In this document: positions 1 through 64,000 of the stretch, one piece after another
How positions within the stretch are numbered: position 1 is the first letter of the stretch
Layout: the number at the start of each line of letters is the position of its first letter
Assembly (NCBI GenBank): GCA_031378375.1
Contig: JANNEF010000105.1
Span: forward strand, 693-64,692
DNA from: Verrucomicrobiota bacterium
GTDB lineage: Bacteria > Verrucomicrobiota > Verrucomicrobiia > Limisphaerales > JANNEF01
Reading direction: 5' to 3'
Length of the DNA stretch: 64,000 nucleotides
Notes under the pieces: generated by a model
What the model was told of the DNA's origin: nothing
Databases searched by the model: none
What the model saw: the letters and a program-made list of their open reading frames with translations, nothing else
Made by a program: the position numbers and the translations under genes

Positions 1-404
1 CCGATCGTGAAGCAGTTTCCCCTGCTCAACACCTCCACGGTGCGGTTCACCATTTTGCCTTTGCCCATCAACTTGACTTCGACCTTGGGACCAGCCAGCT
101 CCGTAATTTCCACCGTGCATGCTTTGCTCATCTCGAGTTTCTTTGTGCCTCGCGATGGAATGGTTGAGTTAACCCGGTTGACTTCAAAATAGTTTTTCCA
201 CTTAAAAACGTTTCCCAAACGTTTTGAAAGATCCTTGTCCACGGATTTGTGACTGGGATCAGGAGATTTGTCGTCGTTGGTACCCCAGATCAGCCGCGCC
301 TCGACTTTTATATCCTCCGCCCAAGCAGGCGCAGCGAGTGATAGCACCAGAAACAACAACAAACACCGGGGAAACTTCTTCAGAAAAACACCGGCGAATC
401 TCAT
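1..404 (-). CDS. Secreted hypothetical protein (5' part only; gene runs off the left edge)
   Basis: Absent from the ORF track because no stop lies inside the window. The ATG at 404-402 overlaps the anti-sigma stop (ATGA at 401-404) and the frame stays open to position 1. The translation starts MRFAGVFLKKFPRCLLLFLVLSLAAPAWA/EDIKVEARLIWG, a classical signal peptide with an AxA site. Confidence 0.6.
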   Translation of the reverse strand, partial: MRFAGVFLKKFPRCLLLFLVLSLAAPAWAEDIKVEARLIWGTNDDKSPDPSHKSVDKDLSKRLGNVFKWKNYFEVNRVNSTIPSRGTKKLEMSKACTVEITELAGPKVEVKLMGKGKMVNRTVEVLSRGNCFTI

Positions 405-940
405 TGGATTACCACATCTTCGACTTCATCCATTATCTCCAAGTCCACCTCGGAAACAGTCTCCGCGCTTTTGTCTTGAACCCAGACCACAAACATTTTT
501 TCCGGATGAGAGCGAAAAGAGAATGAACTGGTGAACTCGGAATTGTTCTCCACCTCGTTCTCCATCTGCGTGTTCCCGTCAAACAGAGAAAGGTCGTAAT
601 GTTGCACCACTCCCACTGCCAAAAAAAACACCAAGGCGACGCCCACAAGCGGCGCGAAATGTTTGCGCCACGCCAGGAGAAAGCCCGAACCGGCCGACGC
701 CGGGGATTTTTCGGCACGCGCAATCTCCCGCTCAATTTTGCTCCAATAAAACTCGCGACTCTCGGGCACGGTCACTTCCGGCTCATTGCCGGCGAGAAAA
801 GCCTTGGTCATGCGCAACTCGCCCAGAAGCGATTGCGCCTCGTGATTCTGCTCCACCAAGGCGGCCACCTGCCGGGCCTCGCGACCAGAAAGTTCCCCAT
901 CCAAGTATGACTGCAACTGCAATTGTAATTCCTGTTTCAT
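401..940 (-). CDS. Anti-sigma factor (single-pass membrane protein)
   Basis: Track ORF 401..1033 trimmed to the ATG at 940 (MKQELQLQLQSYLDGELSGREARQV), which overlaps the sigma-factor stop by 1 nt (TGATG). It has a YLDGEL-type N-terminal anti-sigma helix and a central TM segment (FAPLVGVALVFFLAVGVV), and lies directly downstream of an ECF sigma gene. Confidence 0.7.
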   Translation of the reverse strand: MKQELQLQLQSYLDGELSGREARQVAALVEQNHEAQSLLGELRMTKAFLAGNEPEVTVPESREFYWSKIEREIARAEKSPASAGSGFLLAWRKHFAPLVGVALVFFLAVGVVQHYDLSLFDGNTQMENEVENNSEFTSSFSFRSHPEKMFVVWVQDKSAETVSEVDLEIMDEVEDVVIQ

Positions 941-1539
941 CAGCTTAATTCCTCTCGTTTGTAACTCGCCATCAAAACCGCCATCTTGCGTCGCGCATAA
1001 AACAACCGCGACATCACCGTGCCAATCGAACATTCCATTCGCTTGGCGATCTCTTTATATTCCAATTCTTCAAACTCATGTAAAATCAGCACCGTGCGAT
1101 GTTCCATTGAGAGCAGGGCCAAGGCCTTGTCAATCCGCTGCCGCAACTCGCCTCGTTCCAACCGCTCCGTCGGATTCACCGTCACCACCGGCATTTGCCG
1201 CTCCACACCGCCGGATTCTTCCTCCATCATCTCGATGGACTCGGTCCGGTGTCGTTTCTGTTTCCGCAACTGATCCAGACAGAGGTTTATCACGATCCTC
1301 GTCATCCAAGTCACGAAACTTGAATCACCATGGAACTGTTTCAACCGCTGCCAGCCTTTCACCCAGGCTTCCTGAGAAAGATCCATCGCCTCATCCTCGT
1401 TGCGCATCATGCTGAACGCGCGGGCGTATATCTTGTCGCGATGCCGCTTCACCATCTCCTCAAAGGCCAACATGTTGCCTCGCTGCGATGCACGCACCAG
1501 CTTTTCATCGCTGACTGAGGTGTAATCTTGCGTCGCCAT
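940..1539 (-). CDS. RNA polymerase sigma-70 factor, ECF subfamily
   Basis: 199 aa. Region 2 (DLSQEAWVKGWQRL, FVTWMTRIVINLCLDQLRK) and region 4 HTH (EYKEIAKRMECSIGTVMSRLFYARRKM) are typical of ECF sigma factors. Confidence 0.9.
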   Translation of the reverse strand: MATQDYTSVSDEKLVRASQRGNMLAFEEMVKRHRDKIYARAFSMMRNEDEAMDLSQEAWVKGWQRLKQFHGDSSFVTWMTRIVINLCLDQLRKQKRHRTESIEMMEEESGGVERQMPVVTVNPTERLERGELRQRIDKALALLSMEHRTVLILHEFEELEYKEIAKRMECSIGTVMSRLFYARRKMAVLMASYKREELS

Positions 1540-1578
1540 GTTTTCGACGGGGTGTTCGCTGCGCTTATTCAGCCGAAC

Positions 1579-2241
1579 TCACAGCAGGCCCTTCGTGCTG
1601 GGCAGTTCTCCAGTAATGCGTGGATCCCGTTGACAGGCAATATCTACCGCCTTGGCGAACGCCTTGAACAAACCCTCCACGACGTGATGCGGTTCTTCGC
1701 CATAGAGCAGTTCCAGATGCAGATTGCAACGCGCCTCATTCGCAAAACCCTGGAAAAATTCCCGCGCCAATCCGAACCGGAACGCGCTCGACATGTCCTG
1801 TTGTTTTTCCACGGCGGAGATTTTCTTGAACGCCATCCGATCCAATCCGCGCCAGACCAGATACGGTCGCCCGCTGAAATCCACCACGCAACGCGCGAGG
1901 CATTCGTCCATCGGGACGTAGGCCTCGCCCGTGAACGGATTGCGCGGATCAAACCCCGCGCCGTAGCGCCGGATCCCCCGCTTGTCCCCCAACGCCTCGC
2001 GCACCGCCTGGCCCAGCGCGATGCCGCAATCCTCCACCGTGTGATGCGCATCTACGGCGAGATCCCCCTTGCAACGCAACGTCAGATCCATCGCCGCGTG
2101 CCGGGCGAACAACGTCAGCATGTGATCGAAGAAGGCGATGTCCGTGCGGATCGCCGACTTGCCCGAACCGTCGAGGTTGAGCTTGATTCGGATGCGCGTC
2201 TCTTTTGTGGCGCGATGGACATATGCTTGCCGGAATTCCAC
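1579..2241 (-). CDS. hisB: Imidazoleglycerol-phosphate dehydratase
   Basis: 220 aa with the IGPD signatures TKETRIRIKLNLDGSG, FFDHML, HHTVEDCGIALG and EEPHHVVEGLFKAFAKA. Confidence 0.92.
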   Translation of the reverse strand: MEFRQAYVHRATKETRIRIKLNLDGSGKSAIRTDIAFFDHMLTLFARHAAMDLTLRCKGDLAVDAHHTVEDCGIALGQAVREALGDKRGIRRYGAGFDPRNPFTGEAYVPMDECLARCVVDFSGRPYLVWRGLDRMAFKKISAVEKQQDMSSAFRFGLAREFFQGFANEARCNLHLELLYGEEPHHVVEGLFKAFAKAVDIACQRDPRITGELPSTKGLL

Positions 2242-2385
2242 GCGCGCCAGTTAAACCAATTCCGCCGGCAAAACAAAAGGAAATCTGCCGCCAGTCAGCG
2301 AATTATTCACGCGTAATGACCAGGCAACCCGCCCGCTCACGGGGTCGGCGGCGCGGGTGGCTGGTGCGGATTTTCGCTCATCGCA

Positions 2386-3612
2386 CTATCTCTTTCTCTG
2401 CACCTTCGCCGCGACTTTCAGGCGGAGCGCGTTGAGCCGGATGAAGCCGGTGGCGTCGTCCTGGTTGTAGGCCTTGGTCGGGTCGGCCTCCATCGTGGCG
2501 ATGTGCGGGTTGTAGAGGCTCACGGGAGATTTGCGGCCCGCGACCATGATGTTGCCCTTGTAGAGCTTCACGCGCACCGTGCCGGTCACGTTCTTCTGGC
2601 TCTCGGTCACGTAGGCCTGGAGCGCGAGGCGTTCGGGCGCAAACCAGAAGCCGTTGTAAACGAGTTCGGCGTACTTCGGGATCAACGCGTCGCGCTGATG
2701 CATGACCTCGCGGTCCATCGTCAGCGTCTCCATCTGCCGATGCGCGAAATGCAGGATGGCGCCGCCGGGCGTCTCATACACGCCGCGCGATTTCATGCCC
2801 ACGTAACGGTTCTCCACCATGTCCACGCGCCCGACGCCGTGTTTGCCGCCGAGCTTGTTCAGCGCCTTCATCACGCCGAGTGGTGAAAGCTTCTTGCCAT
2901 TCACGGCCACGCAATTCCCCTTCTTGAAATCGAGCGTGACGAACTCCGGCTTGTCCGGCGCGTCTTCAGGGAACACGGAGAGCGTGTTGAAATAACCGCG
3001 ATACTTCGCCTCGCCCGCATCGAACCACGGGTCTTCGAGAATGCCCGCCTCGTAGGAGATGTGCAGGAGGTTGCGGTCCATCGAGAACGGTTTTTTCGCG
3101 CTGGCTTGCACGGGAATCTTGTGGCGGTCGCAGTAATCAATCATCGCCTGCCGGCCGGGAAATTCGGTGCGATACCGCTCGTCGCGCCACGGGGCGATGA
3201 CCTCCAAATCCGGCGCGAGCGCGGCGGCGGTGAGTTCGAAACGCACCTGGTCGTTGCCCTTGCCCGTCGCGCCGTGGGCGATGGCATCTGCCTTCTCCTT
3301 CTTCGCGATCTCCACCATGCGCTTGGCGATAAGCGGCCGCGCGATGCTCGTGCCGAGAAAGTATTGGCCCTCGTAAATCGCGCCCGCGTGAATCATCGGA
3401 TAGATGAAGTCGGTGGCGAATTCCTCCTGGAGGTCATCGATGTAAATCTTCGACGCGCCGGTGTTCCGGGCCTTCTTTTCGAGGCCGTGGAGTTCCTCCT
3501 CCTGTCCGATGTCGGCGCAGAAGCCGATCATCTCCGCGTTGTATTTATCCTTGATCCATGACATGAGGACCGAGGTGTCGAGACCGCCGGAGTAGGCTAA
3601 AACAATTTTCAT
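2386..3612 (-). CDS. argG: Argininosuccinate synthase
   Basis: Track ORF 2386..3876 trimmed to the ATG at 3612 ([15 protein letters not shown], the SGGLDTS ATP-pyrophosphatase loop). Also has [13 protein letters not shown] and [18 protein letters not shown]. The upstream 88 codons are Arg/Pro-rich and look non-coding. Confidence 0.93.
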
Positions 3613-3757
3613 AATTCGCAAAAAGTTGCGCGGACAATAATCGGGAATTGAGTGCGGGTGGAAAGAAGATTCTACCGCGCTGGCAAGCGGAGGGACACGC
3701 TGCCGCCAGGGAAAGGGACGGGAAACCGGGCGGATCAGGATCCGGATACCGCCCGGC

Positions 3758-6496
3758 TTACTTGTCCAGGCACGCGCGAACCATTTCCGCCAGCTTGGGC
3801 GGCGGGTAGGGTTTTTGGAGGAAGACGGTGTCGCGCCGGCCCATGTCGCGCCCCATGATGTCGGCGCTGTATCCACTGGTGTAAATCACTTTGAGGTCCG
3901 GTTTGCGCGACCTCAATTCATCGGCGAGTTCGCGACCGGTCATGCCTTCCGGCATTACCATGTCCGTAAGCAGCAGATCGATGTTGCCGCCGCGCTTCTC
4001 CCAGACTTTCAGGGCGTCCACGCCGGAGCAGGCCTCCAGCACTTCATAGGCGTAATCCTTGAGGATCATCTGGGCGAGCTCACGCAGGACTGGCTCATCT
4101 TCGACGAGCAGGATGGTCTCGCGTCCACCTTTCACGGCCGGTGGGGCGGCTTTTTCAACCACGACCTCGGCGGTCTTGGTGGTTACCGGGAGGTAAACTT
4201 TGAACGTGGTGCCAACGCCAATTTCGCTGGTGACTTCGAGCCAGCCTTGATGCTGTTTGACGATGCCATACACGGTGGCCAGGCCCAGCCCGGTGCCTTT
4301 GCCGACGGGCTTGGTGGTGAAGAACGGCTCGTAAATACGGTTCAAGGTTTCACGGTCCATGCCACACCCGGAGTCGGCCACGCTCAGGCAGATGAACTGG
4401 CCGGGGCGCGCGTCGGGATGTTGTTGGGCGTAGGCGTCTCCGACCTGGACCGTCTTGGTGGCGACAAGCAGGCGCCCGCCTTTGGGCATCGCATCACGGG
4501 CGTTGACGGAGAAATTCATGATCACTTGTTCGATCATGCCCGCGTCGCCTTCGATAAAGGCCGGCTCGGGCGTGCAACTGCACTCCAGGGCAATGTCGTC
4601 GCCCAGCAGGCGGTGGAGCATCTTGGACAAGTCGCGGAGCAAGCCATTTATATCCAGCACGCGCGGCTGCATGACCTGCTTGCGGCTGAACATAAGCAAT
4701 TGGCGCGTGAGACCAGCGGCGCGGCTGGCGGCATCGGAAACCTGTTTGAGCGGATCGCCGGCTCGCGGATCGAGGTCGGCCATGCCCAGCAAACGATCGG
4801 CGTGGCCCTGGATGATGGTGAGAATATTGTTAAAATCGTGGGCGACACCGGCGGCCAGTTGACCGACGGATTCGAGTCTTTGCGCATGGAGCAATTGCGC
4901 TTCGAGGTTGAGCCGGTCGGTCACGTCCTGCCCGTAGCAATGCACCACGTGATTGGCCAGGATGGGGAAAAAGGACCAGGAGAGCGTTCGTTCGTTGATG
5001 CAGATTTCCTGGCGCAATCTGCTCTGGCCCGTGCGCAGGCATTCCTGCGCCGTCGCCGAGGCACAGGGTGGCAGAATCGCCGCCGCATCCGCGACCGTGA
5101 GCGAGAGCGCCATTTCTGACGCGGCCTGGTTCAAGTAAGTGAGCGTACCGTCGGACGCCAGTTCCAACACCGGATCCGGATTAAAGCGCGGAAAGGCGGC
5201 GAGCTTGCGGATTTCCGCCTCGGCCCGTTTGCGCTCGGTGATGTCGGTGATGGTGCCCGACGTGCCCAGATCCGTGCCAAGCGTGGGCTGCGCGTACACC
5301 TCCACCCAGCGAAACGTGCCGTCGCTGGCGATGAAACGTGTCTCATCACGGCAAAAGCTTTTTCCCCGTTGGATGACTTCTTGAAATACTTCGCAGTGAC
5401 GTTCGCGGTCTTCCGGGTGGACATAATCCACGAACGACTTGCCGAGGGATTCTTTAATCTTGAAACCCGTAATCTCCGTCCACGCGGGATTGAGGAACGT
5501 CCACTGGCCGGCGTCGTTCACCTGAAAGATGACTTCCTTAATGCTCTCGACCACCGAACGATAACGAACTTCACTGGCACCCAAGGCTTCCTCGGAACGT
5601 TTGCGCTCGACACACAAGGCAATGCCGTTGGCAACCGATGACATCTCCTGCAGCACCGTCGGAGCGAAAGGCTGGCTACTATAGATGACCATCAGTCCAA
5701 CGGGCCGTTCCTCGAGCATCAAGGGATAGCCGGCACACGCGACAATCCCTTCGCGCTTGACCCAGTCGCGGTCAGCCACGGGCGTTTCTTTCAACGCGGG
5801 ATTGAACAGAAATGGTTTCCCCTCAGCGATAAGGTCCGGCGGAGAAGTGGTGCGCGAGTTGCACTGTGGATACCCATCCGGGTCGGTGATGGTGCCGACG
5901 CTGGCCTGCAGTTGAAGCAACCCGGCCTCCGGATCAAAAGTCCAGATGCGCGACAACTCCGCCTGGAGATAATTCGACATGGCCGCCGCGCAACGATGCA
6001 AAATCGCATCCAACGAGTCGCGACGGGTCAACGCCAGGCCAACCTCCGCGCCAAAGGCTGCCAGCCTCGCCTGATCCGCCGCCGCCGCCGCCGCAGCGCG
6101 CTGGCGGCCAACGGCATAGCGGATGGAGCGCTCCAGCGAACACGCATCGAGACGGCTCTTGATCAGATAATCCGCCGCGCCGGCCTGCATCGCTTCGAGG
6201 TCGATCTCGTGTTCGCCCTGCCCGGTGAGAAGGATGATGGGCGAGGTGCAGCCCCGTTCCAGCGCCGCCCGCAATACTTCAACGCCGGTTTGGGCGCCGA
6301 GCCGGTAGTCCACCAGACAGATATCATGCTGATTGAGCACCAGCGCTTCGAGGCCGGCGGCGGGATTTTTCACCCACTCCAATTGGAAGCGCCCCCCTTG
6401 AATCTCGGAGAAAAGACTTTTCGTCAGGATGAAATCGTCCTCGTCATCCTCGATCAGAAGAACCTTCAAGGGTTCGTTATGCGTGGGGGACTGCAC
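3758..6496 (-). CDS. Hybrid sensor histidine kinase (receiver-GAF/PAS-HisKA-HATPase-receiver)
   Basis: 912 aa. It has an N-terminal receiver (LLIEDDEDD...DICLVDYRL), PAS-like segments, an H-box ([13 protein letters not shown]), ATPase boxes ([25 protein letters not shown]) and a C-terminal receiver (ILLVEDEP...[14 protein letters not shown]). The GTG start at 6496 overlaps the upstream receiver stop by 1 nt. Confidence 0.9.
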
Positions 6497-6948
6497 TATT
6501 TCTTGACGGGTAGTTCGACGGTTTCCAACCAGTACTGGCTGACGATGCGCATGACGTTCACGAGTTCGTCGAAACTGGTCGGTTTGGCGATGAACGAGTT
6601 GGCCCCGAGTTCATAGATGCGGTTGATGTCGGTGTCGGCCTTGGAAGTAGTGAGCACGACGACCGGGATGCGCCTCAACTCAGGATCGTTCTTGATCTCG
6701 CGCAGCGCCTCCCGTCCGTCTTTGCGCGGCATGTTCAAGTCCAGGAGAATCAGGCCGGGACGCGGAGCGGTGGTCGGCGCGTTGAATTTCCCCTGTCGGT
6801 GGAGGAAATCGAGCAACTCCTCGCCGTTCTCGACGAAGTGCAGATCACTGTCGATTTTGCACTCAGCCAGAGCGTCCTTGGCCAGCAGTCGATCATCAGC
6901 GTCGTCGTCGGCCATGAGGATGACCAGGTTTTTGGGAGGAGTACTCAA
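6496..6948 (-). CDS. Stand-alone response-regulator receiver protein (CheY-like)
   Basis: Receiver fold: LVILMADDDADD, LILLDLNMPRKDG, VVVLTTS, ANSFIAKP. The start is uncertain. A TTG at 6948 overlaps the upstream HK stop (TTGA) and keeps the first beta-strand; the first ATG (6915) would cut it; the track start (7065) adds an Arg-rich extension inside the HK gene. Confidence 0.8.
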   Translation of the reverse strand: MSTPPKNLVILMADDDADDRLLAKDALAECKIDSDLHFVENGEELLDFLHRQGKFNAPTTAPRPGLILLDLNMPRKDGREALREIKNDPELRRIPVVVLTTSKADTDINRIYELGANSFIAKPTSFDELVNVMRIVSQYWLETVELPVKK

Positions 6949-8795
6949 ACGGGTTTCTCTCCTTTGGGTTGGCGGGCGGGCAGGCTGACGGTGAACGTTG
7001 CGCCTTCGCCCAGTTTGCTCGCCGCGGTGATGGTGCCACCGTGGCGATCGGTAATACGCCGGCAAACCGCCAGCCCGACGCCCGTGCCTTCGAATTCGGT
7101 GCGCCCGTGCAGCCGTTGGAACATGGTGAAAATTTTATCGAGATATTTTTCCTCAAAACCGATGCCGTTGTCCCGGATCGTCAGTTCGCAGATCTCATCG
7201 TCAGGCGAAGGATTGACCTTGGCGGCGAATGGACGCTTGACGATCTCCGCGCTGATGGTGACCAGCGGCTGCGCGCCCGGCGCTTGGAACTTCAGCGCGT
7301 TGCCGATCAAATTTTGCAGCAGTTGGCGCATTTGGAGCGGGTCCGCGTCAATGGTGGGCAAGGCACCGACCTCGACTTTCGCCTTCGTGCGTTCAATGCG
7401 CACTTCCAGATCAGTCAGCACTTCCTGCGTGACCGCAGCGAGATCCACCGGCGCGAACGGCTCGGAGGTGCTGATGACACGCGAGAAGGTGAGCAGATCG
7501 TTGATGAGGGTCTGCATTCGCGCGGCGGCGCTCTGCATGCGCTCCAGATAATCGCGCCCTTCGTCCAGCTTTACCGCGTCGCACTTGGTTTTGAGGCGGT
7601 CGCCGAAGGCCTGGATTTTGCGAAGCGGCTCCTGCAAATCATGAGACGCCACGTAGGCAAACTGCTCCAACTCGGCGTTGGACCGTGCCAGCTCGGCGGC
7701 CTTGCGACCCAAAGCTTCCTCGGTGCGTTTGCGTTCGGTGATGTCCTTGAAAATAACCACGGCACCGACCATCCGCTCTTTTTCCATGATCGGCGTGCGG
7801 ACGTACTCGACGGGGAAACTGGCGCCGTCCTTGCGGTGGAAGATGACATCCGGCTGAGCTGCGTCGTCGCGCATCCGAAACTGCGTTTCCCCGTTTTGCA
7901 CCGGCGCGGAATGCGAGCGGTGGAACACCTCGATCTCCGGCTTGCCAATGAGCTCTTCGACGGACCAGCCGGTCAGTTTCGCGGCGGCAGGGTTGACGAA
8001 CGTGGTCTTGCCCTGGAGGTCCAGGCCGTAGATGCCCTCACCGGCGGAACTGAGGATGTTTTCGTAGCGGCGCTGGAGTTTCTGCAATTCCTGGGTGCGC
8101 ACCTGCACGGCCATCTCGAGCACATCTTTCGAACGCTCCAGTTCCTGGCGCTGGTGGGCGAGGGTTTTTCCCACTTGGGTGCGCTCGCTGAGTTCCTTCT
8201 CCAGCGCGGCGAGGGACTTGGTCAGCGAGCCGGTGCGTTCCTCAATGCGCTTGTCAAAGTCCTGTTGCAGCGTGCGCAACTGTCCTTCCACCTGCGCGCG
8301 CAAGGCGGTCTGGTGCCGTGCTTCGATTTGGGCCTCGTCCAGTTCGGACTGCGCGACCTGCAATTGCCGGGCATATTGCTGCGACTCCTGCTCCAACGTC
8401 GCACCGCGCATGGCGATGCGGCTGACCCATGCCTGCCGCCACAGCGCCATGCCCAGACTCATCACCAACATCAAACCCGCGCCACCCGCCGCCGTCGCCA
8501 CGGTGACCTTCAAAGTCCAGTCGTCCACCTGTTTGAGGAGACGCGGGATCGCTTGTTCCGCCTGTGACTTGATCTGAAGGGGTGGGGGATTTGTGGAAGC
8601 GCCGGTGGTCGAGCGTGCCGACTGGGCACCTTCGGCATAGAGGGCAATCCCTTGTTCCTTGGCCTGCGCCCGCAACGATTTGGTACCGGCCACATAAACC
8701 CAAATGCTGGCACCGATGGCCAGACTCAGCACAAGCGCCGAGGCGACCACGAACGGTTTGGGCATCGGTGATTTCGTTTCAGTTTGGCTGCTCAT
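6945..8795 (-). CDS. Membrane sensor histidine kinase (TM - coiled coil - PAS - HisKA - HATPase)
   Basis: 616 aa. It has N-terminal TM segments, a long coiled-coil region, a PAS domain (GEGIYGLDLQGKTTFVNPAAAKLTGW), an H-box (ASHDLQEPLRKI) and ATPase boxes (IGNALKF, DNGIGF, GTGVGLAVC). Confidence 0.9.
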   Translation of the reverse strand: MSSQTETKSPMPKPFVVASALVLSLAIGASIWVYVAGTKSLRAQAKEQGIALYAEGAQSARSTTGASTNPPPLQIKSQAEQAIPRLLKQVDDWTLKVTVATAAGGAGLMLVMSLGMALWRQAWVSRIAMRGATLEQESQQYARQLQVAQSELDEAQIEARHQTALRAQVEGQLRTLQQDFDKRIEERTGSLTKSLAALEKELSERTQVGKTLAHQRQELERSKDVLEMAVQVRTQELQKLQRRYENILSSAGEGIYGLDLQGKTTFVNPAAAKLTGWSVEELIGKPEIEVFHRSHSAPVQNGETQFRMRDDAAQPDVIFHRKDGASFPVEYVRTPIMEKERMVGAVVIFKDITERKRTEEALGRKAAELARSNAELEQFAYVASHDLQEPLRKIQAFGDRLKTKCDAVKLDEGRDYLERMQSAAARMQTLINDLLTFSRVISTSEPFAPVDLAAVTQEVLTDLEVRIERTKAKVEVGALPTIDADPLQMRQLLQNLIGNALKFQAPGAQPLVTISAEIVKRPFAAKVNPSPDDEICELTIRDNGIGFEEKYLDKIFTMFQRLHGRTEFEGTGVGLAVCRRITDRHGGTITAASKLGEGATFTVSLPARQPKGEKPV

Positions 8796-9142
8796 GATCT
8801 ATCGGGACCCATATTCCACGCTTTGTTTCGTACCGATGATTTACGGTCCACGTCTAAGGTATCGGCTGCTTTCACCGGATGTTTAATTTTTCCTGCGCGA
8901 AACTCACGGCGTGACCCGTTACCAATTCATCAACCGGTTTGCCCTTCTCAGCACAAGACATGCCCTCACCCGCGTAACATCAAAAAACCTTTTTCGCTTT
9001 CGTTCCATCTCCATCGGTCGGTTCCAATCCCGTTTACAAATGAACCGGTTTGGCCTTCAATCGCGCCATGTTCGCCGGAACCAACGTTTCCCTCACCGCG
9101 ACCGCCGGAACGTCGCACGTGACTTTTGACTAGCGGTGGCGC

Positions 9143-9964
9143 ATGGCATTCGCTACCGACACGTTGGGAATCATCGCCGGCAACCGCACCTTGCCGCTGG
9201 TTTTTGCCCGTCAGGCACGGAAACTCGGCGTGAAACGGCTCGTCGCCGTGGCGTTTGAGAACGAAACAGATCCCACACTGGCCACGCTGGTGGACCAGAT
9301 CATCTGGCTGCGGGTCGGTCAGCTCTCAAAAATGATCGCGGCTTTCACCGGCAACGGGATCGCCCATTGCGTCATGGTCGGTCAAATCGCGCCGAAAAAT
9401 CTTTTTGACCTGCGCCCCGATCTCCGCGCGATGGCGATGCTGCTGAAGCTCAAGGAAAAGAACGCGCATACAATCTTCGGCGCGATTGCCGGCGAGTTGC
9501 AACGCGACGGCGTGGAACTCATCCCGGCCACGCCCTGGCTGCAACCGCTCATGCCAGATGCCGGTTTCCGGATCGGCCCCGAGATGTCCGCCGAACAAGC
9601 TGCCGATGTCGCCTTTGGTTTCCGCATGGCCAAGGAAATCTCGCGCTTGGAAATTGGCCAGACGGTAGTGGTGAAAAACGGCACCGTGCTCGCAGTGGAA
9701 GGCTTTGAAGGGACCGACGCCTGCCTCAAGCGGGGCACCGAACTCGCCGGCAAGTCCGGTGGTGCCGTCGCCGTAAAAGTCGCCAAGGAAAAACACGACC
9801 TGCGCTTCGATATTCCATGCGTCGGCCTCCAGACCATTGAAGTCTGCATCGCCGGGAAGATTTCCGCGCTGGCGCTGGAGGCCCGGAAGACTCTCGTGCT
9901 GGAGCAGGAAGTCATCGCACCACTGGCCACCAAACACCAGTTCACGCTCACCACCGTCAGTTAA
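9143..9964 (+). CDS. lpxI: UDP-2,3-diacylglucosamine pyrophosphatase LpxI (DUF1009 family)
   Basis: 273 aa. GIIAGNRTLPL, GQTVVVKNGTVLAVEGFEGTDACLKRG and FDIPCVG match the LpxI/DUF1009 pattern as I remember it. Confidence 0.75.
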   Translation: MAFATDTLGIIAGNRTLPLVFARQARKLGVKRLVAVAFENETDPTLATLVDQIIWLRVGQLSKMIAAFTGNGIAHCVMVGQIAPKNLFDLRPDLRAMAMLLKLKEKNAHTIFGAIAGELQRDGVELIPATPWLQPLMPDAGFRIGPEMSAEQAADVAFGFRMAKEISRLEIGQTVVVKNGTVLAVEGFEGTDACLKRGTELAGKSGGAVAVKVAKEKHDLRFDIPCVGLQTIEVCIAGKISALALEARKTLVLEQEVIAPLATKHQFTLTTVS

Positions 9965-9971
9965 ACCACGC

Positions 9972-10952
9972 TCACGCCCCGGCGCGCGGATCCAGGGCGT
10001 CGCGCAGTCCGTCGCCCAGAAAATTCAACGCAAGCAACGTGGTCACCAACATCGTGGCGGGACATACGATCAGCCACCAATACATCCGGATCGGGTTTAG
10101 TTGCGCCGCCCCCTCGGCGATCAGAGATCCCCAACTGGCCATCGGCGGCTGGATGCCCAGGCCGAGGTAGCTCAGGAAAGATTCGTAGAGAATCACTGAA
10201 GGCACCGTGAGTGTGAGGTAAACAATCACCACGCCCCACACGTTCGGCAAAATGTGATGCCACAGGATGCGTGCGTGGCTCGCTCCCAGCGCGCGGCTCG
10301 CTTCCACGAACGCCCGATGCCGCAGCGACAACACCTGGCCGCGCACAATGCGCGCCATGGTCAGCCACGACACCGCGCCCAGCCCGGCGAACAGAAACAG
10401 CAGCCGGGCCGACGAGGCGAAATTCGTACCCGCCACCCTCGTCAGCCAGCTCTTTAACAACCCTTCCAACGTGGCGATCAACACAATCACAAACACGACG
10501 GATGGCAGCGCGTAAAGGATGTCCACGCACCGCATCAACAGTGCGTCCCAGCGTCCACCGACGTAGCCCGCCACCGCGCCCCAAGTGACGCCAATGAGCA
10601 AACTCACGCCCGCGCCGACCGCCCCGACCAGCAGCGAAATGCGCGCGCCGTAGGCCATCCGCGTGAGCACGTCGCGCCCGTGGATGTCCGTGCCGCACCA
10701 GTGGCGCCCGTCGGGTGGTTGAAATTGCGCGTTGGACATACTGCTCTCGCTAAAGGGCGAGAGCCATGGCCACAGCACGATGAACCCGGCCAGCAACAAC
10801 AAAAATCCAAGACTTACCAGTGCCGGGCGGTTGCGTTGGAAACGTCGCCAGGCACGCACGGAGGGACGCGGTGAGTGGCGAGCGGCGAGAGCCACAGCAC
10901 TCGCCATCGTTTCTCCGCCGCCCGCTTCCTCCGCTTCGCGGTCCTCAACCAT
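9972..10952 (-). CDS. Peptide/nickel-type ABC transporter permease (OppC/DppC-like)
   Basis: 326 aa, polytopic, with the EAA-type loop (FVEASRALGASHARILWHHILPN). The start overlaps the upstream permease stop by 8 nt. Confidence 0.85.
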   Translation of the reverse strand: MVEDREAEEAGGGETMASAVALAARHSPRPSVRAWRRFQRNRPALVSLGFLLLLAGFIVLWPWLSPFSESSMSNAQFQPPDGRHWCGTDIHGRDVLTRMAYGARISLLVGAVGAGVSLLIGVTWGAVAGYVGGRWDALLMRCVDILYALPSVVFVIVLIATLEGLLKSWLTRVAGTNFASSARLLFLFAGLGAVSWLTMARIVRGQVLSLRHRAFVEASRALGASHARILWHHILPNVWGVVIVYLTLTVPSVILYESFLSYLGLGIQPPMASWGSLIAEGAAQLNPIRMYWWLIVCPATMLVTTLLALNFLGDGLRDALDPRAGA

Positions 10953-11859
10953 GTTTCACCCTCCGGTCGAGCACGCTGTAGCTCAGATCCACCAGCAGGT
11001 TCAGCACGAGCAACAGCACCGCGTAAAGCAAGACGAGGCCGACGATCATCGGGTAATCCCGATTCTGCGTGCTGTTCACCAAAAACACGCCGATACCGGG
11101 AATGCGAAAAATGTTTTCGATGACGAATGATCCGGTCAGCAAATCCGCCAGCAATGGCCCCGCGTAGGACACCACCGGCAGCACGGCCAGCCGAAACGCA
11201 TGCTTGATCAGGATGGCCGGTTCGCTCAAGCCCTTCGCACGCGCGGTGGTGATGAAACCTTCGTGCAACGTGCTCAACATTCCCTCGCGCATGAGTCGCG
11301 CGACTCGACCGGAAAAGTAAAGTCCCAGTGCCAGCGTCGGCAGCACCGCGTGCAGCGGCGACTCCCACAACGCCACCGGCAGCCAGCCCAAGTGGATCGC
11401 GAAAACCATCACCAGCAAGGGCCCAACAACGAATCCGGGCACACACACCGCGAGGATGGCAAGGAAACTTCCCACCCAGTCCCCCCACTCGCCTTTGCGC
11501 ACCGCCGTGTAGAAACCAAGCGGGATGCCCACGCCCTGCGCGAAGCCGAACGCCAGCAAGCCCAGTATGAGTGACACCGGCAGACCCTGCGCAATGATGT
11601 CGTTGACGGTGTGGCTGCGGTATTTGAGCGACGGCCCAAAATCACCGCGCGCCAGGCCGCCGAGGTAACGCAAGTATTGTTGCCAGAGCGGCTCGTCGAG
11701 ATGGTATTTCGCCTTGAGATTGCGCTCAATGTCGGGCGTGGACGGCTCGCGCTCCTTGTCGAACGGCCCACCCGGCGCCACGCGCACCAGCGCAAACGCC
11801 AGCGCGCTGATGAGCAGCAGCAGCGGGAGGAGGAAGATGGCGCGCTTGAGGAAATACAT
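10945..11859 (-). CDS. Peptide/nickel-type ABC transporter permease (OppB/DppB-like)
   Basis: 304 aa. It has the typical N-terminus MYFLKRAIFLLPLLLLISALAFALVRVAPGGPF and the loop FITTARAKGLSEPAILIKHAFR. Confidence 0.88.
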   Translation of the reverse strand: MYFLKRAIFLLPLLLLISALAFALVRVAPGGPFDKEREPSTPDIERNLKAKYHLDEPLWQQYLRYLGGLARGDFGPSLKYRSHTVNDIIAQGLPVSLILGLLAFGFAQGVGIPLGFYTAVRKGEWGDWVGSFLAILAVCVPGFVVGPLLVMVFAIHLGWLPVALWESPLHAVLPTLALGLYFSGRVARLMREGMLSTLHEGFITTARAKGLSEPAILIKHAFRLAVLPVVSYAGPLLADLLTGSFVIENIFRIPGIGVFLVNSTQNRDYPMIVGLVLLYAVLLLVLNLLVDLSYSVLDRRVKHG

Positions 11860-11862
11860 GCC

Positions 11863-11966
11863 GATTAATCAGTGAGTCAGTAATCAGTAAACCAGTGGTG
11901 TGGCAGCCCGGGGCAGTTACTCCGTCCGCCGGATACTGACTCACCGATTACTGGATACTGGTTCAC
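11863..11966. repeat. CAGT-word palindromic element (copy in the opp operon)
   Basis: The left arm is GATTAATCAGTGAGTCAGTAATCAGTAAACCAGTGGTG. The right arm is GGATACTGACTCACCGATTACTGGATACTGGTTCAC, built of reverse-complement words. A ~30-nt spacer separates them. Confidence 0.8.
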
Positions 11967-13629
11967 TTCCGCGCTTCTTCCGTATCGCATACACCGGATG
12001 TTCATCAATCAGGTTGGGATGAATGCCCTCGATACGCGCGGAATCGTAAAAATGAATTCCGGCGTAAAAGTAGAGCGGGACGATGGGCAGTTCGTCGCGC
12101 ACGAGCAGCGTCTCGGCTTCCCGTAAAAACTTCTCGCGTAGTCTCGGGTCGGTCTGGCGATTACCCTCGCGCACCAATTCGTCGTAGCGCGTGCTCTTCC
12201 AGCCGGTGCGGTTGTTGCCGTTGTTGCTCATGAACATGTCGAGAAACGTGTTTGGATCGTTGTAGTCCCCGACCCAACTGCTGCGGCCCACGTCGTAGTC
12301 CAGCGCGCGCAACGCGACCAGATACACTTTCCACTCCGCCTGGCGCAATTCCATACGGATGCCCAGTTCCCGTTGCCACATCGCCTGGATTTCCACGCTG
12401 ATCTGCTCGTCGGTCTTGCCGGTGTTGAACAGGTACTGGAACACCGGAAACCCCTTGCCGCCGGGAAAGCCGGCCTGCGCCAGAAGCTTCCGCGCCTGAT
12501 CCGGATCGTAGTCCAGACCTGCGGGCGGATCGTAAACCGGCATTCCCCTGGGCGTGAAATGCGCCGCCACCCGCTCGCCGCCGCGCGTGATTTTTTCGAC
12601 GATGCGCCGCTTGTCCACCGCCAGCGCCAGCGCCCGGCGCACCCGCACGTCGTCGAAGGGCTTCCGCGTCACGTTGTAGCGGTAGAACAGCGTGCCGAGA
12701 TAATCAAACGTGTGGCAGTCCGGGCGGCGCCGCAACGCGTCCATCAACTGGCCGGGGACCAGCGACTTGTCCCAGATGATGTCCGCCCGGCCGGTGAGAT
12801 AGAGATTGATGGCCGTCATCGGCGAGTCCATCGAGAGAAAATCCACCACGGAACTGTGGACGTTCGCCGCGTCCCAGTAGCGCGGATTGCGGCGCACGCG
12901 GATGCGGTCCTGCAGCCGCCACTCGACCAGTTCGTACGCGCCGCTCACTGGCATCGGTGGCATCACGACCCAGCGATCGCCGTGCTTTTCGATGGCGAAC
13001 TTCGGCGCAACGGCAAGCGTCGGAAACGCGCACAGGTCCAGGAAGAACGGCGTGGGGCCAGTCAGTTCCGCCCGCACCGTGTGAGCGTCGAGCGCACGCA
13101 CGCCAACTTGTGCCGGATCTTTGATTCGGCCGCTGTTGAACTCCTCACCGTTCTTCAGGAAAAACAATTGTCCGGCGTAATCGGCGGCAGTGTTCGGGTC
13201 GAGCACTCGAATCCAGGAATAGACCACGTCCTCCGCCGTGATCGGCTGGCCGGTGGACCAGGCGGCATTGGTGCGCAGATGAAAAGTGTAGGTCGTGCCG
13301 TCCGGCGAAATCTCCCACCGGTGAGCCAGGCCCGGTTCGGGAGCCGCGTTGGTGGGATTGATGCGCGTCAATCCCTCGAAGAGCGCCCGCACTACGCGCC
13401 CGTCCGCCTGGCCAGTGATGATCGCCGGGTCGAGCGATTCCGGCTCCGCGCCGTTGATGATGACGAGGTCGGCGCGAGACGGAACGGCCGGGCGGGCGGA
13501 AAGGAGCGGCAGCAACAGGAGCGGCAGCAACAGGAGCAGCAGCAACGGCAGCGGGCGCACCGCGCACGACGCCCCCAAAAAACGAAACGCCCTCTTGAAA
13601 CTCAAGAGGGCGTCCGTGGAAAACTTCAT
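11941..13629 (-). CDS. ABC transporter substrate-binding protein, family 5 (OppA/DppA-like)
   Basis: 562 aa. A Leu-run signal peptide is followed by typical family-5 segments (INGAEPESLDP, WSTGQPITAEDVVYSW, RRALALAVDK). The last 8 codons and the stop lie inside repeat element 11863-11966. Confidence 0.85.
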   Translation of the reverse strand: MKFSTDALLSFKRAFRFLGASCAVRPLPLLLLLLLPLLLLPLLSARPAVPSRADLVIINGAEPESLDPAIITGQADGRVVRALFEGLTRINPTNAAPEPGLAHRWEISPDGTTYTFHLRTNAAWSTGQPITAEDVVYSWIRVLDPNTAADYAGQLFFLKNGEEFNSGRIKDPAQVGVRALDAHTVRAELTGPTPFFLDLCAFPTLAVAPKFAIEKHGDRWVVMPPMPVSGAYELVEWRLQDRIRVRRNPRYWDAANVHSSVVDFLSMDSPMTAINLYLTGRADIIWDKSLVPGQLMDALRRRPDCHTFDYLGTLFYRYNVTRKPFDDVRVRRALALAVDKRRIVEKITRGGERVAAHFTPRGMPVYDPPAGLDYDPDQARKLLAQAGFPGGKGFPVFQYLFNTGKTDEQISVEIQAMWQRELGIRMELRQAEWKVYLVALRALDYDVGRSSWVGDYNDPNTFLDMFMSNNGNNRTGWKSTRYDELVREGNRQTDPRLREKFLREAETLLVRDELPIVPLYFYAGIHFYDSARIEGIHPNLIDEHPVYAIRKKRGSEPVSSNR

Positions 13630-13637
13630 CGCGCGGG

Positions 13638-14069
13638 CTATTTCGGCGCGGCGTTGCTGACTGCGTTTGCCACGTTGGTCGCGAGGAGCAAAGTGTTGGC
13701 CGGGGCGCTCGGCGCGGCTCCGGCCGCGTTGGTAGCCGGCTTGGGCGCGGGTGCCGGCGCAGCGGGCGTGTCGGCGACTTTTTCCGCTGCGGTCAGTTTC
13801 AAACGCGGGTCGCCACCCTTTTTGCGCGACTGCTGGGCGCTCAAGACGGACAGCGCCAGCGTGAGGACGAAAAAGACCACCGTGGCGTACTTGGTTGTCT
13901 TGGTGAGAAAATCACCGGAACCGGCGCCAAACAGCGCGTCGGTGGCGGCACCCCCAAAAGCCAGCCCACCGCCCGTGTCCTTCTTCGGCTTCTGCGCCAG
14001 AATCAAAAGTCCCAACACCAGGCAGTCCAGCACCAACACGACCGTCAACAATCCAATAATCCAAATCAT
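13638..14069 (-). CDS. secG: Preprotein translocase subunit SecG (with Ala/Pro-rich C-terminal tail)
   Basis: The N-terminal 75 aa match the SecG pattern (two TM helices, KDTGGGLAFGGAATDALFGAGSGDFLTK). It lies next to tpiA, as in many bacteria. Confidence 0.85.
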   Translation of the reverse strand: MIWIIGLLTVVLVLDCLVLGLLILAQKPKKDTGGGLAFGGAATDALFGAGSGDFLTKTTKYATVVFFVLTLALSVLSAQQSRKKGGDPRLKLTAAEKVADTPAAPAPAPKPATNAAGAAPSAPANTLLLATNVANAVSNAAPK

Positions 14070-14082
14070 AGTTTTCTTTCGT

Positions 14083-14847
14083 TCAAATGGAGTTCTTCAC
14101 GATATCCGCGAAACTCCGGTCTTCCAGCGAGGCACCGCCCACCAGCGCGCCATCCACATCGGGCTGGCTCATCAATTCCCGCGCGTTCGCCGGTTTGACG
14201 CTGCCACCATATTGAATCCGCACGCGCCGCGCAACCGTCTCGTCAAACAACTTCACCAGCAACCCGCGAATGTAGGCGTGCGCCTCCTGCGCCTGCGCCG
14301 TCGTCGCTGTCCGGCCGGTGCCGATGGCCCAGACCGGCTCATAGGCGATGATGGTTTCTTCCATCTGCGCCTTGCTCAAGCCGGCCAGGCTGCCGCGCAC
14401 CTGCGTGCCCAGAACTGTTTCCATCTGCCCCGCCTCGCGCTCCGCCAGCGTTTCGCCGACGCAGACGATGGGCTTGAGCGATGCGCCGTGGGCCGCGAAA
14501 GCCTTCTTGGAAATCAACTCATCGCTCTCCCGCTGGTACTGCCGCCGCTCGGAATGGCCGAGGATGACGTAACGCACGGAAAATTCCTTCAACATGCCGG
14601 CGGCGATTTCGCCAGTGTAGGCGCCGGAATTGTGCTCGCTCATGTTCTGCGCCCCGAGGCGGATGTTCGAGTCAAGGATCGCCTTGGAAACCTCGCCCAG
14701 GGCGGTGAATGGCGGGCAGACGACGATGTCCACTTCCTTCACATCCTTGCACTCACGTTTGATGGCGGCGACCAAAGCCAGCGCCTCGGCCACGGTCTTG
14801 TTCATCTTCCAGTTGCCGGCGATGATCAGTTTGCGTTCTTTGTCCAC
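14083..14847 (-). CDS. tpiA: Triosephosphate isomerase
   Basis: Track ORF 14083..15147 trimmed to the GTG at 14847 (MDKERKLIIAGNWKMN). Also has ILGHSERR, IVCVGE, IAYEPVWAIGTG and YGGSV. The upstream 100 codons overlap pgk and are Arg-rich. Confidence 0.92.
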   Translation of the reverse strand: MDKERKLIIAGNWKMNKTVAEALALVAAIKRECKDVKEVDIVVCPPFTALGEVSKAILDSNIRLGAQNMSEHNSGAYTGEIAAGMLKEFSVRYVILGHSERRQYQRESDELISKKAFAAHGASLKPIVCVGETLAEREAGQMETVLGTQVRGSLAGLSKAQMEETIIAYEPVWAIGTGRTATTAQAQEAHAYIRGLLVKLFDETVARRVRIQYGGSVKPANARELMSQPDVDGALVGGASLEDRSFADIVKNSI

Positions 14848-14894
14848 GGGGTCGGTAAGGGTTGTTGATTTCTGGTTTCGGGTGGACGCGGGCG

Positions 14895-16151
14895 TCACTT
14901 CTCCGTCAAGACCGCCACTCCCGGCAGCACCGTGCCTTCGAGGAATTCCAGGCTCGCGCCGCCGCCGGTGCTCATGAAGGTCACCCGGTTGCCGAGGCCG
15001 GCCTGATTGAGCGCCTTCACGCTGTCGCCGCCGCCGATGATGCTCTTGGCTCCGTTCTTCTGCGTTGCTTGGACGACGGCCTGCGCCACGGCATTGGTGC
15101 CCTCGGCGAAGCGCTGGTCCTCGAACATGCCCATCGGGCCGTTCCACAGAATGGTTTTCGCGCCGTGGATGACCCCGGCGTAAGTCTTCGCCGTCTCCGG
15201 CCCGATGTCGAAACCCTCGGCGTCGTCGGGAATATCCAGCGCGCTGTTGAGCCGCGCGTTCTGAAATTCAAACACGGGTCTGCCCTTTTTGTTGACCTTG
15301 CCGGTGTCCACGGGCGTGGCGATCACATTGTCCTTGGGCAGGAGGAAACGCACGCCGCGCTCGGCGGCCTTGGCCAGCGCGCGGGCGGCGACATGCACGG
15401 CGTCCTTTTCCACCAGCGATTTGCCCGTCGTGTAGCCCAGCGCCAGCCGGAAGGTGTACGCCATCGCGCCACCGATCAAAATCGTGTCGGCCTTCTCCAG
15501 CAACCGGTCAATGACCTTGATCTTGTCGGAGACCTTTGCGCCACCAAGGATGACGACAAAGGGATGCGGCGGCCGCTCCAGTTCGTCGCCGAGAAATTTC
15601 AGCTCGCGCTCCATCAACAACCCGGCCGCGCATTGCCCGCCGCGTTGGGCTATAACCCGAGCCACGCCTTCCGTCGAAGCATGGGCGCGATGGGCCGCGC
15701 CAAAAGCGTCGTTCACGTAAACGTCGGCGACCCGAGCCAGCTTCTCCGCGAACCCGGCGTCATTGGCTTCTTCTTCCTGGTGGTAACGGACGTTTTCCAG
15801 CAGCAACACGTCGCCTTCCTTCAGCAGGCCGACGGTCTGTTCAACTTTTTCGCCGATGCACTCATCCACAAACGCCACCGGGCGGTGCAGCATGTCCGCC
15901 AGTTTGGCCGCCACGGGCCGCAGGGACATGGTCGGCTCGCGCTGGCCTTTGGGCCGGCCCAAGTGCGCGGCGAGGATGATTTTCGCGCCTTGCTGGATCA
16001 GCCGGTCGAGCGTCGGGAGCGTTTCCTTGATGCGGGTGACGTCGTTGATGACCATCTGCCCGTCCCGATCTTCCATCGGGACGTTGTAATCCACGCGCAC
16101 CAGCACACGTTTGCCGCGCACGTTCAAATCGTTGACCGTCAGTTTCGCCAT
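14895..16151 (-). CDS. pgk: Phosphoglycerate kinase
   Basis: 418 aa with RVDYNVP, AHLGRPKG, VILGGAKVSDKI, GGGDS and STGGGASLEFLEG. Confidence 0.95.
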   Translation of the reverse strand: MAKLTVNDLNVRGKRVLVRVDYNVPMEDRDGQMVINDVTRIKETLPTLDRLIQQGAKIILAAHLGRPKGQREPTMSLRPVAAKLADMLHRPVAFVDECIGEKVEQTVGLLKEGDVLLLENVRYHQEEEANDAGFAEKLARVADVYVNDAFGAAHRAHASTEGVARVIAQRGGQCAAGLLMERELKFLGDELERPPHPFVVILGGAKVSDKIKVIDRLLEKADTILIGGAMAYTFRLALGYTTGKSLVEKDAVHVAARALAKAAERGVRFLLPKDNVIATPVDTGKVNKKGRPVFEFQNARLNSALDIPDDAEGFDIGPETAKTYAGVIHGAKTILWNGPMGMFEDQRFAEGTNAVAQAVVQATQKNGAKSIIGGGDSVKALNQAGLGNRVTFMSTGGGASLEFLEGTVLPGVAVLTEK

Positions 16152-16214
16152 ACCAATAAGGGCGCAGAGAATAGCGAAGCGCGTTGATGAGTCAAAGGGA
16201 ATTCAATTGCCCCG

Positions 16215-17039
16215 TCAGTAGCGCGGCGCTTCCCACGCGAGGATGGCGCGTTTGCGCGCCGTGCCCCAGCGGTAGCCACGCACCAGGCCCGTCTCGCGAA
16301 TCACCCGGTGGCAGGGGATGAGGAACGCGACCGGATTGCGACCACAGGCGGTGCCCACGGCCCGGATGGCGCGTGGCTCGCCGATCGTCCGGGCAATCTG
16401 GCCGTAGCTCGCCACGCAGCCGGAGGGGATGCGGAGCAAAGCCCGCCAGACCTTGACCTGAAACGGCGTGCCGTGAACGAAGGCGCTCAGTGGCGCGCTT
16501 GCTCCGGGATGCCGGTTGAAGATCACCTTGATCTGACAGCGCGCGTTTCGGTCGTCGCGAATGCGCGCCGCCGCCGCCCAGCCTTCCGCCAGTTCAAGCG
16601 GCTCACCGTCATCCGTCGCCGGGTCGGGGAATCCCAGATGGCAAATCCCGCGCGCGTTCCAGCCAATCGAGCAACGGCCGAACGGACTCTCGGCGAAGCC
16701 CCAGCGTAACTGCGTGCCCGCGCCACGGTTTTTCCATTCTCCCGGCGACGCCGCCTCCAGCGTGACCAGCAGGTCGTGCAGGCGGCCGGGACCGGACAGG
16801 CCGGCGTCCAGCGCGGCCTCGATGACACTCGTCGATTCACGCAGCCGCCGCTTGGCGAACTCGGCCGTGAGGCATTGCAGGAAATCCTTCGGCGTCACTC
16901 CCGCCCAATGGCGAAACAGGCGATGGAAATGCGACTGGCTGAGTCCGGCGACCGCCGCCAGTTCTGCGAGCGAAGGCTGCGCGTCGGGTTGCTCATCGAG
17001 CAGGCGGATGACGCGCGCAATCCGTTCGTAATCGTTCAT
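16215..17039 (-). CDS. Ada-like fusion: AraC-type HTH + O6-alkylguanine-DNA alkyltransferase
   Basis: 274 aa. The N-terminus is an AraC HTH (LAELAAVAGLSQSHFHRLFRHWAGVTPKDF). The C-terminus is an MGMT domain with the active site IPCHRV and TPFQVKVWRALLRIPSG. Confidence 0.88.
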   Translation of the reverse strand: MNDYERIARVIRLLDEQPDAQPSLAELAAVAGLSQSHFHRLFRHWAGVTPKDFLQCLTAEFAKRRLRESTSVIEAALDAGLSGPGRLHDLLVTLEAASPGEWKNRGAGTQLRWGFAESPFGRCSIGWNARGICHLGFPDPATDDGEPLELAEGWAAAARIRDDRNARCQIKVIFNRHPGASAPLSAFVHGTPFQVKVWRALLRIPSGCVASYGQIARTIGEPRAIRAVGTACGRNPVAFLIPCHRVIRETGLVRGYRWGTARKRAILAWEAPRY

Positions 17040-17160
17040 GCGTGCATCCTACGGCACCTCCCGCGCCCGCCCACCCGATTCTTGCTGCGACTTTCCCGGA
17101 AGGACATTTCCACTGCGGTGAGAACTCGGCATCCCGCTTTCCGAAGCGCGCGGACAAAGC

Positions 17161-19797
17161 TCACGCGCCTGGTGGCGCGCCTGGTGGCGCGCCCGCTGGC
17201 GTTTCTGTCGCAGGTCTTGGCAGGAGCAACAGTCCCAACAACAAAATGCCGACGGCGATGGCAGCGAGCGTGACGTAGAGACTCTTCACCGGCGGCTTGA
17301 ACCGGAACTCCACCGTGTGCTCGCCCGCCGGCAACGCGACGCCGCGCATCAGATAATTGCACCGGAGCAAGCGCGCAGGCTGGCCATCCACCGTGACGTG
17401 CCAGTTCGGGTCGTGTTTGTCGTTCAGCAATAGCACGGACGGCGCGGCGGCGTTCGCCCGGAGCACGAGATGTTTCGGCGCGTAGCTGGTGATGACCACG
17501 GTGCCGGGGCTTTGGTTGGTCGCGGATGCCGGGTTGGGCGGCGCGATGTCCTCCGCGACCAGCACGGTTTGCCACAAGTCGAAGGCCGGCTCGGCCAGTT
17601 TTTGCAGCGTGGCGGAGTCGTTGGTGCTTGTCTGCCAACTGGCAAAGAGCTTCGCGCGCGGCAGGGCGCCACCGTACTCGATGAGCGCGAACGGCCCGGT
17701 GGCGTTGGTGCGCGCGACGACGGTTTCGCCGGTGGGGCCGCGTTCCAGCGAGAAGGCCAACCGCTGCTGGAAGCGCCGCTGCGCGGGGTCGAGTTGCTGG
17801 TTGAGCGCGTTGGCGAATTCGCCCGCCAGACCGAACACGTAGCGCGTGTTGGTCAGTTGCCAGAGCCGCACGAGGTTGGTTGACAGCACCTGGCGATACG
17901 CCGCGTTGTCCGCCGCCACGCGCGACTCCTGCACCACGTCCACCGACTGGATGTTGTAAAACTGGAAGAGATGTTGCATCCACTCGACATGGTAAAGCTG
18001 CTGGAAAAACTGGAATTGCTGCCCCAGCGAAAATCGCGGCGTGACCACGCGATGCTCGAACGGCTGCTCGCGCAGAAAATCCACCACGGGATTGGAGGCG
18101 TATTTCTCCCGGTAATTCAGGTGAAGGATCCACGGCGTGTTGGCCCGTGCCAGGTCCACCACCAGCACCAGGCCCAGGAGGATCGCCGCCCACCTGGCGC
18201 GGGTGCCGGTGAAGCAACCCTTCACGATGAAGGCCAGCACCGTCACCGTCACGGCCAGGAAGACGAAGAACAGCCCGACTTCACCCAGACTGTGCCCGGC
18301 CATCGCGCGGGCGCCGCTCGCGTCGAAACCGTTCTCCATCATGTAAGCTTCCACGGCGTTGCGCGACGAGGCATAGATCAACCAGCCGAGCAGGCAGGCC
18401 GCGACCGCCGCGTACGAGCCGATGATCCATTTCTTGTCGAAGCCCGACGGCGCGGGTGGTGGCGCGGACGGGGCACCATTCTTTTTCCCCGTCAGCAGGC
18501 CCGGTGCTTTCGCGGTGGCTCGTTCCACGTAACTTTGCCACAGGCCATGCACGCCGTAGGCGAAGACGACGACCAGCGCCCAGTTGAAGACGTGCATGAA
18601 CTTGGCCGGATTGCGGATGGTGGAGAAATACGGCAGCTTGTAGAGCAATCCGTAAAACGGCGCGTGCCGCCCGAACGCCAGCAACAGCGCCGCCACCAAC
18701 ACCGCCGCCCAGAACCAAAGCAACCTCCGTTGCGCCGGGGTGAACGCGGAATCCTTGCGCCGAAACGCCTGCAACAACGCCCAAAACGCCACGACCGCCA
18801 CGGCCACACCCGCGTACACGCCGCCGCCCGAATAACGCGCGAAGCCCTGATGATGGGTCTCCCAGCCCGGCTGCCGTCCGATGGTGCCCCAGTAATTGCC
18901 GCCGTCCGGCGTGTCCATGCGATAGCCGAACAGCCCGGGGATAATCACCGAGAGCATCTCCTTCTTGGGCAGGCTCCATTGCGTGGCCCAATCCCAGCGC
19001 TCCTCGGTGCGCTGGTCTTCCTGCGCGCCGGCGACGCCTTTGATCTGCGTGCCGATGAGAGTGGTGAGCATTTGCGCGGCGAAGAACACGGCGAAGACCG
19101 CCACCAACCCCAGCCGGATCGCGCCGCGCGACAGTTGCTTCATCAACGGCCCTTCCCGCGTGAACGCCTGGTAAATCACAAACGCCGCGACCTGAAGACT
19201 GAAGATCGCGCCGATGTCCGCGCCTTCCGTGACACCAAGGCCGACGGCCAGCCCGGCAAGCGCCACCTTCACCCACGCCCGCCAGCCTGTGCCATTGGCC
19301 AGCGCCGCCAGCGCGAGATAATTCACCCCGATGGTGATCGGGTGCGTCACCACGCCCCAGCACGCGGCGGAGAAAAAGGTCGAGTTCAACGCCGCCGCCA
19401 GGCCGCCCAGCGCGCAGGCGGCGGGCGTCAACTTCAGGGAGCGGAACAACAACCACGCACTGAATCCCAGGAAGATGACGCTGAACGGCGCGTAGAACTT
19501 GGCGAAATACAGCGGCCCCAGCAGCCAGAACAACAGCCCGGTGATGCCCGTGGGGTAGGTGCCGCCATTGGCGCCGACCCAGTTCAAGTCCATCCACATG
19601 CTTTGGAACGACGCCGGCGGTGCAATTGATCGAGTGCTGATGGCGCCCAGCGGGCCGTCGTTGGAAAAGACGACCTTGTCCGGATGCAGACTGTTGTGAA
19701 AGAGCGCCAGCACGACGACCAGCAGGCAGCCGAGGACAAGCAGCGCGTTTCGCGATGAGAAATCCGTGGACGGTTTGGACGATGGGTTCAGCGCCAT
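17161..19797 (-). CDS. Large polytopic membrane protein (YfhO / GT-C-like, function unknown)
   Basis: 878 aa, with more than 12 hydrophobic segments in the first ~560 aa and then a soluble C-terminal domain. The resemblance to the YfhO family is by architecture only. The C-terminus ends in a 12-nt x3 tandem repeat (PAGAPPGAPPGA). Confidence 0.6.
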   Translation of the reverse strand: MALNPSSKPSTDFSSRNALLVLGCLLVVVLALFHNSLHPDKVVFSNDGPLGAISTRSIAPPASFQSMWMDLNWVGANGGTYPTGITGLLFWLLGPLYFAKFYAPFSVIFLGFSAWLLFRSLKLTPAACALGGLAAALNSTFFSAACWGVVTHPITIGVNYLALAALANGTGWRAWVKVALAGLAVGLGVTEGADIGAIFSLQVAAFVIYQAFTREGPLMKQLSRGAIRLGLVAVFAVFFAAQMLTTLIGTQIKGVAGAQEDQRTEERWDWATQWSLPKKEMLSVIIPGLFGYRMDTPDGGNYWGTIGRQPGWETHHQGFARYSGGGVYAGVAVAVVAFWALLQAFRRKDSAFTPAQRRLLWFWAAVLVAALLLAFGRHAPFYGLLYKLPYFSTIRNPAKFMHVFNWALVVVFAYGVHGLWQSYVERATAKAPGLLTGKKNGAPSAPPPAPSGFDKKWIIGSYAAVAACLLGWLIYASSRNAVEAYMMENGFDASGARAMAGHSLGEVGLFFVFLAVTVTVLAFIVKGCFTGTRARWAAILLGLVLVVDLARANTPWILHLNYREKYASNPVVDFLREQPFEHRVVTPRFSLGQQFQFFQQLYHVEWMQHLFQFYNIQSVDVVQESRVAADNAAYRQVLSTNLVRLWQLTNTRYVFGLAGEFANALNQQLDPAQRRFQQRLAFSLERGPTGETVVARTNATGPFALIEYGGALPRAKLFASWQTSTNDSATLQKLAEPAFDLWQTVLVAEDIAPPNPASATNQSPGTVVITSYAPKHLVLRANAAAPSVLLLNDKHDPNWHVTVDGQPARLLRCNYLMRGVALPAGEHTVEFRFKPPVKSLYVTLAAIAVGILLLGLLLLPRPATETPAGAPPGAPPGA

Positions 19798-19848
19798 AAT
19801 AGAATTCAGGAATTACAGGCGCGCAAAATAACTGCCGGCAGATCAATC

Positions 19849-20646
19849 ATGCGCGGCGAACTCTGGCGGAAAACCCGGGGCGTGCCAATGGCCAACTTGC
19901 GCCTGCATTCCAGGCCGCGACCAAACAATCTTATTTCTCGCCGCGCGGCGGGGATGTGCGACGTTGGGCGTGTTCCCGTGAGCCACCGCCGCAACATCGC
20001 GCTATTCCTATTGCCAGCCATGATCCTGGCCGCTTTCGCCTGCTGTCTGCTCGCACCGCTGGAGCCGGTTCATCAGGGCCGCCGGCTCGCCGCCTGGTTG
20101 CAGGATTTCGACAGCGCCTCGCCGCAACGACGCGACCGCGCGGCGGAGGCCGTTCGGCAAATGGGCGCGGCCGTCGTGCCGTCACTGGTCGAAATCCTCC
20201 GCCAACGCGACTCCGGCTTCAAAGTCGCACTTGGCAAATGGATGAACGCGGTCGTCCCGGTCCAACTCTATTTCAGGCCGGCGGGGGAACGGCACCGGCA
20301 GGCGATCCAGGCGTGCCGGGCGCTGGGCCCGGCGGGGCGTCCGGCCATCCCGGAGTTGATCGCGCTGCTCAACGATGCCGAATCTTCCAGCGCAGCCGCG
20401 CACGCGCTGGCGGTGATTGATCTGCGCATCTTCCCGCTGTCCCGCGCGCTGACCGACGGGAACTACGCGGCCCCGGTGCGGCGGAGCATCGCGCTGCGGC
20501 TGGCCTGCGGCTGGTATAACCCGCAGCAGGTGGTGCCCGCGCTGGTGCAAGGGCTTCAGGACGCCGACAGCGGCGTCAGCGTGGCCGCCGCAGAATCGTT
20601 GAAGCGGATCGATCCGGCGGCGGCGGCCCGGTTGGGGCTGAAGTAA
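19849..20646 (+). CDS. HEAT-repeat protein with N-terminal membrane anchor or signal
   Basis: 265 aa. It carries repeated HEAT/PBS-lyase-type helices (AVVPSLVEILRQRD, AIPELIALLNDAES, VVPALVQGLQDADSGVSVAAAESL). The start codon is uncertain. Confidence 0.65.
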   Translation: MRGELWRKTRGVPMANLRLHSRPRPNNLISRRAAGMCDVGRVPVSHRRNIALFLLPAMILAAFACCLLAPLEPVHQGRRLAAWLQDFDSASPQRRDRAAEAVRQMGAAVVPSLVEILRQRDSGFKVALGKWMNAVVPVQLYFRPAGERHRQAIQACRALGPAGRPAIPELIALLNDAESSSAAAHALAVIDLRIFPLSRALTDGNYAAPVRRSIALRLACGWYNPQQVVPALVQGLQDADSGVSVAAAESLKRIDPAAAARLGLK

Positions 20647-20738
20647 GGCGCGACCATTTCATGCGGTCGCCGGTTGACGGAGAAACCGAACGCATTTTCT
20701 GGTTTTTAAGGTGGGAACCGTTACTATTCGCGCGACAA

Positions 20739-21728
20739 ATGAATACTGGAATCACTGCCATCAACGACGAAGTCCAAAAGGCCAGCGCCTTCGTGCGCCC
20801 GCTGTTTGCCGAGATCGGCAAGGTCGTCATCGGCCAGAGCTATCTGGTCGAACGCCTCGCCATCGGCCTGCTCGCCGGCGGGCATGTGCTGCTCGAAGGT
20901 GTGCCCGGTCTGGCGAAAACGCTCTCGGTGAAAACGCTCGCCGCGTGCCTCAACGTAAAGTTTTCCCGCCTGCAATTCACGCCCGACATGCTGCCCGCCG
21001 ATGTCATCGGCACGCAGATTTACAACCCGCAGAGCGGCGGCTTCACCACGCGCAAAGGCCCGATCTTCGCCAACCTCGTCCTCGCCGACGAAATCAACCG
21101 CGCGCCCGCCAAGGTGCAAAGCGCGTTGCTCGAAGCGATGCAGGAGAAACAGGTGACCATCGGCGACCAGACCTACAAGCTGGAGGAACCGTTCCTCGTG
21201 CTCGCCACGCAAAACCCCATCGAGCAGGAAGGCACCTACCCGCTGCCCGAAGCGCAGGTTGACCGCTTCATGCTCAAGTTGAAGATCGGCTATCCCAGCC
21301 GCGACGAGGAGCGGCAAATCCTCGACCTGATGGCGCGCACCAGCAACCTGCCCACCGCCAGTTCGGTGGTGGAACCGAAACAGATTTTGAAGGCGCGCCA
21401 GGTCATCAACGACATCTACGTGGACGACAAGGTGAAGGATTACATCGTGGACCTCGTCTGCGCCACGCGCGACCCGGCGCAATACAAAATCCAGCTCCAG
21501 GGTCTCATCCAGCTCGGCGCGTCACCGCGCGCGACCATCAACCTCACGCTGGCGGCCAAGGCGTATGCCTTCCTCAAGGGCCGCGGCTACGTCACGCCGC
21601 AGGACGTGAAGAGCATCGGCATGGATGTGCTGCGCCACCGCGTCGCCATCACCTACGAAGCCGAGGCGGAAGACAAGACGAGCGAGACGATTGTGCAGAA
21701 GATTTTTGATGAGTTGCCGGTGCCGTGA
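20739..21728 (+). CDS. moxR: MoxR-family AAA+ ATPase
   Basis: Track ORF trimmed to the ATG at 20739 (MNTGITAINDEV). Has Walker A LLEGVPGLAKT, Walker B VLADEINRA and LATQNPIEQEGTYPLPEAQVDRF. Confidence 0.93.
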   Translation: MNTGITAINDEVQKASAFVRPLFAEIGKVVIGQSYLVERLAIGLLAGGHVLLEGVPGLAKTLSVKTLAACLNVKFSRLQFTPDMLPADVIGTQIYNPQSGGFTTRKGPIFANLVLADEINRAPAKVQSALLEAMQEKQVTIGDQTYKLEEPFLVLATQNPIEQEGTYPLPEAQVDRFMLKLKIGYPSRDEERQILDLMARTSNLPTASSVVEPKQILKARQVINDIYVDDKVKDYIVDLVCATRDPAQYKIQLQGLIQLGASPRATINLTLAAKAYAFLKGRGYVTPQDVKSIGMDVLRHRVAITYEAEAEDKTSETIVQKIFDELPVP

Positions 21729-21867
21729 TTAACGCTCTCCGATGGCAACTCTCACCAATTTCAGCATCCATGACGAACCGAGTTCCGGCCAGAGGATCTG
21801 CGCATGCACTCTCGAACGTCCTCGAGGCACCCTCGACACCGAGCGACACACGAGGTAAAACCAGTCC

Positions 21868-22143
21868 ATGAGCAAGACACTCACTTTGCAGTATCCAGAC
21901 AACCTGCCCGCCACGCTGCACATGACCGCTCCGGAATTCGAGCGCGAAGCCAAACTGTCCATGGCAGTGAAACTTTACGAAACCGGCAAACTCTCCTCCA
22001 GCCAGGCGGCCGCGCTGGTGAGCCTGCCGCGCGTTCACTTCCTCTACGAACTGGCCCGGTTTGGCGTCTCGCCACAGCAGTTGGACGCCGGAGAACTTGC
22101 GACCGACCTCGCCCATGCCGAACAAGCCCTCGCTGGTCATTAA
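21868..22143 (+). CDS. UPF0175-family antitoxin
   Basis: 91 aa. The pattern L.YPD.LP..L.M...EF.REAK...AVKLYE.GKLS..QAA.L matches UPF0175. It overlaps the downstream PIN-like gene. Confidence 0.75.
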   Translation: MSKTLTLQYPDNLPATLHMTAPEFEREAKLSMAVKLYETGKLSSSQAAALVSLPRVHFLYELARFGVSPQQLDAGELATDLAHAEQALAGH

Positions 22144-22612
22144 CACCAGCCCGCTCGTCGCACTGATGACTGGCTTGGATGATTTCCATGTCCTCGGCGA
22201 AGTGGCGACACTGGTGGTGCCGGGAGAAGTCATGGCCGAGCTTCAGGCCGGAAAGGCGCGCGATGATGTTGCCAAGAGAATCGCGTCCACCCCCAGCTGT
22301 GCGATTCGTGCGAACCTTCCGTCCCTGCCGCTGTCCCTCCAGAGCGCGCTGGGCGCGGGCGAGGCCGCGGTCATTCATACGGCCCTGACGGAATCCATTT
22401 CCACAGTCGTCATTGATGAACGCAATGGGCGCCGCACGGCTGCGCTCCCCGGTCTACGTGTAACTGGCTCGCTCGGCCTGCTGCTCGCGTTGCAAAGGCG
22501 CGGCTTGGTGACGTCAATCCGGCCGGCGATCGCGCGGATGAAAGCGAAGGGCATTCATCTCAGCGACGACTTGGTGAACGAGGCGCTACAATTGGAAGGA
22601 GGCAAGCGATGA
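22115..22612 (+). CDS. DUF3368-family PIN-like toxin
   Basis: Track ORF trimmed to the ATG at 22115 (MPNKPSLVINTSPLVALMTGL). The NTSPL..L, VPGEVMAEL and GEAAVI segments fit DUF3368/PIN-like proteins, which are normally paired with UPF0175. Confidence 0.75.
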   Translation: MPNKPSLVINTSPLVALMTGLDDFHVLGEVATLVVPGEVMAELQAGKARDDVAKRIASTPSCAIRANLPSLPLSLQSALGAGEAAVIHTALTESISTVVIDERNGRRTAALPGLRVTGSLGLLLALQRRGLVTSIRPAIARMKAKGIHLSDDLVNEALQLEGGKR

Positions 22613-22636
22613 ACAGAAACCCATCACGCTTCACCT

Positions 22637-22722
22637 GCCGCGGCGGCATCACCTGCGCGGCGGAGGACAAGACGAGCGAGACCATCGTGCGGAAGATTCT
22701 TGATGGGTTGCCGGTGCCGTGA
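22637..22722 (+). pseudogene. Duplicated 3' end of moxR (remnant)
   Basis: 22659-22722 aligns with moxR 21665-21728 at 58/64 identical nt (hand count), including the stop. It translates as ...ITCAAEDKTSETIVRKILDGLPVP*, versus moxR ...ITYEAEAEDKTSETIVQKIFDELPVP*. Confidence 0.85.
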
Positions 22723-23435
22723 TCAGAGTCGCCACATCCACCGTGAGAATCGCCCTGGTAGGAGACCACAGTCCCGATGTGAAGGCCCACGCGGCCATTC
22801 CCAAAGCTTTGACCCTGGCTGCCGGAACTGTTGGCACGGAGGTTTCAGTCGAATGGCTCCCAACGCAGGCGCTGCTTGGCAATGACCTCAAAAGACTGGG
22901 CGGTTTCCAAGGTATCTGGTGCGTGCCCGGCAGCCCATACGTGAGCATGGAGGGAGCGCTCCGGGCGGTTCGATTCGCCCGCGAGCGCATGGTTCCATTC
23001 CTCGGCACTTGTGGTGGGTTCCAGCACACACTAATCGAGTATGGCCGGAGCGTGCTCGCTTTGACCGAGGCCGACCATGCCGAGTCCAACCCTTCCGCAA
23101 GTTTCGCCCTGATCGCTCCCCTGTCCTGCCCTCTCAGAGAAACCGTCGCGCGCATCCATCTCCGTCCAGGCTCACGCGCAGAAGTCATTTATGGTCAGCC
23201 AGAGACAATCGAGACGTTCAACTGCGGCTACGGGCTTAACCCGGAGCACCAAACGCTCTTCTCAAATGGCGCCTTGCGCATCAGCGGCGTGGCGGACGAC
23301 GGATCGGTACGCATTGTGGAGTTGCAGGATCATGCTTTCTTCCTGGCTGCTTTGTTCCAACCCGAACGATCGGCAGAGCGCAACCATTCACATCCGCCGA
23401 TCGTGGCATTTGCTCGCGCCGCACTCGCCGCATGA
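22719..23435 (+). CDS. Class I glutamine amidotransferase-like protein (CTP synthase C-terminal-domain homolog)
   Basis: 238 aa. VRIALVGD, FLGTCGGFQ (nucleophile elbow) and HAFFLAALFQPERSAERNHSHPPIVAFARAA align with the CTP synthase GATase domain (E. coli ...[31 protein letters not shown]). The GTG start overlaps the remnant moxR stop (GTGA), and the stop overlaps the remnant DUF58 start (ATGA). Confidence 0.75.
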   Translation: MIRVATSTVRIALVGDHSPDVKAHAAIPKALTLAAGTVGTEVSVEWLPTQALLGNDLKRLGGFQGIWCVPGSPYVSMEGALRAVRFARERMVPFLGTCGGFQHTLIEYGRSVLALTEADHAESNPSASFALIAPLSCPLRETVARIHLRPGSRAEVIYGQPETIETFNCGYGLNPEHQTLFSNGALRISGVADDGSVRIVELQDHAFFLAALFQPERSAERNHSHPPIVAFARAALAA

Positions 23436-23490
23436 TCCTCCGCGAAATTCTCAAAAAACTCCGGCAGATCGAGATTTGCTCGAACCGTGT
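23432..23490 (+). pseudogene. Duplicated 5' end of the DUF58 gene (remnant)
   Basis: 23432-23487 aligns with the true DUF58 start 24076-24131 at 51/56 identical nt (hand count): MILREILKKLRQIEICSNR versus MIPREILKKIRQIEIRTNR. Similarity ends after ~19 codons. Confidence 0.85.
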
Positions 23491-23506
23491 TCTGCCGGTG
23501 TTCCGT

Positions 23507-23806
23507 TCAATTCAACCGTCGCCGCAACTCGGCGGGATTCCGTGCACCGTGAAAAAACGCGACCACATGGACCGCATTCAACTCAATCGAGTAATAAATG
23601 CTGTAGGGAAATCGTTTGAGAATGGCTTTATGCGTGGCAGGCGCGGCGAGACGAAACCTTTCGGGAACCGTAATAATCTGCTGAAGCATTTCCTGCACTT
23701 CGAGGGTGAATTCATCGCTCAATCCCGGGCGCTGGTTTTCATACCACGCCGCAGCGTCCTCAAACTCCAGCCGGGCGAGCGGCGCGAAAATGATTTCGCG
23801 CCTCAT
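23507..23806 (-). CDS. RelE/ParE-family type II toxin
   Basis: 99 aa. FAPLARLEFEDAAAWYENQRPGL, FPYSIYYSIE and VHVVAFFHGARNP are typical of ParE/RelE plasmid-stabilisation toxins. The start overlaps the antitoxin stop (ATGA). Confidence 0.8.
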   Translation of the reverse strand: MRREIIFAPLARLEFEDAAAWYENQRPGLSDEFTLEVQEMLQQIITVPERFRLAAPATHKAILKRFPYSIYYSIELNAVHVVAFFHGARNPAELRRRLN

Positions 23807-24036
23807 GCCTTGCGGCTTTTCAAACGTTCAGCGAGTTCGGCTTGCACGGTTTCCCAAGGAATGCCGCGTTCAGGATGCTGCCGCAATTCTTCCGCGCGAC
23901 GTTCAAGTTCGGTGATCTGTTCCAGCGTGAGTTCGTCATCGAAATCGCCGAACTCTTCGCGGACTTTTTCGGCGACTTCTTGTTGTTCCCCGGGCGGCAA
24001 CCGGCGGATTTGTTCCAGAATTTCTGTCGCGCTCAT
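23803..24036 (-). CDS. Addiction-module antitoxin (TIGR02574-like component)
   Basis: This is the last 77 codons of the spurious 610-aa track ORF 23803..25635: MSATEILEQIRRLPPGEQQEVAEKV...GIPWETVQAELAERL. The pattern fits the small 'addiction module component' antitoxins found upstream of ParE/RelE genes. Confidence 0.7.
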   Translation of the reverse strand: MSATEILEQIRRLPPGEQQEVAEKVREEFGDFDDELTLEQITELERRAEELRQHPERGIPWETVQAELAERLKSRKA

Positions 24037-24075
24037 GGAACCAAATTTAGCGGTCACGATACATTTTGCAAGCGC

Positions 24076-25026
24076 ATGATCCCCCGCGAAATCCTCAAAA
24101 AAATCCGGCAGATCGAGATTCGCACGAACCGGCTCGTGAGCGAGACGCTTGCGGGCCAGTACCACAGCGTCTTCAAAGGCCAGGGCATGAACTTCGAGGA
24201 AGTGCGCGAATACCAGCCGGGCGACGAGGTGCGCGCCATTGATTGGAACGTCACCGCGCGCATGAACCATCCGTTCGTGAAAAAGTTCGTCGAAGAGCGC
24301 GAGCTGACGCTCATGCTGCTCGTGGACCTGAGCGGCTCCGGCCTGTTCGGCTCTGGCGAGCAGAGCAAGCGCGAACTGGCGGCGGAAATCGCGTCGGTGC
24401 TCGCCTTCTCCGCCATCCGCAACAATGACAAGGTGGGCTTGATTCTGTTCACCGATGAGGTGGAGAAGTTCATGCCGCCGCGCAAGGGCAAGAAACACGT
24501 CTTGCGGGTCATCCGGGAAATTCTTTTCTCCGAGCCGAAGCGGCGCGGCACGGACTTGAACTGCGCGCTGGAATTCCTGGTGCGCGTCACGCCCCATCGC
24601 GCCATCGCGGTGATTCTGTCGGATTTTCTGGAGCCGGGCACCGCCAGTCCGATCTCCCGCCTTCGTCCCGGCGCGACGGGTGAGACGAAGAACCTCGCCC
24701 AGGCCTCCTACACCGCACTGCGCCAGGCCAATCGCCGGCACGATGTCGTCGCGGTGCAAATCGCCGACCGCTTCGAGCAGGAACTGCCCGCGCTGGGCCG
24801 CCTCGTGCTCAAGGACGCGGAAACGGGCGAAGTGGTGGAAGTGAACTCCAGCGACACGCGCAAGCGCGACGCCTTCGCGCGGCAGCAGGCGGTGGCGCAG
24901 GAGGAGTTGATGCGCCTGTTCCGCTCCGCGCGCATTGACGCAATCCAGTTGCGCACCGACCAGCCGTACGGCTCGGAGCTGGGGCGGTTCTTCGAGACAC
25001 GGGAGAAACGGCGGATGCGTGGTTAA
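24076..25026 (+). CDS. DUF58 domain protein (Bat operon member)
   Basis: Track ORF trimmed to the ATG at 24076 (MIPREILKKIRQIEIRTNRLV). GQYHSVFKGQGMNFEEVREYQPGDEVRAIDWNVTAR and LLVDLSGS are DUF58 hallmarks. Confidence 0.9.
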   Translation: MIPREILKKIRQIEIRTNRLVSETLAGQYHSVFKGQGMNFEEVREYQPGDEVRAIDWNVTARMNHPFVKKFVEERELTLMLLVDLSGSGLFGSGEQSKRELAAEIASVLAFSAIRNNDKVGLILFTDEVEKFMPPRKGKKHVLRVIREILFSEPKRRGTDLNCALEFLVRVTPHRAIAVILSDFLEPGTASPISRLRPGATGETKNLAQASYTALRQANRRHDVVAVQIADRFEQELPALGRLVLKDAETGEVVEVNSSDTRKRDAFARQQAVAQEELMRLFRSARIDAIQLRTDQPYGSELGRFFETREKRRMRG

Positions 25027-25038
25027 ATGAGTTGCTGA

Positions 25039-25659
25039 ATGGCCGCCACCAACCACGCTCTCATCGTCCCGCCGCCGTCGCCCGCCGCCGTCGCGGCGAC
25101 GAACAACATTCGCGCCATCAAACCGCCGGTGGAGATTCCCAACGACTGGGCGTGGCTGTGGTGGACGCTTGCGGCCGTCGCACTCATCGCGGCGGGGGTA
25201 TGGCTGTGGATTTGGTGGAAGCGAAAACATGCCCGCCCCGTCGCGGTCGTGGTTGTGCCGCCGCACATGCGCGCGAAGCAAAAACTGGCGGAGGCGCTGG
25301 CGCTCATTCACGATCCCCGCCTGTTCTGCATCGCGGTGTCGGACGCGCTGCGCTGGTATCTGGAGGAACGGTTCCGGCTCCACGCGCCGGAGCGGACAAC
25401 TGACGAGTTCCTCGTGGAGTTGCAATCCTCCAACGCGCTGCTGGCTGGTCAAAAGAGTGGACTGGGTGAATTCCTCCAAAACTGCGACCTGGTGAAGTTC
25501 GCCCGCTTTGAGCCGACGGAAGCCGCGCTGCGCGAGTTGCACGAGGCCGCGCTGCGACTGGTGGACGAAACGCAATACGAGCCTCCCGCTCCCGCGTCCG
25601 TCGGCAACGTGCCGCCACCCGATGCTGTCACGCACGACGCACCCCGCGCCACCCCCTGA
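25039..25659 (+). CDS. DUF4381 domain membrane protein
   Basis: 206 aa. It has IRAIKPPVEIP, a single TM segment (WLWWTLAAVALIAAGVWLWIWW) and CDLVKFARFEP. It occupies the usual position between DUF58 and BatA. Confidence 0.8.
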   Translation: MAATNHALIVPPPSPAAVAATNNIRAIKPPVEIPNDWAWLWWTLAAVALIAAGVWLWIWWKRKHARPVAVVVVPPHMRAKQKLAEALALIHDPRLFCIAVSDALRWYLEERFRLHAPERTTDEFLVELQSSNALLAGQKSGLGEFLQNCDLVKFARFEPTEAALRELHEAALRLVDETQYEPPAPASVGNVPPPDAVTHDAPRATP

Positions 25660-25660
25660 G

Positions 25661-26656
25661 ATGACCTTCGCGCATCCCTATTTTTTGTTGCTGTTGTTGC
25701 TGCTTCCGGTGATCGCGTGGCTGCGGGGCAAGCACGGCCCGCGGGCGGCGTTTCTTTATTCATCCGTGCAGTTGGTGCAGGATGTCTCCCACGTCAGCCG
25801 TTCGAGCGCGGGCCGGGTTTTGACGGCCCTGCGCTGGCTGACGCTGGCGTTGTTCATCGTGGGGCTGGCGCGGCCGCAACTGGTCGAGAGCGAGACCACC
25901 GTCAACGCCAGCGGCATTGACATCGTGCTGGCGGTTGATCTTTCCGGCAGCATGGAATCGGAAGACTTCACGCTCAAAAACCAACGCGTGAACCGCCTCG
26001 TGATCGCCAAGGATGTGTTGAAGAAATTCATCGAACGCCGCCCGGGCGATCGCATCGGGCTGGTGGCATTTGCCGGCAAGGCGTACATCGCCGCCCCGAT
26101 GACGCTCGACCACGGCTTCCTGCAACAAAACCTGGAGCGCCTCGCCCTGCACTCCATTGAGGACGGCACCGCCATTGGTTCCGGCCTGTCGGCTTCAATC
26201 AACCGGCTGCGCGATCTGAAATCCAAGAGCAAGATCGTCATCCTGATGACCGACGGACAGAACAACGCGGGCAAAGTCCCGCCGCTCACCGCCGCCGAGG
26301 CTGCGCAGACTCTGGGCGTGAAGGCTTACACCATCGGCGTCGGCACGCGCGGCACCGCGCCCATGCCGCGCATGAATGTCTTCGGCCAGAAAGTCTATGT
26401 GCAGGTGCCGGTGGACATTGACGAGGAGACGCTCCAGGCCATCGCGAAAAAAACCGGCGGCAAGTATTATCGCGCCGACAGCACGGACACCTTGCGCAAG
26501 ATTTACGACGAGATCGATCAACTGGAAAAGACCGAGGTCGAAGTGAAGAAGTATGTGCGCATCGAAGAACTGTTTTTCTGGGCGGTGGCGCCGGGGCTGG
26601 GGCTGCTGCTGCTGGAGATTTTGTTGAACAACACAATTTGGCGGAGGCTGCCGTGA
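25661..26656 (+). CDS. batA: VWA-domain membrane protein BatA
   Basis: Track ORF trimmed to the ATG at 25661 (MTFAHPYFLLLLLLLPVIAW). It has a VWA MIDAS motif (DIVLAVDLSGSM, ILMTDGQNN) and a C-terminal TM segment. Confidence 0.88.
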   Translation: MTFAHPYFLLLLLLLPVIAWLRGKHGPRAAFLYSSVQLVQDVSHVSRSSAGRVLTALRWLTLALFIVGLARPQLVESETTVNASGIDIVLAVDLSGSMESEDFTLKNQRVNRLVIAKDVLKKFIERRPGDRIGLVAFAGKAYIAAPMTLDHGFLQQNLERLALHSIEDGTAIGSGLSASINRLRDLKSKSKIVILMTDGQNNAGKVPPLTAAEAAQTLGVKAYTIGVGTRGTAPMPRMNVFGQKVYVQVPVDIDEETLQAIAKKTGGKYYRADSTDTLRKIYDEIDQLEKTEVEVKKYVRIEELFFWAVAPGLGLLLLEILLNNTIWRRLP

Positions 26657-26660
26657 GGGG

Positions 26661-26786
26661 AATAGTAATCAGTGGGTCAATAATCAGTGAATCAGTCACT
26701 GAGAAGCGAGGTTCACCGTCCCGCATAGCTGCGATCGCCATTGATCACTGGTTCACTGATTACTGACCTACTGACCCACTGACAAC
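26661..26786. repeat. CAGT-word palindromic element (batA-batB intergenic copy)
   Basis: The left arm is AGTAATCAGTGGGTCAATAATCAGTGAATCAGTCACTGAG. The right arm is TTGATCACTGGTTCACTGATTACTGACCTACTGACCCACTGAC, e.g. TCAGTGGGTCA pairs with TGACCCACTGA. The spacer is ~37 nt. Confidence 0.85.
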
Positions 26787-26789
26787 GCC

Positions 26790-28685
26790 ATGCGCTTTGA
26801 ACATCCCGAACTGCTGTGGTTCCTCCTGCTCGCCGTGCCGGCGCTGACCGCCTTTCTCTGGTGGGCCTGGCGGCGGAAGCGGGCGCTTATCGCGCAGTTC
26901 GTCCGGTCGCGGTTGCTGGCGAACCTCACAGTGGGCGTTTCGACCACGCGGCAAAAAGCGCGGCTGGCTTTGCTCGTCGCCAGCGTCGCGCTGCTCATCG
27001 TGGCGCTGGCGCGGCCCCAGTGGGGTTTCGACTGGGAGGAGGCGCGGCAGCGCGGGCTGGACATCATCGTGGCGATTGACACCTCGCGCAGCATGCTGGC
27101 CGAGGACGTCGCGCCCAACCGCCTGGAGCGCGCCAAACTCGCCGCGATGGATTTGAAAAAACTCGCGCGCATGGACCGGCTGGGCCTGGTCGCCTTCGCC
27201 GGCAGCGCCTTCCTGCAATGCCCGCTCTCCACCGACGACGAGGCGTTCCGCCAAAGCGTGAACGCGCTCGATGTGAACATCATTCCCCAGGGCGGCACGG
27301 CGCTGGCGGAGGCAATCCAGTCGGCCTTGAGCGCCTTCAAGGAAAAGAGCGACAACCACAAGGTGCTCGTGCTGTTCACCGACGGCGAGGATCACGACGG
27401 CAGCGCCCTGGCCGCCGCCAAACAGGCGGCGAAGGACGGGCTGCGCATCTTCACCGTCGGCGTGGGCACGCCGAACGGCGAGTTGCTGCGCCTCCCCGGC
27501 TCGAAGGGGCGGAGCGAGTTCATCAAGGATACGTCGGGCAACGTGGTGAAGTCGCGGCTGGATGAGCAGTTGCTCCGGCAGATGGCGCAGTCGGCGGAAG
27601 GATTTTACCTGCTCCTGAGCGGAGCCAACACGATGGATGTGCTCTACGAGCGCGGCCTGGCGCCGCTGCCGAAGGCGGAGTTCTCGGCCAAGCGGGTGAA
27701 GCGCCCCCACGAGCGTTACCAATGGCTGCTGGGATTGACGATGGTGCTATTGTTGGTCGAGATGTTTTTGCCGGAACGAAAGATCGCACGAGACGCCGGG
27801 GTGATGACCGAAGGCGGCGTCAGCGCCGGACTGCCGAAGGCGGTCGCGCTGTTGCTGCTGCTCGCGTGGCCGGGATTCGCCACCGCCTCGCCTGCCGGCG
27901 CGTTGAAAAAGTACGAGAACGGGAAATACGAGTCGGCGCTGCTGGAATATCAGCGGCTGATCAAGAAGAAGCCCGGCGATCCGCGGCTGGAATTCAATGC
28001 GGGCGCGGCGGCGTATCAGGCGCAGGATTTCCAGGAAGCGTTGAAGCACCTGAATTCCTCGCTCCTCACTCCCGATGTGCCGCTACAGCAGCGCGCCTAT
28101 TACAATCTCGGCAACACGCAGTATCGGGTGGGTGAGGACGCGGCCGAACCACAGAAAAAGCAGGAAGTGTGGGAACAGGCGGTGACGAGCTACGAGAGCG
28201 CGCTCAAACTGAACCCGGCGGACGAAGACGCGAAGTTCAACCTCGACCTGGTGAAGACGAGGCTGGAGGAACTCAAGAAGCAGCAGCAACAGCAGCAGTC
28301 CAAGGATGGCAAGGACGACAAGGACAAAAAGGGCGATCAGAAGAAGGACGAGCAATCCAAGAACGACCAGAAGCAGGACGGAAAGAAGTCCGACGAGCAG
28401 AAACAGCAGGAGCAGCAAAAACAGGAACAGCAGAAGCAGCAGGAGAATCAGGAGGCGAAGAAAGACGGGCAGAAGCAGGACGAACAAAAACAGGCGCAAC
28501 AGAACCAACCCGACGACAAATCAGACAAACCGGAAGACGCCCAGGCTGGCCACACGATGATGGTGCGGATGACCCCGAAGGAAGCGCAACAGTTGCTCGA
28601 CGCGCAGAAGGGCGAGGAGAAGGCTATGATTTTTCAGCCACAGTTGAAGACCAACCGGAACGAGCGCGTGTTCAAGGACTGGTGA
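26790..28685 (+). CDS. batB: VWA + TPR membrane protein (BatB/BatC-type fusion) with Lys/Gln/Glu-rich tail
   Basis: 631 aa. Starts MRFEHPELLWFLLLAVPAL and has a VWA MIDAS motif (DIIVAIDTSRSM, LFTDGEDHDG). It also has a TM segment, TPR repeats (YENGKYESALLEYQRLIKKKP, AYYNLGNTQY) and a ~90-aa K/Q/D/E low-complexity region. Confidence 0.88.
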   Translation: MRFEHPELLWFLLLAVPALTAFLWWAWRRKRALIAQFVRSRLLANLTVGVSTTRQKARLALLVASVALLIVALARPQWGFDWEEARQRGLDIIVAIDTSRSMLAEDVAPNRLERAKLAAMDLKKLARMDRLGLVAFAGSAFLQCPLSTDDEAFRQSVNALDVNIIPQGGTALAEAIQSALSAFKEKSDNHKVLVLFTDGEDHDGSALAAAKQAAKDGLRIFTVGVGTPNGELLRLPGSKGRSEFIKDTSGNVVKSRLDEQLLRQMAQSAEGFYLLLSGANTMDVLYERGLAPLPKAEFSAKRVKRPHERYQWLLGLTMVLLLVEMFLPERKIARDAGVMTEGGVSAGLPKAVALLLLLAWPGFATASPAGALKKYENGKYESALLEYQRLIKKKPGDPRLEFNAGAAAYQAQDFQEALKHLNSSLLTPDVPLQQRAYYNLGNTQYRVGEDAAEPQKKQEVWEQAVTSYESALKLNPADEDAKFNLDLVKTRLEELKKQQQQQQSKDGKDDKDKKGDQKKDEQSKNDQKQDGKKSDEQKQQEQQKQEQQKQQENQEAKKDGQKQDEQKQAQQNQPDDKSDKPEDAQAGHTMMVRMTPKEAQQLLDAQKGEEKAMIFQPQLKTNRNERVFKDW

Positions 28686-28712
28686 GGCGCGCGAACGGCG
28701 CGAGCGCATCCA

Positions 28713-28743
28713 ACAAAAAAGCAGGCCATTGCCGGCCTGCTTT
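28713..28743. terminator. Bidirectional intrinsic terminator between batB and rplI
   Basis: Stem AGCAGGCC (28719-26), loop ATTGCC, stem GGCCTGCT (28733-40). The hairpin is preceded by AAAAAA and followed by TTT. Read on the minus strand it is followed by TTTTTTG, a good terminator for rplI. Confidence 0.7.
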
Positions 28744-28775
28744 ACGAAATCAATCGGTAAAGGAAATCAATACGG

Positions 28776-29435
28776 CTACGCCGGCTTCTCGGCCTTCGCG
28801 GGTTTTTCTCCCTTGGCAGGCTTGTCAGCAGCGGCGGCGGCCCGGGCGGGGCGTTCCGGCTTTTCACCCCTGGCCGGCGCCGGTCCCCGGTCGTCAAAGC
28901 GGTGGCCGCGTTTCTCGGTGCGCTGGGCGGTTTCCCTGGCTTTGACTTCGGCGGCGGCGGCTTCCAGTTGCGCGATCGGCGTGGTGCTCTCAACGCGCAC
29001 TTTGAGCGTGCTGGTGACATCGGGATGCAGGCGCAACTCCAAATTGTAGTCACCCGTCGCCTTGATGGGGTGCTCCAGGTGGATTTTCTTTTTGTCGAGC
29101 GTGATGTCAAACTGGTGCTTGAGTTCGTCGGCAATCGCGCCGGTGGTGACGGAGCCGAAGAGCTTGCCGTCGTCGCCGGTCTTGACCTTCACGATGCAGG
29201 TGAGCTTGGAAATGCTCTTGGACAGTTCGCTCATGCTGTTCAATTCGTTCGATTCCCGCTCGGCGCGGCGCTGGCGCAGGGCTTCGATGCGGCGTTTGTT
29301 GGCGCCGGTGAGCGGGATGGCCAGGTGCTGCGGCAACAGATAGTTGCGGGCATAACCGGCGGCGACTTTGACCTGATCGGACTCGGCACCGAGGCCGACA
29401 ATGTTGCTGATGAGGATGACTTCGATTTTTGGCAT
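28776..29435 (-). CDS. rplI: 50S ribosomal protein L9 with ~70-aa Ala/Lys/Glu/Pro-rich C-terminal extension
   Basis: MPKIEVILISNIVGLGAESDQVKVAAGYARNYLLPQHLA is the L9 N-domain. The L9 C-domain follows, and then a low-complexity tail (...AAAADKPAKGEKPAKAEKPA). Confidence 0.92.
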   Translation of the reverse strand: MPKIEVILISNIVGLGAESDQVKVAAGYARNYLLPQHLAIPLTGANKRRIEALRQRRAERESNELNSMSELSKSISKLTCIVKVKTGDDGKLFGSVTTGAIADELKHQFDITLDKKKIHLEHPIKATGDYNLELRLHPDVTSTLKVRVESTTPIAQLEAAAAEVKARETAQRTEKRGHRFDDRGPAPARGEKPERPARAAAAADKPAKGEKPAKAEKPA

Positions 29436-29480
29436 AAGATTGAGTTGCGTGGCGCGTGAAAAACGCCTGGTTGAATGTGC

Positions 29481-29939
29481 TTAAAACGGCACGTCGTCGT
29501 GTTCGGGCGGCGGACCAGAATCGTCAGGCGCGGGAGCCGAGGCGACCGGCGCAGCAGGCGCAGCGGACGCGGATCGCGTTGCCGGAGGATTGGCTGAGTC
29601 AGTGCGGTTGGAGTCGAGGAAGGAAAAGGATTCGAGAACGACGCCGAGCTTACTGCGCTTCTGACCGGTTTGCTTGTCGTCCCAAGTGTCGTACTTGAGC
29701 CGGCCTTCGACCAGTATGGGCCGGCCTTTCTTGAAGTACTGAGCAATCACTTCACCCTGTCGCGCGAACGCATCAACGTCAACAAAAGCCACATCCTCCT
29801 TCTTTTCACCGGCCTCATTGGTCCAAGTACGACTGACGGCCATTCCGATACGGCAGATAGCCGTGCCTTTGGGCGTGTAGCGCAATTCGGGATCGCGGGT
29901 CAGGTTCCCCACGAGAATGACTTTGTTGAAACTGGCCAT
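29481..29939 (-). CDS. ssb: Single-stranded DNA-binding protein
   Basis: 152 aa with an OB fold (NKVILVGNLTRDPELRYTPKG), a Pro/Ala-rich linker and the acidic tip DDVPF. Confidence 0.93.
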   Translation of the reverse strand: MASFNKVILVGNLTRDPELRYTPKGTAICRIGMAVSRTWTNEAGEKKEDVAFVDVDAFARQGEVIAQYFKKGRPILVEGRLKYDTWDDKQTGQKRSKLGVVLESFSFLDSNRTDSANPPATRSASAAPAAPVASAPAPDDSGPPPEHDDVPF

Positions 29940-29949
29940 ACTGGTCGGG

Positions 29950-30270
29950 TCAGGCGGAGACCGGTGCGGTCACAGGTACGGGCGGCGCGGCGATGCTGAA
30001 CAGCACGCGGAAAATGTCCTCGTTCAGGGCCAGTTGCTTGCGCAGGGGCACGATGGACTCGGGTTTGCCTTGGAAGATGACGTTCACATAAAAGCCGGCG
30101 GTGTACTTCTTGTCGGCGACGCGCGTGAAGTGGCGCTTCTCCATTTTCTGCACCGTTTCAACTTTGCCGCCGGTGGCGACGATTTCCGCCGAAATCTTGT
30201 CGATGGTTTCTTTTATGCCCTCTTCGCGGGCCGTGTTGTTCAAAATAAACAAGCCTTCGTATCGTTTCAC
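29950..30270 (-). CDS. rpsF: 30S ribosomal protein S6
   Basis: 106 aa. MKRYEGLFILNN... fits the S6 pattern, and the gene lies upstream of ssb as in the canonical rpsF-ssb cluster. Confidence 0.88.
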   Translation of the reverse strand: MKRYEGLFILNNTAREEGIKETIDKISAEIVATGGKVETVQKMEKRHFTRVADKKYTAGFYVNVIFQGKPESIVPLRKQLALNEDIFRVLFSIAAPPVPVTAPVSA

Positions 30271-30313
30271 TCAGATGCCTTTGTTAAATCGTTAGTTTTC
30301 AAATCGTTAACCG

Positions 30314-30898
30314 TCAGTTCCGCTCGAGGCCGTTGAACTGGTTCATCGCCCGCGCGATCCCGTCGCGCAACCAGCATTCAACCTGATCCGCCGCGCGGGT
30401 CAAAACTTTTTCCAGCAATTCCGCTTCCGCCGGACTGAATGGCGCCAGCACATGCCCCGCAATTTCACGCGATGCCGGCTCGTTCCGCCCGATGCCCACT
30501 CGCAGTCGCGGAAACTCCCGCGTCCCCAAGTGCTGCACCAGCGAATCCAATCCGTGGTGGCCACCACTACTGCCGCTCGGCCGGAGCCGCAACTCGCCAA
30601 ACGGCAGATCCGCGTCGTCCACCACCGCCAGAATTTTTTCCGGCCCGACGTGGTAAAACGTCCCTACCGCTCCAACCGCCTCACCGCTCGCGTTCATGAA
30701 GGTCTCTGGCTGGCACAACACCAGTTTGCGACCGTCACGCTCTAAACGCGCCAGGCGGGCATTGAACTTTCTCTCGGTCTGCCACGACGCCTGCCATCGC
30801 TGGGCCAGCCGGTCCAGGACCAAAAAACCGGCGTTGTGCCGCGTGCGGGCGTATTGGCGACCGGGGTTGCCCAGTCCCACAATGAGAAATAAATCCAT
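30314..30898 (-). CDS. pth: Peptidyl-tRNA hydrolase
   Basis: 194 aa with VGLGNPGRQYARTRHNAGF and GGHHGL. Confidence 0.93.
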   Translation of the reverse strand: MDLFLIVGLGNPGRQYARTRHNAGFLVLDRLAQRWQASWQTERKFNARLARLERDGRKLVLCQPETFMNASGEAVGAVGTFYHVGPEKILAVVDDADLPFGELRLRPSGSSGGHHGLDSLVQHLGTREFPRLRVGIGRNEPASREIAGHVLAPFSPAEAELLEKVLTRAADQVECWLRDGIARAMNQFNGLERN

Positions 30899-30928
30899 GC
30901 AGGACTTCCCGACCGATCCGCGCGGCGG

Positions 30929-31702
30929 CTATTTTTTCTTCTCGGCTTTTTTCTCGCCGCCGGCTGCCTTGTCCGCGCCTGCCGCCGGGGCTTTTTCGCC
31001 CGCTTTCGCCGCCGGGGCCTTCTCGCCTGCCTTGCCGGCTGGCGCTTCGCCCTCGCCATCCTTCTTCTCTTTGATCATTTCCACATCGCCGGCAGTGGTG
31101 GAACCTTCCGCCTCGGCAGCCGCTTCCTGCTCCTCAGTCACGGGTGCCGCGACCGAGATGACGGAAATGTGTTTGTCGCCTAGAATTTCCACGCCCTCCG
31201 GAGCCTTGATGTCGCCGATGTGAATGGCCTTGCCAATTTCCAAGTGCGACACGTCCACGAGCAGCACCTCCGGCAAATCCTTGGGGAGCGCGCATACCTT
31301 GACCTTGAACAGGACGTGTTCGAGCACGCCGCCGCCGTTCTTGACGCCTGCTGCCTCGCCGACCGTTTCGACGGGCACCATGACGGTGACTTTTTCGGTC
31401 TCGGACACTTCGTGCAAATCCACATGCAGCACATGGCCGCTCAACGCATGGTGCTGCACTTCCTTGACCAGCGCCAGGCGCTTGGGCCGTGCGTCCTGAT
31501 CAATCGCCAGGTCCACCAGCACGTTTTCCGACGCGGAATGGTGGATGAGGTTCAGCAGATCCTTGTTGTTGACCTCAAGGTTCTGCGGCTTGGTCTGGCG
31601 TCCGTAGATGACCGCCGGAACGCGGCCCGTGGCGCGGAGTTTCTTGGAACCCGGGCGCCGCGTGAGCGTCCGTGGATACGCAGTCAAAGGGACAGATTTC
31701 AT
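30929..31702 (-). CDS. rplY: 50S ribosomal protein L25 / general stress protein Ctc, with Lys/Ala/Glu-rich tail
   Basis: Track ORF trimmed to the ATG at 31702 (MKSVPLTAYPRTLTRRPGSKKLRATGRVPAVIYG). The Ctc-type two-domain body is followed by the tail ...GEKAPAAKAGEKAPAAGADKAAGGEKKAEKKK. Confidence 0.88.
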   Translation of the reverse strand: MKSVPLTAYPRTLTRRPGSKKLRATGRVPAVIYGRQTKPQNLEVNNKDLLNLIHHSASENVLVDLAIDQDARPKRLALVKEVQHHALSGHVLHVDLHEVSETEKVTVMVPVETVGEAAGVKNGGGVLEHVLFKVKVCALPKDLPEVLLVDVSHLEIGKAIHIGDIKAPEGVEILGDKHISVISVAAPVTEEQEAAAEAEGSTTAGDVEMIKEKKDGEGEAPAGKAGEKAPAAKAGEKAPAAGADKAAGGEKKAEKKK

Positions 31703-31736
31703 AATAAGTTTCTTTCGACGGCCCGGCGAACCAGCT

Positions 31737-32681
31737 CTAGCTCGTGCGCCCGCCCTTAAATTCAAACAGCGAAGACACCGACGAATTGCTCTCAATCCGC
31801 TTGATGGCTTCGCCCAACAAGCCTGCCACCGACAGGGTGGTTATGTTCACCCCTTCAATCGCAGGGCGGAGGACAGTATCAGTCGTGATGAGTTCGTCAA
31901 TCTTTGATTTTCGAAGTCTTTCGACCCCCAAATCGCTCAATAAAGCGTGCGAAACACACGCGATGATCTTTCTGGCCCCCTTCTGCTTGAGCAACACCGA
32001 CGCCGCCGTCAACGTGCCCGCCGTCTCCGTCAGGTCATCCACCATCAACACGTTCATGCCGCGCACTTCGCCGATGATGGCCATGGACTCGACTTCCTCC
32101 GCGCTCTTCCGGCGTTTGGCGACAATGGCCAGGCCTGATTTCAAAACCTGCGAATAAGCGTGCGCCATTTTCAACCCGCCCACGTCCGGGCTGACGACGA
32201 CGAGCTTCGGCAACGCCTTCTTTTTCAAATACTCGTACATCACCGGCGCGGCGTAGAGATGGTCCACCGGGATGTCGAAGAAACCCTGTATCTGCTGCGC
32301 GTGCAGATCCATCGTGAGCACGCGATTGGCCCCGGCGGCGACCAGCAGGTTGGCCACGAGTTTGGCCGTGATGGGCACGCGCGGCTGATCCTTGCGGTCC
32401 TGGCGCGCGTAACCGTAAAACGGCAGCACCGCCGTGATGCGATCCGCGCTCGCCCGGCGCAGCGCGTCAATCATGATGAACATCTCCATCAAGTGATGGT
32501 TCGAGGGCGGACTGGTGGACTGCACGAGGAACACGTCCTCGCCGCGCACGTTCTCCTCGATCTTCACGAACGTCTCGCCGTCCGGAAACGCGCTAACCGT
32601 GGACTTGCCCAGTTCCATGCCGATGGACGCCGCGATGGCGCGGGCCAGGGGCAGATTGGAATTGCCGCTAAAGATTTTCAC
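31737..32681 (-). CDS. prs: Ribose-phosphate pyrophosphokinase
   Basis: 314 aa with a GTG start. Has FPDGE, LPFYGYARQDRK, DLHAQQIQGFF and VSPDVGG. Confidence 0.94.
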   Translation of the reverse strand: MKIFSGNSNLPLARAIAASIGMELGKSTVSAFPDGETFVKIEENVRGEDVFLVQSTSPPSNHHLMEMFIMIDALRRASADRITAVLPFYGYARQDRKDQPRVPITAKLVANLLVAAGANRVLTMDLHAQQIQGFFDIPVDHLYAAPVMYEYLKKKALPKLVVVSPDVGGLKMAHAYSQVLKSGLAIVAKRRKSAEEVESMAIIGEVRGMNVLMVDDLTETAGTLTAASVLLKQKGARKIIACVSHALLSDLGVERLRKSKIDELITTDTVLRPAIEGVNITTLSVAGLLGEAIKRIESNSSVSSLFEFKGGRTS

Positions 32682-32703
32682 AAAGAGTCAAACCGCGTTC
32701 CGG

Positions 32704-32733
32704 TAAAAATAAAAAGACCACCGCGAAGGTGGC
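32704..32733 (-). terminator. Terminator-like hairpin + U-run in the prs 5' leader (possible attenuator)
   Basis: Minus-strand RNA GCCACC-UUCGC-GGUGGU followed by CUUUUUAUUUUU, ending ~23 nt upstream of the prs GTG. The stem is short (5 bp plus a G-U pair), so confidence is low. Confidence 0.35.
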
Positions 32734-33052
32734 GAATTGCGTCAGGACTCTAACCATGACCCCAAGTGGCGCAAGGGGAATCTTGGCAAATCAACGCGCC
32801 TCTCGTCAGCAATCCCGTCCTTGACGGCACGCTCCCGCTTGCCATAAAGGATCAATCACAGCCATTGACCCATCAATGATCACGTCCAGGCAAAAATCAG
32901 TGCTGAATAGTGATTTCATCGTCAAGGCGTTCCGCCTGTTCGTGAGCATGGACAAGATGGTGGGCAGGCAGTTCGAGGAAGAATTGGCGGCGATCAAGGT
33001 GATCGAGGAAATGCCGCCCATGCCGTATCACTAAAACCGAAACCGAACGACT

Positions 33053-33595
33053 ATGGAAACACTCCGTCTGCAACTGCGCCCGTTTTCGCCCGGTCATTGG
33101 CTGGCTTTGATCGAGGGGGAAGAGGAGTTTCACCGCAGCTTCGGACTGCGCGCAGCGGAGGGTTTGCGTGCGCTCATCACGTCGGGAGAGGTTTCCCCCG
33201 CCTGGCTCGCACAACTCCGGGAGGCGAAAACGGCCGACCCGTGGGTTCACGGTTTCGCGGTCGTCGCATGCGCGGGCAACCTGGTCATCGGCACCGCGGG
33301 CTTCAAGGGGCCGCCGGACGAGGCGGGAACGGTGGAGATTGCCTACGGGATTGCTCCGGCGCACCAAGGCCAGGGTTTTGCCACGGAAGCGGCCGGCGAA
33401 CTGGTTGCCTTCGCGTTCCGCGACCCCCGGGTGCGGCTCGTCAGCGCGCACACGCTGCCGACCAACAACGCCTCGACCCGCGTCCTGACGAAGAACGGAT
33501 TCCTCAAGATTGGTGAAGTGATCAATCCCGAGGATGGGTGTGTCTGGCGATGGGAACAACCCAGGAGCCGGATGGAAGCGCCCGCGCACCGATGA
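33053..33595 (+). CDS. GNAT-family N-acetyltransferase (RimJ/RimL-like)
   Basis: 180 aa. The acetyl-CoA loop QGQGFATEAAGELVAFAF and the segment TLPTNNASTRVLTKNGF are typical of Acetyltransf_3-type GNATs. Confidence 0.82.
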   Translation: METLRLQLRPFSPGHWLALIEGEEEFHRSFGLRAAEGLRALITSGEVSPAWLAQLREAKTADPWVHGFAVVACAGNLVIGTAGFKGPPDEAGTVEIAYGIAPAHQGQGFATEAAGELVAFAFRDPRVRLVSAHTLPTNNASTRVLTKNGFLKIGEVINPEDGCVWRWEQPRSRMEAPAHR

Positions 33596-33764
33596 TCTGG
33601 ACGGGATACCATTCTACCAGCGGAGGCTCACGCGTGTGGAGAGGCAGGCGGACTTGGACGTGGCGGGGTCGGTGACACAACGCTTAGTCCTCAACGCGTG
33701 AAGTCCACGACAGCCGCTTTCACCAACCGAAGGCACTTCCGCCGCCATCGACAGCACCGCCGGT

Positions 33765-36700
33765 CTATTCCTTGGTGATGGCTTCGTCGAGGTTCAGCAA
33801 CACGCGGCTGACAACGGTGTAGGCGGCCAGTTGCGCGGGCGTGACGCCTGGAGGCAGATTCTTGGGCAACTCGCTCGCACCGGTGGCGATCTCATTCGGG
33901 TTCAACCAGCCCTCGCCGAGGCGCTGGCGCTGTTTGTCCAGAAGTGAAAGCAATTCCTTGCGCTCCTCGTCGGCGGGCGGGCGGGCGAGAACGCGGCGGA
34001 AGGCGTAGGTGACGCGCTCGGCGTCGGTCTTGCCGCCCTCGGCGAGAGTGCGACGGGCCAGGGTTTGCGCGCATTCGACAAACATCGGCTCGTTCAGCGA
34101 AACGAGCGCCTGGAGCGGCGAGTTGGAGCGGAGACGGCGCACGCAAGCCTGGTCGGCGTTGGGCACGTCGAAGGTTTGCAACACCGGATAGGGCGTCGAC
34201 CGGCGGCGAAACGTGTAGAGGGCGCGGCGATATTTCTCGGCGCCTTCCTCGTCCTTCCAGGGAAACGGCGCGTAGCTGGCGGGCGGCTGGAAGATGAACG
34301 CGGGCGCGGGCGGCATCACGCTGCGTCCGCCAATTTTCGGATTGAGCAGGCCGCTGGCGGCCAGCGCAATGTCACGCACGATCTCGCCCTCGACCCGGAA
34401 ACGCGGACCGCGCGCGAGGAGGCGGTTGTAAGGATCGCGCTCGTGGAGTTCCGGGGTGACGCGGCTGCTCTGGCGGTAGGCGGCGCTGTTCACGATGAGC
34501 CGGTGGAGGTGCTTCACACTCCAGGGGCGTGATGCGTGATGCGTGATGCGTGCAGTCGGCTCCATGAACTCGCACGCCAGCCAGTCGAGCAACTCTGGAT
34601 GGCTCGGAGCCTCGGCCTGGGTGCCAAAGTCCTCCGAGGTGCTGACCAGACCGAGGCCGAAGTAGGCCTGCCAGACGCGGTTCACGAACACGCGCGCCGT
34701 CGTCGGCGATTTCCCGTCGGCGAGCCATCGGGCGAACGTCAGACGTGTCGGCGGCGCGCCGCTGGGGAGTTGATGCAACACCGCCGGCACCCCGGGCGTG
34801 ACGGGCTTGGTGGGCTTGAGCCAGTCACCACGCTTGAGCACGCGGGTGTCGCGCGACTCTTCGCGCGTCAGCAACGTGAGGGCGGTCGCGCCGGCGGGCC
34901 AGTCGTTCATCAAGGCATCAATCTTTGCATTCGCCTCCTTCCACTCCGGGACGGTCGCGCGCCAATGGCTGAACACGGCGGCGGTTTGCGCGGGCGTGCG
35001 CTGGCCACGGGGAACATGCTGGATGATTTCGCGAATATTTCTTGGAAGCGGATCGACGGCGAGGTTGGTGGCGGCTGTCGTCACACTGAGGCGGAAGCGA
35101 CCGAGGTTGTTGTTCATGTGGTCGTCGCTGTTCCAGCCGCCGTGGTTTTGCTGGAGGCCGAGGCGCCACACCGTGCCATTGGTGAAACCCACCGGCTGGT
35201 CCGCGACGAAGACGGCCTTGCGCTCCTGGTTGCGGCGACCGGGACCGGCGTCGATGCCCCAGGCCGTGTCGCCCTTGCCATCAATGGCGAAGGCGATGGG
35301 ACCGGTGACGCGGGCGTTGGTGGACTTGTCATCGTAGTTGGTTTCGAGTTTGCGCTCGGGCTGGCTGTAGTCGGCGGTGGCGGCGGCCCATTTCACTTTC
35401 ACCTTGTTCGTCTTGTTCTGCACGTCGCCGGCCTCAACCTGAAACTCGCTGAGCGCGCAAGTCCCCATGAACGAACGACCCGGCCCGCCAAAGGGGAGAT
35501 TCGGATCGTTCAGGTATTCGAGGCGAAAGGCCGTGACGCCGGAGAGATTGTTCGTGAGACGGAACCATTGCGTGAACTTCGTCGGTGCGTAGCCCTCGGC
35601 CAGCAGCGAACCATCCTTCAGAAACTGGTAACGCTGCGACTTGTCGCCTTCCGGGTCGAGCTCGTGCAGCACGGTCCATTCGGGCTGGTTGGCGGTAACT
35701 TTCTTTTCCCACGCCGCCATGCGCTCCTCCCAGTCGGGCGCGCGATGACGGAGATCGCTTTCAATCTCCGCGATGCCGCGATGGATGCCGGCGACCCGCA
35801 TCTGCTCGTCTGGCGTGTACACGGCGGGCCGCGCCTCGTGGTCGCTGTTGATGAAGGCGAACATCCGGTAATACTCCTCCTGCGAGAGCGGATCGTATTT
35901 GTGGTTGTGGCACTGGGCGCACTGGATGGTGAGGCCAAGTATCGCTTTGCCGATGGCGTCCATGCGATCGAACATCGCATCCATGCGGAACTGCTCCGGG
36001 TCAATCGCGCCCTCCTGGTTGAGCATCGAGTTGCGGAGGAAGCCGGTGGCGACAAGCTGGTCCTGGGTGCGATTGGGAAGCTGGTCCCCCGCGAGTTGCT
36101 CGACGATGAACTGGTCGTAGGGCAAATCCTTGTTGAACGCGCCGATGACGTAATCGCGGTAGAAGTAAGCCTGGCGCGACATGTCCTTCTCGTAACCGTC
36201 GCTGTCCGCGTAGCGCGCGGCGTCAAGCCAGTGCCGACCCCACCGCTCGCCGTAATGCGGCGAACTGAGCAGGCGCTCAACTTGTTTCTGGTAGGCGTCC
36301 TTCGTTTTGTCAGCGAGGAAGGCGTCCACCTCAGCGGGTGTCGGCGGCAGGCCGACCAAATCCAGCGCGAGTCGGCGCAGCAACGTCGTTTTGTCGGGCT
36401 CGGGCGACGGTTTGAGTTTTTCCTTTTCCAACCGGGCGAGGACGAAGGCGTCAATCGGCGTGCGTGGCCAGTTCTGATTTTTGACCTTGGGCGGCGCGGG
36501 CCGGGCGGGCGGCGTGAAAGCCCAGTGCGGTCCCCTGGCCGCCTTGCTCAAGTTGTCAGGCCACTTCGCGCCTTGATCAATCCACGCGCGCAACAAGCCG
36601 ATTTGTTCCGCCGAGAGGCGTTCGCCTTTTTGAGGCATGACGTCATCCGGGTTCGCGCCGGTGACGAGCTGGATGAGATGGCTCCCGGCGCTGTTGCCTG

Positions 36701-36944
36701 GCACGACGGCGGGTTTGCCCGACTCGCCGCCACGTAGCGCGACGGCTTTGTCGTCGAGGCGGAAACCGGATTTTTGCTTCTGGTCACCGTGGCATTCGTA
36801 GCAACGGCCGGCGAAGATGGGCTGAATATCACGGGCGAAATCCACCACGACAGGCGCCGGCGCCGCCACAGCACGAGCGGGCCAATCCGCTGCGCCGAGC
36901 ACGAGGGCGAAGATGAGTGCGGAATGAGCTTTCATGCCGCGCAT
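33765..36944 (-). CDS. PSCyt1 / DUF1549 (PSCyt2) / DUF1553 (PSD1) domain protein
   Basis: 1059 aa. It has a signal peptide and the haem-binding-type motif [17 protein letters not shown]. The later segments ([36 protein letters not shown]) match this PVC-typical family. Confidence 0.88.
   Translation of the reverse strand: [1059 protein letters not shown]
34527..34554. repeat. Heptamer tandem array (GCGTGAT)x3-4 inside the PSD1-family gene
   Basis: GCGTGAT GCGTGAT GCGTGAT GCGTGCA. On the coding (minus) strand it is translated as [10 protein letters not shown]. Confidence 0.85.
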
Positions 36945-36999
36945 ATTCCCGAACGCAACGGGAATTTTCCAGCGATTTATCGAAGCCCCGCCAACTGCC

Positions 37000-38541
37000 T
37001 CAACTGCTGCGATAGTTGAACAGCTTTCGCTTCTTGATCAGCGCGACCACTTGCGGCGGCACGGCGTTCTCCCAGCTCGGGTCGGCGGATTGGATCTTCG
37101 CCAGCACCTGACGCGAGAGAATCGGCAGGCAGCTCTCGTCAATGTCGCGCAAGCTCTGGATGCAATGGTTTTCCACGAGGTAGGAGTAGAGATGCCGCAG
37201 GTGCGAGTCCACGCGCAGGTTGCCCGCCGAGATGATCGAGCCGGTCGCGGGGTCCTGGAGCGGATAGACGTAAAGCTTGAGCGCGTTCTTGAACAACCGT
37301 CCGAACGATTCGAGAATGCCGCCTTCGAGGTCCGCGTAATACTTCTCGTCAAATATCTCCCGCAACGTCGGCACGCCCATCACCATGCCGACCATCTTCT
37401 TGGTGTAGCGCTGCAAATACGCCGCCAGCCGGTGATGTTCGGCGAAGTTCGAGATGAGCACCGTCTTGCCCAGCGTGCAGAGGATGTCCACGCGATCCAG
37501 GAAATCCTTGTGATTGATCTCCCCGCAGTCCGTGAGGTTCTTGAGTGTCATCTCCAGCAGCACCGCGATCTCCTCGCCTTGCACCTGCGGCTCCTGCACG
37601 AACTGCGCCTGGGCACTGCGCAACATGTCGAGCGTGACCTTGGTGACCGGCCGGAAGCTGCCGCGTTCGATCAAAATCGCCTTCTTGTAGAGCAGTTCGG
37701 CGGCTTGGACAACTTCGCCGTTGGCCGTGAACATCGCCGCGTCGGTCAATCCCTGCTGCACCAGTTGCAGGCTCATCAAGCGGTTGTCCACGCCATGAAA
37801 ATCAGGCCCGGTGAACTTGATCATGTCCACCTCGACCCGTTTGGCGGTCAGGTTGTCCAGCAGCGAGCCGATCAATTCGAGCGGCTTGTCATACAGATAC
37901 AGCGCGCCGTAAATAAGATTCACCCCAATGATGCCCAGTGCCTCCTGTTGGGCGAGATTGTCGCTGTCCAACATGCGGATGTGAATGATGATGTCGTTGG
38001 ACGCGCCGTTGGGGCAGGTCTGGAAGCGGACACCGAGCCAGCCATTGCAATCATCCTTCCGCACAAAGCTGCGCGCGGCGACCGTCTCCGAGAAGCAAAA
38101 GAACCGCGTGGTATCGCCGCGCTTTTCATTCAACCGCTCCACCAGCAAACCATACTCGTGGTCGAGCATCGCCTGCAGGCGCTGGCGGCTCACGTAGCGG
38201 TCGGCCTTGCCGTAAATCTCATCGCTCACCGCCATGTCGTAGGCGGAAATCGTCTTGGCAATCGTGCCCGCCGCGCCACCCACGCGGAAAAACCACCGCG
38301 CCACCTCCTGGCCCGCCCCGATCTCCGCGAACGTCCCGTAGGTGCTCTTGTCGAGATTGGTATGCAGCGCCTTCTGATGCGTATCGGGCACTTCAAGCGC
38401 GCCGCCGGACGGGTTCAGCGGGAGGATATTGTTGGGCGAAGCCAGCGTCAGGGCCGCAGTGGGCGGATTGCCCGGCGTCAGGGCGGCCTGCGGCAAAGGC
38501 TGGTTTTGGCTGTCTTCCGAAATTGCACGTTCAGCATTCAT
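37000..38541 (-). CDS. Conserved hypothetical protein (no family recognised)
   Basis: Long ORF with coding-like composition and no low complexity after residue ~50. The start is set to the ATG at 38541, because the track start (38685) would overlap the divergent ispD start and run through a heptamer array. No catalytic motif was recognised. Confidence 0.7.
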   Translation of the reverse strand: MNAERAISEDSQNQPLPQAALTPGNPPTAALTLASPNNILPLNPSGGALEVPDTHQKALHTNLDKSTYGTFAEIGAGQEVARWFFRVGGAAGTIAKTISAYDMAVSDEIYGKADRYVSRQRLQAMLDHEYGLLVERLNEKRGDTTRFFCFSETVAARSFVRKDDCNGWLGVRFQTCPNGASNDIIIHIRMLDSDNLAQQEALGIIGVNLIYGALYLYDKPLELIGSLLDNLTAKRVEVDMIKFTGPDFHGVDNRLMSLQLVQQGLTDAAMFTANGEVVQAAELLYKKAILIERGSFRPVTKVTLDMLRSAQAQFVQEPQVQGEEIAVLLEMTLKNLTDCGEINHKDFLDRVDILCTLGKTVLISNFAEHHRLAAYLQRYTKKMVGMVMGVPTLREIFDEKYYADLEGGILESFGRLFKNALKLYVYPLQDPATGSIISAGNLRVDSHLRHLYSYLVENHCIQSLRDIDESCLPILSRQVLAKIQSADPSWENAVPPQVVALIKKRKLFNYRSS

Positions 38542-38642
38542 CTCACTCAAGCAATCGGCAGATTTGGCGAAGTGTTTACTGTCCACGGCAATATATTTTC
38601 CCGTTCCGCCCCAGAGTGCAAACTGTTCCCGGCGATTTTTGA

Positions 38643-38677
38643 CTCGAAACCCGAAACTCGAAACTCGAAACTCGCCC
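38643..38677. repeat. Heptamer tandem array (CTCGAAA)x5, directly upstream of the ispD start
   Basis: CTCGAAA CCCGAAA CTCGAAA CTCGAAA CTCGCCC, ending 1 nt before the ispD ATG (38679). Confidence 0.9.
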
Positions 38678-38678
38678 C

Positions 38679-39359
38679 ATGACATCCGCTCTCATCGTCG
38701 CCGCCGGCAAAGGCACCCGCATGGGGCCGGACGTGGACAAGCTCTTCCTCGAAGTCGCCGGGCGGCCCGTCGTCGCGCACACCTGGCAGCGATTCGACAC
38801 GGCGCCGGGCATTGACGAAATCGTGCTCGTCGTCCGCGACGGAATGCAGAGCGCGTTCGAGGAACTGGCCGGGCAATTCAATTTCCGAAAAAACTTCCGC
38901 CTCGTGGCCGGTGGCAAGGAACGCCAGGACTCCGTCTGGAACGGTTTGCTGGCGCTTTCGCCTCAAGCCGAGTTGGTCGCCATCCAGGATGCGGCTCGGC
39001 CTTGCACATCGTCGGAGTTGATCGCGGCGACCATTCAAGCCGCCGGGGAAACCGGCGCTGCCGTGGCCGCGCAAGCCGTCACGGACACGACCAAGGAATC
39101 TGCCGACGGCCAGTTCATCACGCGCCACCTGGACCGCGCGCGGCTCTGGGCGGTGCAAACGCCGCAGTGTTTCCGCGTCGAAGTAATCCGCCGAGCGCTC
39201 GCCGCGGTGCGCGAAAAGGGTTTGCTGGTGACGGATGATACCGCCGCGTGTGAGTTGATCGGCCAACCGGTGCGGTTGGTGGCCAGCGCCGCGCCCAACC
39301 CCAAAGTCACCGTCCCCGCCGACCTGCCCTACATCGAGCTGCTGTTACGAGGGCGATGA
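38679..39359 (+). CDS. ispD: 2-C-methyl-D-erythritol 4-phosphate cytidylyltransferase
   Basis: 226 aa with ALIVAAGKGTRMG, VAIQDAARP and VTDTTKES. Confidence 0.92.
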   Translation: MTSALIVAAGKGTRMGPDVDKLFLEVAGRPVVAHTWQRFDTAPGIDEIVLVVRDGMQSAFEELAGQFNFRKNFRLVAGGKERQDSVWNGLLALSPQAELVAIQDAARPCTSSELIAATIQAAGETGAAVAAQAVTDTTKESADGQFITRHLDRARLWAVQTPQCFRVEVIRRALAAVREKGLLVTDDTAACELIGQPVRLVASAAPNPKVTVPADLPYIELLLRGR

Positions 39360-39488
39360 ATAGCGGAGTTTTTGTCAGCTTGCGCAAAACAGTTCAGCCA
39401 GGCGGTTCGTTCTAACGCGCTCCGGCCTGCGCCAGGCGTTTAGGAATGCGATTGATCCTGACCGGAAAGAGCTTTCCCGCCGGCTGGT

Positions 39489-39520
39489 GTGCCCTCCAAG
39501 TGCCCTCCAAGTGCCCTCGA
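39489..39520. repeat. 11-nt tandem repeat (GTGCCCTCCAA x2.9) upstream of the nitrate locus
   Basis: GTGCCCTCCAA GTGCCCTCCAA GTGCCCTCGA, in the 387-bp intergenic region between ispD and the NasS-like gene. Confidence 0.85.
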
Positions 39521-39746
39521 TACGCCCGGATGCGGCGGGTGCTTAATTATTTTCATCCTTTCGCTCCAAACAATTCAGCGAAGTCATATCAGGCGATGGG
39601 CCTGAATGGTATGGCGGCTGCAATAGCGTCGTCGCAGATGAAGTTCAATAAGCGAACGCGAAGTATGACCGCACGGCGGCTGGTAGCCTGGCTGTGCCGC
39701 GGTTTGGAAACCCAGTCCATGCCCGCCACCGGCAGAGGATAAGCCC

Positions 39747-40886
39747 ATGGCACCAGCGAAAGCGTCCAGCATGCACGGATGGAAAACCGGCAGGCCGATC
39801 CGCCTGGGTTTTCTGCCGCTGAATGATTGCGCCCCGCTGGTCATGGCTCACGAACTGGGCTTGTACGAACAATACGGACTCGAAGTCGAACTGCGACGCG
39901 AGACGAGCTGGGCCAACGTGCGCGACAAGATCATCTACGGCGAACTGGACGCCGCGCACGCACCCGGCGGACTGCTTTTCGCCACGAATCTCGGTTTGGG
40001 TTCCGACCAATGCGCCTGCGTCAGCGGGCTGGTGTTGAACCTGCAGGGCAATGCCATCACCATTTCGCGCGACCTTTGGGAGTGGGGCGTGCGCGACGCG
40101 GGGACATTGCGCGAAGCCATCCGCAGCACCTGGGGTCGGAAGACGCTCACGTTCGGAGTGGTCTTCCAATATTCCTCACACCATTTCCTTTTGCGGCAAT
40201 GGCTGCGCTCCGCCGGCATCAATCCCGACACCGATGTGCGCATCGTGGTTGTCCCGCCGGCGCAGATGTTCCCGAACTTGAAGCTCGGCTACCTCGACGG
40301 TTATTGCGTGGGCGAGCCGTGGACTTCAGTTGCCGTGCAGGCGCAAGCAGGCGTGTGCGTCGCCACCAGCGTGGAACTGGCGCCGCTGCACCCGGAGAAA
40401 GTTTTGATGACCAGCCTCGCCTTCGCCGAAGAACATGCCGACACGCACGAGCGGCTCATCGCCGCCTTGCTGGACGCCTGCGCTTTTTGCGACCAGACGG
40501 AAAACCGCCGGCACCTCAGCGAATGTCTCGCGCAACCGCGCTACGTCAACGCCCCGGCAGAGTGCCTGAAAGCCGCACTCGTCGGCCCGTTCGACCTCGG
40601 GTCATCGCGCATCCAGTCCCTGCTCGACCTCAGCATTTTTCACCGCCATCAAGCCAACGATCCGACCGACGAGAAAGCGTCGTGGATCATGGATGGGCTT
40701 TATGACCTTTTGCAAAGCGGTGCGCTCAAAGCGTCGCACACGCGGATTCCCATTCTGAAAAATGCCTTCCGGCGCGACCTCTTTCACCGGGCCACCCAAC
40801 TGGTCCGGCAACAAGCCACACTGATCAACTCTGAAACCAAACATGAAACCGATCCCATCCTGCCGCCCGATGCCCTCACCGCTTAA
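39747..40886 (+). CDS. Cytoplasmic NrtA/NMT1-like nitrate-binding protein (NasS-like sensor)
   Basis: 379 aa with no signal peptide. RLGFLPLNDCAPLVMAHELGLYEQYGLEVEL and GYLDGYCVGEPW parallel NrtA (next gene). Soluble versions of this fold act as NasS-type nitrate sensors. Confidence 0.7.
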   Translation: MAPAKASSMHGWKTGRPIRLGFLPLNDCAPLVMAHELGLYEQYGLEVELRRETSWANVRDKIIYGELDAAHAPGGLLFATNLGLGSDQCACVSGLVLNLQGNAITISRDLWEWGVRDAGTLREAIRSTWGRKTLTFGVVFQYSSHHFLLRQWLRSAGINPDTDVRIVVVPPAQMFPNLKLGYLDGYCVGEPWTSVAVQAQAGVCVATSVELAPLHPEKVLMTSLAFAEEHADTHERLIAALLDACAFCDQTENRRHLSECLAQPRYVNAPAECLKAALVGPFDLGSSRIQSLLDLSIFHRHQANDPTDEKASWIMDGLYDLLQSGALKASHTRIPILKNAFRRDLFHRATQLVRQQATLINSETKHETDPILPPDALTA

Positions 40887-42138
40887 ACTCAACCGCCGCG
40901 ACTTCCTTCGCGCCACAGCCAAGGGGCTGGGCGCGGCCACCCTGCTCGGCGCCATGCCGCGAGGGTGGGTCGGAAATGTCTATGCGAGCGACGCGCCGGA
41001 GACGACGAACCTGCGCTTCGGCATGATCGCGCTGACCGATTGCTCGCCCATCGTCATCGCCCATGAAAAGGGGTTGTTCAAAAAATACGGCATCAACTCC
41101 ATCGTCGCCAAAGGCGCAAACTGGGCCGCCATCCGCGACTCCCTTTCCAGCGGCGACAACCAGGCCACGCACATGCTCATCGGCATGCCCATCGCCTCGA
41201 CGATGGGCCTGCTCGGTTCGCCCAAGAAGCCGATGGTCATTCCGTGGTTGCTCAACCGCAACGGCCAGAGCATCACGCTCAAGGCCGCGTGGAAGGGCCA
41301 GGTCAAGGACGACCCCAAGGCGCTCAAGCCGCTGGCGGACAAGGCGAAAAAACTCGGCGAGCCGCTCACGTTCGCGATGACCTTCCCGCCCGGCACGCAC
41401 GCGATGTGGATGCGCTATTACCTGGCCGCTGGCGGCATCAACCCGGACAAGGACATCTCGCTCATCACCATTCCGCCGCCGCAGATGGTCTCCAACATGA
41501 AGATCGGCAAGATGGACGGCTTCTGCGTGGGCGAACCATGGAACGCGCGCGCCGTCGCGGATGGCATCGGCTTCACGTCGCTCAACACGCAGGACATCTG
41601 GAAGGATCATCCCGAAAAAGTCTGCGCTTTCACCGCCGACTTCGCCGGCAAAAATCCGAAGACGGTCAAAGCCGTGCTCAAGGCACTGCACGAAGCCAGC
41701 GTGTGGCTCGACAAGCTGGAGAACCGCCCGGAGCAGGCGGACATCGTTTCCAAGCCGACTTACATCAATTGCCAGAAGGATGTCATCCTGGGTCGCCTGC
41801 TCGGCGACTACGACTTTGGCGACGGGCGGAAGAAGAAAGACCCGAACTACATGATCTACCACGAGCGCAACTGCAATTACCCCCAGCCCAAGTATTGCAA
41901 ATGGTGGCTCACGCAATTCCGCCGCTGGGGCATGGTGAGCGGCGCGCCCGATTACGAGGGCGTCGCCAAACAGGTGATGCGAGCGGACCTTTACGAGGAA
42001 GCGATGAAGGAAATCGGCTATGCTCACGGCGGGCCGAGCAACGAGACCGAAACGTTGTTCGACGGCGTGAGCTTCAACCCCACGGGCGACCTTGAGGCTT
42101 ATGCGAAGGGGTTCCCGGTCCACAGCATGAAAGGTTGA
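40843..42138 (+). CDS. nrtA: Nitrate ABC transporter substrate-binding protein NrtA (Tat signal)
   Basis: 431 aa. It has a twin-arginine signal (NRRDFLRATAKGLGAATLLGA), then FGMIALTDCSPIVIAHEKGLFKKYGI and GKMDGFCVGEPWN. An alternative ATG lies at 40870. Confidence 0.88.
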   Translation: MKPIPSCRPMPSPLKLNRRDFLRATAKGLGAATLLGAMPRGWVGNVYASDAPETTNLRFGMIALTDCSPIVIAHEKGLFKKYGINSIVAKGANWAAIRDSLSSGDNQATHMLIGMPIASTMGLLGSPKKPMVIPWLLNRNGQSITLKAAWKGQVKDDPKALKPLADKAKKLGEPLTFAMTFPPGTHAMWMRYYLAAGGINPDKDISLITIPPPQMVSNMKIGKMDGFCVGEPWNARAVADGIGFTSLNTQDIWKDHPEKVCAFTADFAGKNPKTVKAVLKALHEASVWLDKLENRPEQADIVSKPTYINCQKDVILGRLLGDYDFGDGRKKKDPNYMIYHERNCNYPQPKYCKWWLTQFRRWGMVSGAPDYEGVAKQVMRADLYEEAMKEIGYAHGGPSNETETLFDGVSFNPTGDLEAYAKGFPVHSMKG

Positions 42139-42171
42139 ACGCGACTGAGACGTCAACCGTGACTCACCAAG

Positions 42172-42483
42172 ATGGAATCAACCTCAAGCCAAATGCAGGT
42201 CAGCGAATCGAAGTCCGTGTCACACTCAACCGCCAGACGCGAACTGTGGAGGCTGGCGTTCCGGCAACGTTCCGTCTGGCTGCGGGCCTGCAAACTCGGC
42301 CTGACCGTGGGCTGTCTCCAGGCGATCGTCAACCAAGGCGATGTCTGGCTGCGCCACGCAGCGGATGCGACGGTGGTGGTGAAAACGCTGGTTTCACCGC
42401 TCATCGGTTTCACCCTGGTGCTCGTCGCCGCCGCTCAAACCTGGGTCCAACGAACAAGCACACTTGAACAAACCAAATCATGA
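42172..42483 (+). CDS. nrtS: NrtS-like small membrane protein (putative nitrate/nitrite transporter)
   Basis: 103 aa. LGLTVGCLQAIVNQGDVWL followed by a second hydrophobic helix matches my memory of the NrtS family (VGT.L..INQGD). It lies inside an nrt operon, and its stop overlaps the nrtB start (ATGA). Confidence 0.55.
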   Translation: MESTSSQMQVSESKSVSHSTARRELWRLAFRQRSVWLRACKLGLTVGCLQAIVNQGDVWLRHAADATVVVKTLVSPLIGFTLVLVAAAQTWVQRTSTLEQTKS

Positions 42484-43271
42484 ACATTTCCAAATTCAAA
42501 CTCGACTGGCTCATCCTGCCGCTCTGCGGCGCCATCGTCGTACTCGTCTTGTGGCACGTCGCCAGTTCCACGGTGGCGAAGGAACTCCCGTCACCAGTGA
42601 AGACCTGGACGGCCAGCAAGGACTACATCTTGAAGCCGTTTGAAAAACGCGGCGAGATGGACCAGGGCATCCTTCGCTTCACCTGGTATTCGCTCATCCT
42701 CGTCGCCAAGGGCTACGCGATCGCGCTGATCATCGGGACGCCGATTGGTTTTTTCCTGGGCCTGTCGAAGGTGTTCACCAAGACCTTCGATCCCATCATC
42801 CAGGTGTTGCGACCCGTGTCGCCGCTGGCGTGGCTGCCGCTGGGATTGGTGTTGTTCCTCGGCGCGGGCAAGCAGGCGTCGGAATTGGGGGCGCTGTTCA
42901 CCATCGCCATCTGCGCGATGTGGCCAACGGTGCTGAACACCGCCGTCGGTGTGCGCGCCATTCCACAGGATTACTTGAACGTGGCGAAAGTGCTGAAACT
43001 CTCGCGCACGAAGACGCTTTTCAAGGTACTCATCCCGGCGACGTTGCCGTACATGTTCACCGGATTCCGCCTGAGTCTGGGCATCGCGTGGCTCGTCATC
43101 GTCGCGGCGGAAATGCTCACGGGCCGGCCCGGCGTCGGCGGCTTCCTCTGGCAGGAATACAACGCGCTCATCTACGAGCACATCATCCTCTGCATCCTGA
43201 CGATTGGGATCGTCGGGTTCATTCTGGACCGGCTGATGAGCTTGGTGGAGAAACGATTCAAGACCGCATGA
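42480..43271 (+). CDS. nrtB: Nitrate ABC transporter permease NrtB
   Basis: 263 aa, NitT/TauT-type permease (PSPVKTWTA, LRPVSPLAWLPLGLVLF, KVLKLSRTKTLFKVLIPATLPY). Confidence 0.9.
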   Translation: MNISKFKLDWLILPLCGAIVVLVLWHVASSTVAKELPSPVKTWTASKDYILKPFEKRGEMDQGILRFTWYSLILVAKGYAIALIIGTPIGFFLGLSKVFTKTFDPIIQVLRPVSPLAWLPLGLVLFLGAGKQASELGALFTIAICAMWPTVLNTAVGVRAIPQDYLNVAKVLKLSRTKTLFKVLIPATLPYMFTGFRLSLGIAWLVIVAAEMLTGRPGVGGFLWQEYNALIYEHIILCILTIGIVGFILDRLMSLVEKRFKTA

Positions 43272-43301
43272 AAAAGGCGATCCTTTCACGCACCACGCAC
43301 C

Positions 43302-44219
43302 ATGTCCTTCCTTGAGTTAAAAAACGTCAGCAAAGGTTTCGGCCCGGCGGGCACCCGCACCGAAGTGCTGCGCGACATCAACCTCGGCATCGAGAAAGGC
43401 GAGTTCGTCGCCATCGTTGGCTATTCGGGCGCAGGCAAAACGACGCTCATTTCGATGATCGCCGGCTTGGTGAAGCCGGACGCCGGTTCCATCACGCTCA
43501 ACGATCTGGAAATCACCGCGCCGGGGCCGGATCGCGCCATCGTCTTCCAGAATTACTCGCTGCTGCCGTGGATGAATGTTTACGAGAATATTTTCCTCGC
43601 CGTGGACCAGGTGTTCCCCAACTGGGCGCCCGCCAAGAAACAGCAGCACACGGAAAAATACATTGAGATGGTCAACCTCACGCCGGCGCGCGAAAAGTTG
43701 CCACGCGAACTTTCCGGCGGCATGAGACAGCGGGTTTCCGTCGCGCGCGCGCTGGCGACGGACCCGCAAATCCTCCTGCTGGACGAACCATTGAGCGCGC
43801 TGGACGCGCTCACGCGCGCCACGCTGCAGGACGAAATCGAACGCATCTGGGAGCAGGACAAGAAAACCGTCTTCCTCATCACCAATGACGTGGACGAAGG
43901 CATTCTGCTGGCCGACCGCATCATCCCGTTGAGCGCGGGACCGGGTGCCACACTGGGGCCGTCCATCACGGTGGACATTCCGCGCCCGCGTGACCGCAAG
44001 GCCATCAACCATCATCCGCGCTTCCGGGAAATCCGCCGCGAGGTGATTGACTACCTGCTCGGCGTTGGCGGCAAAAAGCACGCAACCGTCACGAGAAAAT
44101 TGCACCTGCCCGACCTCGAACCGGAGGACTTGAACGTGCCGCGCAACTTCTTCTCGCCGCGCCGCGGCCCCATCCGCCGCACCGAAGTGAAGCAGGAGAC
44201 GGTGGAAATTGACGCATGA
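43302..44219 (+). CDS. Nitrate/NitT-TauT-family ABC transporter ATP-binding protein (NrtC/D-type, first copy)
   Basis: 305 aa with Walker [10 protein letters not shown], signature [15 protein letters not shown] and Walker B LLLDEP. Confidence 0.88.
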
Positions 44220-45121
44220 GCGACTACCTGATTCTTTCCGACCTGACGAAGATTTACCCGTCGCCCAAAGGCCCGGCGGTCGTCGTCAAGGATTTCAACT
44301 TGTCCATCAAGAAGGGCGAGTTCGTGTGTCTCATTGGCCACTCGGGTTGCGGCAAGTCCACCGTGCTTTCCATGGTCGCCGGGCTGAACGACATCACGGG
44401 CGGCGGCATCATCCTCGCCGGCAAGGAACTCGTCGGGCCGGGGCCGGATCGCGGCATCGTCTTTCAATCGCCCTGCCTGCTGCCCTGGCTGACGGCCTTT
44501 GAAAACGTGATGCTCGGCGTGGATCAGGTGTTTTACACCGCGAGCATGGAAGAGCGCCGGCAAATCGCTGAGTACTACCTGAGCGTCGTCGGGCTGGCGG
44601 AGGCGATGCACAAACGCCCGGCGGAACTTTCCCAAGGGATGCGCCAGCGCGTCGGCATCGCCCGCGCGTTCGCGCTCTCGCCCAAGATGCTGTTGCTCGA
44701 CGAGCCGTTCGGGATGCTCGATTCGCTCACCCGCTACGAGCTGCAACAAGTGCTCATCGAGCTTTGGCGCAAGGACAAGAAAACCGCGCTCATGGTCACA
44801 CACGACGTGGACGAGGCGCTCTTCCTCGCCGACCGGATTGTGATGATGACCAACGGCCCCGAAGCCGAGGTGGGCGACATTCTGGAAGTCAAATTCCCGC
44901 GCCCGCGCACCCGCAAGGAAGTCATGGAGCACCCCGATTACTACCGGTTGCGCGAGCACTTGATCACGTTCCTGGAAGAACATGCGCACAAGAAACAATC
45001 CGGCACAAAGACGACCAACGCCCCACCAGTGCCGCCAGCCAACCACCTGAACGTTCGCCGCCCGGCCAACTCGCCGAGTTCGCCGGCCCTGGCCCGGCAA
45101 TTGGCCGACTCACCGAAATAG
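44216..45121 (+). CDS. Nitrate ABC transporter ATP-binding protein (NrtD-type, second copy)
   Basis: 301 aa with Walker [25 protein letters not shown] and LLLDEP. The start overlaps the upstream stop (ATGA). Confidence 0.88.
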
Positions 45122-45199
45122 CTTTCCGTATTGATCCAAATCAAACCCACCCCCGCGCCCGCCAACCAGACTGATCGCCAACAGAAATAACACAACGAC

Positions 45200-46666
45200 A
45201 TGATGAAAACGACTCCGCGAAAACTGACCGCCAGTGCTGTGATGCTCGCCACTGTCTCGGCCGCCTATTCCAAGAAAAACTACCCCACCCCCGCGCCACC
45301 ACCCAGCCCGGGGATGCTCAATGAGTGGCTGCGCAAAAAGGATGTTTACAACGCCGCGTGGGATGTGGGCGCCCAGGTGCGTCTTCGTTACGAGGCCAAG
45401 GATAATTTTTTCTCCGGCGCAAACGACTTCAAGAAATTCACGCCGAACCCGGATAACTCCTACCGGTTGCAGCGCATCAAGCCGCGCGTCGGCTACACGG
45501 CCGAATGGTTCAGCGTCTTCGTCGAGGGCCGCGGCAGCTACAGCACCGGCGACGACCGCAATCCCAATCCCGAAGCCGACGGCCCGATGGATCTGCACCA
45601 AGGCTACTTCACCGTCGGCAATCACAAGGAGTTTCCCGTCTCGCTGAAAGCCGGGCGGCAGGAATTGAGCTACGGCGACGAGCGCATCATCGGCGCGTTC
45701 GACTGGAACAATCTGGGCCGCGTGTTCGACACTGCGAAGGTGCGCTGGCAGAACCCGTGGTTCGCCGCCGACTTTTTCACTGGCCGGCTGGTCCTGCCGG
45801 ACGACAACAACTTCAACATGCCGAACGACTACGACTGGTTCTCCGGCATATACGCTTCGACTAAAAAAATTCCCAAGCAAACGACCGAAGCCTATTTTCT
45901 CGCGCGCAACACGAGCCCTGGTTCCGCCAGGACGATCACCAGTTCCACGCCGACGGGTGGCGCTTCGCCGCGCGACATCTACACTTTCGGTGTGCGTATG
46001 AAATCCACGCCGGGCGACTGGGGTAACTGGGACTACATGGGCGAATTCATGGGCCAGTTCGGCCACTTCAACGATCCGGCGATCCCCACGGCTTCCGCGC
46101 GCAGTCTTGAGCACCAGGCTTACGCCATCTTTGTCGGCGGCGGTTATACCTGGACGCAACTCGCCTACGCGCCGCGCGTCGGGCTGGAATACAACTTCGG
46201 CTCCGGCGACAGCAACCCCACGGACGGTAAACACGAGACGTTTGAGAACTTGTTCCCAACGAACCACAAGTTTTACGGCTTCATGGATATCTTTTCCTTG
46301 CAGAACATCCACAACGTCCGCCTGACCAGCTCCATCAAACCGGTGCCACGCCTCACACTGACCTTCGACTACCACGCCTTCTGGCTGGCGAATACAGGGG
46401 ACAACTTTTACACGGTCGCAGGCGGGCGGCGTGGTGGCATCGGCATGACGCCGGGCACGGGCTACGGGATCAATCCAAGTTACGGCAGCTACGTCGGGTC
46501 GGAAATTGATTTGGTCGGCACGTTTGCGATCAAGCCCTACGCCAGCGCGCAACTCGGCTACGGACATTTCTTCGTCGGCGATTACGTCAAACAATCCCTC
46601 TCCGCCCCAACGGTCGGTTCGACCGACGCGAACTGGATTTACGCCCAACTGAACCTCAGTTTTTAG
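45200..46666 (+). CDS. Outer-membrane porin, alginate-export (AlgE-like) family
   Basis: 488 aa. It has a signal peptide, an alternating beta-strand pattern and a terminal aromatic residue (LNLSF). GRQELSYGDERIIGAFDWNN is typical of the Alginate_exp family, which is often found in nitrate loci. Confidence 0.7.
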   Translation: MMKTTPRKLTASAVMLATVSAAYSKKNYPTPAPPPSPGMLNEWLRKKDVYNAAWDVGAQVRLRYEAKDNFFSGANDFKKFTPNPDNSYRLQRIKPRVGYTAEWFSVFVEGRGSYSTGDDRNPNPEADGPMDLHQGYFTVGNHKEFPVSLKAGRQELSYGDERIIGAFDWNNLGRVFDTAKVRWQNPWFAADFFTGRLVLPDDNNFNMPNDYDWFSGIYASTKKIPKQTTEAYFLARNTSPGSARTITSSTPTGGASPRDIYTFGVRMKSTPGDWGNWDYMGEFMGQFGHFNDPAIPTASARSLEHQAYAIFVGGGYTWTQLAYAPRVGLEYNFGSGDSNPTDGKHETFENLFPTNHKFYGFMDIFSLQNIHNVRLTSSIKPVPRLTLTFDYHAFWLANTGDNFYTVAGGRRGGIGMTPGTGYGINPSYGSYVGSEIDLVGTFAIKPYASAQLGYGHFFVGDYVKQSLSAPTVGSTDANWIYAQLNLSF

Positions 46667-46686
46667 GAGCCTGCTTAGAAATGGGT

Positions 46687-46716
46687 AGTGGAGCTGGCGC
46701 CCACGCCAGCGCCACT
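46687..46716 (+). terminator. GC-rich hairpin downstream of the porin gene
   Basis: AGTGGAGCTGGCG / CCCA / CGCCAGCGCCACT: a 13-bp stem with one mismatch, 21 nt after the stop. There is no U-run, so it may be a repeat element rather than a terminator. Confidence 0.4.
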
Positions 46717-46992
46717 ATCCAACAGACTCCCAGTTCACTTCCCGCCAGCGTGCGCAAAAAGAGTCAACCGGCGAAGGTTGCGACTCGGGTTGTACCCGCA
46801 TCGAAGTGCGTCGAGCAGTGCCGGAACCTCTTGGAATGGGCCTTCTGACTGCGCCAGTTTCTCTCCCAAGGCCAATGGATTGGCGGCTTTGCAACGGTGC
46901 TGAATTCGTTTCACGCAATCGTTGGAAACAATTCATGCACCAGAATGGCGCCGGGGCCGCCGCTGGCATTGGGCCTGCAAGTGGCGGAGTAG

Positions 46993-48240
46993 ATGAATCA
47001 CGAACCATCGTTTTGGAAGGCCGGACACTTGCCCACGTTGATCGGCGCGTTCCTTTGCTTCTGCGTTTGTTCGATGTGCTGGCTGCTGCTCGGCGGGCTG
47101 GGCAATCACATCGGGGCGGACCTCGGCTTGACGCCGTTGCAAAAGGGATTGCTCGCCGCCGTTCCGTTGCTGGGCGGCGCGCTGTTGCGGCTGCCGTTCG
47201 GCTGGCTCACCGACGCCATCGGCGCGAAGCGGACCGGATTGCTCGTGCTCGCGGCGACCGCCGTGCCGGTGCTGATGGGCTGGCTGTGGGCGCAGTCGTT
47301 CGCGAGCCTGCTGGTCGTGGGCTTTCTCCTCGGCGTCGCGGGCGCGAGTTTCGTCGTTGCGCTGCCGATGGCCAGCCGCTGGTATCCACCGCAATTTCAG
47401 GGACTGGCCATGGGCCTGGCGGGACTCGGACTGACGGGCACATTGTTCGCGACATTTCTTGGACCGCGGCTGGCGGAACGGTTTGGCTGGCAGAATGTCT
47501 TCGGCCTCGCGCTGATTCCCCTGGCGGTCGTCGCAGTTTTGTTCCTGGTGTTTACCAAGGACGCGCCCTGCGTTGTGCGCCGCCAAAGCCTCGCGGACTT
47601 CGCGGGCATGTTGCGCGAGCGCGACATGATTTTGTTCAGCCTGTTCTACGGTGTGACGTTTGGCGGGTTCGTCGGCTTCGCGAGCTTTCTTTCCATCCTC
47701 CTGGGCGACCAATACGGCCTCACCAAAGTCCGCGCCGGCGAACTCGCCGCGCTTGGCGTGATGGCCGGCAGCCTGGTGCGTCCGCTCGGCGGATTGCTCG
47801 CGGACAAGTTCGGCGGCATCCGCATGCTCAACGTGCTGTTCGGCGTGGTCGCGCTGCTCGCGATGGGTGTGGCGCAATTACCCGCCCTGCCCATCACGGT
47901 CGGGCTGTTCGTGGTCGCGATGGCCTGCCTCGGCCTCGGCAATGGCTCGGTCTTTCAGCTCATGCCGCATCGTTACGGCACGCGCGTCGGTGTGGCCACG
48001 GGCATTCTCGGCGCGGCGGGGAGCTTCGGCGGATTTTTTCTGCCGACGCTGCTTGGCTGGCTCAAGCAAACCACCGGCACTTACAGCGGCGGCATGGCGG
48101 TGCTGGCGGCGCTGGCCGTCGTTGCGCTCATCGTGCTGGCGGTGGTGCAGACGGAATGGGTCGGCGTCTGGATCGGCAAACACGGCCGCGTCGAATCGCG
48201 GCCGGCGACCCCGCCAATCAGGGAAGCCAACATCGCCTGA
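46993..48240 (+). CDS. narK: MFS nitrate/nitrite transporter (NarK/NasA-type)
   Basis: 415 aa with 12 predicted TM segments. GADLGLTPLQKGLLAAVPLLGGALLRLPFGWLTD and GAAGSFGGFFLP resemble the NNP-family signatures. Confidence 0.85.
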   Translation: MNHEPSFWKAGHLPTLIGAFLCFCVCSMCWLLLGGLGNHIGADLGLTPLQKGLLAAVPLLGGALLRLPFGWLTDAIGAKRTGLLVLAATAVPVLMGWLWAQSFASLLVVGFLLGVAGASFVVALPMASRWYPPQFQGLAMGLAGLGLTGTLFATFLGPRLAERFGWQNVFGLALIPLAVVAVLFLVFTKDAPCVVRRQSLADFAGMLRERDMILFSLFYGVTFGGFVGFASFLSILLGDQYGLTKVRAGELAALGVMAGSLVRPLGGLLADKFGGIRMLNVLFGVVALLAMGVAQLPALPITVGLFVVAMACLGLGNGSVFQLMPHRYGTRVGVATGILGAAGSFGGFFLPTLLGWLKQTTGTYSGGMAVLAALAVVALIVLAVVQTEWVGVWIGKHGRVESRPATPPIREANIA

Positions 48241-48247
48241 TTCGCCG

Positions 48248-49960
48248 ATGCCCAGCCCGCCTTCAACCAGACAACCCTTGCGCGAATCCGACACGAACGA
48301 CGGGCGCACGCTGATTGACGACTTGCTCGCCGAGCAGCGTCAACTCACCGCCGTCGAACAATTCTCCCGCGCGCACGACGCCCACGAAGTCCACGGCCGC
48401 CGCTACCGCGATCTGCTTCCCGCCAATGCGCCCGCGCCCGGACAGCAATACGCCTTCGAGGTGGACCTCGACCAGTGCAGCGGCTGCAAGGCGTGCGTGA
48501 CCGCGTGCCATTCGCTCAACGGCCTCGACGACGACGAGACCTGGCGCAGCGTCGGCGCGTTGCACTCCGCCAATGTGCGCCAGCCGCTCAAACAGATCGT
48601 CACCACGGCCTGTCATCATTGCGTGGATCCCGGTTGCCTCACCGGCTGTCCCGTGCTCGCCTACGACAAAGACCCCGTCACGGGCATCGTTCGCCACCTG
48701 GATGACCAGTGCATCGGCTGCCAGTATTGCGTGATGAAATGTCCCTACGAGGTGCCGCAGTACTCGAAGACTCGCGGCATCGTGCGCAAGTGCGACATGT
48801 GCAGCTCGCGCCTCGCCGTCGGTGAAGCCCCCGCGTGCGTGCAAGCCTGCCCGAACGAGGCGATCCGCATCACGGTGGTGGATCAGGCGAAGGTGCGCGG
48901 GAAGTATCGCAGGCTAAAATCCGAAGGCCGAAATCCGAAATCCGAATCAAATCCGAAGGCCGATAACCAAAACTCGCCATTCGGATTTCGGAATTCTTTC
49001 GGGCTTCGGGCTTCAGATTTCGGATTTCACAACTCCTTCCTCCCCGACTCGCCGAATCCCGCCATCACGCTTCCGACGACCCGTTACGTTTCCAAGCGCG
49101 CCCTGCCCGGCGACCTCGAAGCCGCTGACGCCCATGAACTCCGCCGCGCGAAGCCGCATCCGCCGCTCACCCTCATGCTGGTGCTCACCCAACTCGGCGC
49201 GGGGCTGGCGCTGATGGACGCGCTCACGGGCGGCGCGGCGCGGATGCTGGCAGCCGTCGCCCTCGCGGCCAGCGCCCTCGGCGTCGTCGCGGGCACGCTG
49301 CACCTGGGCCAGCCGCTCAAGGCGTGGCGCAGTTTTCTCGGCTGGCGCAAATCATGGCTGAGTCGCGAGTTGATTGCCTTCGGCGCTTTCGTCGGCGTGC
49401 TCGGCTCGCATCTGGCCATTGGCCGTCCGCTCTCCGCCGGTCTCGCCGCGCTCACCGGACTCCTCGCGGTCGCGTGCTCGGCGATGGTTTACGCGGACAC
49501 GCGCCGGCCGTTCTGGAACGCGCCGATGACATTTGGAAAATTCCTCGGCACCACGCTGTTGCTCGGCGGGGCGGGGTCCCTGTTGCTGTCGGCGCTTGCC
49601 ACGAATCCACTCCTGCCGCGCCCTCTGGTGGTCGCCGTGATCGTGCTCGGCACCATCTTCAAGCTGGCCGTGGAGAATCGCATCTTCCGCTTTCTCGTGG
49701 ACGAACAAGACCCGCACCTCACCGCTCTCAACAAGACCGCCCTGCTGCTCAACGGCCTGTTCGGCCGGCTCTCGCGCGGTCGCGTGGCTTGCGCCCTCGC
49801 GGGTGGAGTGGTGCTTCCGGCGTTGATGCTTGTCACCGGCGCGGGCGTCGCCTTGCCCGCGTTGGCGCTGACGTTGTGCGTCGCGGGTGAACTCATCGAG
49901 CGCCATCTCTTTTTCGTCGCCGAGGTCGCGCCCAAAATGCCGGGAGGCCGGGGAGTATGA
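48248..49960 (+). CDS. Fusion of a 4x[4Fe-4S] ferredoxin (DmsB/NrfC-like) and a DmsC-like polytopic membrane anchor
   Basis: Track ORF trimmed to the ATG at 48248. It has four Cys clusters ([41 protein letters not shown]...CVQACP). About 8 hydrophobic helices follow, from residue ~300. The stop overlaps the nasA start (ATGA). Confidence 0.8.
48915..49030. repeat. AATCCGA-word palindromic element (in-frame copy inside the FeS/DmsC gene)
   Basis: The left arm is TAAAATCCGAAGGCCGAAATCCGAAATCCGAATCAAATCCGAAGGCCGA, followed by a 15-nt spacer. The right arm is ATTCGGATTTCGGAATTCTTTCGGGCTTCGGGCTTCAGATTTCGGATTTCAC. It is translated as [39 protein letters not shown]. Confidence 0.85.
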
Positions 49961-52362
49961 AGACCACGGGAGCCACAACCAGGCGCGCGGCTGTGGTCGC
50001 AGACCCAGCCGCAGCGCCCACGCAACGACAACGAGCTGCGGCTGATCCTACGGACCCAGCCGCGCTCCAATCGAACTCCCTTCTCCGTCAATGGAGCGGC
50101 CCGCTGTCCTCCGACCTCACGTTGCATCCCGGCGACTTTGGTCTCGGCAGAATCCCCGCCCGCCTTCGCCCCGACGCCACCACACGCTCCATCTGCGGCT
50201 TCTGCTCCACGGGCTGTTCGCTTGACGTTCACCTGCAATCCGGCGTGGCCGTGAACCTCACGCCCACGGTGGACTATCCGGTGAATCTGGGCATGGCGTG
50301 CCCGAAAGGCTGGGAGGCGCTCACCTGTCTGGCCGCGCCGGATCGCGCCACACAACCGCTTTTGCGCAATCCCGACACCGGCAAACTCGAACCCACCGAC
50401 TGGGACGAAGCGATGCAGGTCTTCACGCTGAAGTTCAAGGCGCTGATGGATCAGCACGGGCCGGAGAGTGTGGCGTTTCTCAGCACCGGCCAGATTTGCA
50501 CGGAGGAGATGGCGCTCCTCGGCGCGCTTTGGAAGTTCGGCATGGGCGCGTTGCACGGCGACTCGAACACGCGCCAGTGCATGGCCACCAGCCACGTTGC
50601 CTACAAGCAGAGCTTCGGCTTCGACGCGCCGCCCTACACCTACGCGGACTTCGAGGAGTCGGACACGCTCGTCTTCATCGGCTCGAATCTCTGCATCGCG
50701 CACCCGATTCTCTGGCAGCGCGTCCTGCGGAACAAAAAAAATCCCGCCCTCATCGTCATTGACCCGCGCAAGACGGAGACGGCGATGAACGCGACCCAGC
50801 ACGTCGCGCTGCGGCCCAAGTCCGACCTCACGCTGCTCTACGGCCTGGCGAACCTGCTGGTGCAGGGCGGCTGGATTGACCGCGCGTTCATCGAGCGCAG
50901 CACGACGGGATTCGCGGAGTTCGCGGAGTTCGTGCGGCAGTTCACACCCGACAAAGTTGCGGCGGAGACCGGCTTGACCGTGGGCGAATTGTCCCGCGTC
51001 GCCGAGACCATCGCGAAGGGCAAGGCCGTGAGTTTCTGGTGGACGATGGGCGTGAACCAGAGCCACGAGAGCACGCGCACCGCGCAGGCCGTCATCAATC
51101 TCGCGCTGATGACCGGCAACATCGGCCGTCCCGGCACCGGCGCGAACAGCATCACCGGCCAGTGCAACGCGATGGGCTCGCGCCTGTTCGCCAACGCCTC
51201 GGGACTGCTTGGCGGGCGCGACTTCCTCAACGCTGAACATCGCGCCGAGGTATCGCGCGCGTTGCACATCGCGCCGGAAAGCATTCCCGCGAAGAACTCG
51301 CTCGCCTACGACCAAATCATGCAGGGCATCGCCGAGGGCCGGATCAAGGGCCTATGGGTCATCGCCACGAACACGGCGCACTCGTGGATTGATTCCGCCC
51401 GCGCCTGTGGCGCACTCGACAAGCTGGAATTTCTCGTCGTGCAGGACATGTTCACGACCACCGACACGGCGAAACGCGCGCATCTGATTTTGCCCGCCGC
51501 CGGCTGGGGCGAGAAGGAGGGCACGTTCATAAACAGCGAGCGGCGCTTCGGTCACATCAAGAAAGTGTCACGCGCGCCCGGCCAGGCGTTGAGCGATTTT
51601 AACATCTTCCGCCTGGTAGCCGAATACTGGGGCTGCGCCGGGATGTTCAGCCAGTGGACTTCGCCGCAGGCCGTTTTCCAAATCCTGAAAAGACTTTCCG
51701 CCGGTCGCCCGTGCGACATCACGGGCATCGAAGACTACCGGCATCTGGATGCGAGCGGCGGGATTCAGTGGCCGCTGGCAAAAGAACGTGAGTCAGTAAT
51801 CAGTGAGCCAGTGACCAGTGAACGCGAGATGGCGACGGGTTCCGCTACTGATTCACTGAATACTGGCGCACTGATTACTGATCACTCTCCCCGCGAACGC
51901 CGCCTCTTCGCCGACGGCAAGTTCTTCACTCCCGATGGCCGCGCAAAATTCCTCTTTGACCCGCCACGTCCCGTCGCCGAGCCGGTGGACAGCGAGTATC
52001 CGTTCGTGCTGTTGACCGGACGCGGCACGAGCGCGCAATGGCACACAAACACGCGCACCGGCAAGTCCGCCGTCTTGCGCACGCTGTATCCGGCCAACCC
52101 CTACGTGGAGATCCATCCGAAAGACGCCGCGCGATTGCGAATCGAACCAAACACGACCGTCGCCGTCATCTCACGACGCGGGCGCGTTGAGTGCGCCGCG
52201 GTGGTCACACCCATCGTGCAGCCCGGACAGGTCTTCATCCCGATGCATTACGACCTGACGAACCAATTGACCCGCGCCGAGTTCGATCCGCACTCGCGCC
52301 AGCCCAGCTACAAACATTGCGCAGTGCGAATTGAACCGACGCGCAACGGTTCCAACAAATGA
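49957..52362 (+). CDS. nasA: Molybdopterin (bis-MGD) oxidoreductase, assimilatory nitrate reductase type (NasA/NarB-like)
   Basis: 801 aa with an N-terminal FeS motif ([10 protein letters not shown]...CPKG) and MGD-binding segments ([14 protein letters not shown]). The C-terminal barrel has [20 protein letters not shown] and the tail [10 protein letters not shown]. Confidence 0.85.
51788..51887. repeat. CAGT-word palindromic element (in-frame copy inside nasA)
   Basis: The left arm is GTGAGTCAGTAATCAGTGAGCCAGTGACCAGTGAAC, followed by a 23-nt spacer. The right arm is TACTGATTCACTGAATACTGGCGCACTGATTACTGATCACTC. It is translated as [33 protein letters not shown]. Confidence 0.85.
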
Positions 52363-54233
52363 GCGCCACGGAGTCCAACATCGTTGAGTTGCCCAAGTCG
52401 CCCGGACGCGAATTCACGCCCGAGCAAAAGGAATATCTCGCCGGCTTCATGGCAGGCATCGCGCAGCGCGGAATGATCCCCTTCGTCGGCGCGATGCCGG
52501 ATGGCCGCCTCACCGCTGACCCGGCGCACGGCGGCGACAATCTCGCCGCGCCGCGCGAGGAGACGGTGTTCGGCACGCCGCTCTCGGAGTTATGCAAACA
52601 GGAGCGATGGAAGTACGAGGAAAACCCGCTGGACGTTTGGGACAAGCTGCTCGCCTGCGCCGAGCAGGACAAACTACCCGACGAGGCGGACACTTTTCGC
52701 TTTCGGGCGCACGGCCTGTTCAACGTCGCCCCGGCGCAGAACGCCTTCATGCTGCGCTGCCGCATCCCCGCCGGCGAGTTGACGGCGGCGCAACTCAAGG
52801 GCCTCGCCGACATCGCGGAGGAATGGGGCGGCGGCTGGGCGGACATCACCACGCGGTCGAATATCCAGATTCGACAAATTGCGCCGCGCCACATCATCAA
52901 GGTGCTGACGCGGCTGCAGGAACTCGGACTCACCGCGCGCGGTTCCGGCGTGGACAACATTCGAAATGTCACCGCGTCGCCCACGGCGGGCTTCGACGCG
53001 GCGGAGTTGATTGACACGCGCCCGCTGGCGCACGCGCTGCACCACTACATCCTCAATCACCGCGACCTCTACGGGCTGCCGCGCAAGTTCAACGTCGCCT
53101 TCGACGGCGGCGGCGCGGTGAGCGCGGTGGCGGACACGAATGACATCGGGTTCGTGGCGGTACGAGTGGCGCAGGCTTCCAGCCTGAGTCCGGCGGGCTT
53201 GCCGCCCGCGAATCTGGGGCAGGGTGCCCCAAGCGGCAGGCTGGAAGCCTGCCCCACTATCGAGCCCGGCACCTACTTCCGCGTCGAACTCGCCGGCATC
53301 ACCGGGCACCGGCAGTTCGCGAAGGACGCGGGCATTCTCGTGAAGCCGGGCGAATGCCTGGCCGTCGCCGCCGCGATGATTCGCGTGTTCTGTGAGCACG
53401 GCGACCGTACCGACCGCAAGAAGGCGCGGCTGAAATACCTGATTGATAAGTGGGGCATCCCGAAGTTCCTCGAAGCGACGCAAGCGAAACTCGCCTTTGC
53501 GCTCCGTCATTTTCCGTTGGAGCAGTGCGAGCCGCGCCATCCGGCGGTGAAGCACGGGCACATCGGCGTGTTCAAGCAGGCGCAGCGCAACTTGAACTAC
53601 GTCGGCGTCGTCATCCCCGTGGGCCGGATGCAGGCGCGGCAAATGCGCCGGCTCGCCGACCTCGCGGCAAATTACGGCTCTGGCCACCTGCGCCTGACGC
53701 CGTGGCAGAATCTGCTATTGCCGAACATCCCCGACGGTTTCGTCGAGACGGTGAAGCGCAATCTCCTCCGCATCGGTTTCCACTATGAAGCCAGCACCAT
53801 CGCCGGCGGCCTCGTCGCCTGCACCGGCAACACCGGTTGTAAGTGGGCCGCGACGAACACCAAGGGCCAGGCGGTGGAGCTGGCGCGCTATCTGGAAAAG
53901 CGCGTGCAACTCGACCAGCCGATCAACATCCATCTCACCGGCTGCCCGAACTCCTGCGCGCAGCACTACATGGGCGACATCGGCCTGCAAGGGGCGCGCG
54001 TCACGTTGAGCGGCGAGTCGGTGGAGGCGTATCACGTCGTGCTTGGTGGCGGTTACGGCGCGGAGCAGGCGGTAGCAAAGGAAGTGTTCAAAGGCATCCC
54101 GTTCTCCGCGCTGCCGGAGCTGCTGGAGCGGGTGCTCATTGTTTACCAGGAGAAGCGGGCGGCGGGCGAGAGCTTCGCCGCGTTCACGCGCCGGCATGAA
54201 GTGAAACAACTGCAAGAGATGTTTTCTGAGTGA
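52359..54233 (+). CDS. nirA: Sirohaem/[4Fe-4S] nitrite (or sulfite) reductase hemoprotein, NirA-type
   Basis: 624 aa. It has duplicated NIR_SIR halves and the cluster/sirohaem Cys motif ([11 protein letters not shown]...[17 protein letters not shown]). The start overlaps the nasA stop (ATGA). Confidence 0.85.
53171..53252. repeat. Inverted-repeat element inside nirA (in frame)
   Basis: Perfect 16-bp inverted repeat GCAGGCTTCCAGCCTG (53171-86) / CAGGCTGGAAGCCTGC (53237-52). It encloses two small hairpins (GCGGG-CTTGCCG-CCCGC and GGGGCA-GGG-TGCCCC). It is translated as [28 protein letters not shown]. Confidence 0.8.
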
Positions 54234-56017
54234 TGGAAACCAACTTGATTCCCTACCTGCCCGACACGGCGCCGTTCACGCCGGAGCAACGAGCCTATTT
54301 GAACGGGCTGTTCGCCGGCCTGTTCGCCCACGCGCCGCGCGCCACCAACCCGGCGCCTGCCGCCAAGCCACTGCTACCGCTGACCATTCTGTTTGGCTCG
54401 CAGACCGGCAATGCGGAGGCGCTCGCCAAGCGCGTCGCCAAGGAAGCCGGCAAGCAGGGCTTCGCGCCGACGATCTTTGACGCGGCGCAATATCCGCGCG
54501 AGCAACTCAAGACCGAGAAGCATCTGCTGCTCATCACCAGCACCTACGGTGACGGCGAACCGCCGGACAACGCAAAGGACCTGTGGGAATTTCTCACCGC
54601 CACCACCGCACCCGCGCTGCCGGAGTTGAAGTTCTCCGTGCTGGCCCTGGGCGACACGAACTACGAAAAGTTCTGCGAGTGCGGGAAAAACTTCGACCGC
54701 CGCTTCCATGAGCTGGGCGCACACCGGGCGCATCCGCGCGTGGATTGCGACGTGGACTTTGAGGAGCCATTCGGGAACTGGCTGGCCGGCGCGTTGGGCG
54801 CGCTGGCAGGCGGTGGGGGAGTAATCAGTGAATCAGTAATCAGTAGGTCAGTGACCAGTGCGCCCGTCTCTGCCACTGATTCACTGGTTACTGGTTACTC
54901 GCGCGCCCACCCGTTCCCCGCCCCGCTCGTCGCCAACCGCCGGCTCAACGCTCCCGGCTCGGGCAAGGACACGCGGCATTTTGAAATCGCACTCGACGGC
55001 AGCGGCTTGACCTATGAAGTCGGCGACGCGCTGGGGGTGGTGCCGGCGAATTGCCCGGAACTCGCGGACGAGATGCTTCGCACGCTCGGCTGCACCGGCG
55101 GGGAAGCGGTGCCCGGCGCGAAGGGTGGCGAAGTCCCGCTGCGCGAGGCGCTGTTGCGGCATTACGACATCACGAAGATTGCCCAGCCGCTCTTGCAGGC
55201 AATGGCAGAGCGGAGCGGGGACGAGTTGCTCAAGCAACTCACCGCGCCCGGTGTGAACGGCGAGTTGACGAAATTTCTCTGGGGCCGCGAGATTGTTGAC
55301 CTGTTGCTGGCGCACCCGCGCGCGAAGTTCGCACCGATGGAATTTGTCGGCCTGCTCAAGAAACTTCAGCCGCGGCTCTACTCCATTTCCTCCAGCCCCA
55401 AGGCACATCCCGGCCAGGTGCATCTCACTGTCGGGGTCGTGCGCTACGAATCGCTGGGCCGGGCGCGCAAAGGCGTGTGCTCCACGTTCCTGGCGGAGCG
55501 CGCGGGCGGCGGCGCGGCGGCGCCGGTCTTCGTCCACACGAACAAAGGCTTTCGCCCGCCCGCCGATGGCAGCCGTCCGATGATCATGGTCGGGCCGGGC
55601 ACGGGCATCGCGCCGTTCCGCGCTTTTCTGGAAGAGCGTCGCGCCGTCGGCGCGACGGGAAAGAACTGGCTGTTCTTCGGCGACCAACGGTCGGAGATGG
55701 ATTTCCTCTACCGCGAAGAGCTGGAGGCGATGCATCGCGACGGCACGCTGGCGCGGCTGGACACGGCTTTCTCCCGCGATCAGGAAGAAAAGATTTACGT
55801 GCAACAGCGAATGCTCGAACACGCCACCGAACTGTTCACCTGGCTGGAGGCCGGCGCGCATTTCTACGTCTGCGGCGACGCCAACCGCATGGCGAAGGAC
55901 GTGGACCGGGCGCTGCACCAGATCATCGAGCAAGCCGGCGGACGCACGGCAGAGCCGGCGGCGGAGTACGTGAAGAAGATGCAGGCGGAGAAGCGGTATC
56001 AGCGGGATGTGTATTGA
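54230..56017 (+). CDS. Diflavin reductase, sulfite reductase flavoprotein CysJ-like (flavodoxin + FAD/NADPH domains)
   Basis: 595 aa with an FMN domain ([32 protein letters not shown]) and an FAD/NADPH domain ([42 protein letters not shown]). Start is GTG 54230 or ATG 54233; both overlap the nirA stop. Confidence 0.88.
54821..54900. repeat. CAGT-word palindromic element (in-frame copy inside the cysJ-like gene)
   Basis: The left arm is GTAATCAGTGAATCAGTAATCAGTAGGTCAGTGACCAGTG, followed by a 13-nt spacer. The right arm is CACTGATTCACTGGTTACTGGTTACTC. It is translated as [27 protein letters not shown]. Confidence 0.85.
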
Positions 56018-56063
56018 AGCGTGAAACGGAAAACAAGCGCGACGACAATCACGCTTTCACGTT

Positions 56064-56990
56064 TCACGTCTCCATGCCCGGCAAATCCCGCCGGTCCATC
56101 CGCATCCCCGCCGCCACGTTGCGGCACAGCCGGCAGAAGGTTTCCTCCACCAGACTCAGCCGGCGGCCCGCGAGCGAGGCGATCACCCACTGACGGCGCA
56201 ACGGTTTCGGGCCGAGCGGGCGCATCCGCAGCGTGCCGCGCGCGAGTTCCTTGTCGGCGGTCCACGGCGCGAGCACGGAGACGCCAAGGTTGAGCTTCAC
56301 CAGTTCCTTGATCGCCTCGATGCTGGCGATCTCCATCACGGTGCTGGGCACCAGATCGAGGCCGCGGAAGTATTCGTCCACCAGTTGCGCCGTCAGGCTG
56401 GCGCGCTGGTAAAGGATGAGCGGCTGCGTGCGCAAATCATCGCGCGCAATGATCTCGCCGGCGGCCCACGGATGCGACGGCGCACAGACGAAGAGCAGCT
56501 CATCCTTGCACACGGGACGGACCTCCAGATCCGGCAGTCGTTCGGGCGCGACCCCCAGCGCGAGATCGATCCGGTTCTGCTGAATCAACTCCACCATCTC
56601 CGGCATGTCGCCCGATTCGACCTGCAGGGAGAAATTCGCGGACGACTTCTTCAACTCGCGGATGACGGCCGGCAAAATGTACTGGCAGGCGGAAGCCGCC
56701 GCGCCGATGCGCAGGCGCGTCTGGCCCCATTTGCCGAGGCGCTTGAGCGATTCCTCGGCGGCGGCGAGCGCCTGCATGGGTTGTTGGATTTGAGCCAGGA
56801 GCTGTTCGCCCGCCTGGTTAAGCAACATTTTTTTGCCCGCGCGGTCGAACAAGCGACAGCCGAGCTGCGTCTCGAGCGTCTTCAACCCGTGGCTGATGGC
56901 CGACGGCGTGAGATGCAGTTGGGCGGACGCCGTCACGAGGCTGCCGTGGCGGGCGACGGCGGAAAACATTCTGAGCTGGCGCGTGTCCAC
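56064..56990 (-). CDS. LysR-family transcriptional regulator
   Basis: 308 aa. It has an N-terminal wHTH (MFSAVARHGSLVTASAQLHLTPSAISHGLKTLE) and a LysR substrate-binding domain. It is convergent with the nitrate operon. Confidence 0.9.
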   Translation of the reverse strand: MDTRQLRMFSAVARHGSLVTASAQLHLTPSAISHGLKTLETQLGCRLFDRAGKKMLLNQAGEQLLAQIQQPMQALAAAEESLKRLGKWGQTRLRIGAAASACQYILPAVIRELKKSSANFSLQVESGDMPEMVELIQQNRIDLALGVAPERLPDLEVRPVCKDELLFVCAPSHPWAAGEIIARDDLRTQPLILYQRASLTAQLVDEYFRGLDLVPSTVMEIASIEAIKELVKLNLGVSVLAPWTADKELARGTLRMRPLGPKPLRRQWVIASLAGRRLSLVEETFCRLCRNVAAGMRMDRRDLPGMET

Positions 56991-57315
56991 TTATCGCTCC
57001 AGCAAGCAGGAGACCCGCGCGCGGCGACCCGGTTTTTCGGCAAACAAAATCATGCAGCGGCGGCAGCTTAAGGAGGAGAAGCTCAAAGCTCAAGCGAAGG
57101 TCAAAACTTCAAACAAAGCGGGCGGGGTGTATCCGGGATCTCCTCGCCGTTGCTTCGCGGGCGGGGACGTTGGGAACCCGCCCCAACCCAGTTGCTGGAA
57201 AAGCCCCAAGCACATTGCAGGATCCCGGGACTGGTTCCGAGCCGGTGGGCCGCACCTTCAGGTGCTCCGCTGGAAGGCAGCGCACTCCGGGGTATCACGA
57301 CTACGCCGCCGACGG

Positions 57316-58791
57316 TCAGTGGATGTCGCGGCCGAACGGGGGAATCTCCTTGTGCCAGCCGGTGCTTTGCTCGTAGGCGTGTGCAACTTTCAGCAGCGTT
57401 GCTTCGCCAAAGGGTTTGCCCAGCACTTGCAGGCCAATCGGCAACTTTGGGCTTTGCGAGAAACCGCACGGCAGGCTCACGCCGCAGATGCCCGCCAGGT
57501 TGCACGAGATGGTGAAGATGTCCGAGAGATACATCCGCATCGGATCGTCGGACTTCTCGCCAACCTTGAACGCGGGCGTGGGCGTCGTCGGCGTCACTAT
57601 GGCATCCACCCGCTCGAACGCCCTGAGAAAATCCTGGCGGATGAGCGTGCGGACTTTTTGCGCGCGCAGGTAGTAGGCGTCGTAGTAACCGCTGCTCAGA
57701 ACGTAGGTGCCGAGGATGATGCGCCGCTTGACCTCCGCGCCGAAGCCCGCCCCGCGCGTCCGGCTGTATAGTTCCGTGGGGTCCGCGCCGTCCACCCGCG
57801 CGCCGTAGCGGATGCCGTCAAAGCGGGCGAGGTTCGCACTCGCCTCGGCGGTGGCGATGATGTAGTAGGTCGCCACCGCGTAATCGGTGTGCGGGAGGGA
57901 GATTTCCACAAGTTCCGCGCCGAGTTGCTCCAACTGCTTCACGGCCGCTTGCACAGCAGCGGTCACTTCCGGGTCGAGGCCGCCGATGAAATATTCCTTC
58001 GGCAGGCCGAGTTTCAGCCCTTTGATGTCGCCCGTGAGCGCGGCGGTGTAGTCGGGCACGGGCTCCGGCACGCTGGTCGAATCGCGTTCGTCGCGACCGC
58101 TGATGACGCCGAGCATCGTTGCCGCGTCACGCACGTCCTTGGTGAAGGGGCCGATCTGGTCGAGCGACGACGCGAAGGCCACGAGGCCGTAGCGAGAGAC
58201 GCGGCCGTAGGTGGGCTTCAAACCCACGCACCCGCACAACGCGGCCGGTTGGCGGATGGACCCGCCGGTGTCGGAGCCAAGCGTGGCGAACGCCTCGTCC
58301 GCCGCCACCGCCGCCGCCGAACCGCCGGAGGAACCGCCGGGGATGCGCGTGCTGTCCCAGGGATTGCGCGTGGTGACGAACGCCGAGTTCTCCGTCGAGC
58401 TGCCCATCGCAAACTCATCCATGTTCAGCCGGCCGAAGACAATCGCCCCGGCGGCCCTGAGCTTCTCAACCACGGTGGCGTCGTAGGGGGAAACGTATTT
58501 GCCGAGAATTTTCGACCCGCAGTTGAGCGGCTGGTTTTTGACGGCGATGACGTCCTTGAGCGCGACGGGCACTCCAAGCAGCGGCTTGGCAGAGGCCGCG
58601 CCGACGGCGATCTGTTTGTCCGCCGCGTCGGCCTGCGTCAGCGCGTCGGCAGCGTCAAGGCTGAGGAAGGCGTGGAGCTGGCCGTCCACGCGGGCGATCT
58701 GGTCGAGACAGGCCTGGGTGGCGTCGCGGGCGGAAACTTCGCGTTTGGCGAGCTTGACGCGGAGTTGCGAGAGGGTCAGTTGGTGCAGCAT
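57316..58791 (-). CDS. gatA: Glu-tRNA(Gln)/Asp-tRNA(Asn) amidotransferase subunit A
   Basis: Amidase signature [13 protein letters not shown] and [13 protein letters not shown]. The start is set to the ATG at 58791 ([11 protein letters not shown]). The track start at 58833 is a TTG overlapping gatC and cannot be excluded. Confidence 0.92.
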
Positions 58792-58825
58792 CGGGGTACA
58801 GGGTGCGAAAAGCGCGAAGTGTGAC

Positions 58826-59122
58826 TCACTCAATGATCTTCGGCACGAGAAACAAGCCGTTGGCTTTGGCGGGAGCGTTGCGCAGCGCGTCGTCGTTCGA
58901 GAGTGAAGGGCGGATTTCGTCGGGCCGCGTCACGTTGACGAGCGGGATGGCGTGCGCGGTCGGCTCGACCTGGCTGACATCCAGTTCGTTGAGTTTGGCG
59001 ATGTAGTCGAGCGTCTGGTTGAGTTGCGCGGCGAACTTCTGGACTTCCTCGTCACTGAGTTGCAGCCGCGCCAGGTGGGCGACTTCCCGGACTCGTTTGA
59101 CATCGGCGGCGGTGGCGGACAT
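58826..59122 (-). CDS. gatC: Glu-tRNA(Gln)/Asp-tRNA(Asn) amidotransferase subunit C
   Basis: 98 aa. [35 protein letters not shown] is a typical GatC segment. Confidence 0.9.
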
Positions 59123-59146
59123 GCGGCAAGATTAGGAGGCGGGGGA

Positions 59147-59181
59147 CAAAGTTCAAAGTTCAAAGTTCAAAGTTCAAAGGG
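59147..59181. repeat. Heptamer tandem array (CAAAGTT)x5 upstream of gatC
   Basis: CAAAGTT x4 followed by CAAAGGG, located 25-59 nt upstream of the gatC start (59122, minus strand). Confidence 0.9.
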
Positions 59182-59325
59182 CCGAGGCTGGATCCAAGGC
59201 CGCGCCGATGGATCTCGGCGATTTGCTTGAGCGTTGCGCTTACCTCGGCCGCCCGGCAGTCGAAGGGCAGTATTATGTGGGCAGCGTACCCCGGGCAATT
59301 CGTTACTCGCCAACCGCAGCGGCAA

Positions 59326-62133
59326 TCACGGCAGGGCCAGCCGGTAGAACACGCTGCCGTTGGCCGGGTCAATGGACATGACGACACGATTGGTCGTCAC
59401 CGAACCCGGCACGGTGACCCAGTTCATACCAAGACCAACACCCGGGCTGTTGGTCTGCGCTTCCAAGCGCCCACCCATCGCAGGCCAGGAAATGTCCAGC
59501 AGGCTGCCCGTCCGCTGGAGCGTCAGACGCACCGGGGCGAACTTGTAAACGATCCCGCCGGTCCCATTGGCCGAGGTGTTGGTCACCAGCGCGTAAAGCT
59601 CGCCATCCGCATCCTCGCCGAAGCCATGCACGGTCAGACCGTTCGGCAAAATGGCCGAGCCGCCAAACTGCGGCAACGGGAACGCCTTGATCAGACCGGT
59701 CTGAAGATCCGCATAGAAGAGACGGCCATCCGCCCGGACGGGGGCTGTTCTCAGGGCCAGGTCGCCGAAGATATATTTCCCGACCAGCTCCGGGATCGCG
59801 GTGCCGCGATAAACGAAACCGCCGGTGATGGAGATGCCGTCGTTGTGATCGTATTCCAGTGTGCCCAACGTGCCGGTTATCGGGTCGATCAGGCCCGCCG
59901 GCAATCCCGGGCTGCGATTTCCCGGGGGGATCCCGATGGAGCCAGTGTTCCCGGTTGGTCCATTCGTACGGTTGAACAGGAAATCCCCTTCTTTGATTGC
60001 CCAGCCGTAGTTGCCACCCAGCGTGATGCGGTCAATCTCTTCGACATTGCCCTGGCCGACGTCGGCTAGAATCAATTCGCCGTTGGCGCGGTCGAAGGCA
60101 AAGCGATACGGGTTGCGCAGCCCGTAGGCGTAGATCTCGGGCACCTGACCCGGCCCCTGGAACGGATTGGTCGTCGGAATGCGGTACTGGCCGTTGGCGC
60201 TGATTGGATCGGAGCTGGCCGACGTCAGGGTTGGATGGAGCGGGTCGAATCGCAACATTTTGCCGAACGGAGTGCTCAGGTTCTGCGCGTTGCCGCCCGG
60301 CTCGATATGGCTGGTTCCGACATCGTTCGCGTCGCCGCCATCGCCCAAAGCGAGATACAGGTAGCCGTCCGGTCCGAAGGCGATCGTGCCGCCGTTATGA
60401 TTGTTGGCGTTCTTGCCAAAGGAGATGATCTCCCGGCGCGAGGAGACATCAACGACATTGGCGTTCGTGAGCGCAATTTTCCACTCGTTGACGACGTTCT
60501 TGAAGTTATTCGTGGCGGTGGCTGGCGCCGGGTAAGTGGTCATCGTCGCCGCTGGTATCAACTCGCTGTTGAAAGTGTAGAGCGTTTGAAAACCAGGGCT
60601 GGCCAGGTTGTTGAAGCCGGGATGAAAGGCCAGTCCGAGGAGGCCGCGCTCGTCATTGGCGGTGGCCGGGTTCAGCGGCGGTGCCACGCGGCTCTGGATG
60701 TCCAGAGCCGACCCGGGCAGCAAGATGCCGTTCTGGATGATGCGTAACAACCCGTTCTGCTCCACCACAAATAGCCGGGTGGTGTCCCCCGGCGGGCTGA
60801 TGGCGTAGAGGGGCGCGGCCATGCCGGTGGCAACCGGCTGCAGGAGGATGGCGATGTCCCCGTTCATAATCGCGGGCAGGTACCTGGCCATCGTCACGCT
60901 TACGGGAGCCGAGGTCATCGTGACGCCGAGGTTGTCCGAAGCCACCGCAGTCAGCGTATGCAACCCTACCGCAAGCCTGACCGTGAGGCTGAACGGACTG
61001 GTGGCATCGTTGCCCAGCGAAACGATCCCGTCAAAGAACTGGACGTTCGTCACGCTGCCATCCGGATCACTGGCGGAAGCCCGGATGGTCAAGTTGGCGG
61101 AACTGCTCAAGACGGCGGCGGCAGGCGGGTTGGTGATGGTGACGCTGGGCGGCATGTTCGGGACGCTGACCGTCACATTCACGACGGTGGACGTGGTGGC
61201 GAGACCGAGGTTGTCCGTGGCCACTGCGGTGAGGGTGTGACCACCAATGGCGAGGCTCGCCGTGATCGTGTAGGGAGGGTTGTTCGTGCCGCCAAGGAAC
61301 GCGCCAGCGTCGAAGAATGACACATTGGTGACGCTGCCGTCAGAGTCGGCGGCGGTGGCGGTAATGGAGACATTGGCTGGCGCAGTGAAGGAGGCGCCGT
61401 TGGTGGGGGAAGCGATGGAGACTGTGGGCGGCATGTTCGGCGGGATGCCCGGCGTGTAGTTGACCTGAAGCACCCCGGCACTCGCGCCGTTCTCGAGCGC
61501 CGCAAAGCCGCGCACGGTGCGCAGCGTCGCTTCATCCTGGGAAACCAGGAGCCAGCCAAAATTCTGCGACGGATCGTCCACCCACGACTGCACGTCGCCG
61601 GTTAACGCGGGGCCGCTCCACGAATACGTCGCGTTGAACGCGGACCCGACGAACGTCGAGGCGCTGGCCGTCGCGGCGGCGTCGCTGGCAGCGCCGGGGG
61701 TGGTCCAATCCTCAAAGCCGTACATCCGGGAGTTCCAGGTGGCTTCGTCCACCGACGCCAACTCGCCACCCACGCCGACTTTGGTTCCTTCGTTCCAATC
61801 CGCCAGCAACCGGAAAAGATCGAACGTGGAATCCACCCCGGCGCCACCACCACCGGGGACTTTGATCACCGTCAATCGAACCACCACCGAGGTGACGGTC
61901 GATCCGGACGGAATGCCGCTTGCATCGAAGCGCAGCAGCCCGCGCCGCACCGCCCCGTGGCCGTCCGTGCCCGCGTCAATCCAACTGTGCCCCCCGGCAT
62001 TGTTGTCGGGAGCGCCGCCGTGCAGGAACGTGTCCGCCGCCACCGCGAGGTTGATGACGTCGGCGTGGGCGTGAAACGGGGCCAAGGCCGGGCTCAGACA
62101 GACGCCGAGCCAAACTGACAGGAATTTGAACAT
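59326..62133 (-). CDS. Secreted multidomain protein: DNRLRE-like domain - 3 Ig-like repeats - PQQ-type sugar dehydrogenase (SGDH) beta-propeller - C-terminal beta domain
   Basis: Track ORF trimmed to the ATG at 62133 (MFKFLSVWLGVCLSPALAPFHAHA signal peptide). It has three ~85-aa repeats (PPNMPPTVSIASPTNGASFTAPANVSITATAADSDGSVTNVSFF...). The propeller motifs are ERGLLGLAFHP, NHNGGTIAFGPDGYLYLALGDGG and YAYGLRNPYRFAFD. Confidence 0.8.
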   Translation of the reverse strand: MFKFLSVWLGVCLSPALAPFHAHADVINLAVAADTFLHGGAPDNNAGGHSWIDAGTDGHGAVRRGLLRFDASGIPSGSTVTSVVVRLTVIKVPGGGGAGVDSTFDLFRLLADWNEGTKVGVGGELASVDEATWNSRMYGFEDWTTPGAASDAAATASASTFVGSAFNATYSWSGPALTGDVQSWVDDPSQNFGWLLVSQDEATLRTVRGFAALENGASAGVLQVNYTPGIPPNMPPTVSIASPTNGASFTAPANVSITATAADSDGSVTNVSFFDAGAFLGGTNNPPYTITASLAIGGHTLTAVATDNLGLATTSTVVNVTVSVPNMPPSVTITNPPAAAVLSSSANLTIRASASDPDGSVTNVQFFDGIVSLGNDATSPFSLTVRLAVGLHTLTAVASDNLGVTMTSAPVSVTMARYLPAIMNGDIAILLQPVATGMAAPLYAISPPGDTTRLFVVEQNGLLRIIQNGILLPGSALDIQSRVAPPLNPATANDERGLLGLAFHPGFNNLASPGFQTLYTFNSELIPAATMTTYPAPATATNNFKNVVNEWKIALTNANVVDVSSRREIISFGKNANNHNGGTIAFGPDGYLYLALGDGGDANDVGTSHIEPGGNAQNLSTPFGKMLRFDPLHPTLTSASSDPISANGQYRIPTTNPFQGPGQVPEIYAYGLRNPYRFAFDRANGELILADVGQGNVEEIDRITLGGNYGWAIKEGDFLFNRTNGPTGNTGSIGIPPGNRSPGLPAGLIDPITGTLGTLEYDHNDGISITGGFVYRGTAIPELVGKYIFGDLALRTAPVRADGRLFYADLQTGLIKAFPLPQFGGSAILPNGLTVHGFGEDADGELYALVTNTSANGTGGIVYKFAPVRLTLQRTGSLLDISWPAMGGRLEAQTNSPGVGLGMNWVTVPGSVTTNRVVMSIDPANGSVFYRLALP

Positions 62134-62392
62134 GTTTGTAAGGTGGAGTTTTTTTCTCAAACTTTCAACCGGGAAGAAAGTCCCGGTACCTTCGCCCTGC
62201 ACGCACGCACGCGCTCGCCGCGTTAACACCAACTGAGCCGCCCGGCCATTCCGCCACCCGACAGCAAGCCGCCTGCGTCTGCCGTGCCGACACGACCCCA
62301 AGGCTGTGCGTTGTGCAAGATTCACGACTATGAGACGCACCGGGGACGGGTCAGGTTCCCGGCGCCAGGTTGAAACGCAAATGGCTACCGGC

Positions 62393-62416
62393 GAAATCCG
62401 AATGCCGAAAATCCGA
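62393..62416. repeat. Partial AATCCGA-word array next to the pheS stop
   Basis: GAAATCCGAATGCCGAAAATCCGA: two to three copies of the same word as in 48915-49030, with no obvious inverted partner. Confidence 0.5.
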
Positions 62417-62419
62417 CGT

Positions 62420-63478
62420 TCAGAACTGCCGCAGAAACCGCGCGTCGTTCTCGTAGAACAGCCGGATGTCGGTGATGCCATAGCGAATCATCGCGATGCG
62501 CTCAATGCCGAAGCCGAACGCCCAACCGCTCCACACCTCGGGATCGTAGCCGACCGTCTCAAAAACCTGCGGATGAACCATGCCGCAGCCGGCGATCTCC
62601 AGCCAGTCCTTGCCCATCTTGCGGACGAGCGAACTGGAGAAATCAATTTCGAAGCTCGGCTCAGTGTAGCTGAAGTAGTGCGGCCGGAACCGCAACTTCA
62701 CTTCGTCGCCAAGCAACTCCTTGAAGACAAATTCAACCGTGCCCTTGAGATCGCCGACGGTGACGTTCTTGTCCACGTAAAGCCCCTCGATCTGCTGGAA
62801 GGTCGGGTTGTGCGTCGCGTCGGCGTTGTCGCGGCGATAGACGCGACCCGGCACGATGATGCGCACCGGCGGCGGCTGTTTTTGCATCACGCGGATTTGG
62901 ACGGAACTGGTGTGCGTGCGCAGCAGGAACGGTTTCGGTGCCCCGGCACCCGGCACCGCGCCCGCAGCGGCAGGGGCACCGCTCGCGGAAGACGGGGTCA
63001 GATAAAACGTGTCCTGGGCGTCGCGCGCCGGATGGTCGGCAGGCGTGTTCAACGCATCGAAGCAATGATACTCGTCTTCGATCTCCGGCCCGTCGGCGAC
63101 AACAAACCCAATCTTCCGGAAGCTCCGCACGATGTCGTCGGTCACCTGGGTGAGCGGATGCAGTTTGCCAAGCGGACGACGACGGCCGGGCAACGTGAAG
63201 TCCGTCGGCTCCTTGGGCAGCGCGGCTTGCAATTCCAGTTCGGCGCGGCGGCTGGCGAGCGCCGCTTCGAGTTCAACCTTGGCCACGTTGACGAGCTTGC
63301 CGGCCGCGGGCTTTTCCTCCTTCGGCAGCGCACCCAGTTGTTTGAGCAACGCGGTAAATTTGCCCTGGCTGCCGAGGTAACTGCCCTTGGCTAGATCAAG
63401 GGCGGGGAGGTCGGCGGCGGCTTTCAATTCCGCCAGCGCGGCCTGTTTGAGCGGTTCGATTTCGTTGAGAAATGACAT
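62420..63478 (-). CDS. pheS: Phenylalanine--tRNA ligase alpha subunit
   Basis: Track ORF trimmed to the ATG at 63478 (MSFLNEIEPLKQAALAEL). Class II motifs are present: HPARDAQDTFY, LLRTHTSSVQIR, GRVYRRD, GWAFGFGIERIAMIRYGI. Confidence 0.93.
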   Translation of the reverse strand: MSFLNEIEPLKQAALAELKAAADLPALDLAKGSYLGSQGKFTALLKQLGALPKEEKPAAGKLVNVAKVELEAALASRRAELELQAALPKEPTDFTLPGRRRPLGKLHPLTQVTDDIVRSFRKIGFVVADGPEIEDEYHCFDALNTPADHPARDAQDTFYLTPSSASGAPAAAGAVPGAGAPKPFLLRTHTSSVQIRVMQKQPPPVRIIVPGRVYRRDNADATHNPTFQQIEGLYVDKNVTVGDLKGTVEFVFKELLGDEVKLRFRPHYFSYTEPSFEIDFSSSLVRKMGKDWLEIAGCGMVHPQVFETVGYDPEVWSGWAFGFGIERIAMIRYGITDIRLFYENDARFLRQF

Positions 63479-63575
63479 GCGAATTTGCGCGGGCAGGATA
63501 GTGCAGGCCGGCGGGCCGACCAACAAAAAACGGGCGGCCACTCAAGGCCGCCCGCGTGGTGATTCGAAATTTCGG

Positions 63576-63947
63576 TCAAGCTTTGGCGGCCTTGGTCTTG
63601 AGCGCGGCATGGGCGATCTTGACCAGTTCGGCAAACGCACCGTTGTCCTGCGCGGCGAGGTCGGCCAGCACCTTGCGGTCGAGCGCGACCTGGGCGGCTT
63701 TCAAACCTTCCATGAAACGGCTGTAGGTCATGCCGGCGGCGCGGGCGGAAGCGTTGATACGGATTTGCCAGAGCGCGCGGAAATTGCGCTTCTTGGTCTT
63801 GCGGTCGCGAAAGGCGTAGGCGCGTCCGTGATCCAGCGCGTCAGCGGCGTAGCGGTAAAGTTTGGATCGCTTGAGCCGAAAGCCCTTGGCGGCTTTGAGC
63901 GTGCGGATGCGGCGTTTGCGGGAAGCGGGGGCGTTGGTGACTCGCAT
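63576..63947 (-). CDS. rplT: 50S ribosomal protein L20
   Basis: 123 aa. It has KRRIRTLKAAKGFRLKRSKLYRYA and RDRKTKKRNFRALWQIRINA. It lies upstream of pheS as in the infC-rpmI-rplT-pheST cluster. Confidence 0.93.
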   Translation of the reverse strand: MRVTNAPASRKRRIRTLKAAKGFRLKRSKLYRYAADALDHGRAYAFRDRKTKKRNFRALWQIRINASARAAGMTYSRFMEGLKAAQVALDRKVLADLAAQDNGAFAELVKIAHAALKTKAAKA

Positions 63948-64000
63948 GTCAGTGGAGAGTTATGGGTGGTTGAAAGTGGGCGCGGCGGTTTTGCCTAGTG

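Follow-up and report, generated by a model that had tools for sequence, protein, structure and literature searches.

In the window, by which we mean the whole 64,000-nucleotide stretch of DNA that was analyzed, the segment at 11863-11967 is best explained as an ORF-less mini of an intervening-sequence-like hairpin family that inserted in the junction between an oppA-like and an oppB-like gene and affects the operon as a by-product, a reading that we would give odds of roughly two in three. The full-length form of such an element would carry the same CAGT-type arms around a small gene of the PF05635 family (23S-rRNA-intervening-sequence protein or bAvd-like four-helix bundle), and since the same arms do enclose a PF05635 gene in relatives, we filed the window copy as an ORF-less derivative. 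With the insertion in a formerly compact oppA-oppB junction the native stop codon was lost, and OppA now reads eight codons of the arm in its open phase (SEPVSS..) and ends at a TGA supplied by the arm.

The element (hereafter copy A) is a CAGT-type palindrome of about 105 nt, delimited by inverted repeats (I1-I4), two 15-nt direct repeats (D1 and D2) and its fold, and was placed at 11863/11866-11967. This agrees to within 1-3 nt with the sequence-only reading, which had assigned a repeat to the oppA-oppB gap, and we confirm that copy A fills this 81-nt gap: the OppB-like permease ORF (10945-11859, minus strand; BPD_transp_1 in orthologous loci) has its ATG at 11859-11857, 3-4 nt past the left arm. 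Two arms of about 35 nt each, made of four or five 7- or 8-nt units, surround a 33-nt center. The left arm (11863-11897; the 3’ arm on the minus-strand mRNA, from inverted-repeat and fold analysis) shows four CAGT units on the plus strand (TCAGTGAG TCAGTAA TCAGTAAAC CAGTG); on the mRNA it reads ..CACUGGUUUACUGAUUACUGACUCACUGAUUAAUC, and 12 nt separate the end of its last ACUGA from the oppB AUG. The G+C-rich center (11898-11930) forms the top of the hairpin and is unrelated in sequence to the centers of the three other copies in the window (B-D, see below). The 37-nt right arm (11931-11967; the 5’ arm on the mRNA) aligns with the arms of those copies and carries ACTG units on the plus strand, the minus strand being AGTGAAC CAGTATC CAGTAAT CGGTGAGT CAGTATCC. 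Throughout the arm architecture the CAGT units are spaced alternately by 7 and 8 nt, giving a 15-nt period. The coding-strand RNA of copy A folds at −41.1 kcal/mol (z −4.1; none of 200 shuffles was as stable), and on the polycistronic mRNA it would form a roughly 33-bp interrupted stem. An intrinsic terminator was rejected, as the stem is not followed by a T-run and no terminator was predicted at this place. Scanning 11700-12100 against Rfam at a permissive E-value returned no relevant family, the one match being a chance snoRNA hit (E 0.8). A literature search by repeat sequence gave no occurrence of CAGTAATCAGT-type strings in a relevant context, and searches on Verrucomicrobia palindromes and coding palindromes surfaced only general papers on REP, RPE and mitochondrial elements.

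The OppA-like periplasmic peptide-binding ORF (11941-13629, minus strand, 562 aa; SBP_bac_5, PF00496 in its homologs) ends in ...YAIRKKRGSEPVSSNR followed by the stop codon. Its true start is probably downstream of 13585; a terminator-like hairpin lies at 13615-13585. At the other end, the codons for S555-R562 (SEPVSSNR, 11967-11944) all lie in the right arm of copy A, and the TGA at 11941-11943, assigned from the ORF end and the unit spacing, lies in the same arm. The earlier claim that the repeat gives OppA its last codons and its stop therefore holds, with eight codons plus TGA encoded by the 5’ arm. The stop codon arises from the spacing of the units: two successive 7-nt units, CAGTATC and CAGTAAT followed by CGGTGAGT, shift the frame into a closed phase and yield ..AGT AAT CGG TGA. 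Conversely, the 15-nt periodicity of alternating 7- and 8-nt units keeps an arm open, which is why the copies in the nasA-like and cysJ-like genes sit in frame. The similarity between the OppA tail and the peptide of the nasA copy (SEPVTSE), also pointed out from the sequence alone, goes with an identical reading phase with respect to the CAGT units in both genes.

Orthologs indicate what the junction looked like before. Around 200 of them (120 protein orthologs and about 80 metagenomic loci) end near ...AIRK[KR][KR], with the stop 2-5 residues past the conserved ..IRK and with oppB commonly beginning −1 to +5 nt from that stop; the closest OppA ortholog ends in AIRKR. Of 56 loci, 24 have no more than 45 nt between ..IRK and the oppB start, mostly 17-22 nt, as against 117 nt in the window; about 24 of the 56 lineages keep a compact junction free of a hairpin. 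Given this compact junction in orthologs, copy A split it and replaced the native stop. The proposal that the native 3’ end of oppA had been altered is thus borne out: orthologs terminate shortly after ..IRK, and the window gene gains about 8-9 residues. When copy A is removed in silico, AAG AAG CGC GGA GGC ATG remains, with no stop codon. No empty site in a near-identical strain was found; with no OppA relative above 76% identity, the exact pre-insertion sequence is not reconstructable. The split junction was probably translationally coupled before, and the added tail is probably harmless, since it sits on a naturally hypervariable C-terminus (tails of 0-70 residues in the ortholog set).

This same hypervariability makes a nine-residue tail unremarkable, and one might propose that nothing was inserted at all, the OppA tail being native with a chance likeness to the repeat, or the palindrome being an assembly artifact. 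We regard this as highly improbable. The 37-nt arm that holds the tail codons is base-paired with its partner arm and can be aligned to the seven others in the window, and no chance match to the arm probe is expected. Moreover, the comparison of C-termini proposed in the sequence-only reading found the SEPVSSNR tail in none of the 120 protein orthologs and none of the about 80 metagenomic loci; the sole partial match, a protein ending in ...GSEP (P0053/L098), owes this ending to its own CAGT-type arm over the 3’ end of the gene. As for an artifact, a public NCBI assembly contains an identical NasA protein, in-frame copy included (P0121), and comparable elements occur in many independent assemblies.

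A CAGT/ACTG density scan of the 64 kb revealed exactly four such palindromes (A-D), and a 28-nt arm probe matched a second window site where none is expected (100 dinucleotide-preserving shuffles). The four copies have arm sequence in common and unrelated centers, span 82-120 nt, contain no ORF, and all form long hairpins (z −4.1 for copy A and −5.5 to −8.6 for the other three). Copy B (26663-26782; −51 to −55 kcal/mol, z −5.6 to −6.8) fills the batA-batB gap, beginning 7 nt past the batA TGA (26654-26656) and ending 8 nt before the batB ATG (26790). Copy C (51788-51885, plus strand; −53.5 kcal/mol, z −8.6) lies in frame in the ORF of a nasA-like assimilatory nitrate reductase (49957-52362) and encodes a 31-residue stretch at a site where orthologs without the insert have only about 10 residues. 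Copy D (54819-54900, plus strand; −39 kcal/mol, z −6.5) lies in frame in a CysJ-like flavoprotein ORF (54230-56017) and encodes 26 residues of the interdomain linker that joins the flavodoxin and FAD domains, as placed by alignment to E. coli SiR flavoprotein structures. Besides these four, the window holds at least two palindromes of other sequence, and in-frame elements of similar type occur in at least four of its genes (nasA, nirA-like, cysJ-like and Fer4/DmsC-like). No direct repeat that could be a target-site duplication flanks any of the four copies, and no transposase was found with them.

The link to PF05635 comes from relatives. In a Limisphaerales MAG (L006), a 166-aa ORF matching PF05635 (E 8e-31) and bAvd (E 9e-11) lies between CAGT-type arms that have 21 identical nt in common with copy B, and the whole element fills a PSD1-DUF1501 gene junction. 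Among the best 120 homologs of this ORF, 64 have an arm-encoded N-terminus (M..SVISESVNSE..) and 39 end in ..LTDY with the stop coming from an ACTGA arm. At the DNA level, three further loci (L100, L101 and L103) show complementary CAGT/ACTG arms around the PF05635 gene, and L100 and L101 encode an identical protein with arms that differ by 15 nt, i.e., one 7-nt and one 8-nt unit. Full-length relatives of the window copies measure about 450-560 nt. All inspected close homologs of the CAGT-armed PF05635 gene sit at the one conserved PSD1-DUF1501 locus, where the gene looks vertically inherited rather than recently mobile. No PF05635 gene is present in the 64-kb window, copies A-D included, nor in the CAGT loci L003-L014 other than L006; therefore, the derivation of the window copies from a full-length element is supported by the arms they have in common with it, rather than by a master copy in their own genome.

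The orthologous oppA-oppB junction in other lineages is occupied by elements of different sequence. In five loci (L041, L047, L067, L078 and L084) a PF05635 ORF lies there between GTCGAGG-type heptad arms, identified by Pfam for L041 (E 6e-36) and by an HMM built from these ORFs for the other four, and in L002 a PF05635 ORF (Pfam E 5e-23) lies between ATTTCAA arrays. L044 corresponds to the L041-type element minus about 285 nt of the ORF; this is miniaturization caught at the oppA-oppB junction itself. Hairpins with heptads and no ORF occupy the junction in L025, L036, L045, L073 and L074 (z −3.4 to −8.4). Taken together, heptad arrays or hairpins of other sequences are found in at least 14-18 of the 56 orthologous junctions; a strict period-7 detector flags 14 other junctions and does not flag that of the window. 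Heptad palindromes also occur at the oppB-oppC junction or in the OppC N-terminus (L036, L041, L047, L078 and L084), which rules out an element specific to oppA-oppB.

A strong hairpin with no terminator T-run, placed exactly between a binding-protein gene and a permease gene, could also be an adaptive REP-like stabilizer, selected here to shield the oppA mRNA from 3’-5’ decay so that the binding protein is made in excess over the permease. Such stabilization is known for malE-malF and hisJ-hisQ. The recurrence of period-7 arrays in at least 14 of the 56 orthologous junctions, with strong hairpins of unrelated sequence in several more, speaks for this explanation, and mRNA stabilization is a long-hypothesized role of REP sequences (PMC3733652). 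However, with the stop codon of oppA placed within the 5’ arm, each terminating ribosome would unwind most of the stem. Furthermore, similar elements lie at the oppB-oppC junction or the OppC N-terminus, where this rationale does not apply, and in frame inside the nasA, nirA-like, cysJ-like and Fer4/DmsC-like genes, and about 24 of the 56 lineages do with a compact junction that has no hairpin. We thus consider selection for stabilization unlikely: such a spread of sites is more in keeping with a promiscuous element whose insertions are tolerated than with selection at this particular site.

The arm next to oppB invites a further explanation, in which the ACUGA heptads before the AUG act in the manner of the TAACTGA direct repeats of Beggiatoaceae, as a Shine-Dalgarno-independent ribosome or regulator site and the 5’ arm gates this site as an anti-sequence. 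In its favor, the start codons next to the two intergenic window copies lack an obvious Shine-Dalgarno sequence and lie 8-12 nt past the end of the element, L006, L010, L014, L100 and L103 show a like arrangement, and TAACTGA heptamers, for which translational regulation has been proposed, lie mostly a few nucleotides upstream of starts (MacGregor 2015, PMC4679880). Against this, half of the window copies are inside ORFs, far from any start codon; an element that fills a short operon spacer ends near a start by geometry; the orientation of a symmetric palindrome is uninformative; and no binding protein is known. An initiation array is in our view improbable. Separately, strict sequestration of the oppB start is not supported, since the minimum-energy fold leaves the 11 nt just ahead of the AUG unpaired.

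If copy A is a tolerated insertion of an intervening-sequence-like element, its stem would, by analogy with intervening sequences, most likely act as an RNase III substrate or as an exonuclease barrier, and in either role it would break the coupling of oppA to oppBC, both in translation and in decay. We regard this effect as incidental to an insertion that is selfish or tolerated, and not as an adaptation of the operon. Efficient cleavage would be harmful to the in-frame copies inside essential-looking genes. The arms could in principle also have arisen locally through heptamer slippage, with no pre-formed element being inserted.

A broader view, which we advance tentatively and to which we give less than an even chance in its joint form, is that copy A belongs to a large superfamily of hairpin elements whose members have tandem-heptad arms and in some cases a PF05635/Avd-like gene, and of which the intervening sequences are the visible tip, with arms under selection and the PF05635 protein as a recognition factor. 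Such elements would have settled in protein loops and between the genes of operons throughout Verrucomicrobiota, and probably in other phyla as well. Selection on the arms would keep their pairing while the sequence turns over, the 7/8 alternation would keep one frame open, and the PF05635 protein would recognize the heptad stem, serving either the spread of the element or RNA processing. Permissive sites would be reoccupied by lineage-specific versions, possible examples being the oppA-oppB junction, the NasA loop between GGIQWP and ERRLF, and the CysJ linker.

These results have consequences for annotation. Tails, extensions and internal segments of the type SVISESV.. or ..TDSLITD in Verrucomicrobiota proteins are to be taken as translated repeat arms and not as native sequence, and gene starts and ends beside such elements should be read accordingly. 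There are thousands of stand-alone “four helix bundle” PF05635 genes to which no role has been assigned; a possible meaning is that they are the cargo of hairpin elements whose arms also occur as ORF-less minis, which are plentiful in the window. If confirmed, this would join rRNA intervening sequences, bacterial heptamer repeats and Rickettsia-type coding palindromes. The elements also offer a system for testing how a long hairpin is tolerated in an operon or an ORF, and whether it tunes the ratio of binding protein to permease.

Several known repeat systems resemble copy A in part. [quoted passage not shown] Second, the TAACTGA heptamers of marine Beggiatoaceae, Cyanobacteria and Bacteroidetes (PMC4679880) have nearly the same unit (..ACTGA), come in 2-6 units, end a few nucleotides before starts and in some cases overlap the end of the upstream ORF. 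An array end near a start is likewise found here: the last ACTGA stops 12 nt short of the oppB ATG in copy A, and in copy B the distance to the batB ATG is 8 nt. However, almost all TAACTGA arrays are direct, perfect 7-nt repeats, with inverted sets in only 1 of 170 (PMC4679880), whereas the elements described here are convergent hairpin pairs that also occur in frame inside genes, and their degenerate units with 7/8 spacing are not perfect head-to-tail 7-nt repeats.

Third, REP, BIME and REPIN sequences of Proteobacteria are also abundant small palindromes between co-directional genes with stabilization among their proposed roles; flanking ORFs often take their stop codon from a REP end, and some REPs are located inside ORFs (PMC3733652). 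REP units are, however, 20-40 nt long, bear a GTAG or CGTC tag and are associated with RAYT transposases (PMC3733652), whereas the element here is about 105 nt, consists of tandem 7/8-nt units around a variable center, and is associated with PF05635 and not with RAYT. Membership in the GTAG/CGTC REP group was rejected by both size and tag: copy A ends in GATTAATCAGTG... and ...ACTGGTTCACT, and a conserved GTAG or CGTC is absent from the termini of copies B-D. With respect to MITEs, terminal inverted repeats are present in the elements here and the flanking target-site duplication is absent. Fourth, the Rickettsia palindromic elements (RPE), as outlined in PMC3733652, are of similar size (roughly 100-150 nt) and are found both in frame inside functional genes and between genes. 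Copies C and D are in-frame palindromes of this type, which is shared behavior and not family membership: judged from the homologs, the host here belongs to an unrelated phylum (Verrucomicrobiota, subdivision 3/Limisphaerales), and the elements differ in their tandem-heptad arms and their link to a PF05635 cargo.

Finally, the full-length form has the architecture of the classical intervening sequences (IVS) of 23S rRNA, which in Coxiella burnetii and Leptospira carry an S23p/PF05635 ORF. The elements here differ in that they lie in mRNA, at gene junctions and in coding loops, instead of helix 25 or 45 of 23S rRNA, that the window copies are ORF-less, that the 7/8 alternation keeps one frame open, and that excision by RNase III is putative. 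The Coxiella IVS is 428 nt long, encodes an S23p ORF, has a 28-bp terminal stem cut by RNase III and contains in its 5’ portion a varying number of tandem heptamers, and the IVS of strain AuQ01 has a 176-bp deletion (PMC4990558). Both systems have long terminal inverted repeats that form a stem around an optional four-helix-bundle gene, and the full-length relatives here (about 450-560 nt) are close in size to the Coxiella IVS (428 nt). The variable copy number of the terminal heptamers has its counterpart in the 7/8-nt arm units and the 15-nt difference between L100 and L101, and the decay or deletion of the ORF, seen in AuQ01 there, is seen in L044 here.

The CAGT-type palindrome of ~105 nt in the oppA-oppB gap (copy A, 11863-11967; plus-strand sequence GATTAATCAGTGAGTCAGTAATCAGTAAACCAGTG / GTGTGGCAGCCCGGGGCAGTTACTCCGTCCGCC / GGATACTGACTCACCGATTACTGGATACTGGTTCACT) has 15-nt direct repeats inside each arm and, according to the repeat finder, four inverted-repeat registers, overlapping one another, that join the two arms, and its hairpin reaches -41.1 kcal/mol (z -4.1). 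The OppA-like ORF (11941..13629, minus strand), which ends in ...YAIRKKRGSEPVSSNR, has its codons S555 to R562 and its TGA (the reverse complement of 11941-11943) within the right arm, and oppB (10945..11859) starts 3-4 nt past the left arm. The sequence-only reading was therefore right about the coordinates and description of the element, and equally in stating that the repeat supplies the last eight OppA codons and the stop. At the other end of this ORF, a terminator-like hairpin on the minus strand (13585-13615; a 14-bp stem and then a T-run), directly after secG, falls within the first codons as mechanically called. The true oppA start is probably further downstream than this call, and oppA may be transcribed from a promoter of its own or by read-through.

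A search with the OppA protein retrieved peptide-binding proteins of Verrucomicrobiota (subdivision 3, Limisphaerales, Pedosphaera), the best match being 76% identical; the NasA of the window is 100% identical to P0121 (public protein collection; 83-kb NCBI contig), and the OppA gene may be uncalled in the assembly holding P0121. The conserved part of the OppA orthologs ends ..LLDEHP[VI]xAIRK[KR][KR]; many stop directly there (e.g. ..AIRKR in P0001 and ..IRKKR in P0032), and the remaining ones carry unrelated tails of up to ~70 residues. The ending SEPVSSNR was absent from all OppA protein orthologs retrieved, and no ortholog lacking the repeat was found to share these C-terminal residues. The tail of the homolog P0053 (..GSEP) likewise comes from a CAGT-type arm: in L098, the DNA locus of this homolog, such an arm overlaps the oppA 3' end, which reads ..IRKTQPGSEP before the stop.

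A metagenome scan using the OppA alignment provided 80 further loci with DNA, 56 of which allowed the end of oppA and the start of oppB to be located. In 24 of the 56 loci, no more than 45 nt separate the conserved ..IRK from the ATG of oppB; most of these short junctions measured 17-22 nt, and oppB begins there at -1 to +5 nt relative to the stop of oppA. In the window this spacing is 117 nt, i.e. a compact junction plus the element. When the element is deleted, the sequence reads AAG AAG CGC GGA GGC ATG and contains no stop; hence oppA no longer has its native stop, and the element now closes the ORF. A compact oppA-oppB junction is thus interrupted, and the proposal that the element replaced or extended the native 3' end of oppA, whose orthologs end near AIRK[KR][KR], is supported. 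The closest OppA relative, L001, has an insertion of another type in this place (3637-3980): its oppA 3' end is interrupted by an insert of ~300 nt that contains a 75-aa reverse-strand ORF without a Pfam match and has a 15-nt direct duplication (GCCATTCGCAAGCGA) at its bounds, beyond which the ancestral oppA end (..AIRKRK) is still legible.

Copy A is a member of a dispersed family. A 28-nt arm probe matched a second site in the window (0 expected, 100 shuffles), and a CAGT/ACTG density scan found exactly four such palindromes in the 64 kb: besides copy A, copy B (~26663-26782) fills the batA-batB gap, beginning 7 nt past the stop of batA and finishing 8 nt short of the ATG of batB, copy C (~51788-51885) is part of the reading frame of the assimilatory nitrate reductase gene (nasA), and copy D (54819-54900) lies in frame in the flavodoxin-FAD domain linker of a CysJ-like protein. 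All four form long hairpins on either strand (z -5.5 to -8.6 for B to D) and have an arm consensus of approximately ..TCAGTAATCAGTGA[AG][CT]CAGTG.., and their centres are unrelated in both sequence and length. Neither a target-site duplication (around the four copies) nor a transposase was found. Across 120 NasA orthologs, the segment downstream of GGIQWP that holds copy C varies from ~10 to ~100 residues, with the short form in P0131, P0229 and others. Palindromes of other kinds accompany copies C and D. One, built of AATCCGA / TCGGATT heptads (48913-49022, -45.7 kcal/mol), is in frame in a Fer4/DmsC-like ORF (47867..49960) immediately upstream of nasA, and the L017 ortholog of this ORF bears a long palindrome of another sequence (8941-9060); another (GCAGGCTTCCAGCCTG ... 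CAGGCTGGAAGCCTGC, 53149-53258, -72.7 kcal/mol) is in frame in a nitrite/sulfite-reductase-like ORF (52359..54233), so that four nitrate-assimilation cluster genes in a row each carry a palindromic insert in frame.

The codons and the stop of the OppA tail are supplied by the phase logic of the arm. The CAGT units alternate between 7- and 8-nt spacing, which gives a period of 15 nt, or five codons. Relative to the unit, the reading phases xCA GTx xx and xxC AGT xxx both stay open and the third is closed (CAG TGA / TAA / TAG), and under strict 7/8 alternation the reader swings between both open phases, as in the nasA copy (..GAG TCA GTA ATC AGT GAG CCA GTG ACC AGT GAA..) and likewise in the cysJ-like gene. 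Copy A, on the strand of oppA, consists of CAGTATC (7), CAGTAAT (7) and CGGTGAGT; because two 7-nt units follow one another, the closed phase is reached (..CCA GTA TCC AGT AAT CGG TGA). The peptide SEPV(S/T)S is indeed common to the OppA and NasA copies, because OppA enters the arm in the open phase used by NasA.

Hairpins of other sequence recur at these positions. In the NasA segment, strong hairpins were found in three other lineages, of CAGT type in L015 (-56.6 kcal/mol) and made of GGAGTGC/CCGCACT heptads in L016 (-52.4 kcal/mol) and GTTGCAA/CCTGCAA heptads in L017 (-41.5 kcal/mol). L016 also has a G+C-rich palindrome (14746-14866, GGCGCCGAGCGCCG...CGGCGCTCGGCGC, ~-70 kcal/mol in a 120-nt window) in the CysJ-like linker, the site of copy D, which may be another recurrently occupied site. 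At the oppA-oppB junction, a strict period-7 detector flagged 14 of the 56 loci; heptad hairpins there are built of GACGAAT (L025, z -3.4), CACAGAG (L036, -52 kcal/mol, z -7.7), GTCGAGG (L044, z -6.4), A+T-rich units (L045, z -3.8), GTCTCAA (L073, z -6.1) and ATGACGA (L074, -103 kcal/mol, z -8.4), and L043 and L052 have heptad arrays too. In several heptad-repeat loci OppA reads into the arm, with tails such as GRGSRVEGRE.. and SLRSQVSSLNPWAP. Similar palindromes lie at the oppB-oppC junction or the OppC N-terminus in L036, L041, L047, L078 and L084, so the oppA-oppB junction is not unique. The sequence-only reading had also suggested that the hairpin could stabilise the oppA mRNA segment in the manner of REPs. 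Such an adaptive role is weakened, since the stem contains the oppA stop codon, a compact junction is retained in many lineages, and such elements also occur where stabilising has no rationale; the structural half of that interpretation is supported.

Elsewhere, CAGT-type arms and heptad arms of other sequence enclose genes of PF05635, the family of 23S rRNA intervening-sequence (IVS) proteins. Five oppA-oppB junctions of ~500 nt (L041, L047, L067, L078, L084) contain a PF05635 ORF flanked by (GGTCGAG)n and (CTCGACC)n arms, which is truncated in L078 and 130-143 aa long in loci with a complete start, and L002 has one between ATTTCAA arrays; Pfam scores were E 6e-36 for L041 and E 5e-23 for L002, and the ORFs of L047, L067, L078 and L084 were assigned by match to an HMM built from these junction ORFs. 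L044 corresponds to the L041-type element minus ~285 nt of the ORF and represents a miniature caught forming at the junction itself; ORF-less derivatives come from internal deletion. The L002 gap (7662-8677) holds a FitA-like antitoxin-type gene beside the PF05635 gene, bounded by the heptad arrays, and the junction can thus gather ~1 kb of cargo.

A genome scan with the arm pattern gave 12 CAGT-type loci, mostly Verrucomicrobiota MAGs. CAGT/ACTG heptad arrays and a palindrome also occur in a Chloroflexota MAG (L008, Candidatus Promineifilaceae) and an Acidobacteriota MAG (L011, Candidatus Acidoferrum), and Verrucomicrobiota may not be the limit of the family, or of its arm motif, binning errors being possible. 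In one of the 12 loci, L006, CAGT-type arms 400 nt apart surround an ORF of 166 aa with matches to PF05635 (E 8e-31) and to bAvd (E 9e-11), which reads MRTVTGKSVISEPV.. from the arm, the peptide of OppA and NasA. This ORF has 7863 homologs at E<=1e-10; among the best 120 of them, 64 have an arm-encoded N-terminus (..SVISESVNSE..) and 39 end in ..LTDY with the TGA from an ACTGA arm. Complementary arms were confirmed in the DNA of L100, L101 and L103, where they extend from the stop of an upstream PSD1-type gene to 6-9 nt before a DUF1501 ATG; all inspected CAGT-armed PF05635 genes are at this one conserved locus. L100 and L101 (~3025-3075) encode an identical PF05635 protein and differ in the 3' arm by exactly 15 nt (a 7-nt and an 8-nt unit), which represents arm-unit copy-number variation with the 15-nt period kept.

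We propose that the window copy descends from a PF05635-enclosing element, and that the stem of copy A may be processed by RNase III like an IVS or else block exonucleases, either of which would uncouple oppA from oppBC. The IVS of Coxiella burnetii (428 nt, within 23S rRNA) carries an S23p ORF that is decaying, is cut by RNase III at its 28-bp terminal stem, and contains tandem GACAGAT heptamers whose number varies between strains (PMC4990558). REPs reportedly give stop codons to flanking ORFs and are also located within ORFs, and Rickettsia RPEs insert in frame (summarised in PMC3733652). Arrays of the TAACTGA heptamer are found immediately 5' of start codons in Beggiatoaceae, Cyanobacteria and Bacteroidetes (PMC4679880), and convergent pairs of GGGAATC heptamers occur in Xanthomonas (PMC4692102). 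Our literature search found no paper uniting the IVS, REP/RPE and heptamer-array observations and no description of such elements in Verrucomicrobiota. A repeat supplying the end of a gene is an already known phenomenon, and what is new is an ORF-less, intervening-sequence-like palindrome whose 7/8-nt arms are open in one reading frame.

Follow-up and report, generated by a model that had tools for sequence, protein, structure and literature searches.

The window, the whole 64-kb stretch of DNA that we analysed (64,000 nt), contains a host operon in the order moxR-DUF58-DUF4381-batA, with moxR as its first gene. In a protein comparison, MoxR is 81-89% identical to homologues from Verrucomicrobiota subdivision 3. 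Between the intact moxR and DUF58 genes lie two toxin-antitoxin (TA) cassettes, a UPF0175/DUF3368 pair on the operon strand and a ParE/antitoxin pair antisense to it, which flank a passenger gene. On one side of each cassette is the intact end of the flanking host gene, on the other a truncated version of the same end. The features of this region are as follows.

20739-21728, + strand: moxR (AAA+ ATPase), intact (Pfam AAA_3, 2e-66, and AAA_lid_2)
21638-21729, + strand: repeat copy 1, the functional moxR 3' end, including the TGA at 21726-21728
21729-21867, + strand: cassette leader with the CCTCGACA motif common to relatives of the cassette (four-cassette alignment)
21868-22143, + strand: UPF0175-family antitoxin gene (Pfam PF03683, 3e-22)
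22115-22612, + strand: DUF3368 (PIN-like) toxin gene, full length, its stop inside ATGA (Pfam PF11848, 5e-13)
22609-22722, + strand: 37-aa adaptor ORF, its ATG overlapping the toxin stop and its TGA the GTG of gene X
22638-22723, + strand: repeat copy 2, a decaying moxR 3'-end fragment (3 synonymous and 10 non-synonymous codon differences)
22719-23435, + strand: passenger gene X, class-I glutamine-amidotransferase-like (Pfam GATase, 5.5e-9)
23429-23487, + strand: copy of the DUF58 5' end, a fragment of CGC, ATG and 18 codons (59 nt, 92% identical)
23432-24079, + strand: 215-aa bridge ORF, starting at the fragment ATG, which overlaps the gene X stop
23507-23806, - strand: ParE-family toxin gene (Pfam PF05016, 2.5e-6)
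23803-24036, - strand: antitoxin gene (Unstab_antitox, Pfam PF09720, 3e-8)
24037-24075, no strand assigned: leader U, on the promoter side of the ParE pair and joined straight to the DUF58 ATG
24076-25026, + strand: DUF58 gene (vWA-type), intact (Pfam DUF58, 5e-80), its first 56 nt within the 5'-repeat copy 24073-24131

The core of the moxR repeat (21662-21729 against 22656-22723) is 68 nt long and identical at 61/68 positions (90%) in the direct-repeat search, and gapped local alignment stretches it to 21638 and 22638 with one 6-nt gap. The alignment score was 56-58, while the maximum in shuffles was 15. This search bears out the 58 of 64 identical nucleotides counted in an earlier, sequence-only reading of the window, which had also placed a TA pair (21868-22612) between the two copies; both genes of the pair have Pfam matches. 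That reading let the similarity end 2 nt after the stop codon; it does stop just past the stop codon, but 1 nt after the TGA. It overlooked a second duplication (23429-23487 and 24073-24131, 59 nt, 92%) with its antisense TA pair, as well as the passenger gene between the moxR and DUF58 fragments, and the structure that it described is only one quarter of a larger one. The moxR end and the DUF58 5' end are the only direct repeats of at least 35 nt at 90% identity or more in the 64-kb window.

The operon-strand cassette and its adaptor ORF

The UPF0175 and DUF3368 genes are co-directional, with the antitoxin first, and overlap by 29 nt. The DUF3368 toxin is 165 aa long, in the range of its homologues (163-167 aa). 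From its gene order and full-length family matches, the pair is predicted to be a type II TA module. The GC3 of the DUF3368 gene (0.74) and of gene X (0.66) is lower than that of moxR (0.83), and cargo genes as a whole have a GC3 of 0.63-0.74 compared with 0.82-0.85 for the host genes.

Downstream of the toxin, the 37-aa adaptor ORF reads the copied moxR C-terminus in frame. The second copy thus lies inside an ORF, an outcome that the sequence-only reading had named as one that would speak against an insertion if the ORF were conserved in its own right; with 3 synonymous and 10 non-synonymous differences, it is a decaying fragment and not an independently conserved protein. In all nine related cases (9/9), a start codon located at the toxin stop opens an ORF that continues in frame through the copied gene end; these ORFs are 26-67 aa long, no two of them equal in length. 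Gene X sits between the moxR and DUF58 fragments, in a slot that is filled by other genes in the relatives. The ORF list also holds a 48-aa ORF (21725-21871) that spans the cassette leader with a 4-nt overlap with each neighbour. It is of weak significance because TGA after A, G or T makes a start codon, so that short ORFs with NTGA overlaps are near-automatic in 62% GC DNA; chains of short ORFs with 4-nt overlaps were therefore discounted as evidence.

The antisense cassette and its bridge ORF

The DUF58 fragment differs from the gene by 1 synonymous and 4 non-synonymous codons. Both fragments of the window are decaying at the protein level (3:10 and 1:4), and if anything in them is selected, it is only the reading frame. 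Close homologues of the ParE toxin all occupy the moxR-DUF58 site too, as far as they were examined. Leader U belongs to the cassette: its sequence is conserved between the cassette of the window and those in L088 and L010, and it bears no relation to the spacers of empty sites.

The 215-aa bridge ORF crosses the ParE/antitoxin pair antisense and without a stop, up to a TGA that overlaps the real DUF58 ATG, while the other two plus-strand frames over this region contain 9 and 5 stops. This frame was free of internal stops throughout the 14 units tested (14/14; other frames, 4-14 stops), and it ends at the next ATGA in 11 of them. The distance from the fragment ATG to the ParE stop has changed four times independently, each time by a multiple of three nucleotides (4/4). 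In L181, an independent liv-type operon, a 616-aa bridge ORF runs from ATGA to ATGA over three antisense ParE cassettes. When synonymous codons were resampled, however, the antisense frame was open by default in ~50% of the units (73% for L181); openness as such is thus weak evidence, and we dropped the uninterrupted ORF as a strong sign of selection. The claim for the bridge ORF is downgraded and rests on frame registration and the indels in multiples of three. A consensus scan found no promoter between moxR and DUF58, and terminators were fewer than in shuffles, results that are uninformative for this phylum. The literature searched contained no description of bridge ORFs of this kind.

Search for recombinases and hallmarks of mobile elements

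We found no domain of an integrase, transposase or recombinase in the about 45 ORFs of the 64-kb window, no integrase or recombinase in the scanned gap genes of L008, L099 and L103, and none among the pre-computed Pfam labels at loci fetched by protein look-up. The scan of gap genes covered part of the relatives, and rare intact elements may escape it. The absence of an integrase that the sequence-only reading had remarked on thus holds in the window (~45 ORFs) and in the gap genes of these three loci.

A transposon or insertion sequence was excluded, with no transposase, no terminal inverted repeats and duplications of 56-192 nt compared with 2-15 bp; neither the repeat listing nor the four-cassette alignment contained inverted repeats at the cassette ends. 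The region likewise does not fit an integron or CALIN array: what separates its cassettes is duplicated coding sequence of moxR and of DUF58, which are unrelated to each other, and no IntI is present in the window. A site-specific integrative element would carry an integrase, and a CIME would have a related, integrase-bearing element at the same site in related genomes; neither appeared in the window and the scanned gap genes of L008, L099 and L103. In the literature searched, we found no relevant prior description of TA genes with moxR/DUF58, direct repeats, mobile cassettes, tandem arrays or gene conversion.

Occupied and empty sites among relatives

The moxR-DUF58 junction in this chromosome of a Verrucomicrobiota (subdivision 3) bacterium is a hot spot for small two-gene addiction cassettes. 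An empty site, in which DUF58 follows moxR with a gap of at most 210 nt, is present in ~55 of 65 genome loci, so that the empty-site comparison proposed earlier has direct adjacency as the rule elsewhere, whereas the gap is 0.7-5 kb in the window and its relatives. The subdivision 3 relatives carry one to four cassettes at the junction, each bounded by moxR-3' or DUF58-5' copies, and in the MoxR+DUF58 tree genomes with an occupied site are mixed among those with an empty one. Most of the compared loci are metagenome assemblies, and they are related by descent, so the counts of occupied loci are not independent.

The closest relatives, L099 and L103, have the same UPF0175/DUF3368 pair beside copies of the moxR 3' end that measure ~128 and 192 nt, respectively. 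One relative, L097, has the pair after moxR with no repeat; this is the case of a TA pair without duplication that the sequence-only reading had thought damaging, and from it the duplication beside the pair is frequent, not obligatory. The moxR-3' copies always end at stop+1, after four unrelated modules: UPF0175/DUF3368, VapBC, a pair of 179 and 67 aa, and a HicBA + UPF0175/DUF3368 tandem (L103). On the other side, DUF58-5' copies accompany ParE cassettes in 10/10 occupied loci with ParE on the DUF58 side (the window and nine relatives), and they always start at 0 to -9 relative to the ATG. In L008, the ParE pair adjoins moxR and there is no DUF58-5' copy. Fragment copies were found neither in L008 nor in the distant genomes with enlarged gaps (L017, L030, L035, L049, L058 and L068).

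The repeats are 77-192 nt long for the moxR 3' end and 50-84 nt for the DUF58 5' end. Their outer boundaries are fixed at the stop or ATG, while the inner ones vary (-77, -82, -91, -128 and -192 at moxR; +50 to +84 at DUF58); decay and gene conversion blur any core, and nearly all ParE units have a common inner boundary at +84. Beyond the repeats, there is a cassette leader on one side and the native spacer or gene X on the other, and the spacers of empty sites are unrelated between genomes.

Several loci contain arrays, with four cassettes in L082, three in L092, two in L003 and three in L103. Within the arrays, spacers share 78-90% identity with the real DUF58 leader and 5' end, compared with 28-47% between the ParE proteins of neighbouring cassettes; in the antitoxins, homogenisation within a genome covers the N-terminal half. 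Some copies show full or almost full identity, with 100% over 67 nt in L081 and 96% in L005. The signal for whether DUF58-5' fragments group by genome or with each other was too weak at 48-81 nt with a highly conserved N-terminus.

Sequence differences between the copies and the gene ends

The copy in L103 differs from the gene end by 12 synonymous and 1 non-synonymous differences, and in L106 the ratio is 12:3. Near-exclusively synonymous differences such as the 12:1 of L103 indicate that the copy came within a functional foreign gene. In L103, the 66 nt of the copy next to the toxin are equidistant from all moxR genes sampled (53-55/66), and the differences of the toxin-proximal part from each of these genes, that of L103 among them, are synonymous only. 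Among the moxR ends sampled, the one most similar to the real end of L103 is that of L008, which it matches, and the stop-proximal 120 nt of the two L103 copies are identical at 118/120 positions. The copies of the window are too decayed (3:10) to reveal foreign alleles.

The sequence-only reading had proposed that the insertion either brought the 3' end of its target gene along ('carried') or 'regenerated' it. The empty sites and the copies in L099 and L103 support such an insertion, and the synonymous-only pattern of L103 favours 'carried' over 'regenerated'.

The same signature at other genes

L095, L101 and L106 carry copies, 66-122 nt long, of a different gene's 3' end. The target in L095 is a 131-aa gene unrelated to moxR, and the same TA family is present at an unrelated gene together with a 110-nt duplicate of the 3' end of this gene. 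Significant direct repeats bracket 12 of the ~48 DUF3368 loci with usable flanks; those of the six most distant relatives count as direct repeats, not as gene ends, and some of them are heptamer tracts or non-coding. The DUF3368 loci in metagenome contigs were recovered with an alignment as the query, while a single toxin sequence gave none. One contig, L115, has identical 123-nt ends, a possible lead to a circular intermediate.

In summary, the window is one case of a recurrent, integrase-free accumulation of selfish TA cassettes at gene ends that leaves the host genes unbroken.

Discussion

We lean towards a model in which the cassettes enter by homology-driven insertion-duplication, through a recombination mechanism that we infer, and are then stabilised by addiction, homogenised by gene conversion and kept in frame for operon linkage. 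A cassette would move together with a piece of the adjoining conserved host gene; in another genome, this piece would provide the homology for insertion by a RecA-dependent single crossover of the Campbell type. The insertion would duplicate exactly the stretch common to donor and recipient, and the repeat would stop at the stop codon or ATG because the homology between genomes stops there. As expected for such a duplication, bounded by the end of donor-recipient homology, the repeats end at the stop or ATG, and one copy carries foreign functional alleles in L103 (12:1) and L106 (12:3). Loop-out between the repeats would restore the empty site cleanly, and the addictive nature of the cargo would work against it. 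Unequal crossover and gene conversion between repeats may build, shuffle and homogenise the arrays.

Retention would be helped by the fragments staying in frame, each with a start codon overlapping the preceding stop. An unbroken ATGA/GTGA chain would thereby link moxR, the cassettes, gene X and DUF58, passing in the window via the 37-aa ORF and the 215-aa antisense bridge ORF, and as a consequence translation of the operon, hence its transcription, could cross the selfish inserts.

Several points speak against this model. Sequence alone does not reveal a circular intermediate, an excision junction or RecA dependence, and an integrase route would give the same topology. The model does not explain how a new target gene is first colonised, since a circle must beforehand have acquired a piece of that gene. 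The common +84 boundary fits one founding event with in-place amplification better than repeated imports, and the 118/120 identity in L103 is not predicted by a simple Campbell product and needs later gene conversion. We also consider, with less confidence than for the model itself, that these may be a distinct class of integrase-free mobile cassettes: minimal TA modules with a host-gene end as a portable homology arm, which would excise and integrate by host homologous recombination, be kept by addiction and be 'transparent' to the operon. In this design, same-strand cassettes would end in ATGA and have the copied gene end read in frame, whereas antisense ParE cassettes would present an open operon-sense frame registered to ATGA at both ends, keeping coupling and transcription.

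The same arrangement could have been left by CIME-like remnants, if integrase-bearing elements entered the moxR 3' and DUF58 5' ends with an attP carrying the replacement gene end, decayed to TA genes and att repeats, and formed arrays by tandem accretion. An attP-borne gene end under purifying selection would account for synonymous-only differences, and genes typical of mobile elements (KilA-N, HNH) are present in the same gaps. We nevertheless find this unlikely: the window, the gap genes of L008, L099 and L103 and the Pfam labels of the fetched loci are free of integrases and recombinases, and three target sequences with at least five unrelated cargo families would need several integrases, all lost everywhere. 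The inner repeat boundaries vary (-77 to -192; +50 to +84) and do not point to a common core, and the border between conserved and variable sequence in the arrays is the TA coding sequence, spreading into the antitoxin N-terminus, which resembles gene conversion and not a crossover site. Slightly less probable still is a duplication of the target in place, in which a linear cassette enters a staggered break whose overhangs are filled (NHEJ-type), or a fork switches template and returns ~90 nt upstream, giving identical copies of which the fragment has decayed since. This would explain how a duplication could appear de novo at a target not used before, for instance the 131-aa gene in L095, and it agrees with the near-identical copies of L081 (100% over 67 nt) and L005 (96%) and with the non-synonymous excess in the window fragments, as expected of neutral decay. 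A random stagger, however, would not make the outer boundary fall on a stop codon or ATG each time, as it does in all independent cases. Nor would an in-place copy be expected to show the almost purely synonymous differences of L103 and L106, or a stretch, such as that in L103, that resembles its own gene no more than any other moxR. High within-genome identity is explained equally well by the gene conversion evident in the arrays.

The constant frame and the start codon that is always at the toxin stop, together with a peptide that is conserved relative to the gene in L103, L099 and L106, could also mean that the second copy is a functional small gene, whose MoxR C-terminal peptide acts as a third TA component or a MoxR regulator. 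This is highly improbable, as the identity of the peptide simply follows the gene upstream (the end of moxR or that of the unrelated 131-aa gene), its length spans 26 to 67 aa, the window copy has 10 non-synonymous versus 3 synonymous codon differences, and ParE cassettes carry a DUF58 N-terminal fragment instead. Metagenome assemblies, which make up the majority of loci, can mis-join repeats, but we regard chance similarity or an assembly artefact as next to impossible: the alignment score is 56-58 versus at most 15 in shuffles, the same architecture occurs in independent JGI, ENA and NCBI assemblies, including contigs of 0.5-0.9 Mb, and the copies differ by substitutions and are therefore not collapsed repeats.

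If homology-driven insertion-duplication is correct, it bears on how TA modules spread. Chromosomal TA modules behave as mobile cassettes whose route of movement has long been unclear, and to our knowledge most of them are without a recombinase or recognisable ends. The model offers a concrete, testable route, in which a cassette with about 60-190 nt of a conserved neighbour gene is inserted by recombination and locked by addiction. The data also suggest how a selfish insert avoids polar damage in an essential operon, through in-frame adaptor and antisense bridge ORFs. This would, if true, bear on operon evolution, on gene annotation (translated fragments and long 'shadow' ORFs) and on the design of insertions into synthetic operons. 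In soil and peat Verrucomicrobiota, the moxR/DUF58 junction is a cargo hot spot that can be mined for variable accessory genes.

Comparison with known systems

Chromosomal integron arrays and CALINs (integrase-less attC clusters) often carry TA cassettes. The arrays described here resemble them in that small promoter-bearing TA cassettes are lined up in an order that differs between genomes, with separating repeats of 60-180 nt that are far better conserved than the cargo. They differ in that the separators are coding ends of the flanking host genes and not attC, with two repeat types per locus, and in that the array lies inside a housekeeping operon, with no IntI and no attI.

Campbell-type single crossover of circular DNA underlies insertion-duplication mutagenesis. 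Its product has the same homology-cargo-homology layout, the duplicated stretch is the shared segment and the event is reversible by loop-out; the repeats here, at 60-190 nt, are within the range usable by RecA. Unlike in mutagenesis, the process would be natural, recurrent and stabilised by addictive cargo, and the gene stays undisrupted because the homology arm is placed at its end. Overlapping stop and start codons (ATGA) are a form of translational coupling, and Rho-dependent polarity is established. As in classic coupling, a chain of 4-nt overlaps leads from the DUF3368 stop to the DUF58 start, but in place of genes, the ORFs coupled here are a fragment of a gene end and a 215-aa frame antisense to the TA pair.

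Known integrative elements target the 3' (or 5') end of a gene, which they restore upon insertion, and they leave integrase-less CIMEs and show tandem accretion (ICESt1/ICESt3 type; PMC5704250). In contrast to these, no integrase was found at the examined loci, and the elements are 0.6-0.9 kb long with TA genes only. Their repeat boundaries resemble homology limits and gene-conversion tracts, not a recombination core, and two opposite gene ends of one junction are used in addition to a third, unrelated gene. As in the ICE/CIME systems (PMC5704250), the element supplies a replacement or copy so that the gene stays intact, successive elements are stacked with partial gene ends between them, and integrase-less remnants persist.

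Gene-end copies bracket two cassettes at the moxR–DUF58 junction

In the window, 2347 nt separate moxR from DUF58, and this interval holds two two-gene toxin-antitoxin units (cassettes), a passenger gene (gene X) and truncated copies (fragments) of the moxR 3' end and the DUF58 5' end.

Features of the moxR–DUF58 locus (window positions; basis in brackets)
20739–21728, +, moxR (Pfam)
139 nt between moxR and UPF0175, leader (locus reading)
21868–22143, +, UPF0175 antitoxin (Pfam)
22115–22612, +, DUF3368 toxin, full length (Pfam)
22656–22723 (core; from 22638 gapped), moxR-3' fragment downstream of DUF3368 (repeat search, alignment)
22719–23435, +, gene X, glutamine-amidotransferase-like (locus reading)
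23429–23487, DUF58-5' fragment between gene X and ParE (repeat search)
23507–23806, −, ParE (locus reading)
23803–24036, −, PF09720 antitoxin (locus reading)
39 nt between the PF09720 antitoxin and DUF58 (24037–24075), leader U
24076–25026, +, DUF58, followed by DUF4381 and batA

Both toxin genes (DUF3368 and ParE) are oriented inward with a gene-end fragment beyond each toxin 3' end, and the intact moxR and DUF58 ends lie on the promoter side of their respective cassettes. A repeat search of the window returned the moxR-end direct repeat at 21662–21729 and 22656–22723 (68 nt, 90% identity) and only one further direct repeat of at least 35 nt with 90% identity, which lies at the same locus: 23429–23487 and 24073–24131 (92%), corresponding to the first 56 nt of DUF58 plus three upstream bases. 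The sequence-only reading had described the UPF0175/DUF3368 pair as an insertion between two copies of the moxR end, with no integrase present. Its count of 58 identical nt over 64 was reproduced, and a gapped alignment with one 6-nt gap extends the repeat to 21638/22638 (score 56–58 versus a shuffle maximum of 15). The similarity does end by the stop codon, but 1 nt after the TGA and not 2 nt as reported. The pair lies between the two copies, and Pfam supports moxR, the antitoxin and the full-length toxin. Integrase, transposase and recombinase domains are indeed absent from the ~45 ORFs over 64 kb, which are ordinary chromosomal genes (hisB, argG, pgk, secG, ribosomal proteins, ABC transporters, nitrite/sulfite reductase, pheS and others). 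The cargo is compositionally unlike the host genes, with GC3 of 0.74 (DUF3368), 0.66 (gene X) and 0.63 (ParE) versus 0.82–0.85 for moxR, DUF58 and batA.

Near their N-termini the ParE-associated antitoxin (MSATEILEQIRRLP) and DUF58 (MIPREILKKIRQIE) are alike in coding sequence, down to the nucleotide level, which may be coincidence or conversion between them. The likeness produces an inverted repeat of 20 nt with 80% complementarity around the leader between the divergent genes (23444–23463 and 24005–24024, also 24088–24107). Intergenic clusters of imperfect 7–8-nt tandem units (CAGTGAA, TCAGTAA and similar) occur at 11863–11897, 26663–26773, 51779–51866 and 54804–54894, one of them directly after batA. 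Elsewhere, similar heptamer tracts flank toxin-antitoxin cassettes (CCGTTCA/CCAGTCA in L116, TTTCCGC in L129), and L003, L005 and L081 have AATCCGC-type tracts in the leader that precedes DUF58; L-numbers denote related-genome or metagenome loci compared with the window.

Occupied and empty sites are interleaved among relatives

A MoxR query restricted to one genome per species yielded 80 loci, 65 of them with both moxR and DUF58; the nearest, at 81–89% identity, come from MAGs of Verrucomicrobiota subdivision 3 (labelled Pedosphaera, Limisphaerales or 'Udaeobacter'). In agreement with the insertion claim, DUF58 directly follows moxR at a distance of no more than 210 nt, the empty site, in ~55 of the 65. 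Among close relatives these gaps measure 61 nt (L001), 97 nt (L006), 37 nt (L009) and 41 nt (L025), and their spacers are unrelated to each other. Enlarged gaps were found in the window, L003, L005, L008 and L010: L005 has fragments of both kinds, L010 has a DUF58-5' fragment, and L003 has two DUF58-5' fragments, each followed by a minus-strand ParE/antitoxin pair. Because occupied and empty genomes interleave on the MoxR+DUF58 distance tree (L081 beside L006, L010 beside L001), cassettes must have been gained and lost repeatedly.

The gene X slot has other occupants, namely HNH-like genes (L003, L082), DUF4132 + KilA-N + VanY (L008), Sel1 + KilA-N (L103) and a 357-aa protein outside any family found (L099). 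Since these genes are unrelated, the junction is also a general accessory-gene hot spot. L089 and L090 are an identical 155-kb contig under two assemblies, in which frameshifts splitting moxR, DUF58 and the bat genes point to low-quality assembly; both were left out of the frame statistics.

ParE cassettes form arrays beside DUF58

Homologues of the window ParE (64–77% identity), traced to their contigs, all lie between moxR and DUF58, divergent from DUF58. In each of the ten occupied loci whose ParE lies towards DUF58 (the window and nine relatives), a DUF58-5' copy lies just past the ParE stop; the copies begin at position 0 to −9 from the ATG, and the ParE stop mostly abuts codon 28. In L008, where the ParE pair adjoins moxR, no DUF58-5' copy was found. 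Leader U is cassette-borne: it is kept among ParE cassettes, bears no relation to empty-site spacers and is joined directly to the DUF58 ATG.

Several loci hold more than one cassette (four in L082, three in L092, two in L003). The L082 spacers are copies of ~95 nt of leader, the ATG and 50–75 nt of DUF58, 78–90% identical to the real sequence, whereas neighbouring ParE proteins of such arrays are only 28–47% identical. Five cassette types recur in varying combinations and orders: type A is invariably beside moxR, and type D lies left of B in L003 and right of B' in L092. One L003 antitoxin is a fusion of two types, which demonstrates a deletion within an older array. Antitoxin N-terminal halves are homogenised within a genome (all three in L092 share EA(D/E)RRELVEAIEVEFG), through gene conversion spreading outward from the spacers.

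Cassettes also decay in place: VapC is frameshifted in L103 (1810–2193), and the second, fused L003 antitoxin (8411–8773) is what an internal deletion left behind. At L181 (2120–3970), three antisense ParE/antitoxin cassettes sit between two permease genes of an unrelated liv-type ABC-transporter operon. This array has no gene-end fragments; instead, 300-nt units (ParE 3' end, 67-nt spacer, antitoxin 5' half) are repeated with 65–87% identity, and the rest of each unit is more diverged.

The UPF0175/DUF3368 cassette at other loci

In L099, the window's nearest relative on the MoxR+DUF58 tree, the UPF0175/DUF3368 pair follows moxR with a moxR-3' copy of ~128 nt (92–95%); beyond it lie another gene X and then two same-strand two-gene modules set apart by three DUF58-5' copies. 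The order in L103 is moxR, VapB/VapC (frameshifted), moxR fragment (76 nt), HicB/HicA, UPF0175/DUF3368, moxR fragment (192 nt) and gene X. Thus the association of pair and duplication stood in L099 and L103, but in L097 the pair follows moxR with no repeat. Other cargo accompanied by a moxR fragment is VapBC (L091) and a 179-aa + 67-aa gene pair of unassigned family (L005).

Most informative are L095, L101 and L106, where the same toxin-antitoxin family (62–69% identical) follows a small, unrelated gene whose product ends in ...VSFVKL(V/T)PLVGG*. Copies of 66–122 nt from the 3' end of this gene, with its stop codon, flank the pair. Across a wider set of metagenome contigs, significant direct repeats bracket 12 of ~48 DUF3368 loci with usable flanks; in six of the 12, which involve distant relatives, the repeats need not be gene ends, some being heptamer tracts or non-coding.

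In L095 (3306–7275) this second target gene encodes 131 aa; an 877-aa DUF4132/DUF7737 gene comes after it, and an alpha-2-macroglobulin gene is adjacent. As a 131-aa ORF and an 878-aa DUF4132/DUF7737 gene also lie between moxR and DUF58 in L008 (7661–10708), the two genes may be mobile cargo themselves. The 1632-nt contig L115 has a DUF3368 pair and identical 123-nt ends (1–123, 1509–1631). The pair in the longer contig L116 has identical match statistics, so the two are probably the same; there it is bracketed by 170-nt repeats (2185–2354 and 3814–3983, 96%) and heptamer tracts. Either circular excision or a break in the assembly at the repeats could account for L115.

Reading frames continue through the insertions

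From the DUF3368 stop onward, all window junctions are 4-nt overlaps.

Junctions in the window (position, motif, role)
22609, ATGA, toxin stop and start of a 37-aa ORF reading the moxR fragment in its native frame
22719, GTGA, start of gene X
23432, ATGA, start of a 215-aa ORF through the DUF58 fragment, then antisense through ParE and antitoxin
24076, ATGA, start of DUF58

All nine same-strand cases, across three targets, have a start codon at the toxin stop from which the copied gene end is read in frame through to its own stop; this codon overlaps the toxin stop in eight and lies 12 nt downstream in one. These adaptor ORFs all differ in length (26, 28, 29, 32, 37, 45, 51, 54 and 67 aa), and one fragment has an in-frame 3-nt deletion. 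Across antisense ParE pairs, the fragment frame is stop-free inside all 14 units tested, versus 4–14 stops in other frames, and ends on the next ATGA in 11. Fragment ATG and ParE stop are 69, 75, 84, 204 or 687 nt apart, every value divisible by 3, and leader length is divisible by 3 in 10 of 13 units. L181 has a 616-aa operon-sense ORF running from GTATGA on the upstream stop to the downstream ATGA, with no internal stop versus 17 and 18 in the other frames.

When synonymous codons were resampled with the proteins held fixed, the frame was open in ~50% of units (73% for L181). Openness is thus mostly built in, since the antitoxin contains many Glu, Arg, Ala and Leu residues and the in-phase antisense frame is the one that crosses ParE. 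The non-trivial part is that each frame is in register with a start and a stop codon at its two ends, and that indels in the non-coding parts are 3n. A consensus scan, which is weak for this phylum, showed neither a terminator nor a promoter interrupting the cassette region. A reasonable reading of these frames, with moderate support, is that insertions escape polarity, and so persist, only if they let ribosomes continue into the following gene of the operon; the frames would then serve translational coupling.

Origin of the copies and mechanism of insertion

A codon-level comparison of the fragments with the genuine gene ends gave 101 synonymous versus 97 non-synonymous differences in total, synonymous sites making up only 23% of sites. 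Individual ratios are 12:1 (L103), 12:3 (L106), 4:0 (L103 VapBC fragment) and 5:2 (L099); those of the window, 3:10 (moxR) and 1:4 (DUF58), reflect decay. The stop-proximal 120 nt of the L103 fragment are nearly identical to the resident moxR (118/120), while its toxin-proximal 66 nt match every sampled moxR equally, its own included (53–55/66), with the peptide still conserved. Among the moxR ends sampled, the real L103 one is most similar to that of L008 (179/186). The equal distance and conserved peptide argue that the toxin-proximal part was lately part of a functional moxR of another lineage. It would then have been brought in, not copied in place, and since partly overwritten by gene conversion, which favours the first option of the earlier proposal, that the insertion carried or regenerated the 3' end of its target gene.

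The topology is homology–cargo–homology with the intact gene outermost in all cases. Such a structure would result if a circularised fragment (gene end plus cassette) and the resident gene underwent a single crossover. The repeats end precisely at the stop codon or the ATG, the point at which sequence shared between genomes runs out. Recombination between the repeats would excise a circle with one repeat and restore a perfect empty site, which fits the interleaved tree. Such an insert would be unstable unless its loss were penalised; the bracketed cargo, where identifiable, consists nearly entirely of addiction modules (UPF0175/DUF3368, VapBC, HicBA, ParE/PF09720). Unequal crossover and conversion between repeats would explain why cassettes stand in arrays and in differing orders, why some genes are fused and why spacers are homogenised.

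A site-specific recombinase supplied in trans would give this arrangement too, by recombining att sites in which the gene end lies, as with CIMEs and tandem accretion (PMC5704250). However, no recombinase was found in the window or in the scanned gap genes of L008, L099 and L103, the cassettes span three targets and five or more cargo families, and the inner repeat boundaries vary. A third candidate is an in-place mechanism, either a filled-in staggered break or template switching. We suggest homologous single crossover as the probable route.

Relation to known systems

The descriptive part of the finding is solid, the recombination mechanism and the coupling function are inferred, and the locus is of real interest to mobile-element and toxin-antitoxin researchers. 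In the literature covered, which does not span all journals, we found no prior description of toxin-antitoxin arrays bounded by host gene-end copies, or of bridge ORFs, the operon-sense frames across antisense cassettes. Integrative elements and CIMEs at gene ends share the topology, but no recombinase, which defines them, was found in the window or the gap genes scanned; integron and CALIN arrays carrying toxin-antitoxin cassettes share the array behaviour, but the locus has no attC sites. The closest descriptions include classic translational coupling, and the mechanism is probably shared with laboratory insertion-duplication.

What the first reader, a model, noticed from the sequence alone, without database searches (positions are those of the whole stretch)
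22719..23435. Stand-alone CTP-synthase-type amidotransferase with catalytic His replaced by Gln, wedged between gene remnants
The protein aligns along its length with the glutaminase domain of CTP synthase. It keeps the nucleophile Cys (GTCGGFQ, Cys98) and the triad Glu. Where CTP synthase has FHPE it has FQPE (Gln214), so the general-base His of the Cys-His-Glu triad is missing.

The gene is translationally coupled on both sides, but to the remnant copies (GTGA with the moxR remnant, ATGA with the DUF58 remnant). This suggests it was once a genuine member of a moxR-X-DUF58 operon. An amidotransferase-like protein is not a known Bat/MoxR operon component.
Basis: partly seen in the sequence, partly recalled or inferred. 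Interest (0 to 1): 0.55.

Follow-up and report, generated by a model that had tools for sequence, protein, structure and literature searches.

The report
His-less CTP-synthase-like protein in Bat operon
This intact, selected gene belongs to a catalogued but unstudied bacterial protein family derived from the glutamine-splitting half of CTP synthase; the whole family has lost the catalytic histidine, and here the gene is an optional passenger between two genes of a MoxR/Bat operon.

Summary
Window 22719-23435(+) is an intact 238-aa ORF that aligns end to end with the CTP synthase glutaminase domain. It keeps Cys98 and Glu216 and has Gln214 where the triad His should be. Its start and stop overlap short remnants of moxR (3' end) and DUF58 (5' end).

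The His loss is not a lesion of this gene. [quoted passage not shown] In 109 full-length representatives the His position is Gln (63), Val/Leu/Ile/Ala/Met (42) or other (4), never His. Cys98 (Sec in some members), Gln102, Cys137, Cys169, His24, His103 and His120 are conserved.

The gene is under purifying selection (omega 0.18-0.27), weaker than its neighbours (0.03).

A moxR-GAT-DUF58 arrangement exists only in a Pedosphaera-like subclade (at least 62% identity). It is absent from about 155 other family loci and from four closer relatives that have moxR-DUF58 without it. The junction is an insertion hot spot that repeatedly leaves gene-end remnants.

Function is unknown. Classical glutamine amidotransfer is unlikely; I infer Cys/Sec-centred chemistry on a small molecule. 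Moderate interest; new member of a known, uncharacterised family.

The parts
20739..21728 (+). Full-length moxR (AAA_3 MoxR ATPase, 329 aa from the ATG at 20739; the ORF opens at 20661). Its last 68 nt (21662-21729) are the parent of the upstream remnant.
   Evidence: Pfam AAA_3 2.7e-66 and AAA_lid_2. Relatives align from residue 27. Repeat D1.
21868..22143 (+). Inserted cassette TA1, antitoxin-like UPF0175 protein (91 aa).
   Evidence: Pfam UPF0175 3e-22. Absent from L001 and L085, where moxR abuts GAT.
22115..22612 (+). Inserted cassette TA1, DUF3368 (PIN-like) toxin-type protein (165 aa). Its TGA overlaps the ATG of the remnant ORF.
   Evidence: Pfam DUF3368 4.9e-13. PADLOC candidate defence family PDC-S70 1.7e-33.
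22609..22722 (+). 37-aa ORF carrying the moxR 3' remnant (22656-22723, 90% identical to 21662-21729). It links the TA1 toxin stop (ATGA) to the GAT start (GTGA), so it probably preserves translational coupling for GAT.
   Evidence: The same 37-aa ORF is kept open in L002 and L003.
22719..23435 (+). The finding: a 238-aa NF004836 protein (CTPS C-terminal region-related). Cys98 is encoded at 23010-23012, Gln214 at 23358-23360 and Glu216 at 23364-23366.
   Evidence: NF004836 301.7 bits against a cutoff of 260, covering 9-235 of the protein and 1-227/228 of the profile. AF2 pLDDT 97. Foldseek CTPS TM 0.89. omega 0.18-0.27.
23429..23487 (+). DUF58 5' remnant (first ~19-21 codons), 92% identical to 24073-24131. 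Its ATG overlaps the GAT stop (ATGA).
23507..23806 (-). Inserted cassette TA2, ParE-family toxin (99 aa).
   Evidence: Pfam ParE_toxin 2.5e-06. Same layout in L002.
23803..24036 (-). Inserted cassette TA2, antitoxin-like 'putative addiction module component' (77 aa).
   Evidence: Pfam Unstab_antitox 3e-08 and TIGR02574.
24076..25026 (+). Full-length DUF58 (VWA-type) gene of the Bat operon. Its first 56 nt are the parent of the downstream remnant.
   Evidence: Pfam DUF58 4.6e-80 and VWA_2.
25039..28685 (+). Rest of the Bat-type operon: DUF4381-like (25039-25659), BatA (25661-26656) and BatB VWA+TPR (26790-28685).
   Evidence: Pfam. Same gene order in relatives L084, L086, L088 and L170-L173.

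Best explanation
The gene encodes an intact, expressed-looking member of the uncharacterised family NF004836. This is a stand-alone descendant of the CTP synthase glutaminase domain.

**Active site.** In this family the canonical His (and often the Glu) of the Cys-His-Glu triad was lost ancestrally. The nucleophile-elbow Cys (selenocysteine in some members) was kept, and a new set of conserved residues arose: His24, Trp46, His103, His120, Cys137 and Cys169. It is therefore not a decaying gene. It is also most likely not a glutamine amidotransferase. I infer that it performs His-independent chemistry centred on Cys98 (thiol/selenol redox, or covalent catalysis) on a small-molecule substrate.

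**Genomic setting.** In this Pedosphaera-like lineage the gene sits as an accessory gene between moxR and DUF58 of a Bat operon. That junction is a recombination hot spot. Two toxin-antitoxin cassettes later inserted on either side of the gene. Each insertion duplicated the adjoining gene end. The upstream remnant remains an open 37-aa ORF that chains TA1, the remnant and GAT by overlapping stop/start codons, probably preserving GAT translation.

**Shown:** family membership, family-wide absence of His, purifying selection, fold, the clean ancestral arrangement in relatives, and patchiness.

**Inferred:** the chemistry, the role of the remnants in coupling, and the insertion mechanism.
For: **Family membership and fold**
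- NF004836 scores 301.7 bits over a cutoff of 260, full length.
- The AF2 model has pLDDT 97 and TM 0.89 to CTPS GATase domains.

**Residue conservation**
- In the 120 closest homologues plus the query, Cys98, Gln214 and Glu216 are invariant in 121/121 sequences.
- In 109 full-length representatives of 50%-identity clusters, position 214 is Q (63), V/L/I/A/M (42), other (4) and His (0). Position 216 is E or Q.
- Cys98, Gln102, Cys137, Cys169, His24, His103, His120 and Glu122 stay conserved in both the Q-type and the hydrophobic-type subfamilies.
- A selenocysteine form with motif GxUxG (= G96-x-U98-x-G100) is listed for NF004836 in PMC13188914.

**Other CTPS glutaminase and GTP elements are replaced**
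- PGSPY stands where CTPS has PGGFGY. G352P abolishes glutaminase activity and DON labelling in EcCTPS (PMC9138612).
- PLSCPLRE stands where CTPS has GG(T/S)(M/L)RLG.
- N168 and G170 stand where CTPS has R468 and R470.

**Selection**
- omega is 0.18-0.27 among the window, L001 and L002. Neutrality is rejected at p<1e-7.
- All three ORFs are indel-free.

**Gene context**
- Clean moxR|GAT|DUF58 with 4-nt overlaps occurs in L085, and moxR|GAT in L001.
- All loci with at least 62% identity lie between moxR and DUF58.
- None of about 155 other family loci does.
- L170-L173, which are closer relatives by MoxR and DUF58 identity, lack GAT.
- DUF58-5' or moxR-3' remnants recur next to other cassettes in L084, L086, L090, L092 and L173.
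Against: - No biochemical data exist for any member, so the chemistry is inference.
I could not test whether Cys98, Cys137, Cys169, His24, His103 and His120 cluster in space.
- Gln102 and Glu122 (EcCTPS Gln383 and Glu403) are retained. A glutamine-like ligand and an alternative base (His120 or His103, or a His supplied by a partner subunit) therefore cannot be excluded.
- omega is about 8-fold higher than in the flanking moxR and DUF58 (0.03). Constraint is real but comparatively weak.
- All six group-B genomes carry GAT coupled to DUF58. That could also mean a real functional tie to the Bat system in this clade.
Confidence: 0.7

Rival explanations
1. It is still a working glutaminase (or gamma-glutamyl hydrolase). 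It uses Cys98 with a relocated general base, such as His120 or His103 or a His donated by an oligomer partner, and supplies ammonia or hydrolyses a glutamine-like amide.
For: - Cys98, Gly100, Gln102 and Glu122 (= EcCTPS C379, G381, Q383, E403) are conserved.
- His103 and His120 are 82-84% conserved in the 91-sequence alignment and lie in segments that line the CTPS pocket.
- There is precedent for a triad residue supplied in trans: GatD/MurT appeared among the hits (PMC5871853, PMC6085368), but the papers were not read, so the point rests on prior knowledge.
Against: - No synthase domain and no conserved partner gene: 139 different Pfam families occur among 150 immediate neighbours.
- The oxyanion/lid loop is one residue shorter and contains Pro (PGSPY). 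G352P kills EcCTPS glutaminase.
- The His and Glu positions are hydrophobic and Gln in about 40% of the family.
- Sec replacement of the nucleophile is typical of redox enzymes rather than amidohydrolases (general knowledge; PMC13188914).
Confidence: 0.15
2. It is a catalytically dead pseudoenzyme: a binding or scaffold module derived from a GATase fold, comparable to viral pseudo-GATs.
For: Loss of His, of the GG oxyanion loop and of the GTP-activation motifs. Pseudo-GAT precedent in PMC7605207.
Against: - Cys98 is present in 145/151 diverse representatives and invariant in the 91-sequence alignment.
- A selenocysteine variant exists at exactly this position. Sec insertion is costly and is essentially confined to catalytic sites (PMC13188914; general knowledge).
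- A new set of invariant Cys and His residues points to a rebuilt rather than abandoned site.
Confidence: 0.08
3. In this clade the protein is a genuine functional partner of the Bat system: a client, cofactor-handling factor or regulator of the MoxR ATPase / DUF58-VWA machinery. It is not a passenger.
For: - All 12-13 loci of the at-least-62%-identity subclade lie between moxR and DUF58. L085 has 4-nt overlaps on both sides.
- The arrangement persists across genomes whose MoxR differ by 14-16% and whose GAT differ by about 37%.
- Coupling is maintained through remnant ORFs even after insertions.
Against: - The family has no MoxR or DUF58 linkage anywhere else (0 of about 155 loci in the same orientation).
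- Four relatives closer to the window by MoxR and DUF58 identity lack it.
- The same junction collects unrelated cassettes: TA modules, DUF5069, DUF2442 and hypothetical proteins.
- omega is 8-fold higher than in the flanks.
- Domain fusions point to small-molecule enzymes (GNAT, methyltransferase, ABM), not chaperone systems.
Confidence: 0.15
4. It is a decaying relic (pseudogene in the making) stranded between gene fragments after rearrangements.
For: It is flanked by truncated copies of moxR and DUF58 and by mobile TA cassettes. omega is higher than in its neighbours.
Against: - The 238-codon ORF is intact, with no indels against two relatives.
- omega is 0.18-0.27, with neutrality rejected at p<1e-7. 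This includes the pair window/L002, which share the interrupted layout.
- Every family hallmark residue is present.
Confidence: 0.02

Closest known systems
[quoted passage not shown]
   Same: Full-length match above the curated cutoff (301.7 vs 260 bits). Stand-alone ~230-aa protein. GxC/UxG nucleophile motif. Gln (or a hydrophobic residue) at the triad-His position, and the same conserved Cys/His set.
   Different: Nothing at the sequence level: it is a member. It differs from most members only in genomic context, being embedded between moxR and DUF58 and bracketed by remnants and TA cassettes. The family has no described function. Sources often label members 'hypothetical protein' or wrongly 'CTP synthase'.
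Glutaminase (class I GATase) domain of CTP synthase PyrG (e.g. E. coli 1S1M, S. solfataricus 3NVA)
   Same: Same fold (TM 0.86-0.89, 24-31% identity). Retained residues: Cys379, Gly381, Gln383, Arg369, Glu403, His506, Pro516, Glu517 and His526-Pro527 equivalents.
   Different: - No N-terminal synthase domain.
- His515 becomes Gln.
- PGGFGY becomes PGSPY.
- The GG(T/S)(M/L)RLG GTP-activation motif becomes PLSCPLRE.
- Arg468 and Arg470 become Asn and Gly.
- New conserved residues: His24, Trp46, His103, His120, Cys137, Cys169.
- It scores 118.8 bits against a PyrG cutoff of 462.75.
Bat (Bacteroides aerotolerance)-type MoxR-DUF58-BatA-BatB operons
   Same: The surrounding genes form a canonical set, HEAT-MoxR-DUF58-DUF4381-like-BatA-BatB, in the same order as in Pedosphaera parvula and other relatives.
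   Different: A GATase-fold gene is not part of the canonical set. Close relatives L170-L172 have moxR followed directly by DUF58. No paper in the searched library links MoxR, DUF58 and a glutamine amidotransferase.
DJ-1/PfpI-type proteins and other GATase-fold proteins that use the elbow Cys without the classical triad (recalled from memory; a lead, not tested)
   Same: Flavodoxin-like GATase fold with a conserved nucleophile-elbow Cys used for redox-sensitive or His-independent chemistry.
   Different: No detectable sequence relationship was found here: Pfam and NCBIfam hits are only to GATase/CTPS models. The resemblance is mechanistic speculation only.

Membership tests
[quoted passage not shown] | HMM score above the curated whole-protein cutoff, with end-to-end coverage | tested here: met
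   301.7 bits vs cutoff 260. Residues 9-235 match profile positions 1-227 of 228.
[quoted passage not shown] | Stand-alone protein of ~230 aa without the CTPS synthase (amidoligase) domain | tested here: met
   238-aa ORF bounded by other genes or remnants. Homologues are mostly 225-260 aa.
[quoted passage not shown] | Cys or Sec in the GxC/UxG nucleophile-elbow motif | tested here: met
   G96-T-C98-G-G100. Cys is invariant in the 91-sequence alignment. The GxUxG Sec form is listed in PMC13188914.
[quoted passage not shown] | Non-His residue at the triad-His column, plus family-specific His24/His103/His120/Cys137/Cys169 (a feature derived here, not from the curators) | tested here: met
   The window protein has Q214 and all five residues. 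In the family the column is Q 63, hydrophobic 42, other 4, His 0 of 109.
Class I (triad) glutamine amidotransferase, Pfam PF00117 | GATase class-I fold and domain model match | tested here: met
   PF00117 36.4 bits vs cutoff 22.8. AF2/Foldseek TM 0.89 to CTPS GATase domains.
Class I (triad) glutamine amidotransferase, Pfam PF00117 | Catalytic Cys in the nucleophile elbow | tested here: met
   Cys98 aligns to EcCTPS Cys379.
Class I (triad) glutamine amidotransferase, Pfam PF00117 | Catalytic His (general base) of the Cys-His-Glu triad | tested here: not met
   Gln214 aligns to His515. No His occupies this column in any family member.
Class I (triad) glutamine amidotransferase, Pfam PF00117 | Triad Glu | tested here: met
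   Glu216 = Glu517 in this protein. The column is Glu or Gln (and a few others) across the family.
Class I (triad) glutamine amidotransferase, Pfam PF00117 | Partner synthase domain or subunit that receives ammonia | tested here: not met
   No fused synthase domain. No conserved neighbour in 80 GTDB loci: 139 Pfam families among 150 neighbours.
Class I (triad) glutamine amidotransferase, Pfam PF00117 | Glutaminase activity | not testable with these tools
   Requires an enzyme assay.
CTP synthase PyrG (TIGR00337 / NF003792) | Score above the equivalog cutoff, with the N-terminal amidoligase domain present | tested here: not met
   118.8 bits vs 462.75. Only profile positions 287-526 are matched.
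CTP synthase PyrG (TIGR00337 / NF003792) | GTP-activation elements: GG(T/S)(M/L)RLG motif, Arg468/Arg470, flexible Gly352 lid | tested here: not met
   PLSCPLRE, N168/G170 and PGSPY occupy those positions. The roles of the motifs are from PMC9138612.
Core component of Bat/MoxR-DUF58 operons | Consistent co-occurrence with moxR and DUF58 across the protein family and across the operon's carriers | tested here: not met
   Linked only in the subclade with at least 62% identity. 0 of about 155 other family loci have it in the same orientation. Four close relatives have moxR-DUF58 without it.

The most novel reading that the evidence does not exclude
NF004836 proteins are a new enzyme class that evolved from the CTP synthase glutaminase domain. 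The His/Glu dyad was discarded, and the old glutamine pocket was rebuilt around three conserved cysteines (Cys98, or Sec, plus Cys137 and Cys169) and His24/His103/His120. The rebuilt site would be a thiol/selenol redox or metal-handling site. In Pedosphaera-like Verrucomicrobia this protein was recruited as a working partner or client of the MoxR AAA+ / DUF58-VWA (Bat 'aerotolerance') machinery. That would give the long-obscure Bat system a tractable biochemical handle.
Probability: 0.12. Interest if true: 0.7.

Novelty: new member of a known kind. Interest (0 to 1): 0.4.

Why it matters
**The family.** NF004836 is widespread. About 600 hits were found in one-genome-per-species GTDB. The 80 loci kept span Chloroflexota, Acidobacteriota, Paenibacillus, Pseudomonas, Burkholderiales, Gemmatimonadota, Myxococcota, Nostoc and Verrucomicrobiota. 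It is frequently mis-annotated as 'CTP synthase'. Showing that the whole family lacks the catalytic His, yet conserves the Cys (or Sec) and a new Cys/His constellation, defines a clear enzymology problem. It also warns against transferring 'glutamine amidotransferase' annotations. Recurrent fusions to GNAT acetyltransferases, methyltransferases and ABM monooxygenases give starting points for finding the substrate.

**The junction.** The moxR-DUF58 junction is a small natural example of a chromosomal hot spot. Inserted cassettes there regenerate the interrupted gene ends and leave a trail of remnants. This is of interest for genome dynamics and for annotation of short 'orphan' ORFs.

Tried and rejected
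1. **Conserved partner genes.** I clustered the three genes either side in 80 GTDB loci and scanned 150 immediate neighbours with Pfam. Only clade-specific synteny turned up (Pseudomonas: LysR divergent, ABM downstream). Nothing was family-wide.
2. **PADLOC defence models** for GAT, MoxR and DUF58: no hits. Only the DUF3368 toxin hit (PDC-S70).
3. **Rfam scan** of 20000-26000 at E<=0.1: nothing.
4. **Promoter/terminator scan** of 20400-25200: no sigma-70-like sites, and one terminator-like site inside the TA2 region, below the shuffle expectation. Uninformative for this phylum.
5. **Literature.** PRK06186 gave 0 papers. MoxR+DUF58+glutamine amidotransferase gave 0. A stand-alone CTPS glutaminase domain gave 0. 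The only mention of the family is a selenoprotein table.
6. **Spatial clustering.** I wanted distances between the conserved Cys and His residues in the AF2 model, but coordinates are not exposed, so this was not tested.
7. **A recalled role for EcCTPS Arg470.** I first recalled that Arg470 binds the glutamine carboxylate. The review I could read assigns Arg468 and Arg470 to the GTP site instead, so I dropped the claim.
8. **ParE dN/dS** between the window and L002 was misaligned (a length difference) and is disregarded.
9. **Pseudogene idea** rejected.
Full report
**1. The observation**

Window 22719-23435(+) is an intact ORF of 238 codons with a GTG start and a TGA stop.

- The GTG overlaps the TGA of a 37-aa ORF (22609-22722).
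- The 3' part of that ORF (22656-22723) is 90% identical over 68 nt to the end of the complete moxR gene (21662-21729). With a 6-nt gap the similarity reaches back about 85 nt.
- The TGA of the ORF overlaps the ATG of a copy of the DUF58 start (23429-23487). This copy is 92% identical over 59 nt to 24073-24131.

The protein aligns over residues 5-237 with the C-terminal glutaminase domain of CTP synthases.

- PDB hits reach E=3e-30.
- NCBIfam PyrG models cover profile positions 287-526.
- An AlphaFold2 model built on a 91-sequence alignment has mean pLDDT 97. It superposes on CTPS glutaminase domains with TM 0.86-0.89.
- I added E. coli PyrG, taken from MG1655, to the family alignment. This gives Cys98 = Cys379, Gln214 = His515 and Glu216 = Glu517.

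**2. What it is**

[quoted passage not shown] It scores 301.7 bits against a curated cutoff of 260, with residues 9-235 on profile positions 1-227 of 228. It is far below the PyrG cutoffs (118.8 vs 462.75). Pfam sees only a weak GATase match (36 bits).

**3. The missing His is a family trait**

- Among the 120 closest homologues (53-82% identity) plus the query, Cys98, Gln214 and Glu216 are invariant in 121/121 sequences.
- A search of 1.8 billion 50%-identity representatives gave 267 hits below 1e-30.
- Among 109 full-length representatives of these, the His column is Gln in 63, Val/Leu/Ile/Ala/Met in 42 and other residues in 4. It is never His.
- The Glu column is Glu or Gln (a few other residues occur).
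- By contrast, Trp46, Arg88, Cys98, Gly100, Gln102, Cys169 and Pro215 are invariant in the 91-sequence alignment. His24, Cys137, Glu107, Glu165, Arg198 and Glu201 are at least 90% conserved. His103, His120 and Glu122 are 82-89% conserved.
- These residues are conserved equally in the Gln-type and the hydrophobic-type subfamilies.

Mapping to E. coli CTPS separates inherited from family-specific residues.

- Inherited from CTPS: His205 (= His506) and His225-Pro226 (= His526-Pro527).
- Family-specific: His24 (Tyr305), His103 (Val384), His120 (Ser401), Cys137 (Gly437) and Cys169 (His469).

Other CTPS functional elements are also replaced.

- The oxyanion/lid segment PGGFGY is PGSPY, one residue shorter and containing a Pro. 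In E. coli CTPS, G352P abolishes glutaminase activity and DON labelling of Cys379 (PMC9138612).
- The GTP-activation motif GG(T/S)(M/L)RLG is PLSCPLRE.
- Arg468 and Arg470 are Asn and Gly.

A recent review of prokaryotic selenoproteins lists NF004836 with the motif GxUxG. This places selenocysteine at exactly the Cys98 position (PMC13188914). I found no other literature on the family.

**4. Is the gene alive?**

Yes.

- Two metagenomic relatives have ungapped, intact ORFs: L001 (82% aa identity) and L002 (85%).
- Nei-Gojobori omega is 0.24 (window-L001), 0.27 (window-L002) and 0.18 (L001-L002).
- The deficit of non-synonymous changes rejects neutrality at p<1e-7.
- L002 shares the interrupted layout, so selection continued after the insertions.
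- All family hallmark residues are present.

There is a caveat. For the same genome pairs, moxR and DUF58 have omega about 0.03, and dS of GAT is 1.6-1.8 times that of the flanks. The gene is therefore constrained, but much less tightly than its neighbours.

**5. The moxR-X-DUF58 idea**

The locus map is as follows:

| Element | Coordinates |
|---|---|
| HEAT-repeat protein | 19849-20646 (+) |
| moxR | 20739-21728 (+) |
| TA1: UPF0175 | 21868-22143 (+) |
| TA1: DUF3368 | 22115-22612 (+) |
| ORF with moxR 3' remnant | 22609-22722 (+) |
| GAT | 22719-23435 (+) |
| DUF58 5' remnant | 23429-23487 (+) |
| TA2: ParE | 23507-23806 (-) |
| TA2: antitoxin | 23803-24036 (-) |
| DUF58 | 24076-25026 (+) |
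| DUF4381-like | 25039-25659 (+) |
| BatA | 25661-26656 (+) |
| BatB | 26790-28685 (+) |

*Relatives that support a former direct arrangement.*
- L001 has moxR overlapping GAT by 4 nt with no TA cassette, and ends in the DUF58 start.
- L085 has moxR|GAT|DUF58 with 4-nt overlaps on both sides.
- L084, L086/L087, L088, L090, L091, L092 and L138 also place GAT between moxR and DUF58.

*Evidence that the association is narrow.*
- In loci fetched through the GAT protein, every one with a phmmer score of at least 307 (at least 62% identity) that has flanking sequence on the contig is Bat-embedded.
- No locus with a lower score is: 80 GTDB loci from many phyla and about 75 metagenome loci. The only near case is a Pedosphaera MAG (L013), with moxR/DUF58 2.6 kb away on the other strand.

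*The association is patchy even locally.*
- L170, L171 and L172 (the Pedosphaera parvula DUF58 protein, P0373) have moxR followed by DUF58 after 49-104 nt.
- L173 has a different set of cassettes and no GAT.
- Yet their MoxR (88-92%) and DUF58 (80-84%) are closer to the window's than those of the GAT-carrying group B (84-86% and 75-79%).

GAT is thus an accessory gene of this junction. It is either old and repeatedly lost, or moved between lineages.

**6. The remnants**

The junction is an insertion hot spot that regenerates gene ends. Besides the window and L002 remnants:
- L084 has a 238-aa ORF plus DUF58 codons 1-26 upstream of GAT.
- L086/L087 have a 114-aa ORF plus DUF58 codons 1-44 upstream. 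Downstream they have DUF5069 plus a 314-aa ORF that begins with DUF58 codons 1-21.
- L090 has two DUF58-start remnants upstream of GAT, and L092 has one.
- L173 has a moxR 3' remnant after a DUF2442 cassette.

These remnants are 75-94% identical at the DNA level to the resident DUF58 start. Some of them are ORFs that end at or just before the GAT start.

In the window the chain is: DUF3368 stop/ATG (ATGA), then the 37-aa remnant ORF, then GTGA to GAT, then ATGA to the DUF58 remnant. No terminator-like site lies between moxR and GAT. I infer two things:
- The remnants persist because they keep GAT translationally coupled.
- Cassettes enter by recombination anchored in the highly conserved moxR 3' and DUF58 5' ends. 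This could be Campbell-type integration of circles carrying a copy of the gene end, or homology-facilitated illegitimate recombination.

The mechanism is not shown.

**7. Function**

No family-wide neighbour exists. The 150 immediate neighbours carry 139 Pfam families, led by ABM monooxygenase (9, all Pseudomonas-type), LysR (7), MFS, DinB_2 and ArsR-type regulators (4 each).

Domain fusions among the representatives are more telling:
- Five independent GNAT acetyltransferase fusions, N- or C-terminal.
- Two SAM-methyltransferase fusions.
- One ABM fusion, echoing the Pseudomonas neighbour.
- One GyrI/Cass2 effector-binding domain.
- One ankyrin fusion and one chorismate mutase fusion.

These point to small-molecule modification or detoxification rather than to AAA+/VWA chaperone systems.

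The evidence combined is: loss of His, Glu, the oxyanion loop and the GTP elements; an invariant Cys (or Sec); and new conserved Cys and His residues. The most likely reading is a His-independent, Cys/Sec-centred enzyme (redox or covalent catalysis) acting on something other than free glutamine.

- This is inference. I could not measure distances in the model, because coordinates are not exposed.
- A relocated general base (His120/His103, or one supplied in trans) remains possible.

**8. Comparison, novelty and verdict**

The protein is a member of NF004836, with all features met. It has the fold of a class I GATase but fails that class's defining His and partner criteria. It is not a CTP synthase, and it is not a core Bat component.

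The family is catalogued but functionally unknown, and is often mis-annotated as 'CTP synthase'. The gene is therefore a new member of a known kind, in an unusual, lineage-specific context.

Interest is moderate, at 0.4. The family-wide rewired active site and the Sec variant make a good enzymology target. The hot spot is a neat genome-dynamics case. Nothing here overturns expectations, and the Bat link is probably opportunistic.

Noticed in passing
window 21662-21729 / 22656-22723 and 23429-23487 / 24073-24131; L084:4849-4926; L086:4864-4995 and 6163-6225; L090:47-121 and 310-393; L092:43-117; L173:2958-3008: In Pedosphaera-like genomes the moxR-DUF58 junction is a recurrent insertion hot spot. 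Unrelated cassettes (TA modules, DUF5069, DUF2442, hypothetical ORFs, and the GAT gene itself) sit between moxR and DUF58. Each is accompanied by a truncated copy of the DUF58 start (codons 1 to 21-44) or of the moxR end, 75-94% identical to the resident copy. The mechanism is unknown; candidates are Campbell-type integration or homology-facilitated illegitimate recombination.
   Followed up: partly
window 21868-22612 (+): The UPF0175/DUF3368 pair inserted after moxR matches the PADLOC candidate anti-phage defence family PDC-S70. The DUF3368 protein scores 1.7e-33 and the UPF0175 protein 7e-4.
   Followed up: no
proteins P0127, P0139, P0208, P0210, P0223 (GNAT); P0129, P0166 (methyltransferase); P0252 (ABM); P0173 (GyrI/Cass2); P0202 (ankyrin); P0237 (chorismate mutase): NF004836 domains are repeatedly fused to small-molecule-modifying or small-molecule-binding domains, with GNAT in both N- and C-terminal positions. 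The ABM fusion mirrors the GAT-ABM gene pair conserved in Pseudomonas loci (e.g. L075:6690-7022). These are possible Rosetta-stone clues to the substrate.
   Followed up: partly
window 22719-23435 vs 20739-21728 and 24076-25026: For the same genome pairs the GAT gene evolves much faster than its flanks: omega 0.24-0.27 against 0.03, and dS 0.30-0.42 against 0.17-0.26. Elsewhere, L086 and L088 have MoxR 98% and DUF58 97% identical but GAT only 77%. This could reflect weak constraint or allelic exchange of the cassette.
   Followed up: partly
window 28275-28544 (+), inside BatB (26790-28685): A 90-residue low-complexity Lys/Gln/Asp/Glu-rich linker (KKQQQQQQSKDGKDDKDKK...) lies near the C-terminus of the BatB-like VWA+TPR protein.
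   Followed up: no
window 23432-24079 (+) and 23842-25026 (+): Long spurious-looking ORFs run antisense through the TA2 cassette. One (215 aa) starts from the DUF58 remnant. The other is an N-terminally extended DUF58 reading frame (394 aa). Public gene calls for relatives show the same extension (P0271 383 aa, P0278 394 aa), so DUF58 starts are probably mis-annotated there.
   Followed up: no
L084:4136-4852 (+): A 238-aa ORF with no Pfam match occupies the position between moxR and the DUF58 remnant upstream of GAT. It has the same length as GAT but no detectable similarity to it.
   Followed up: no
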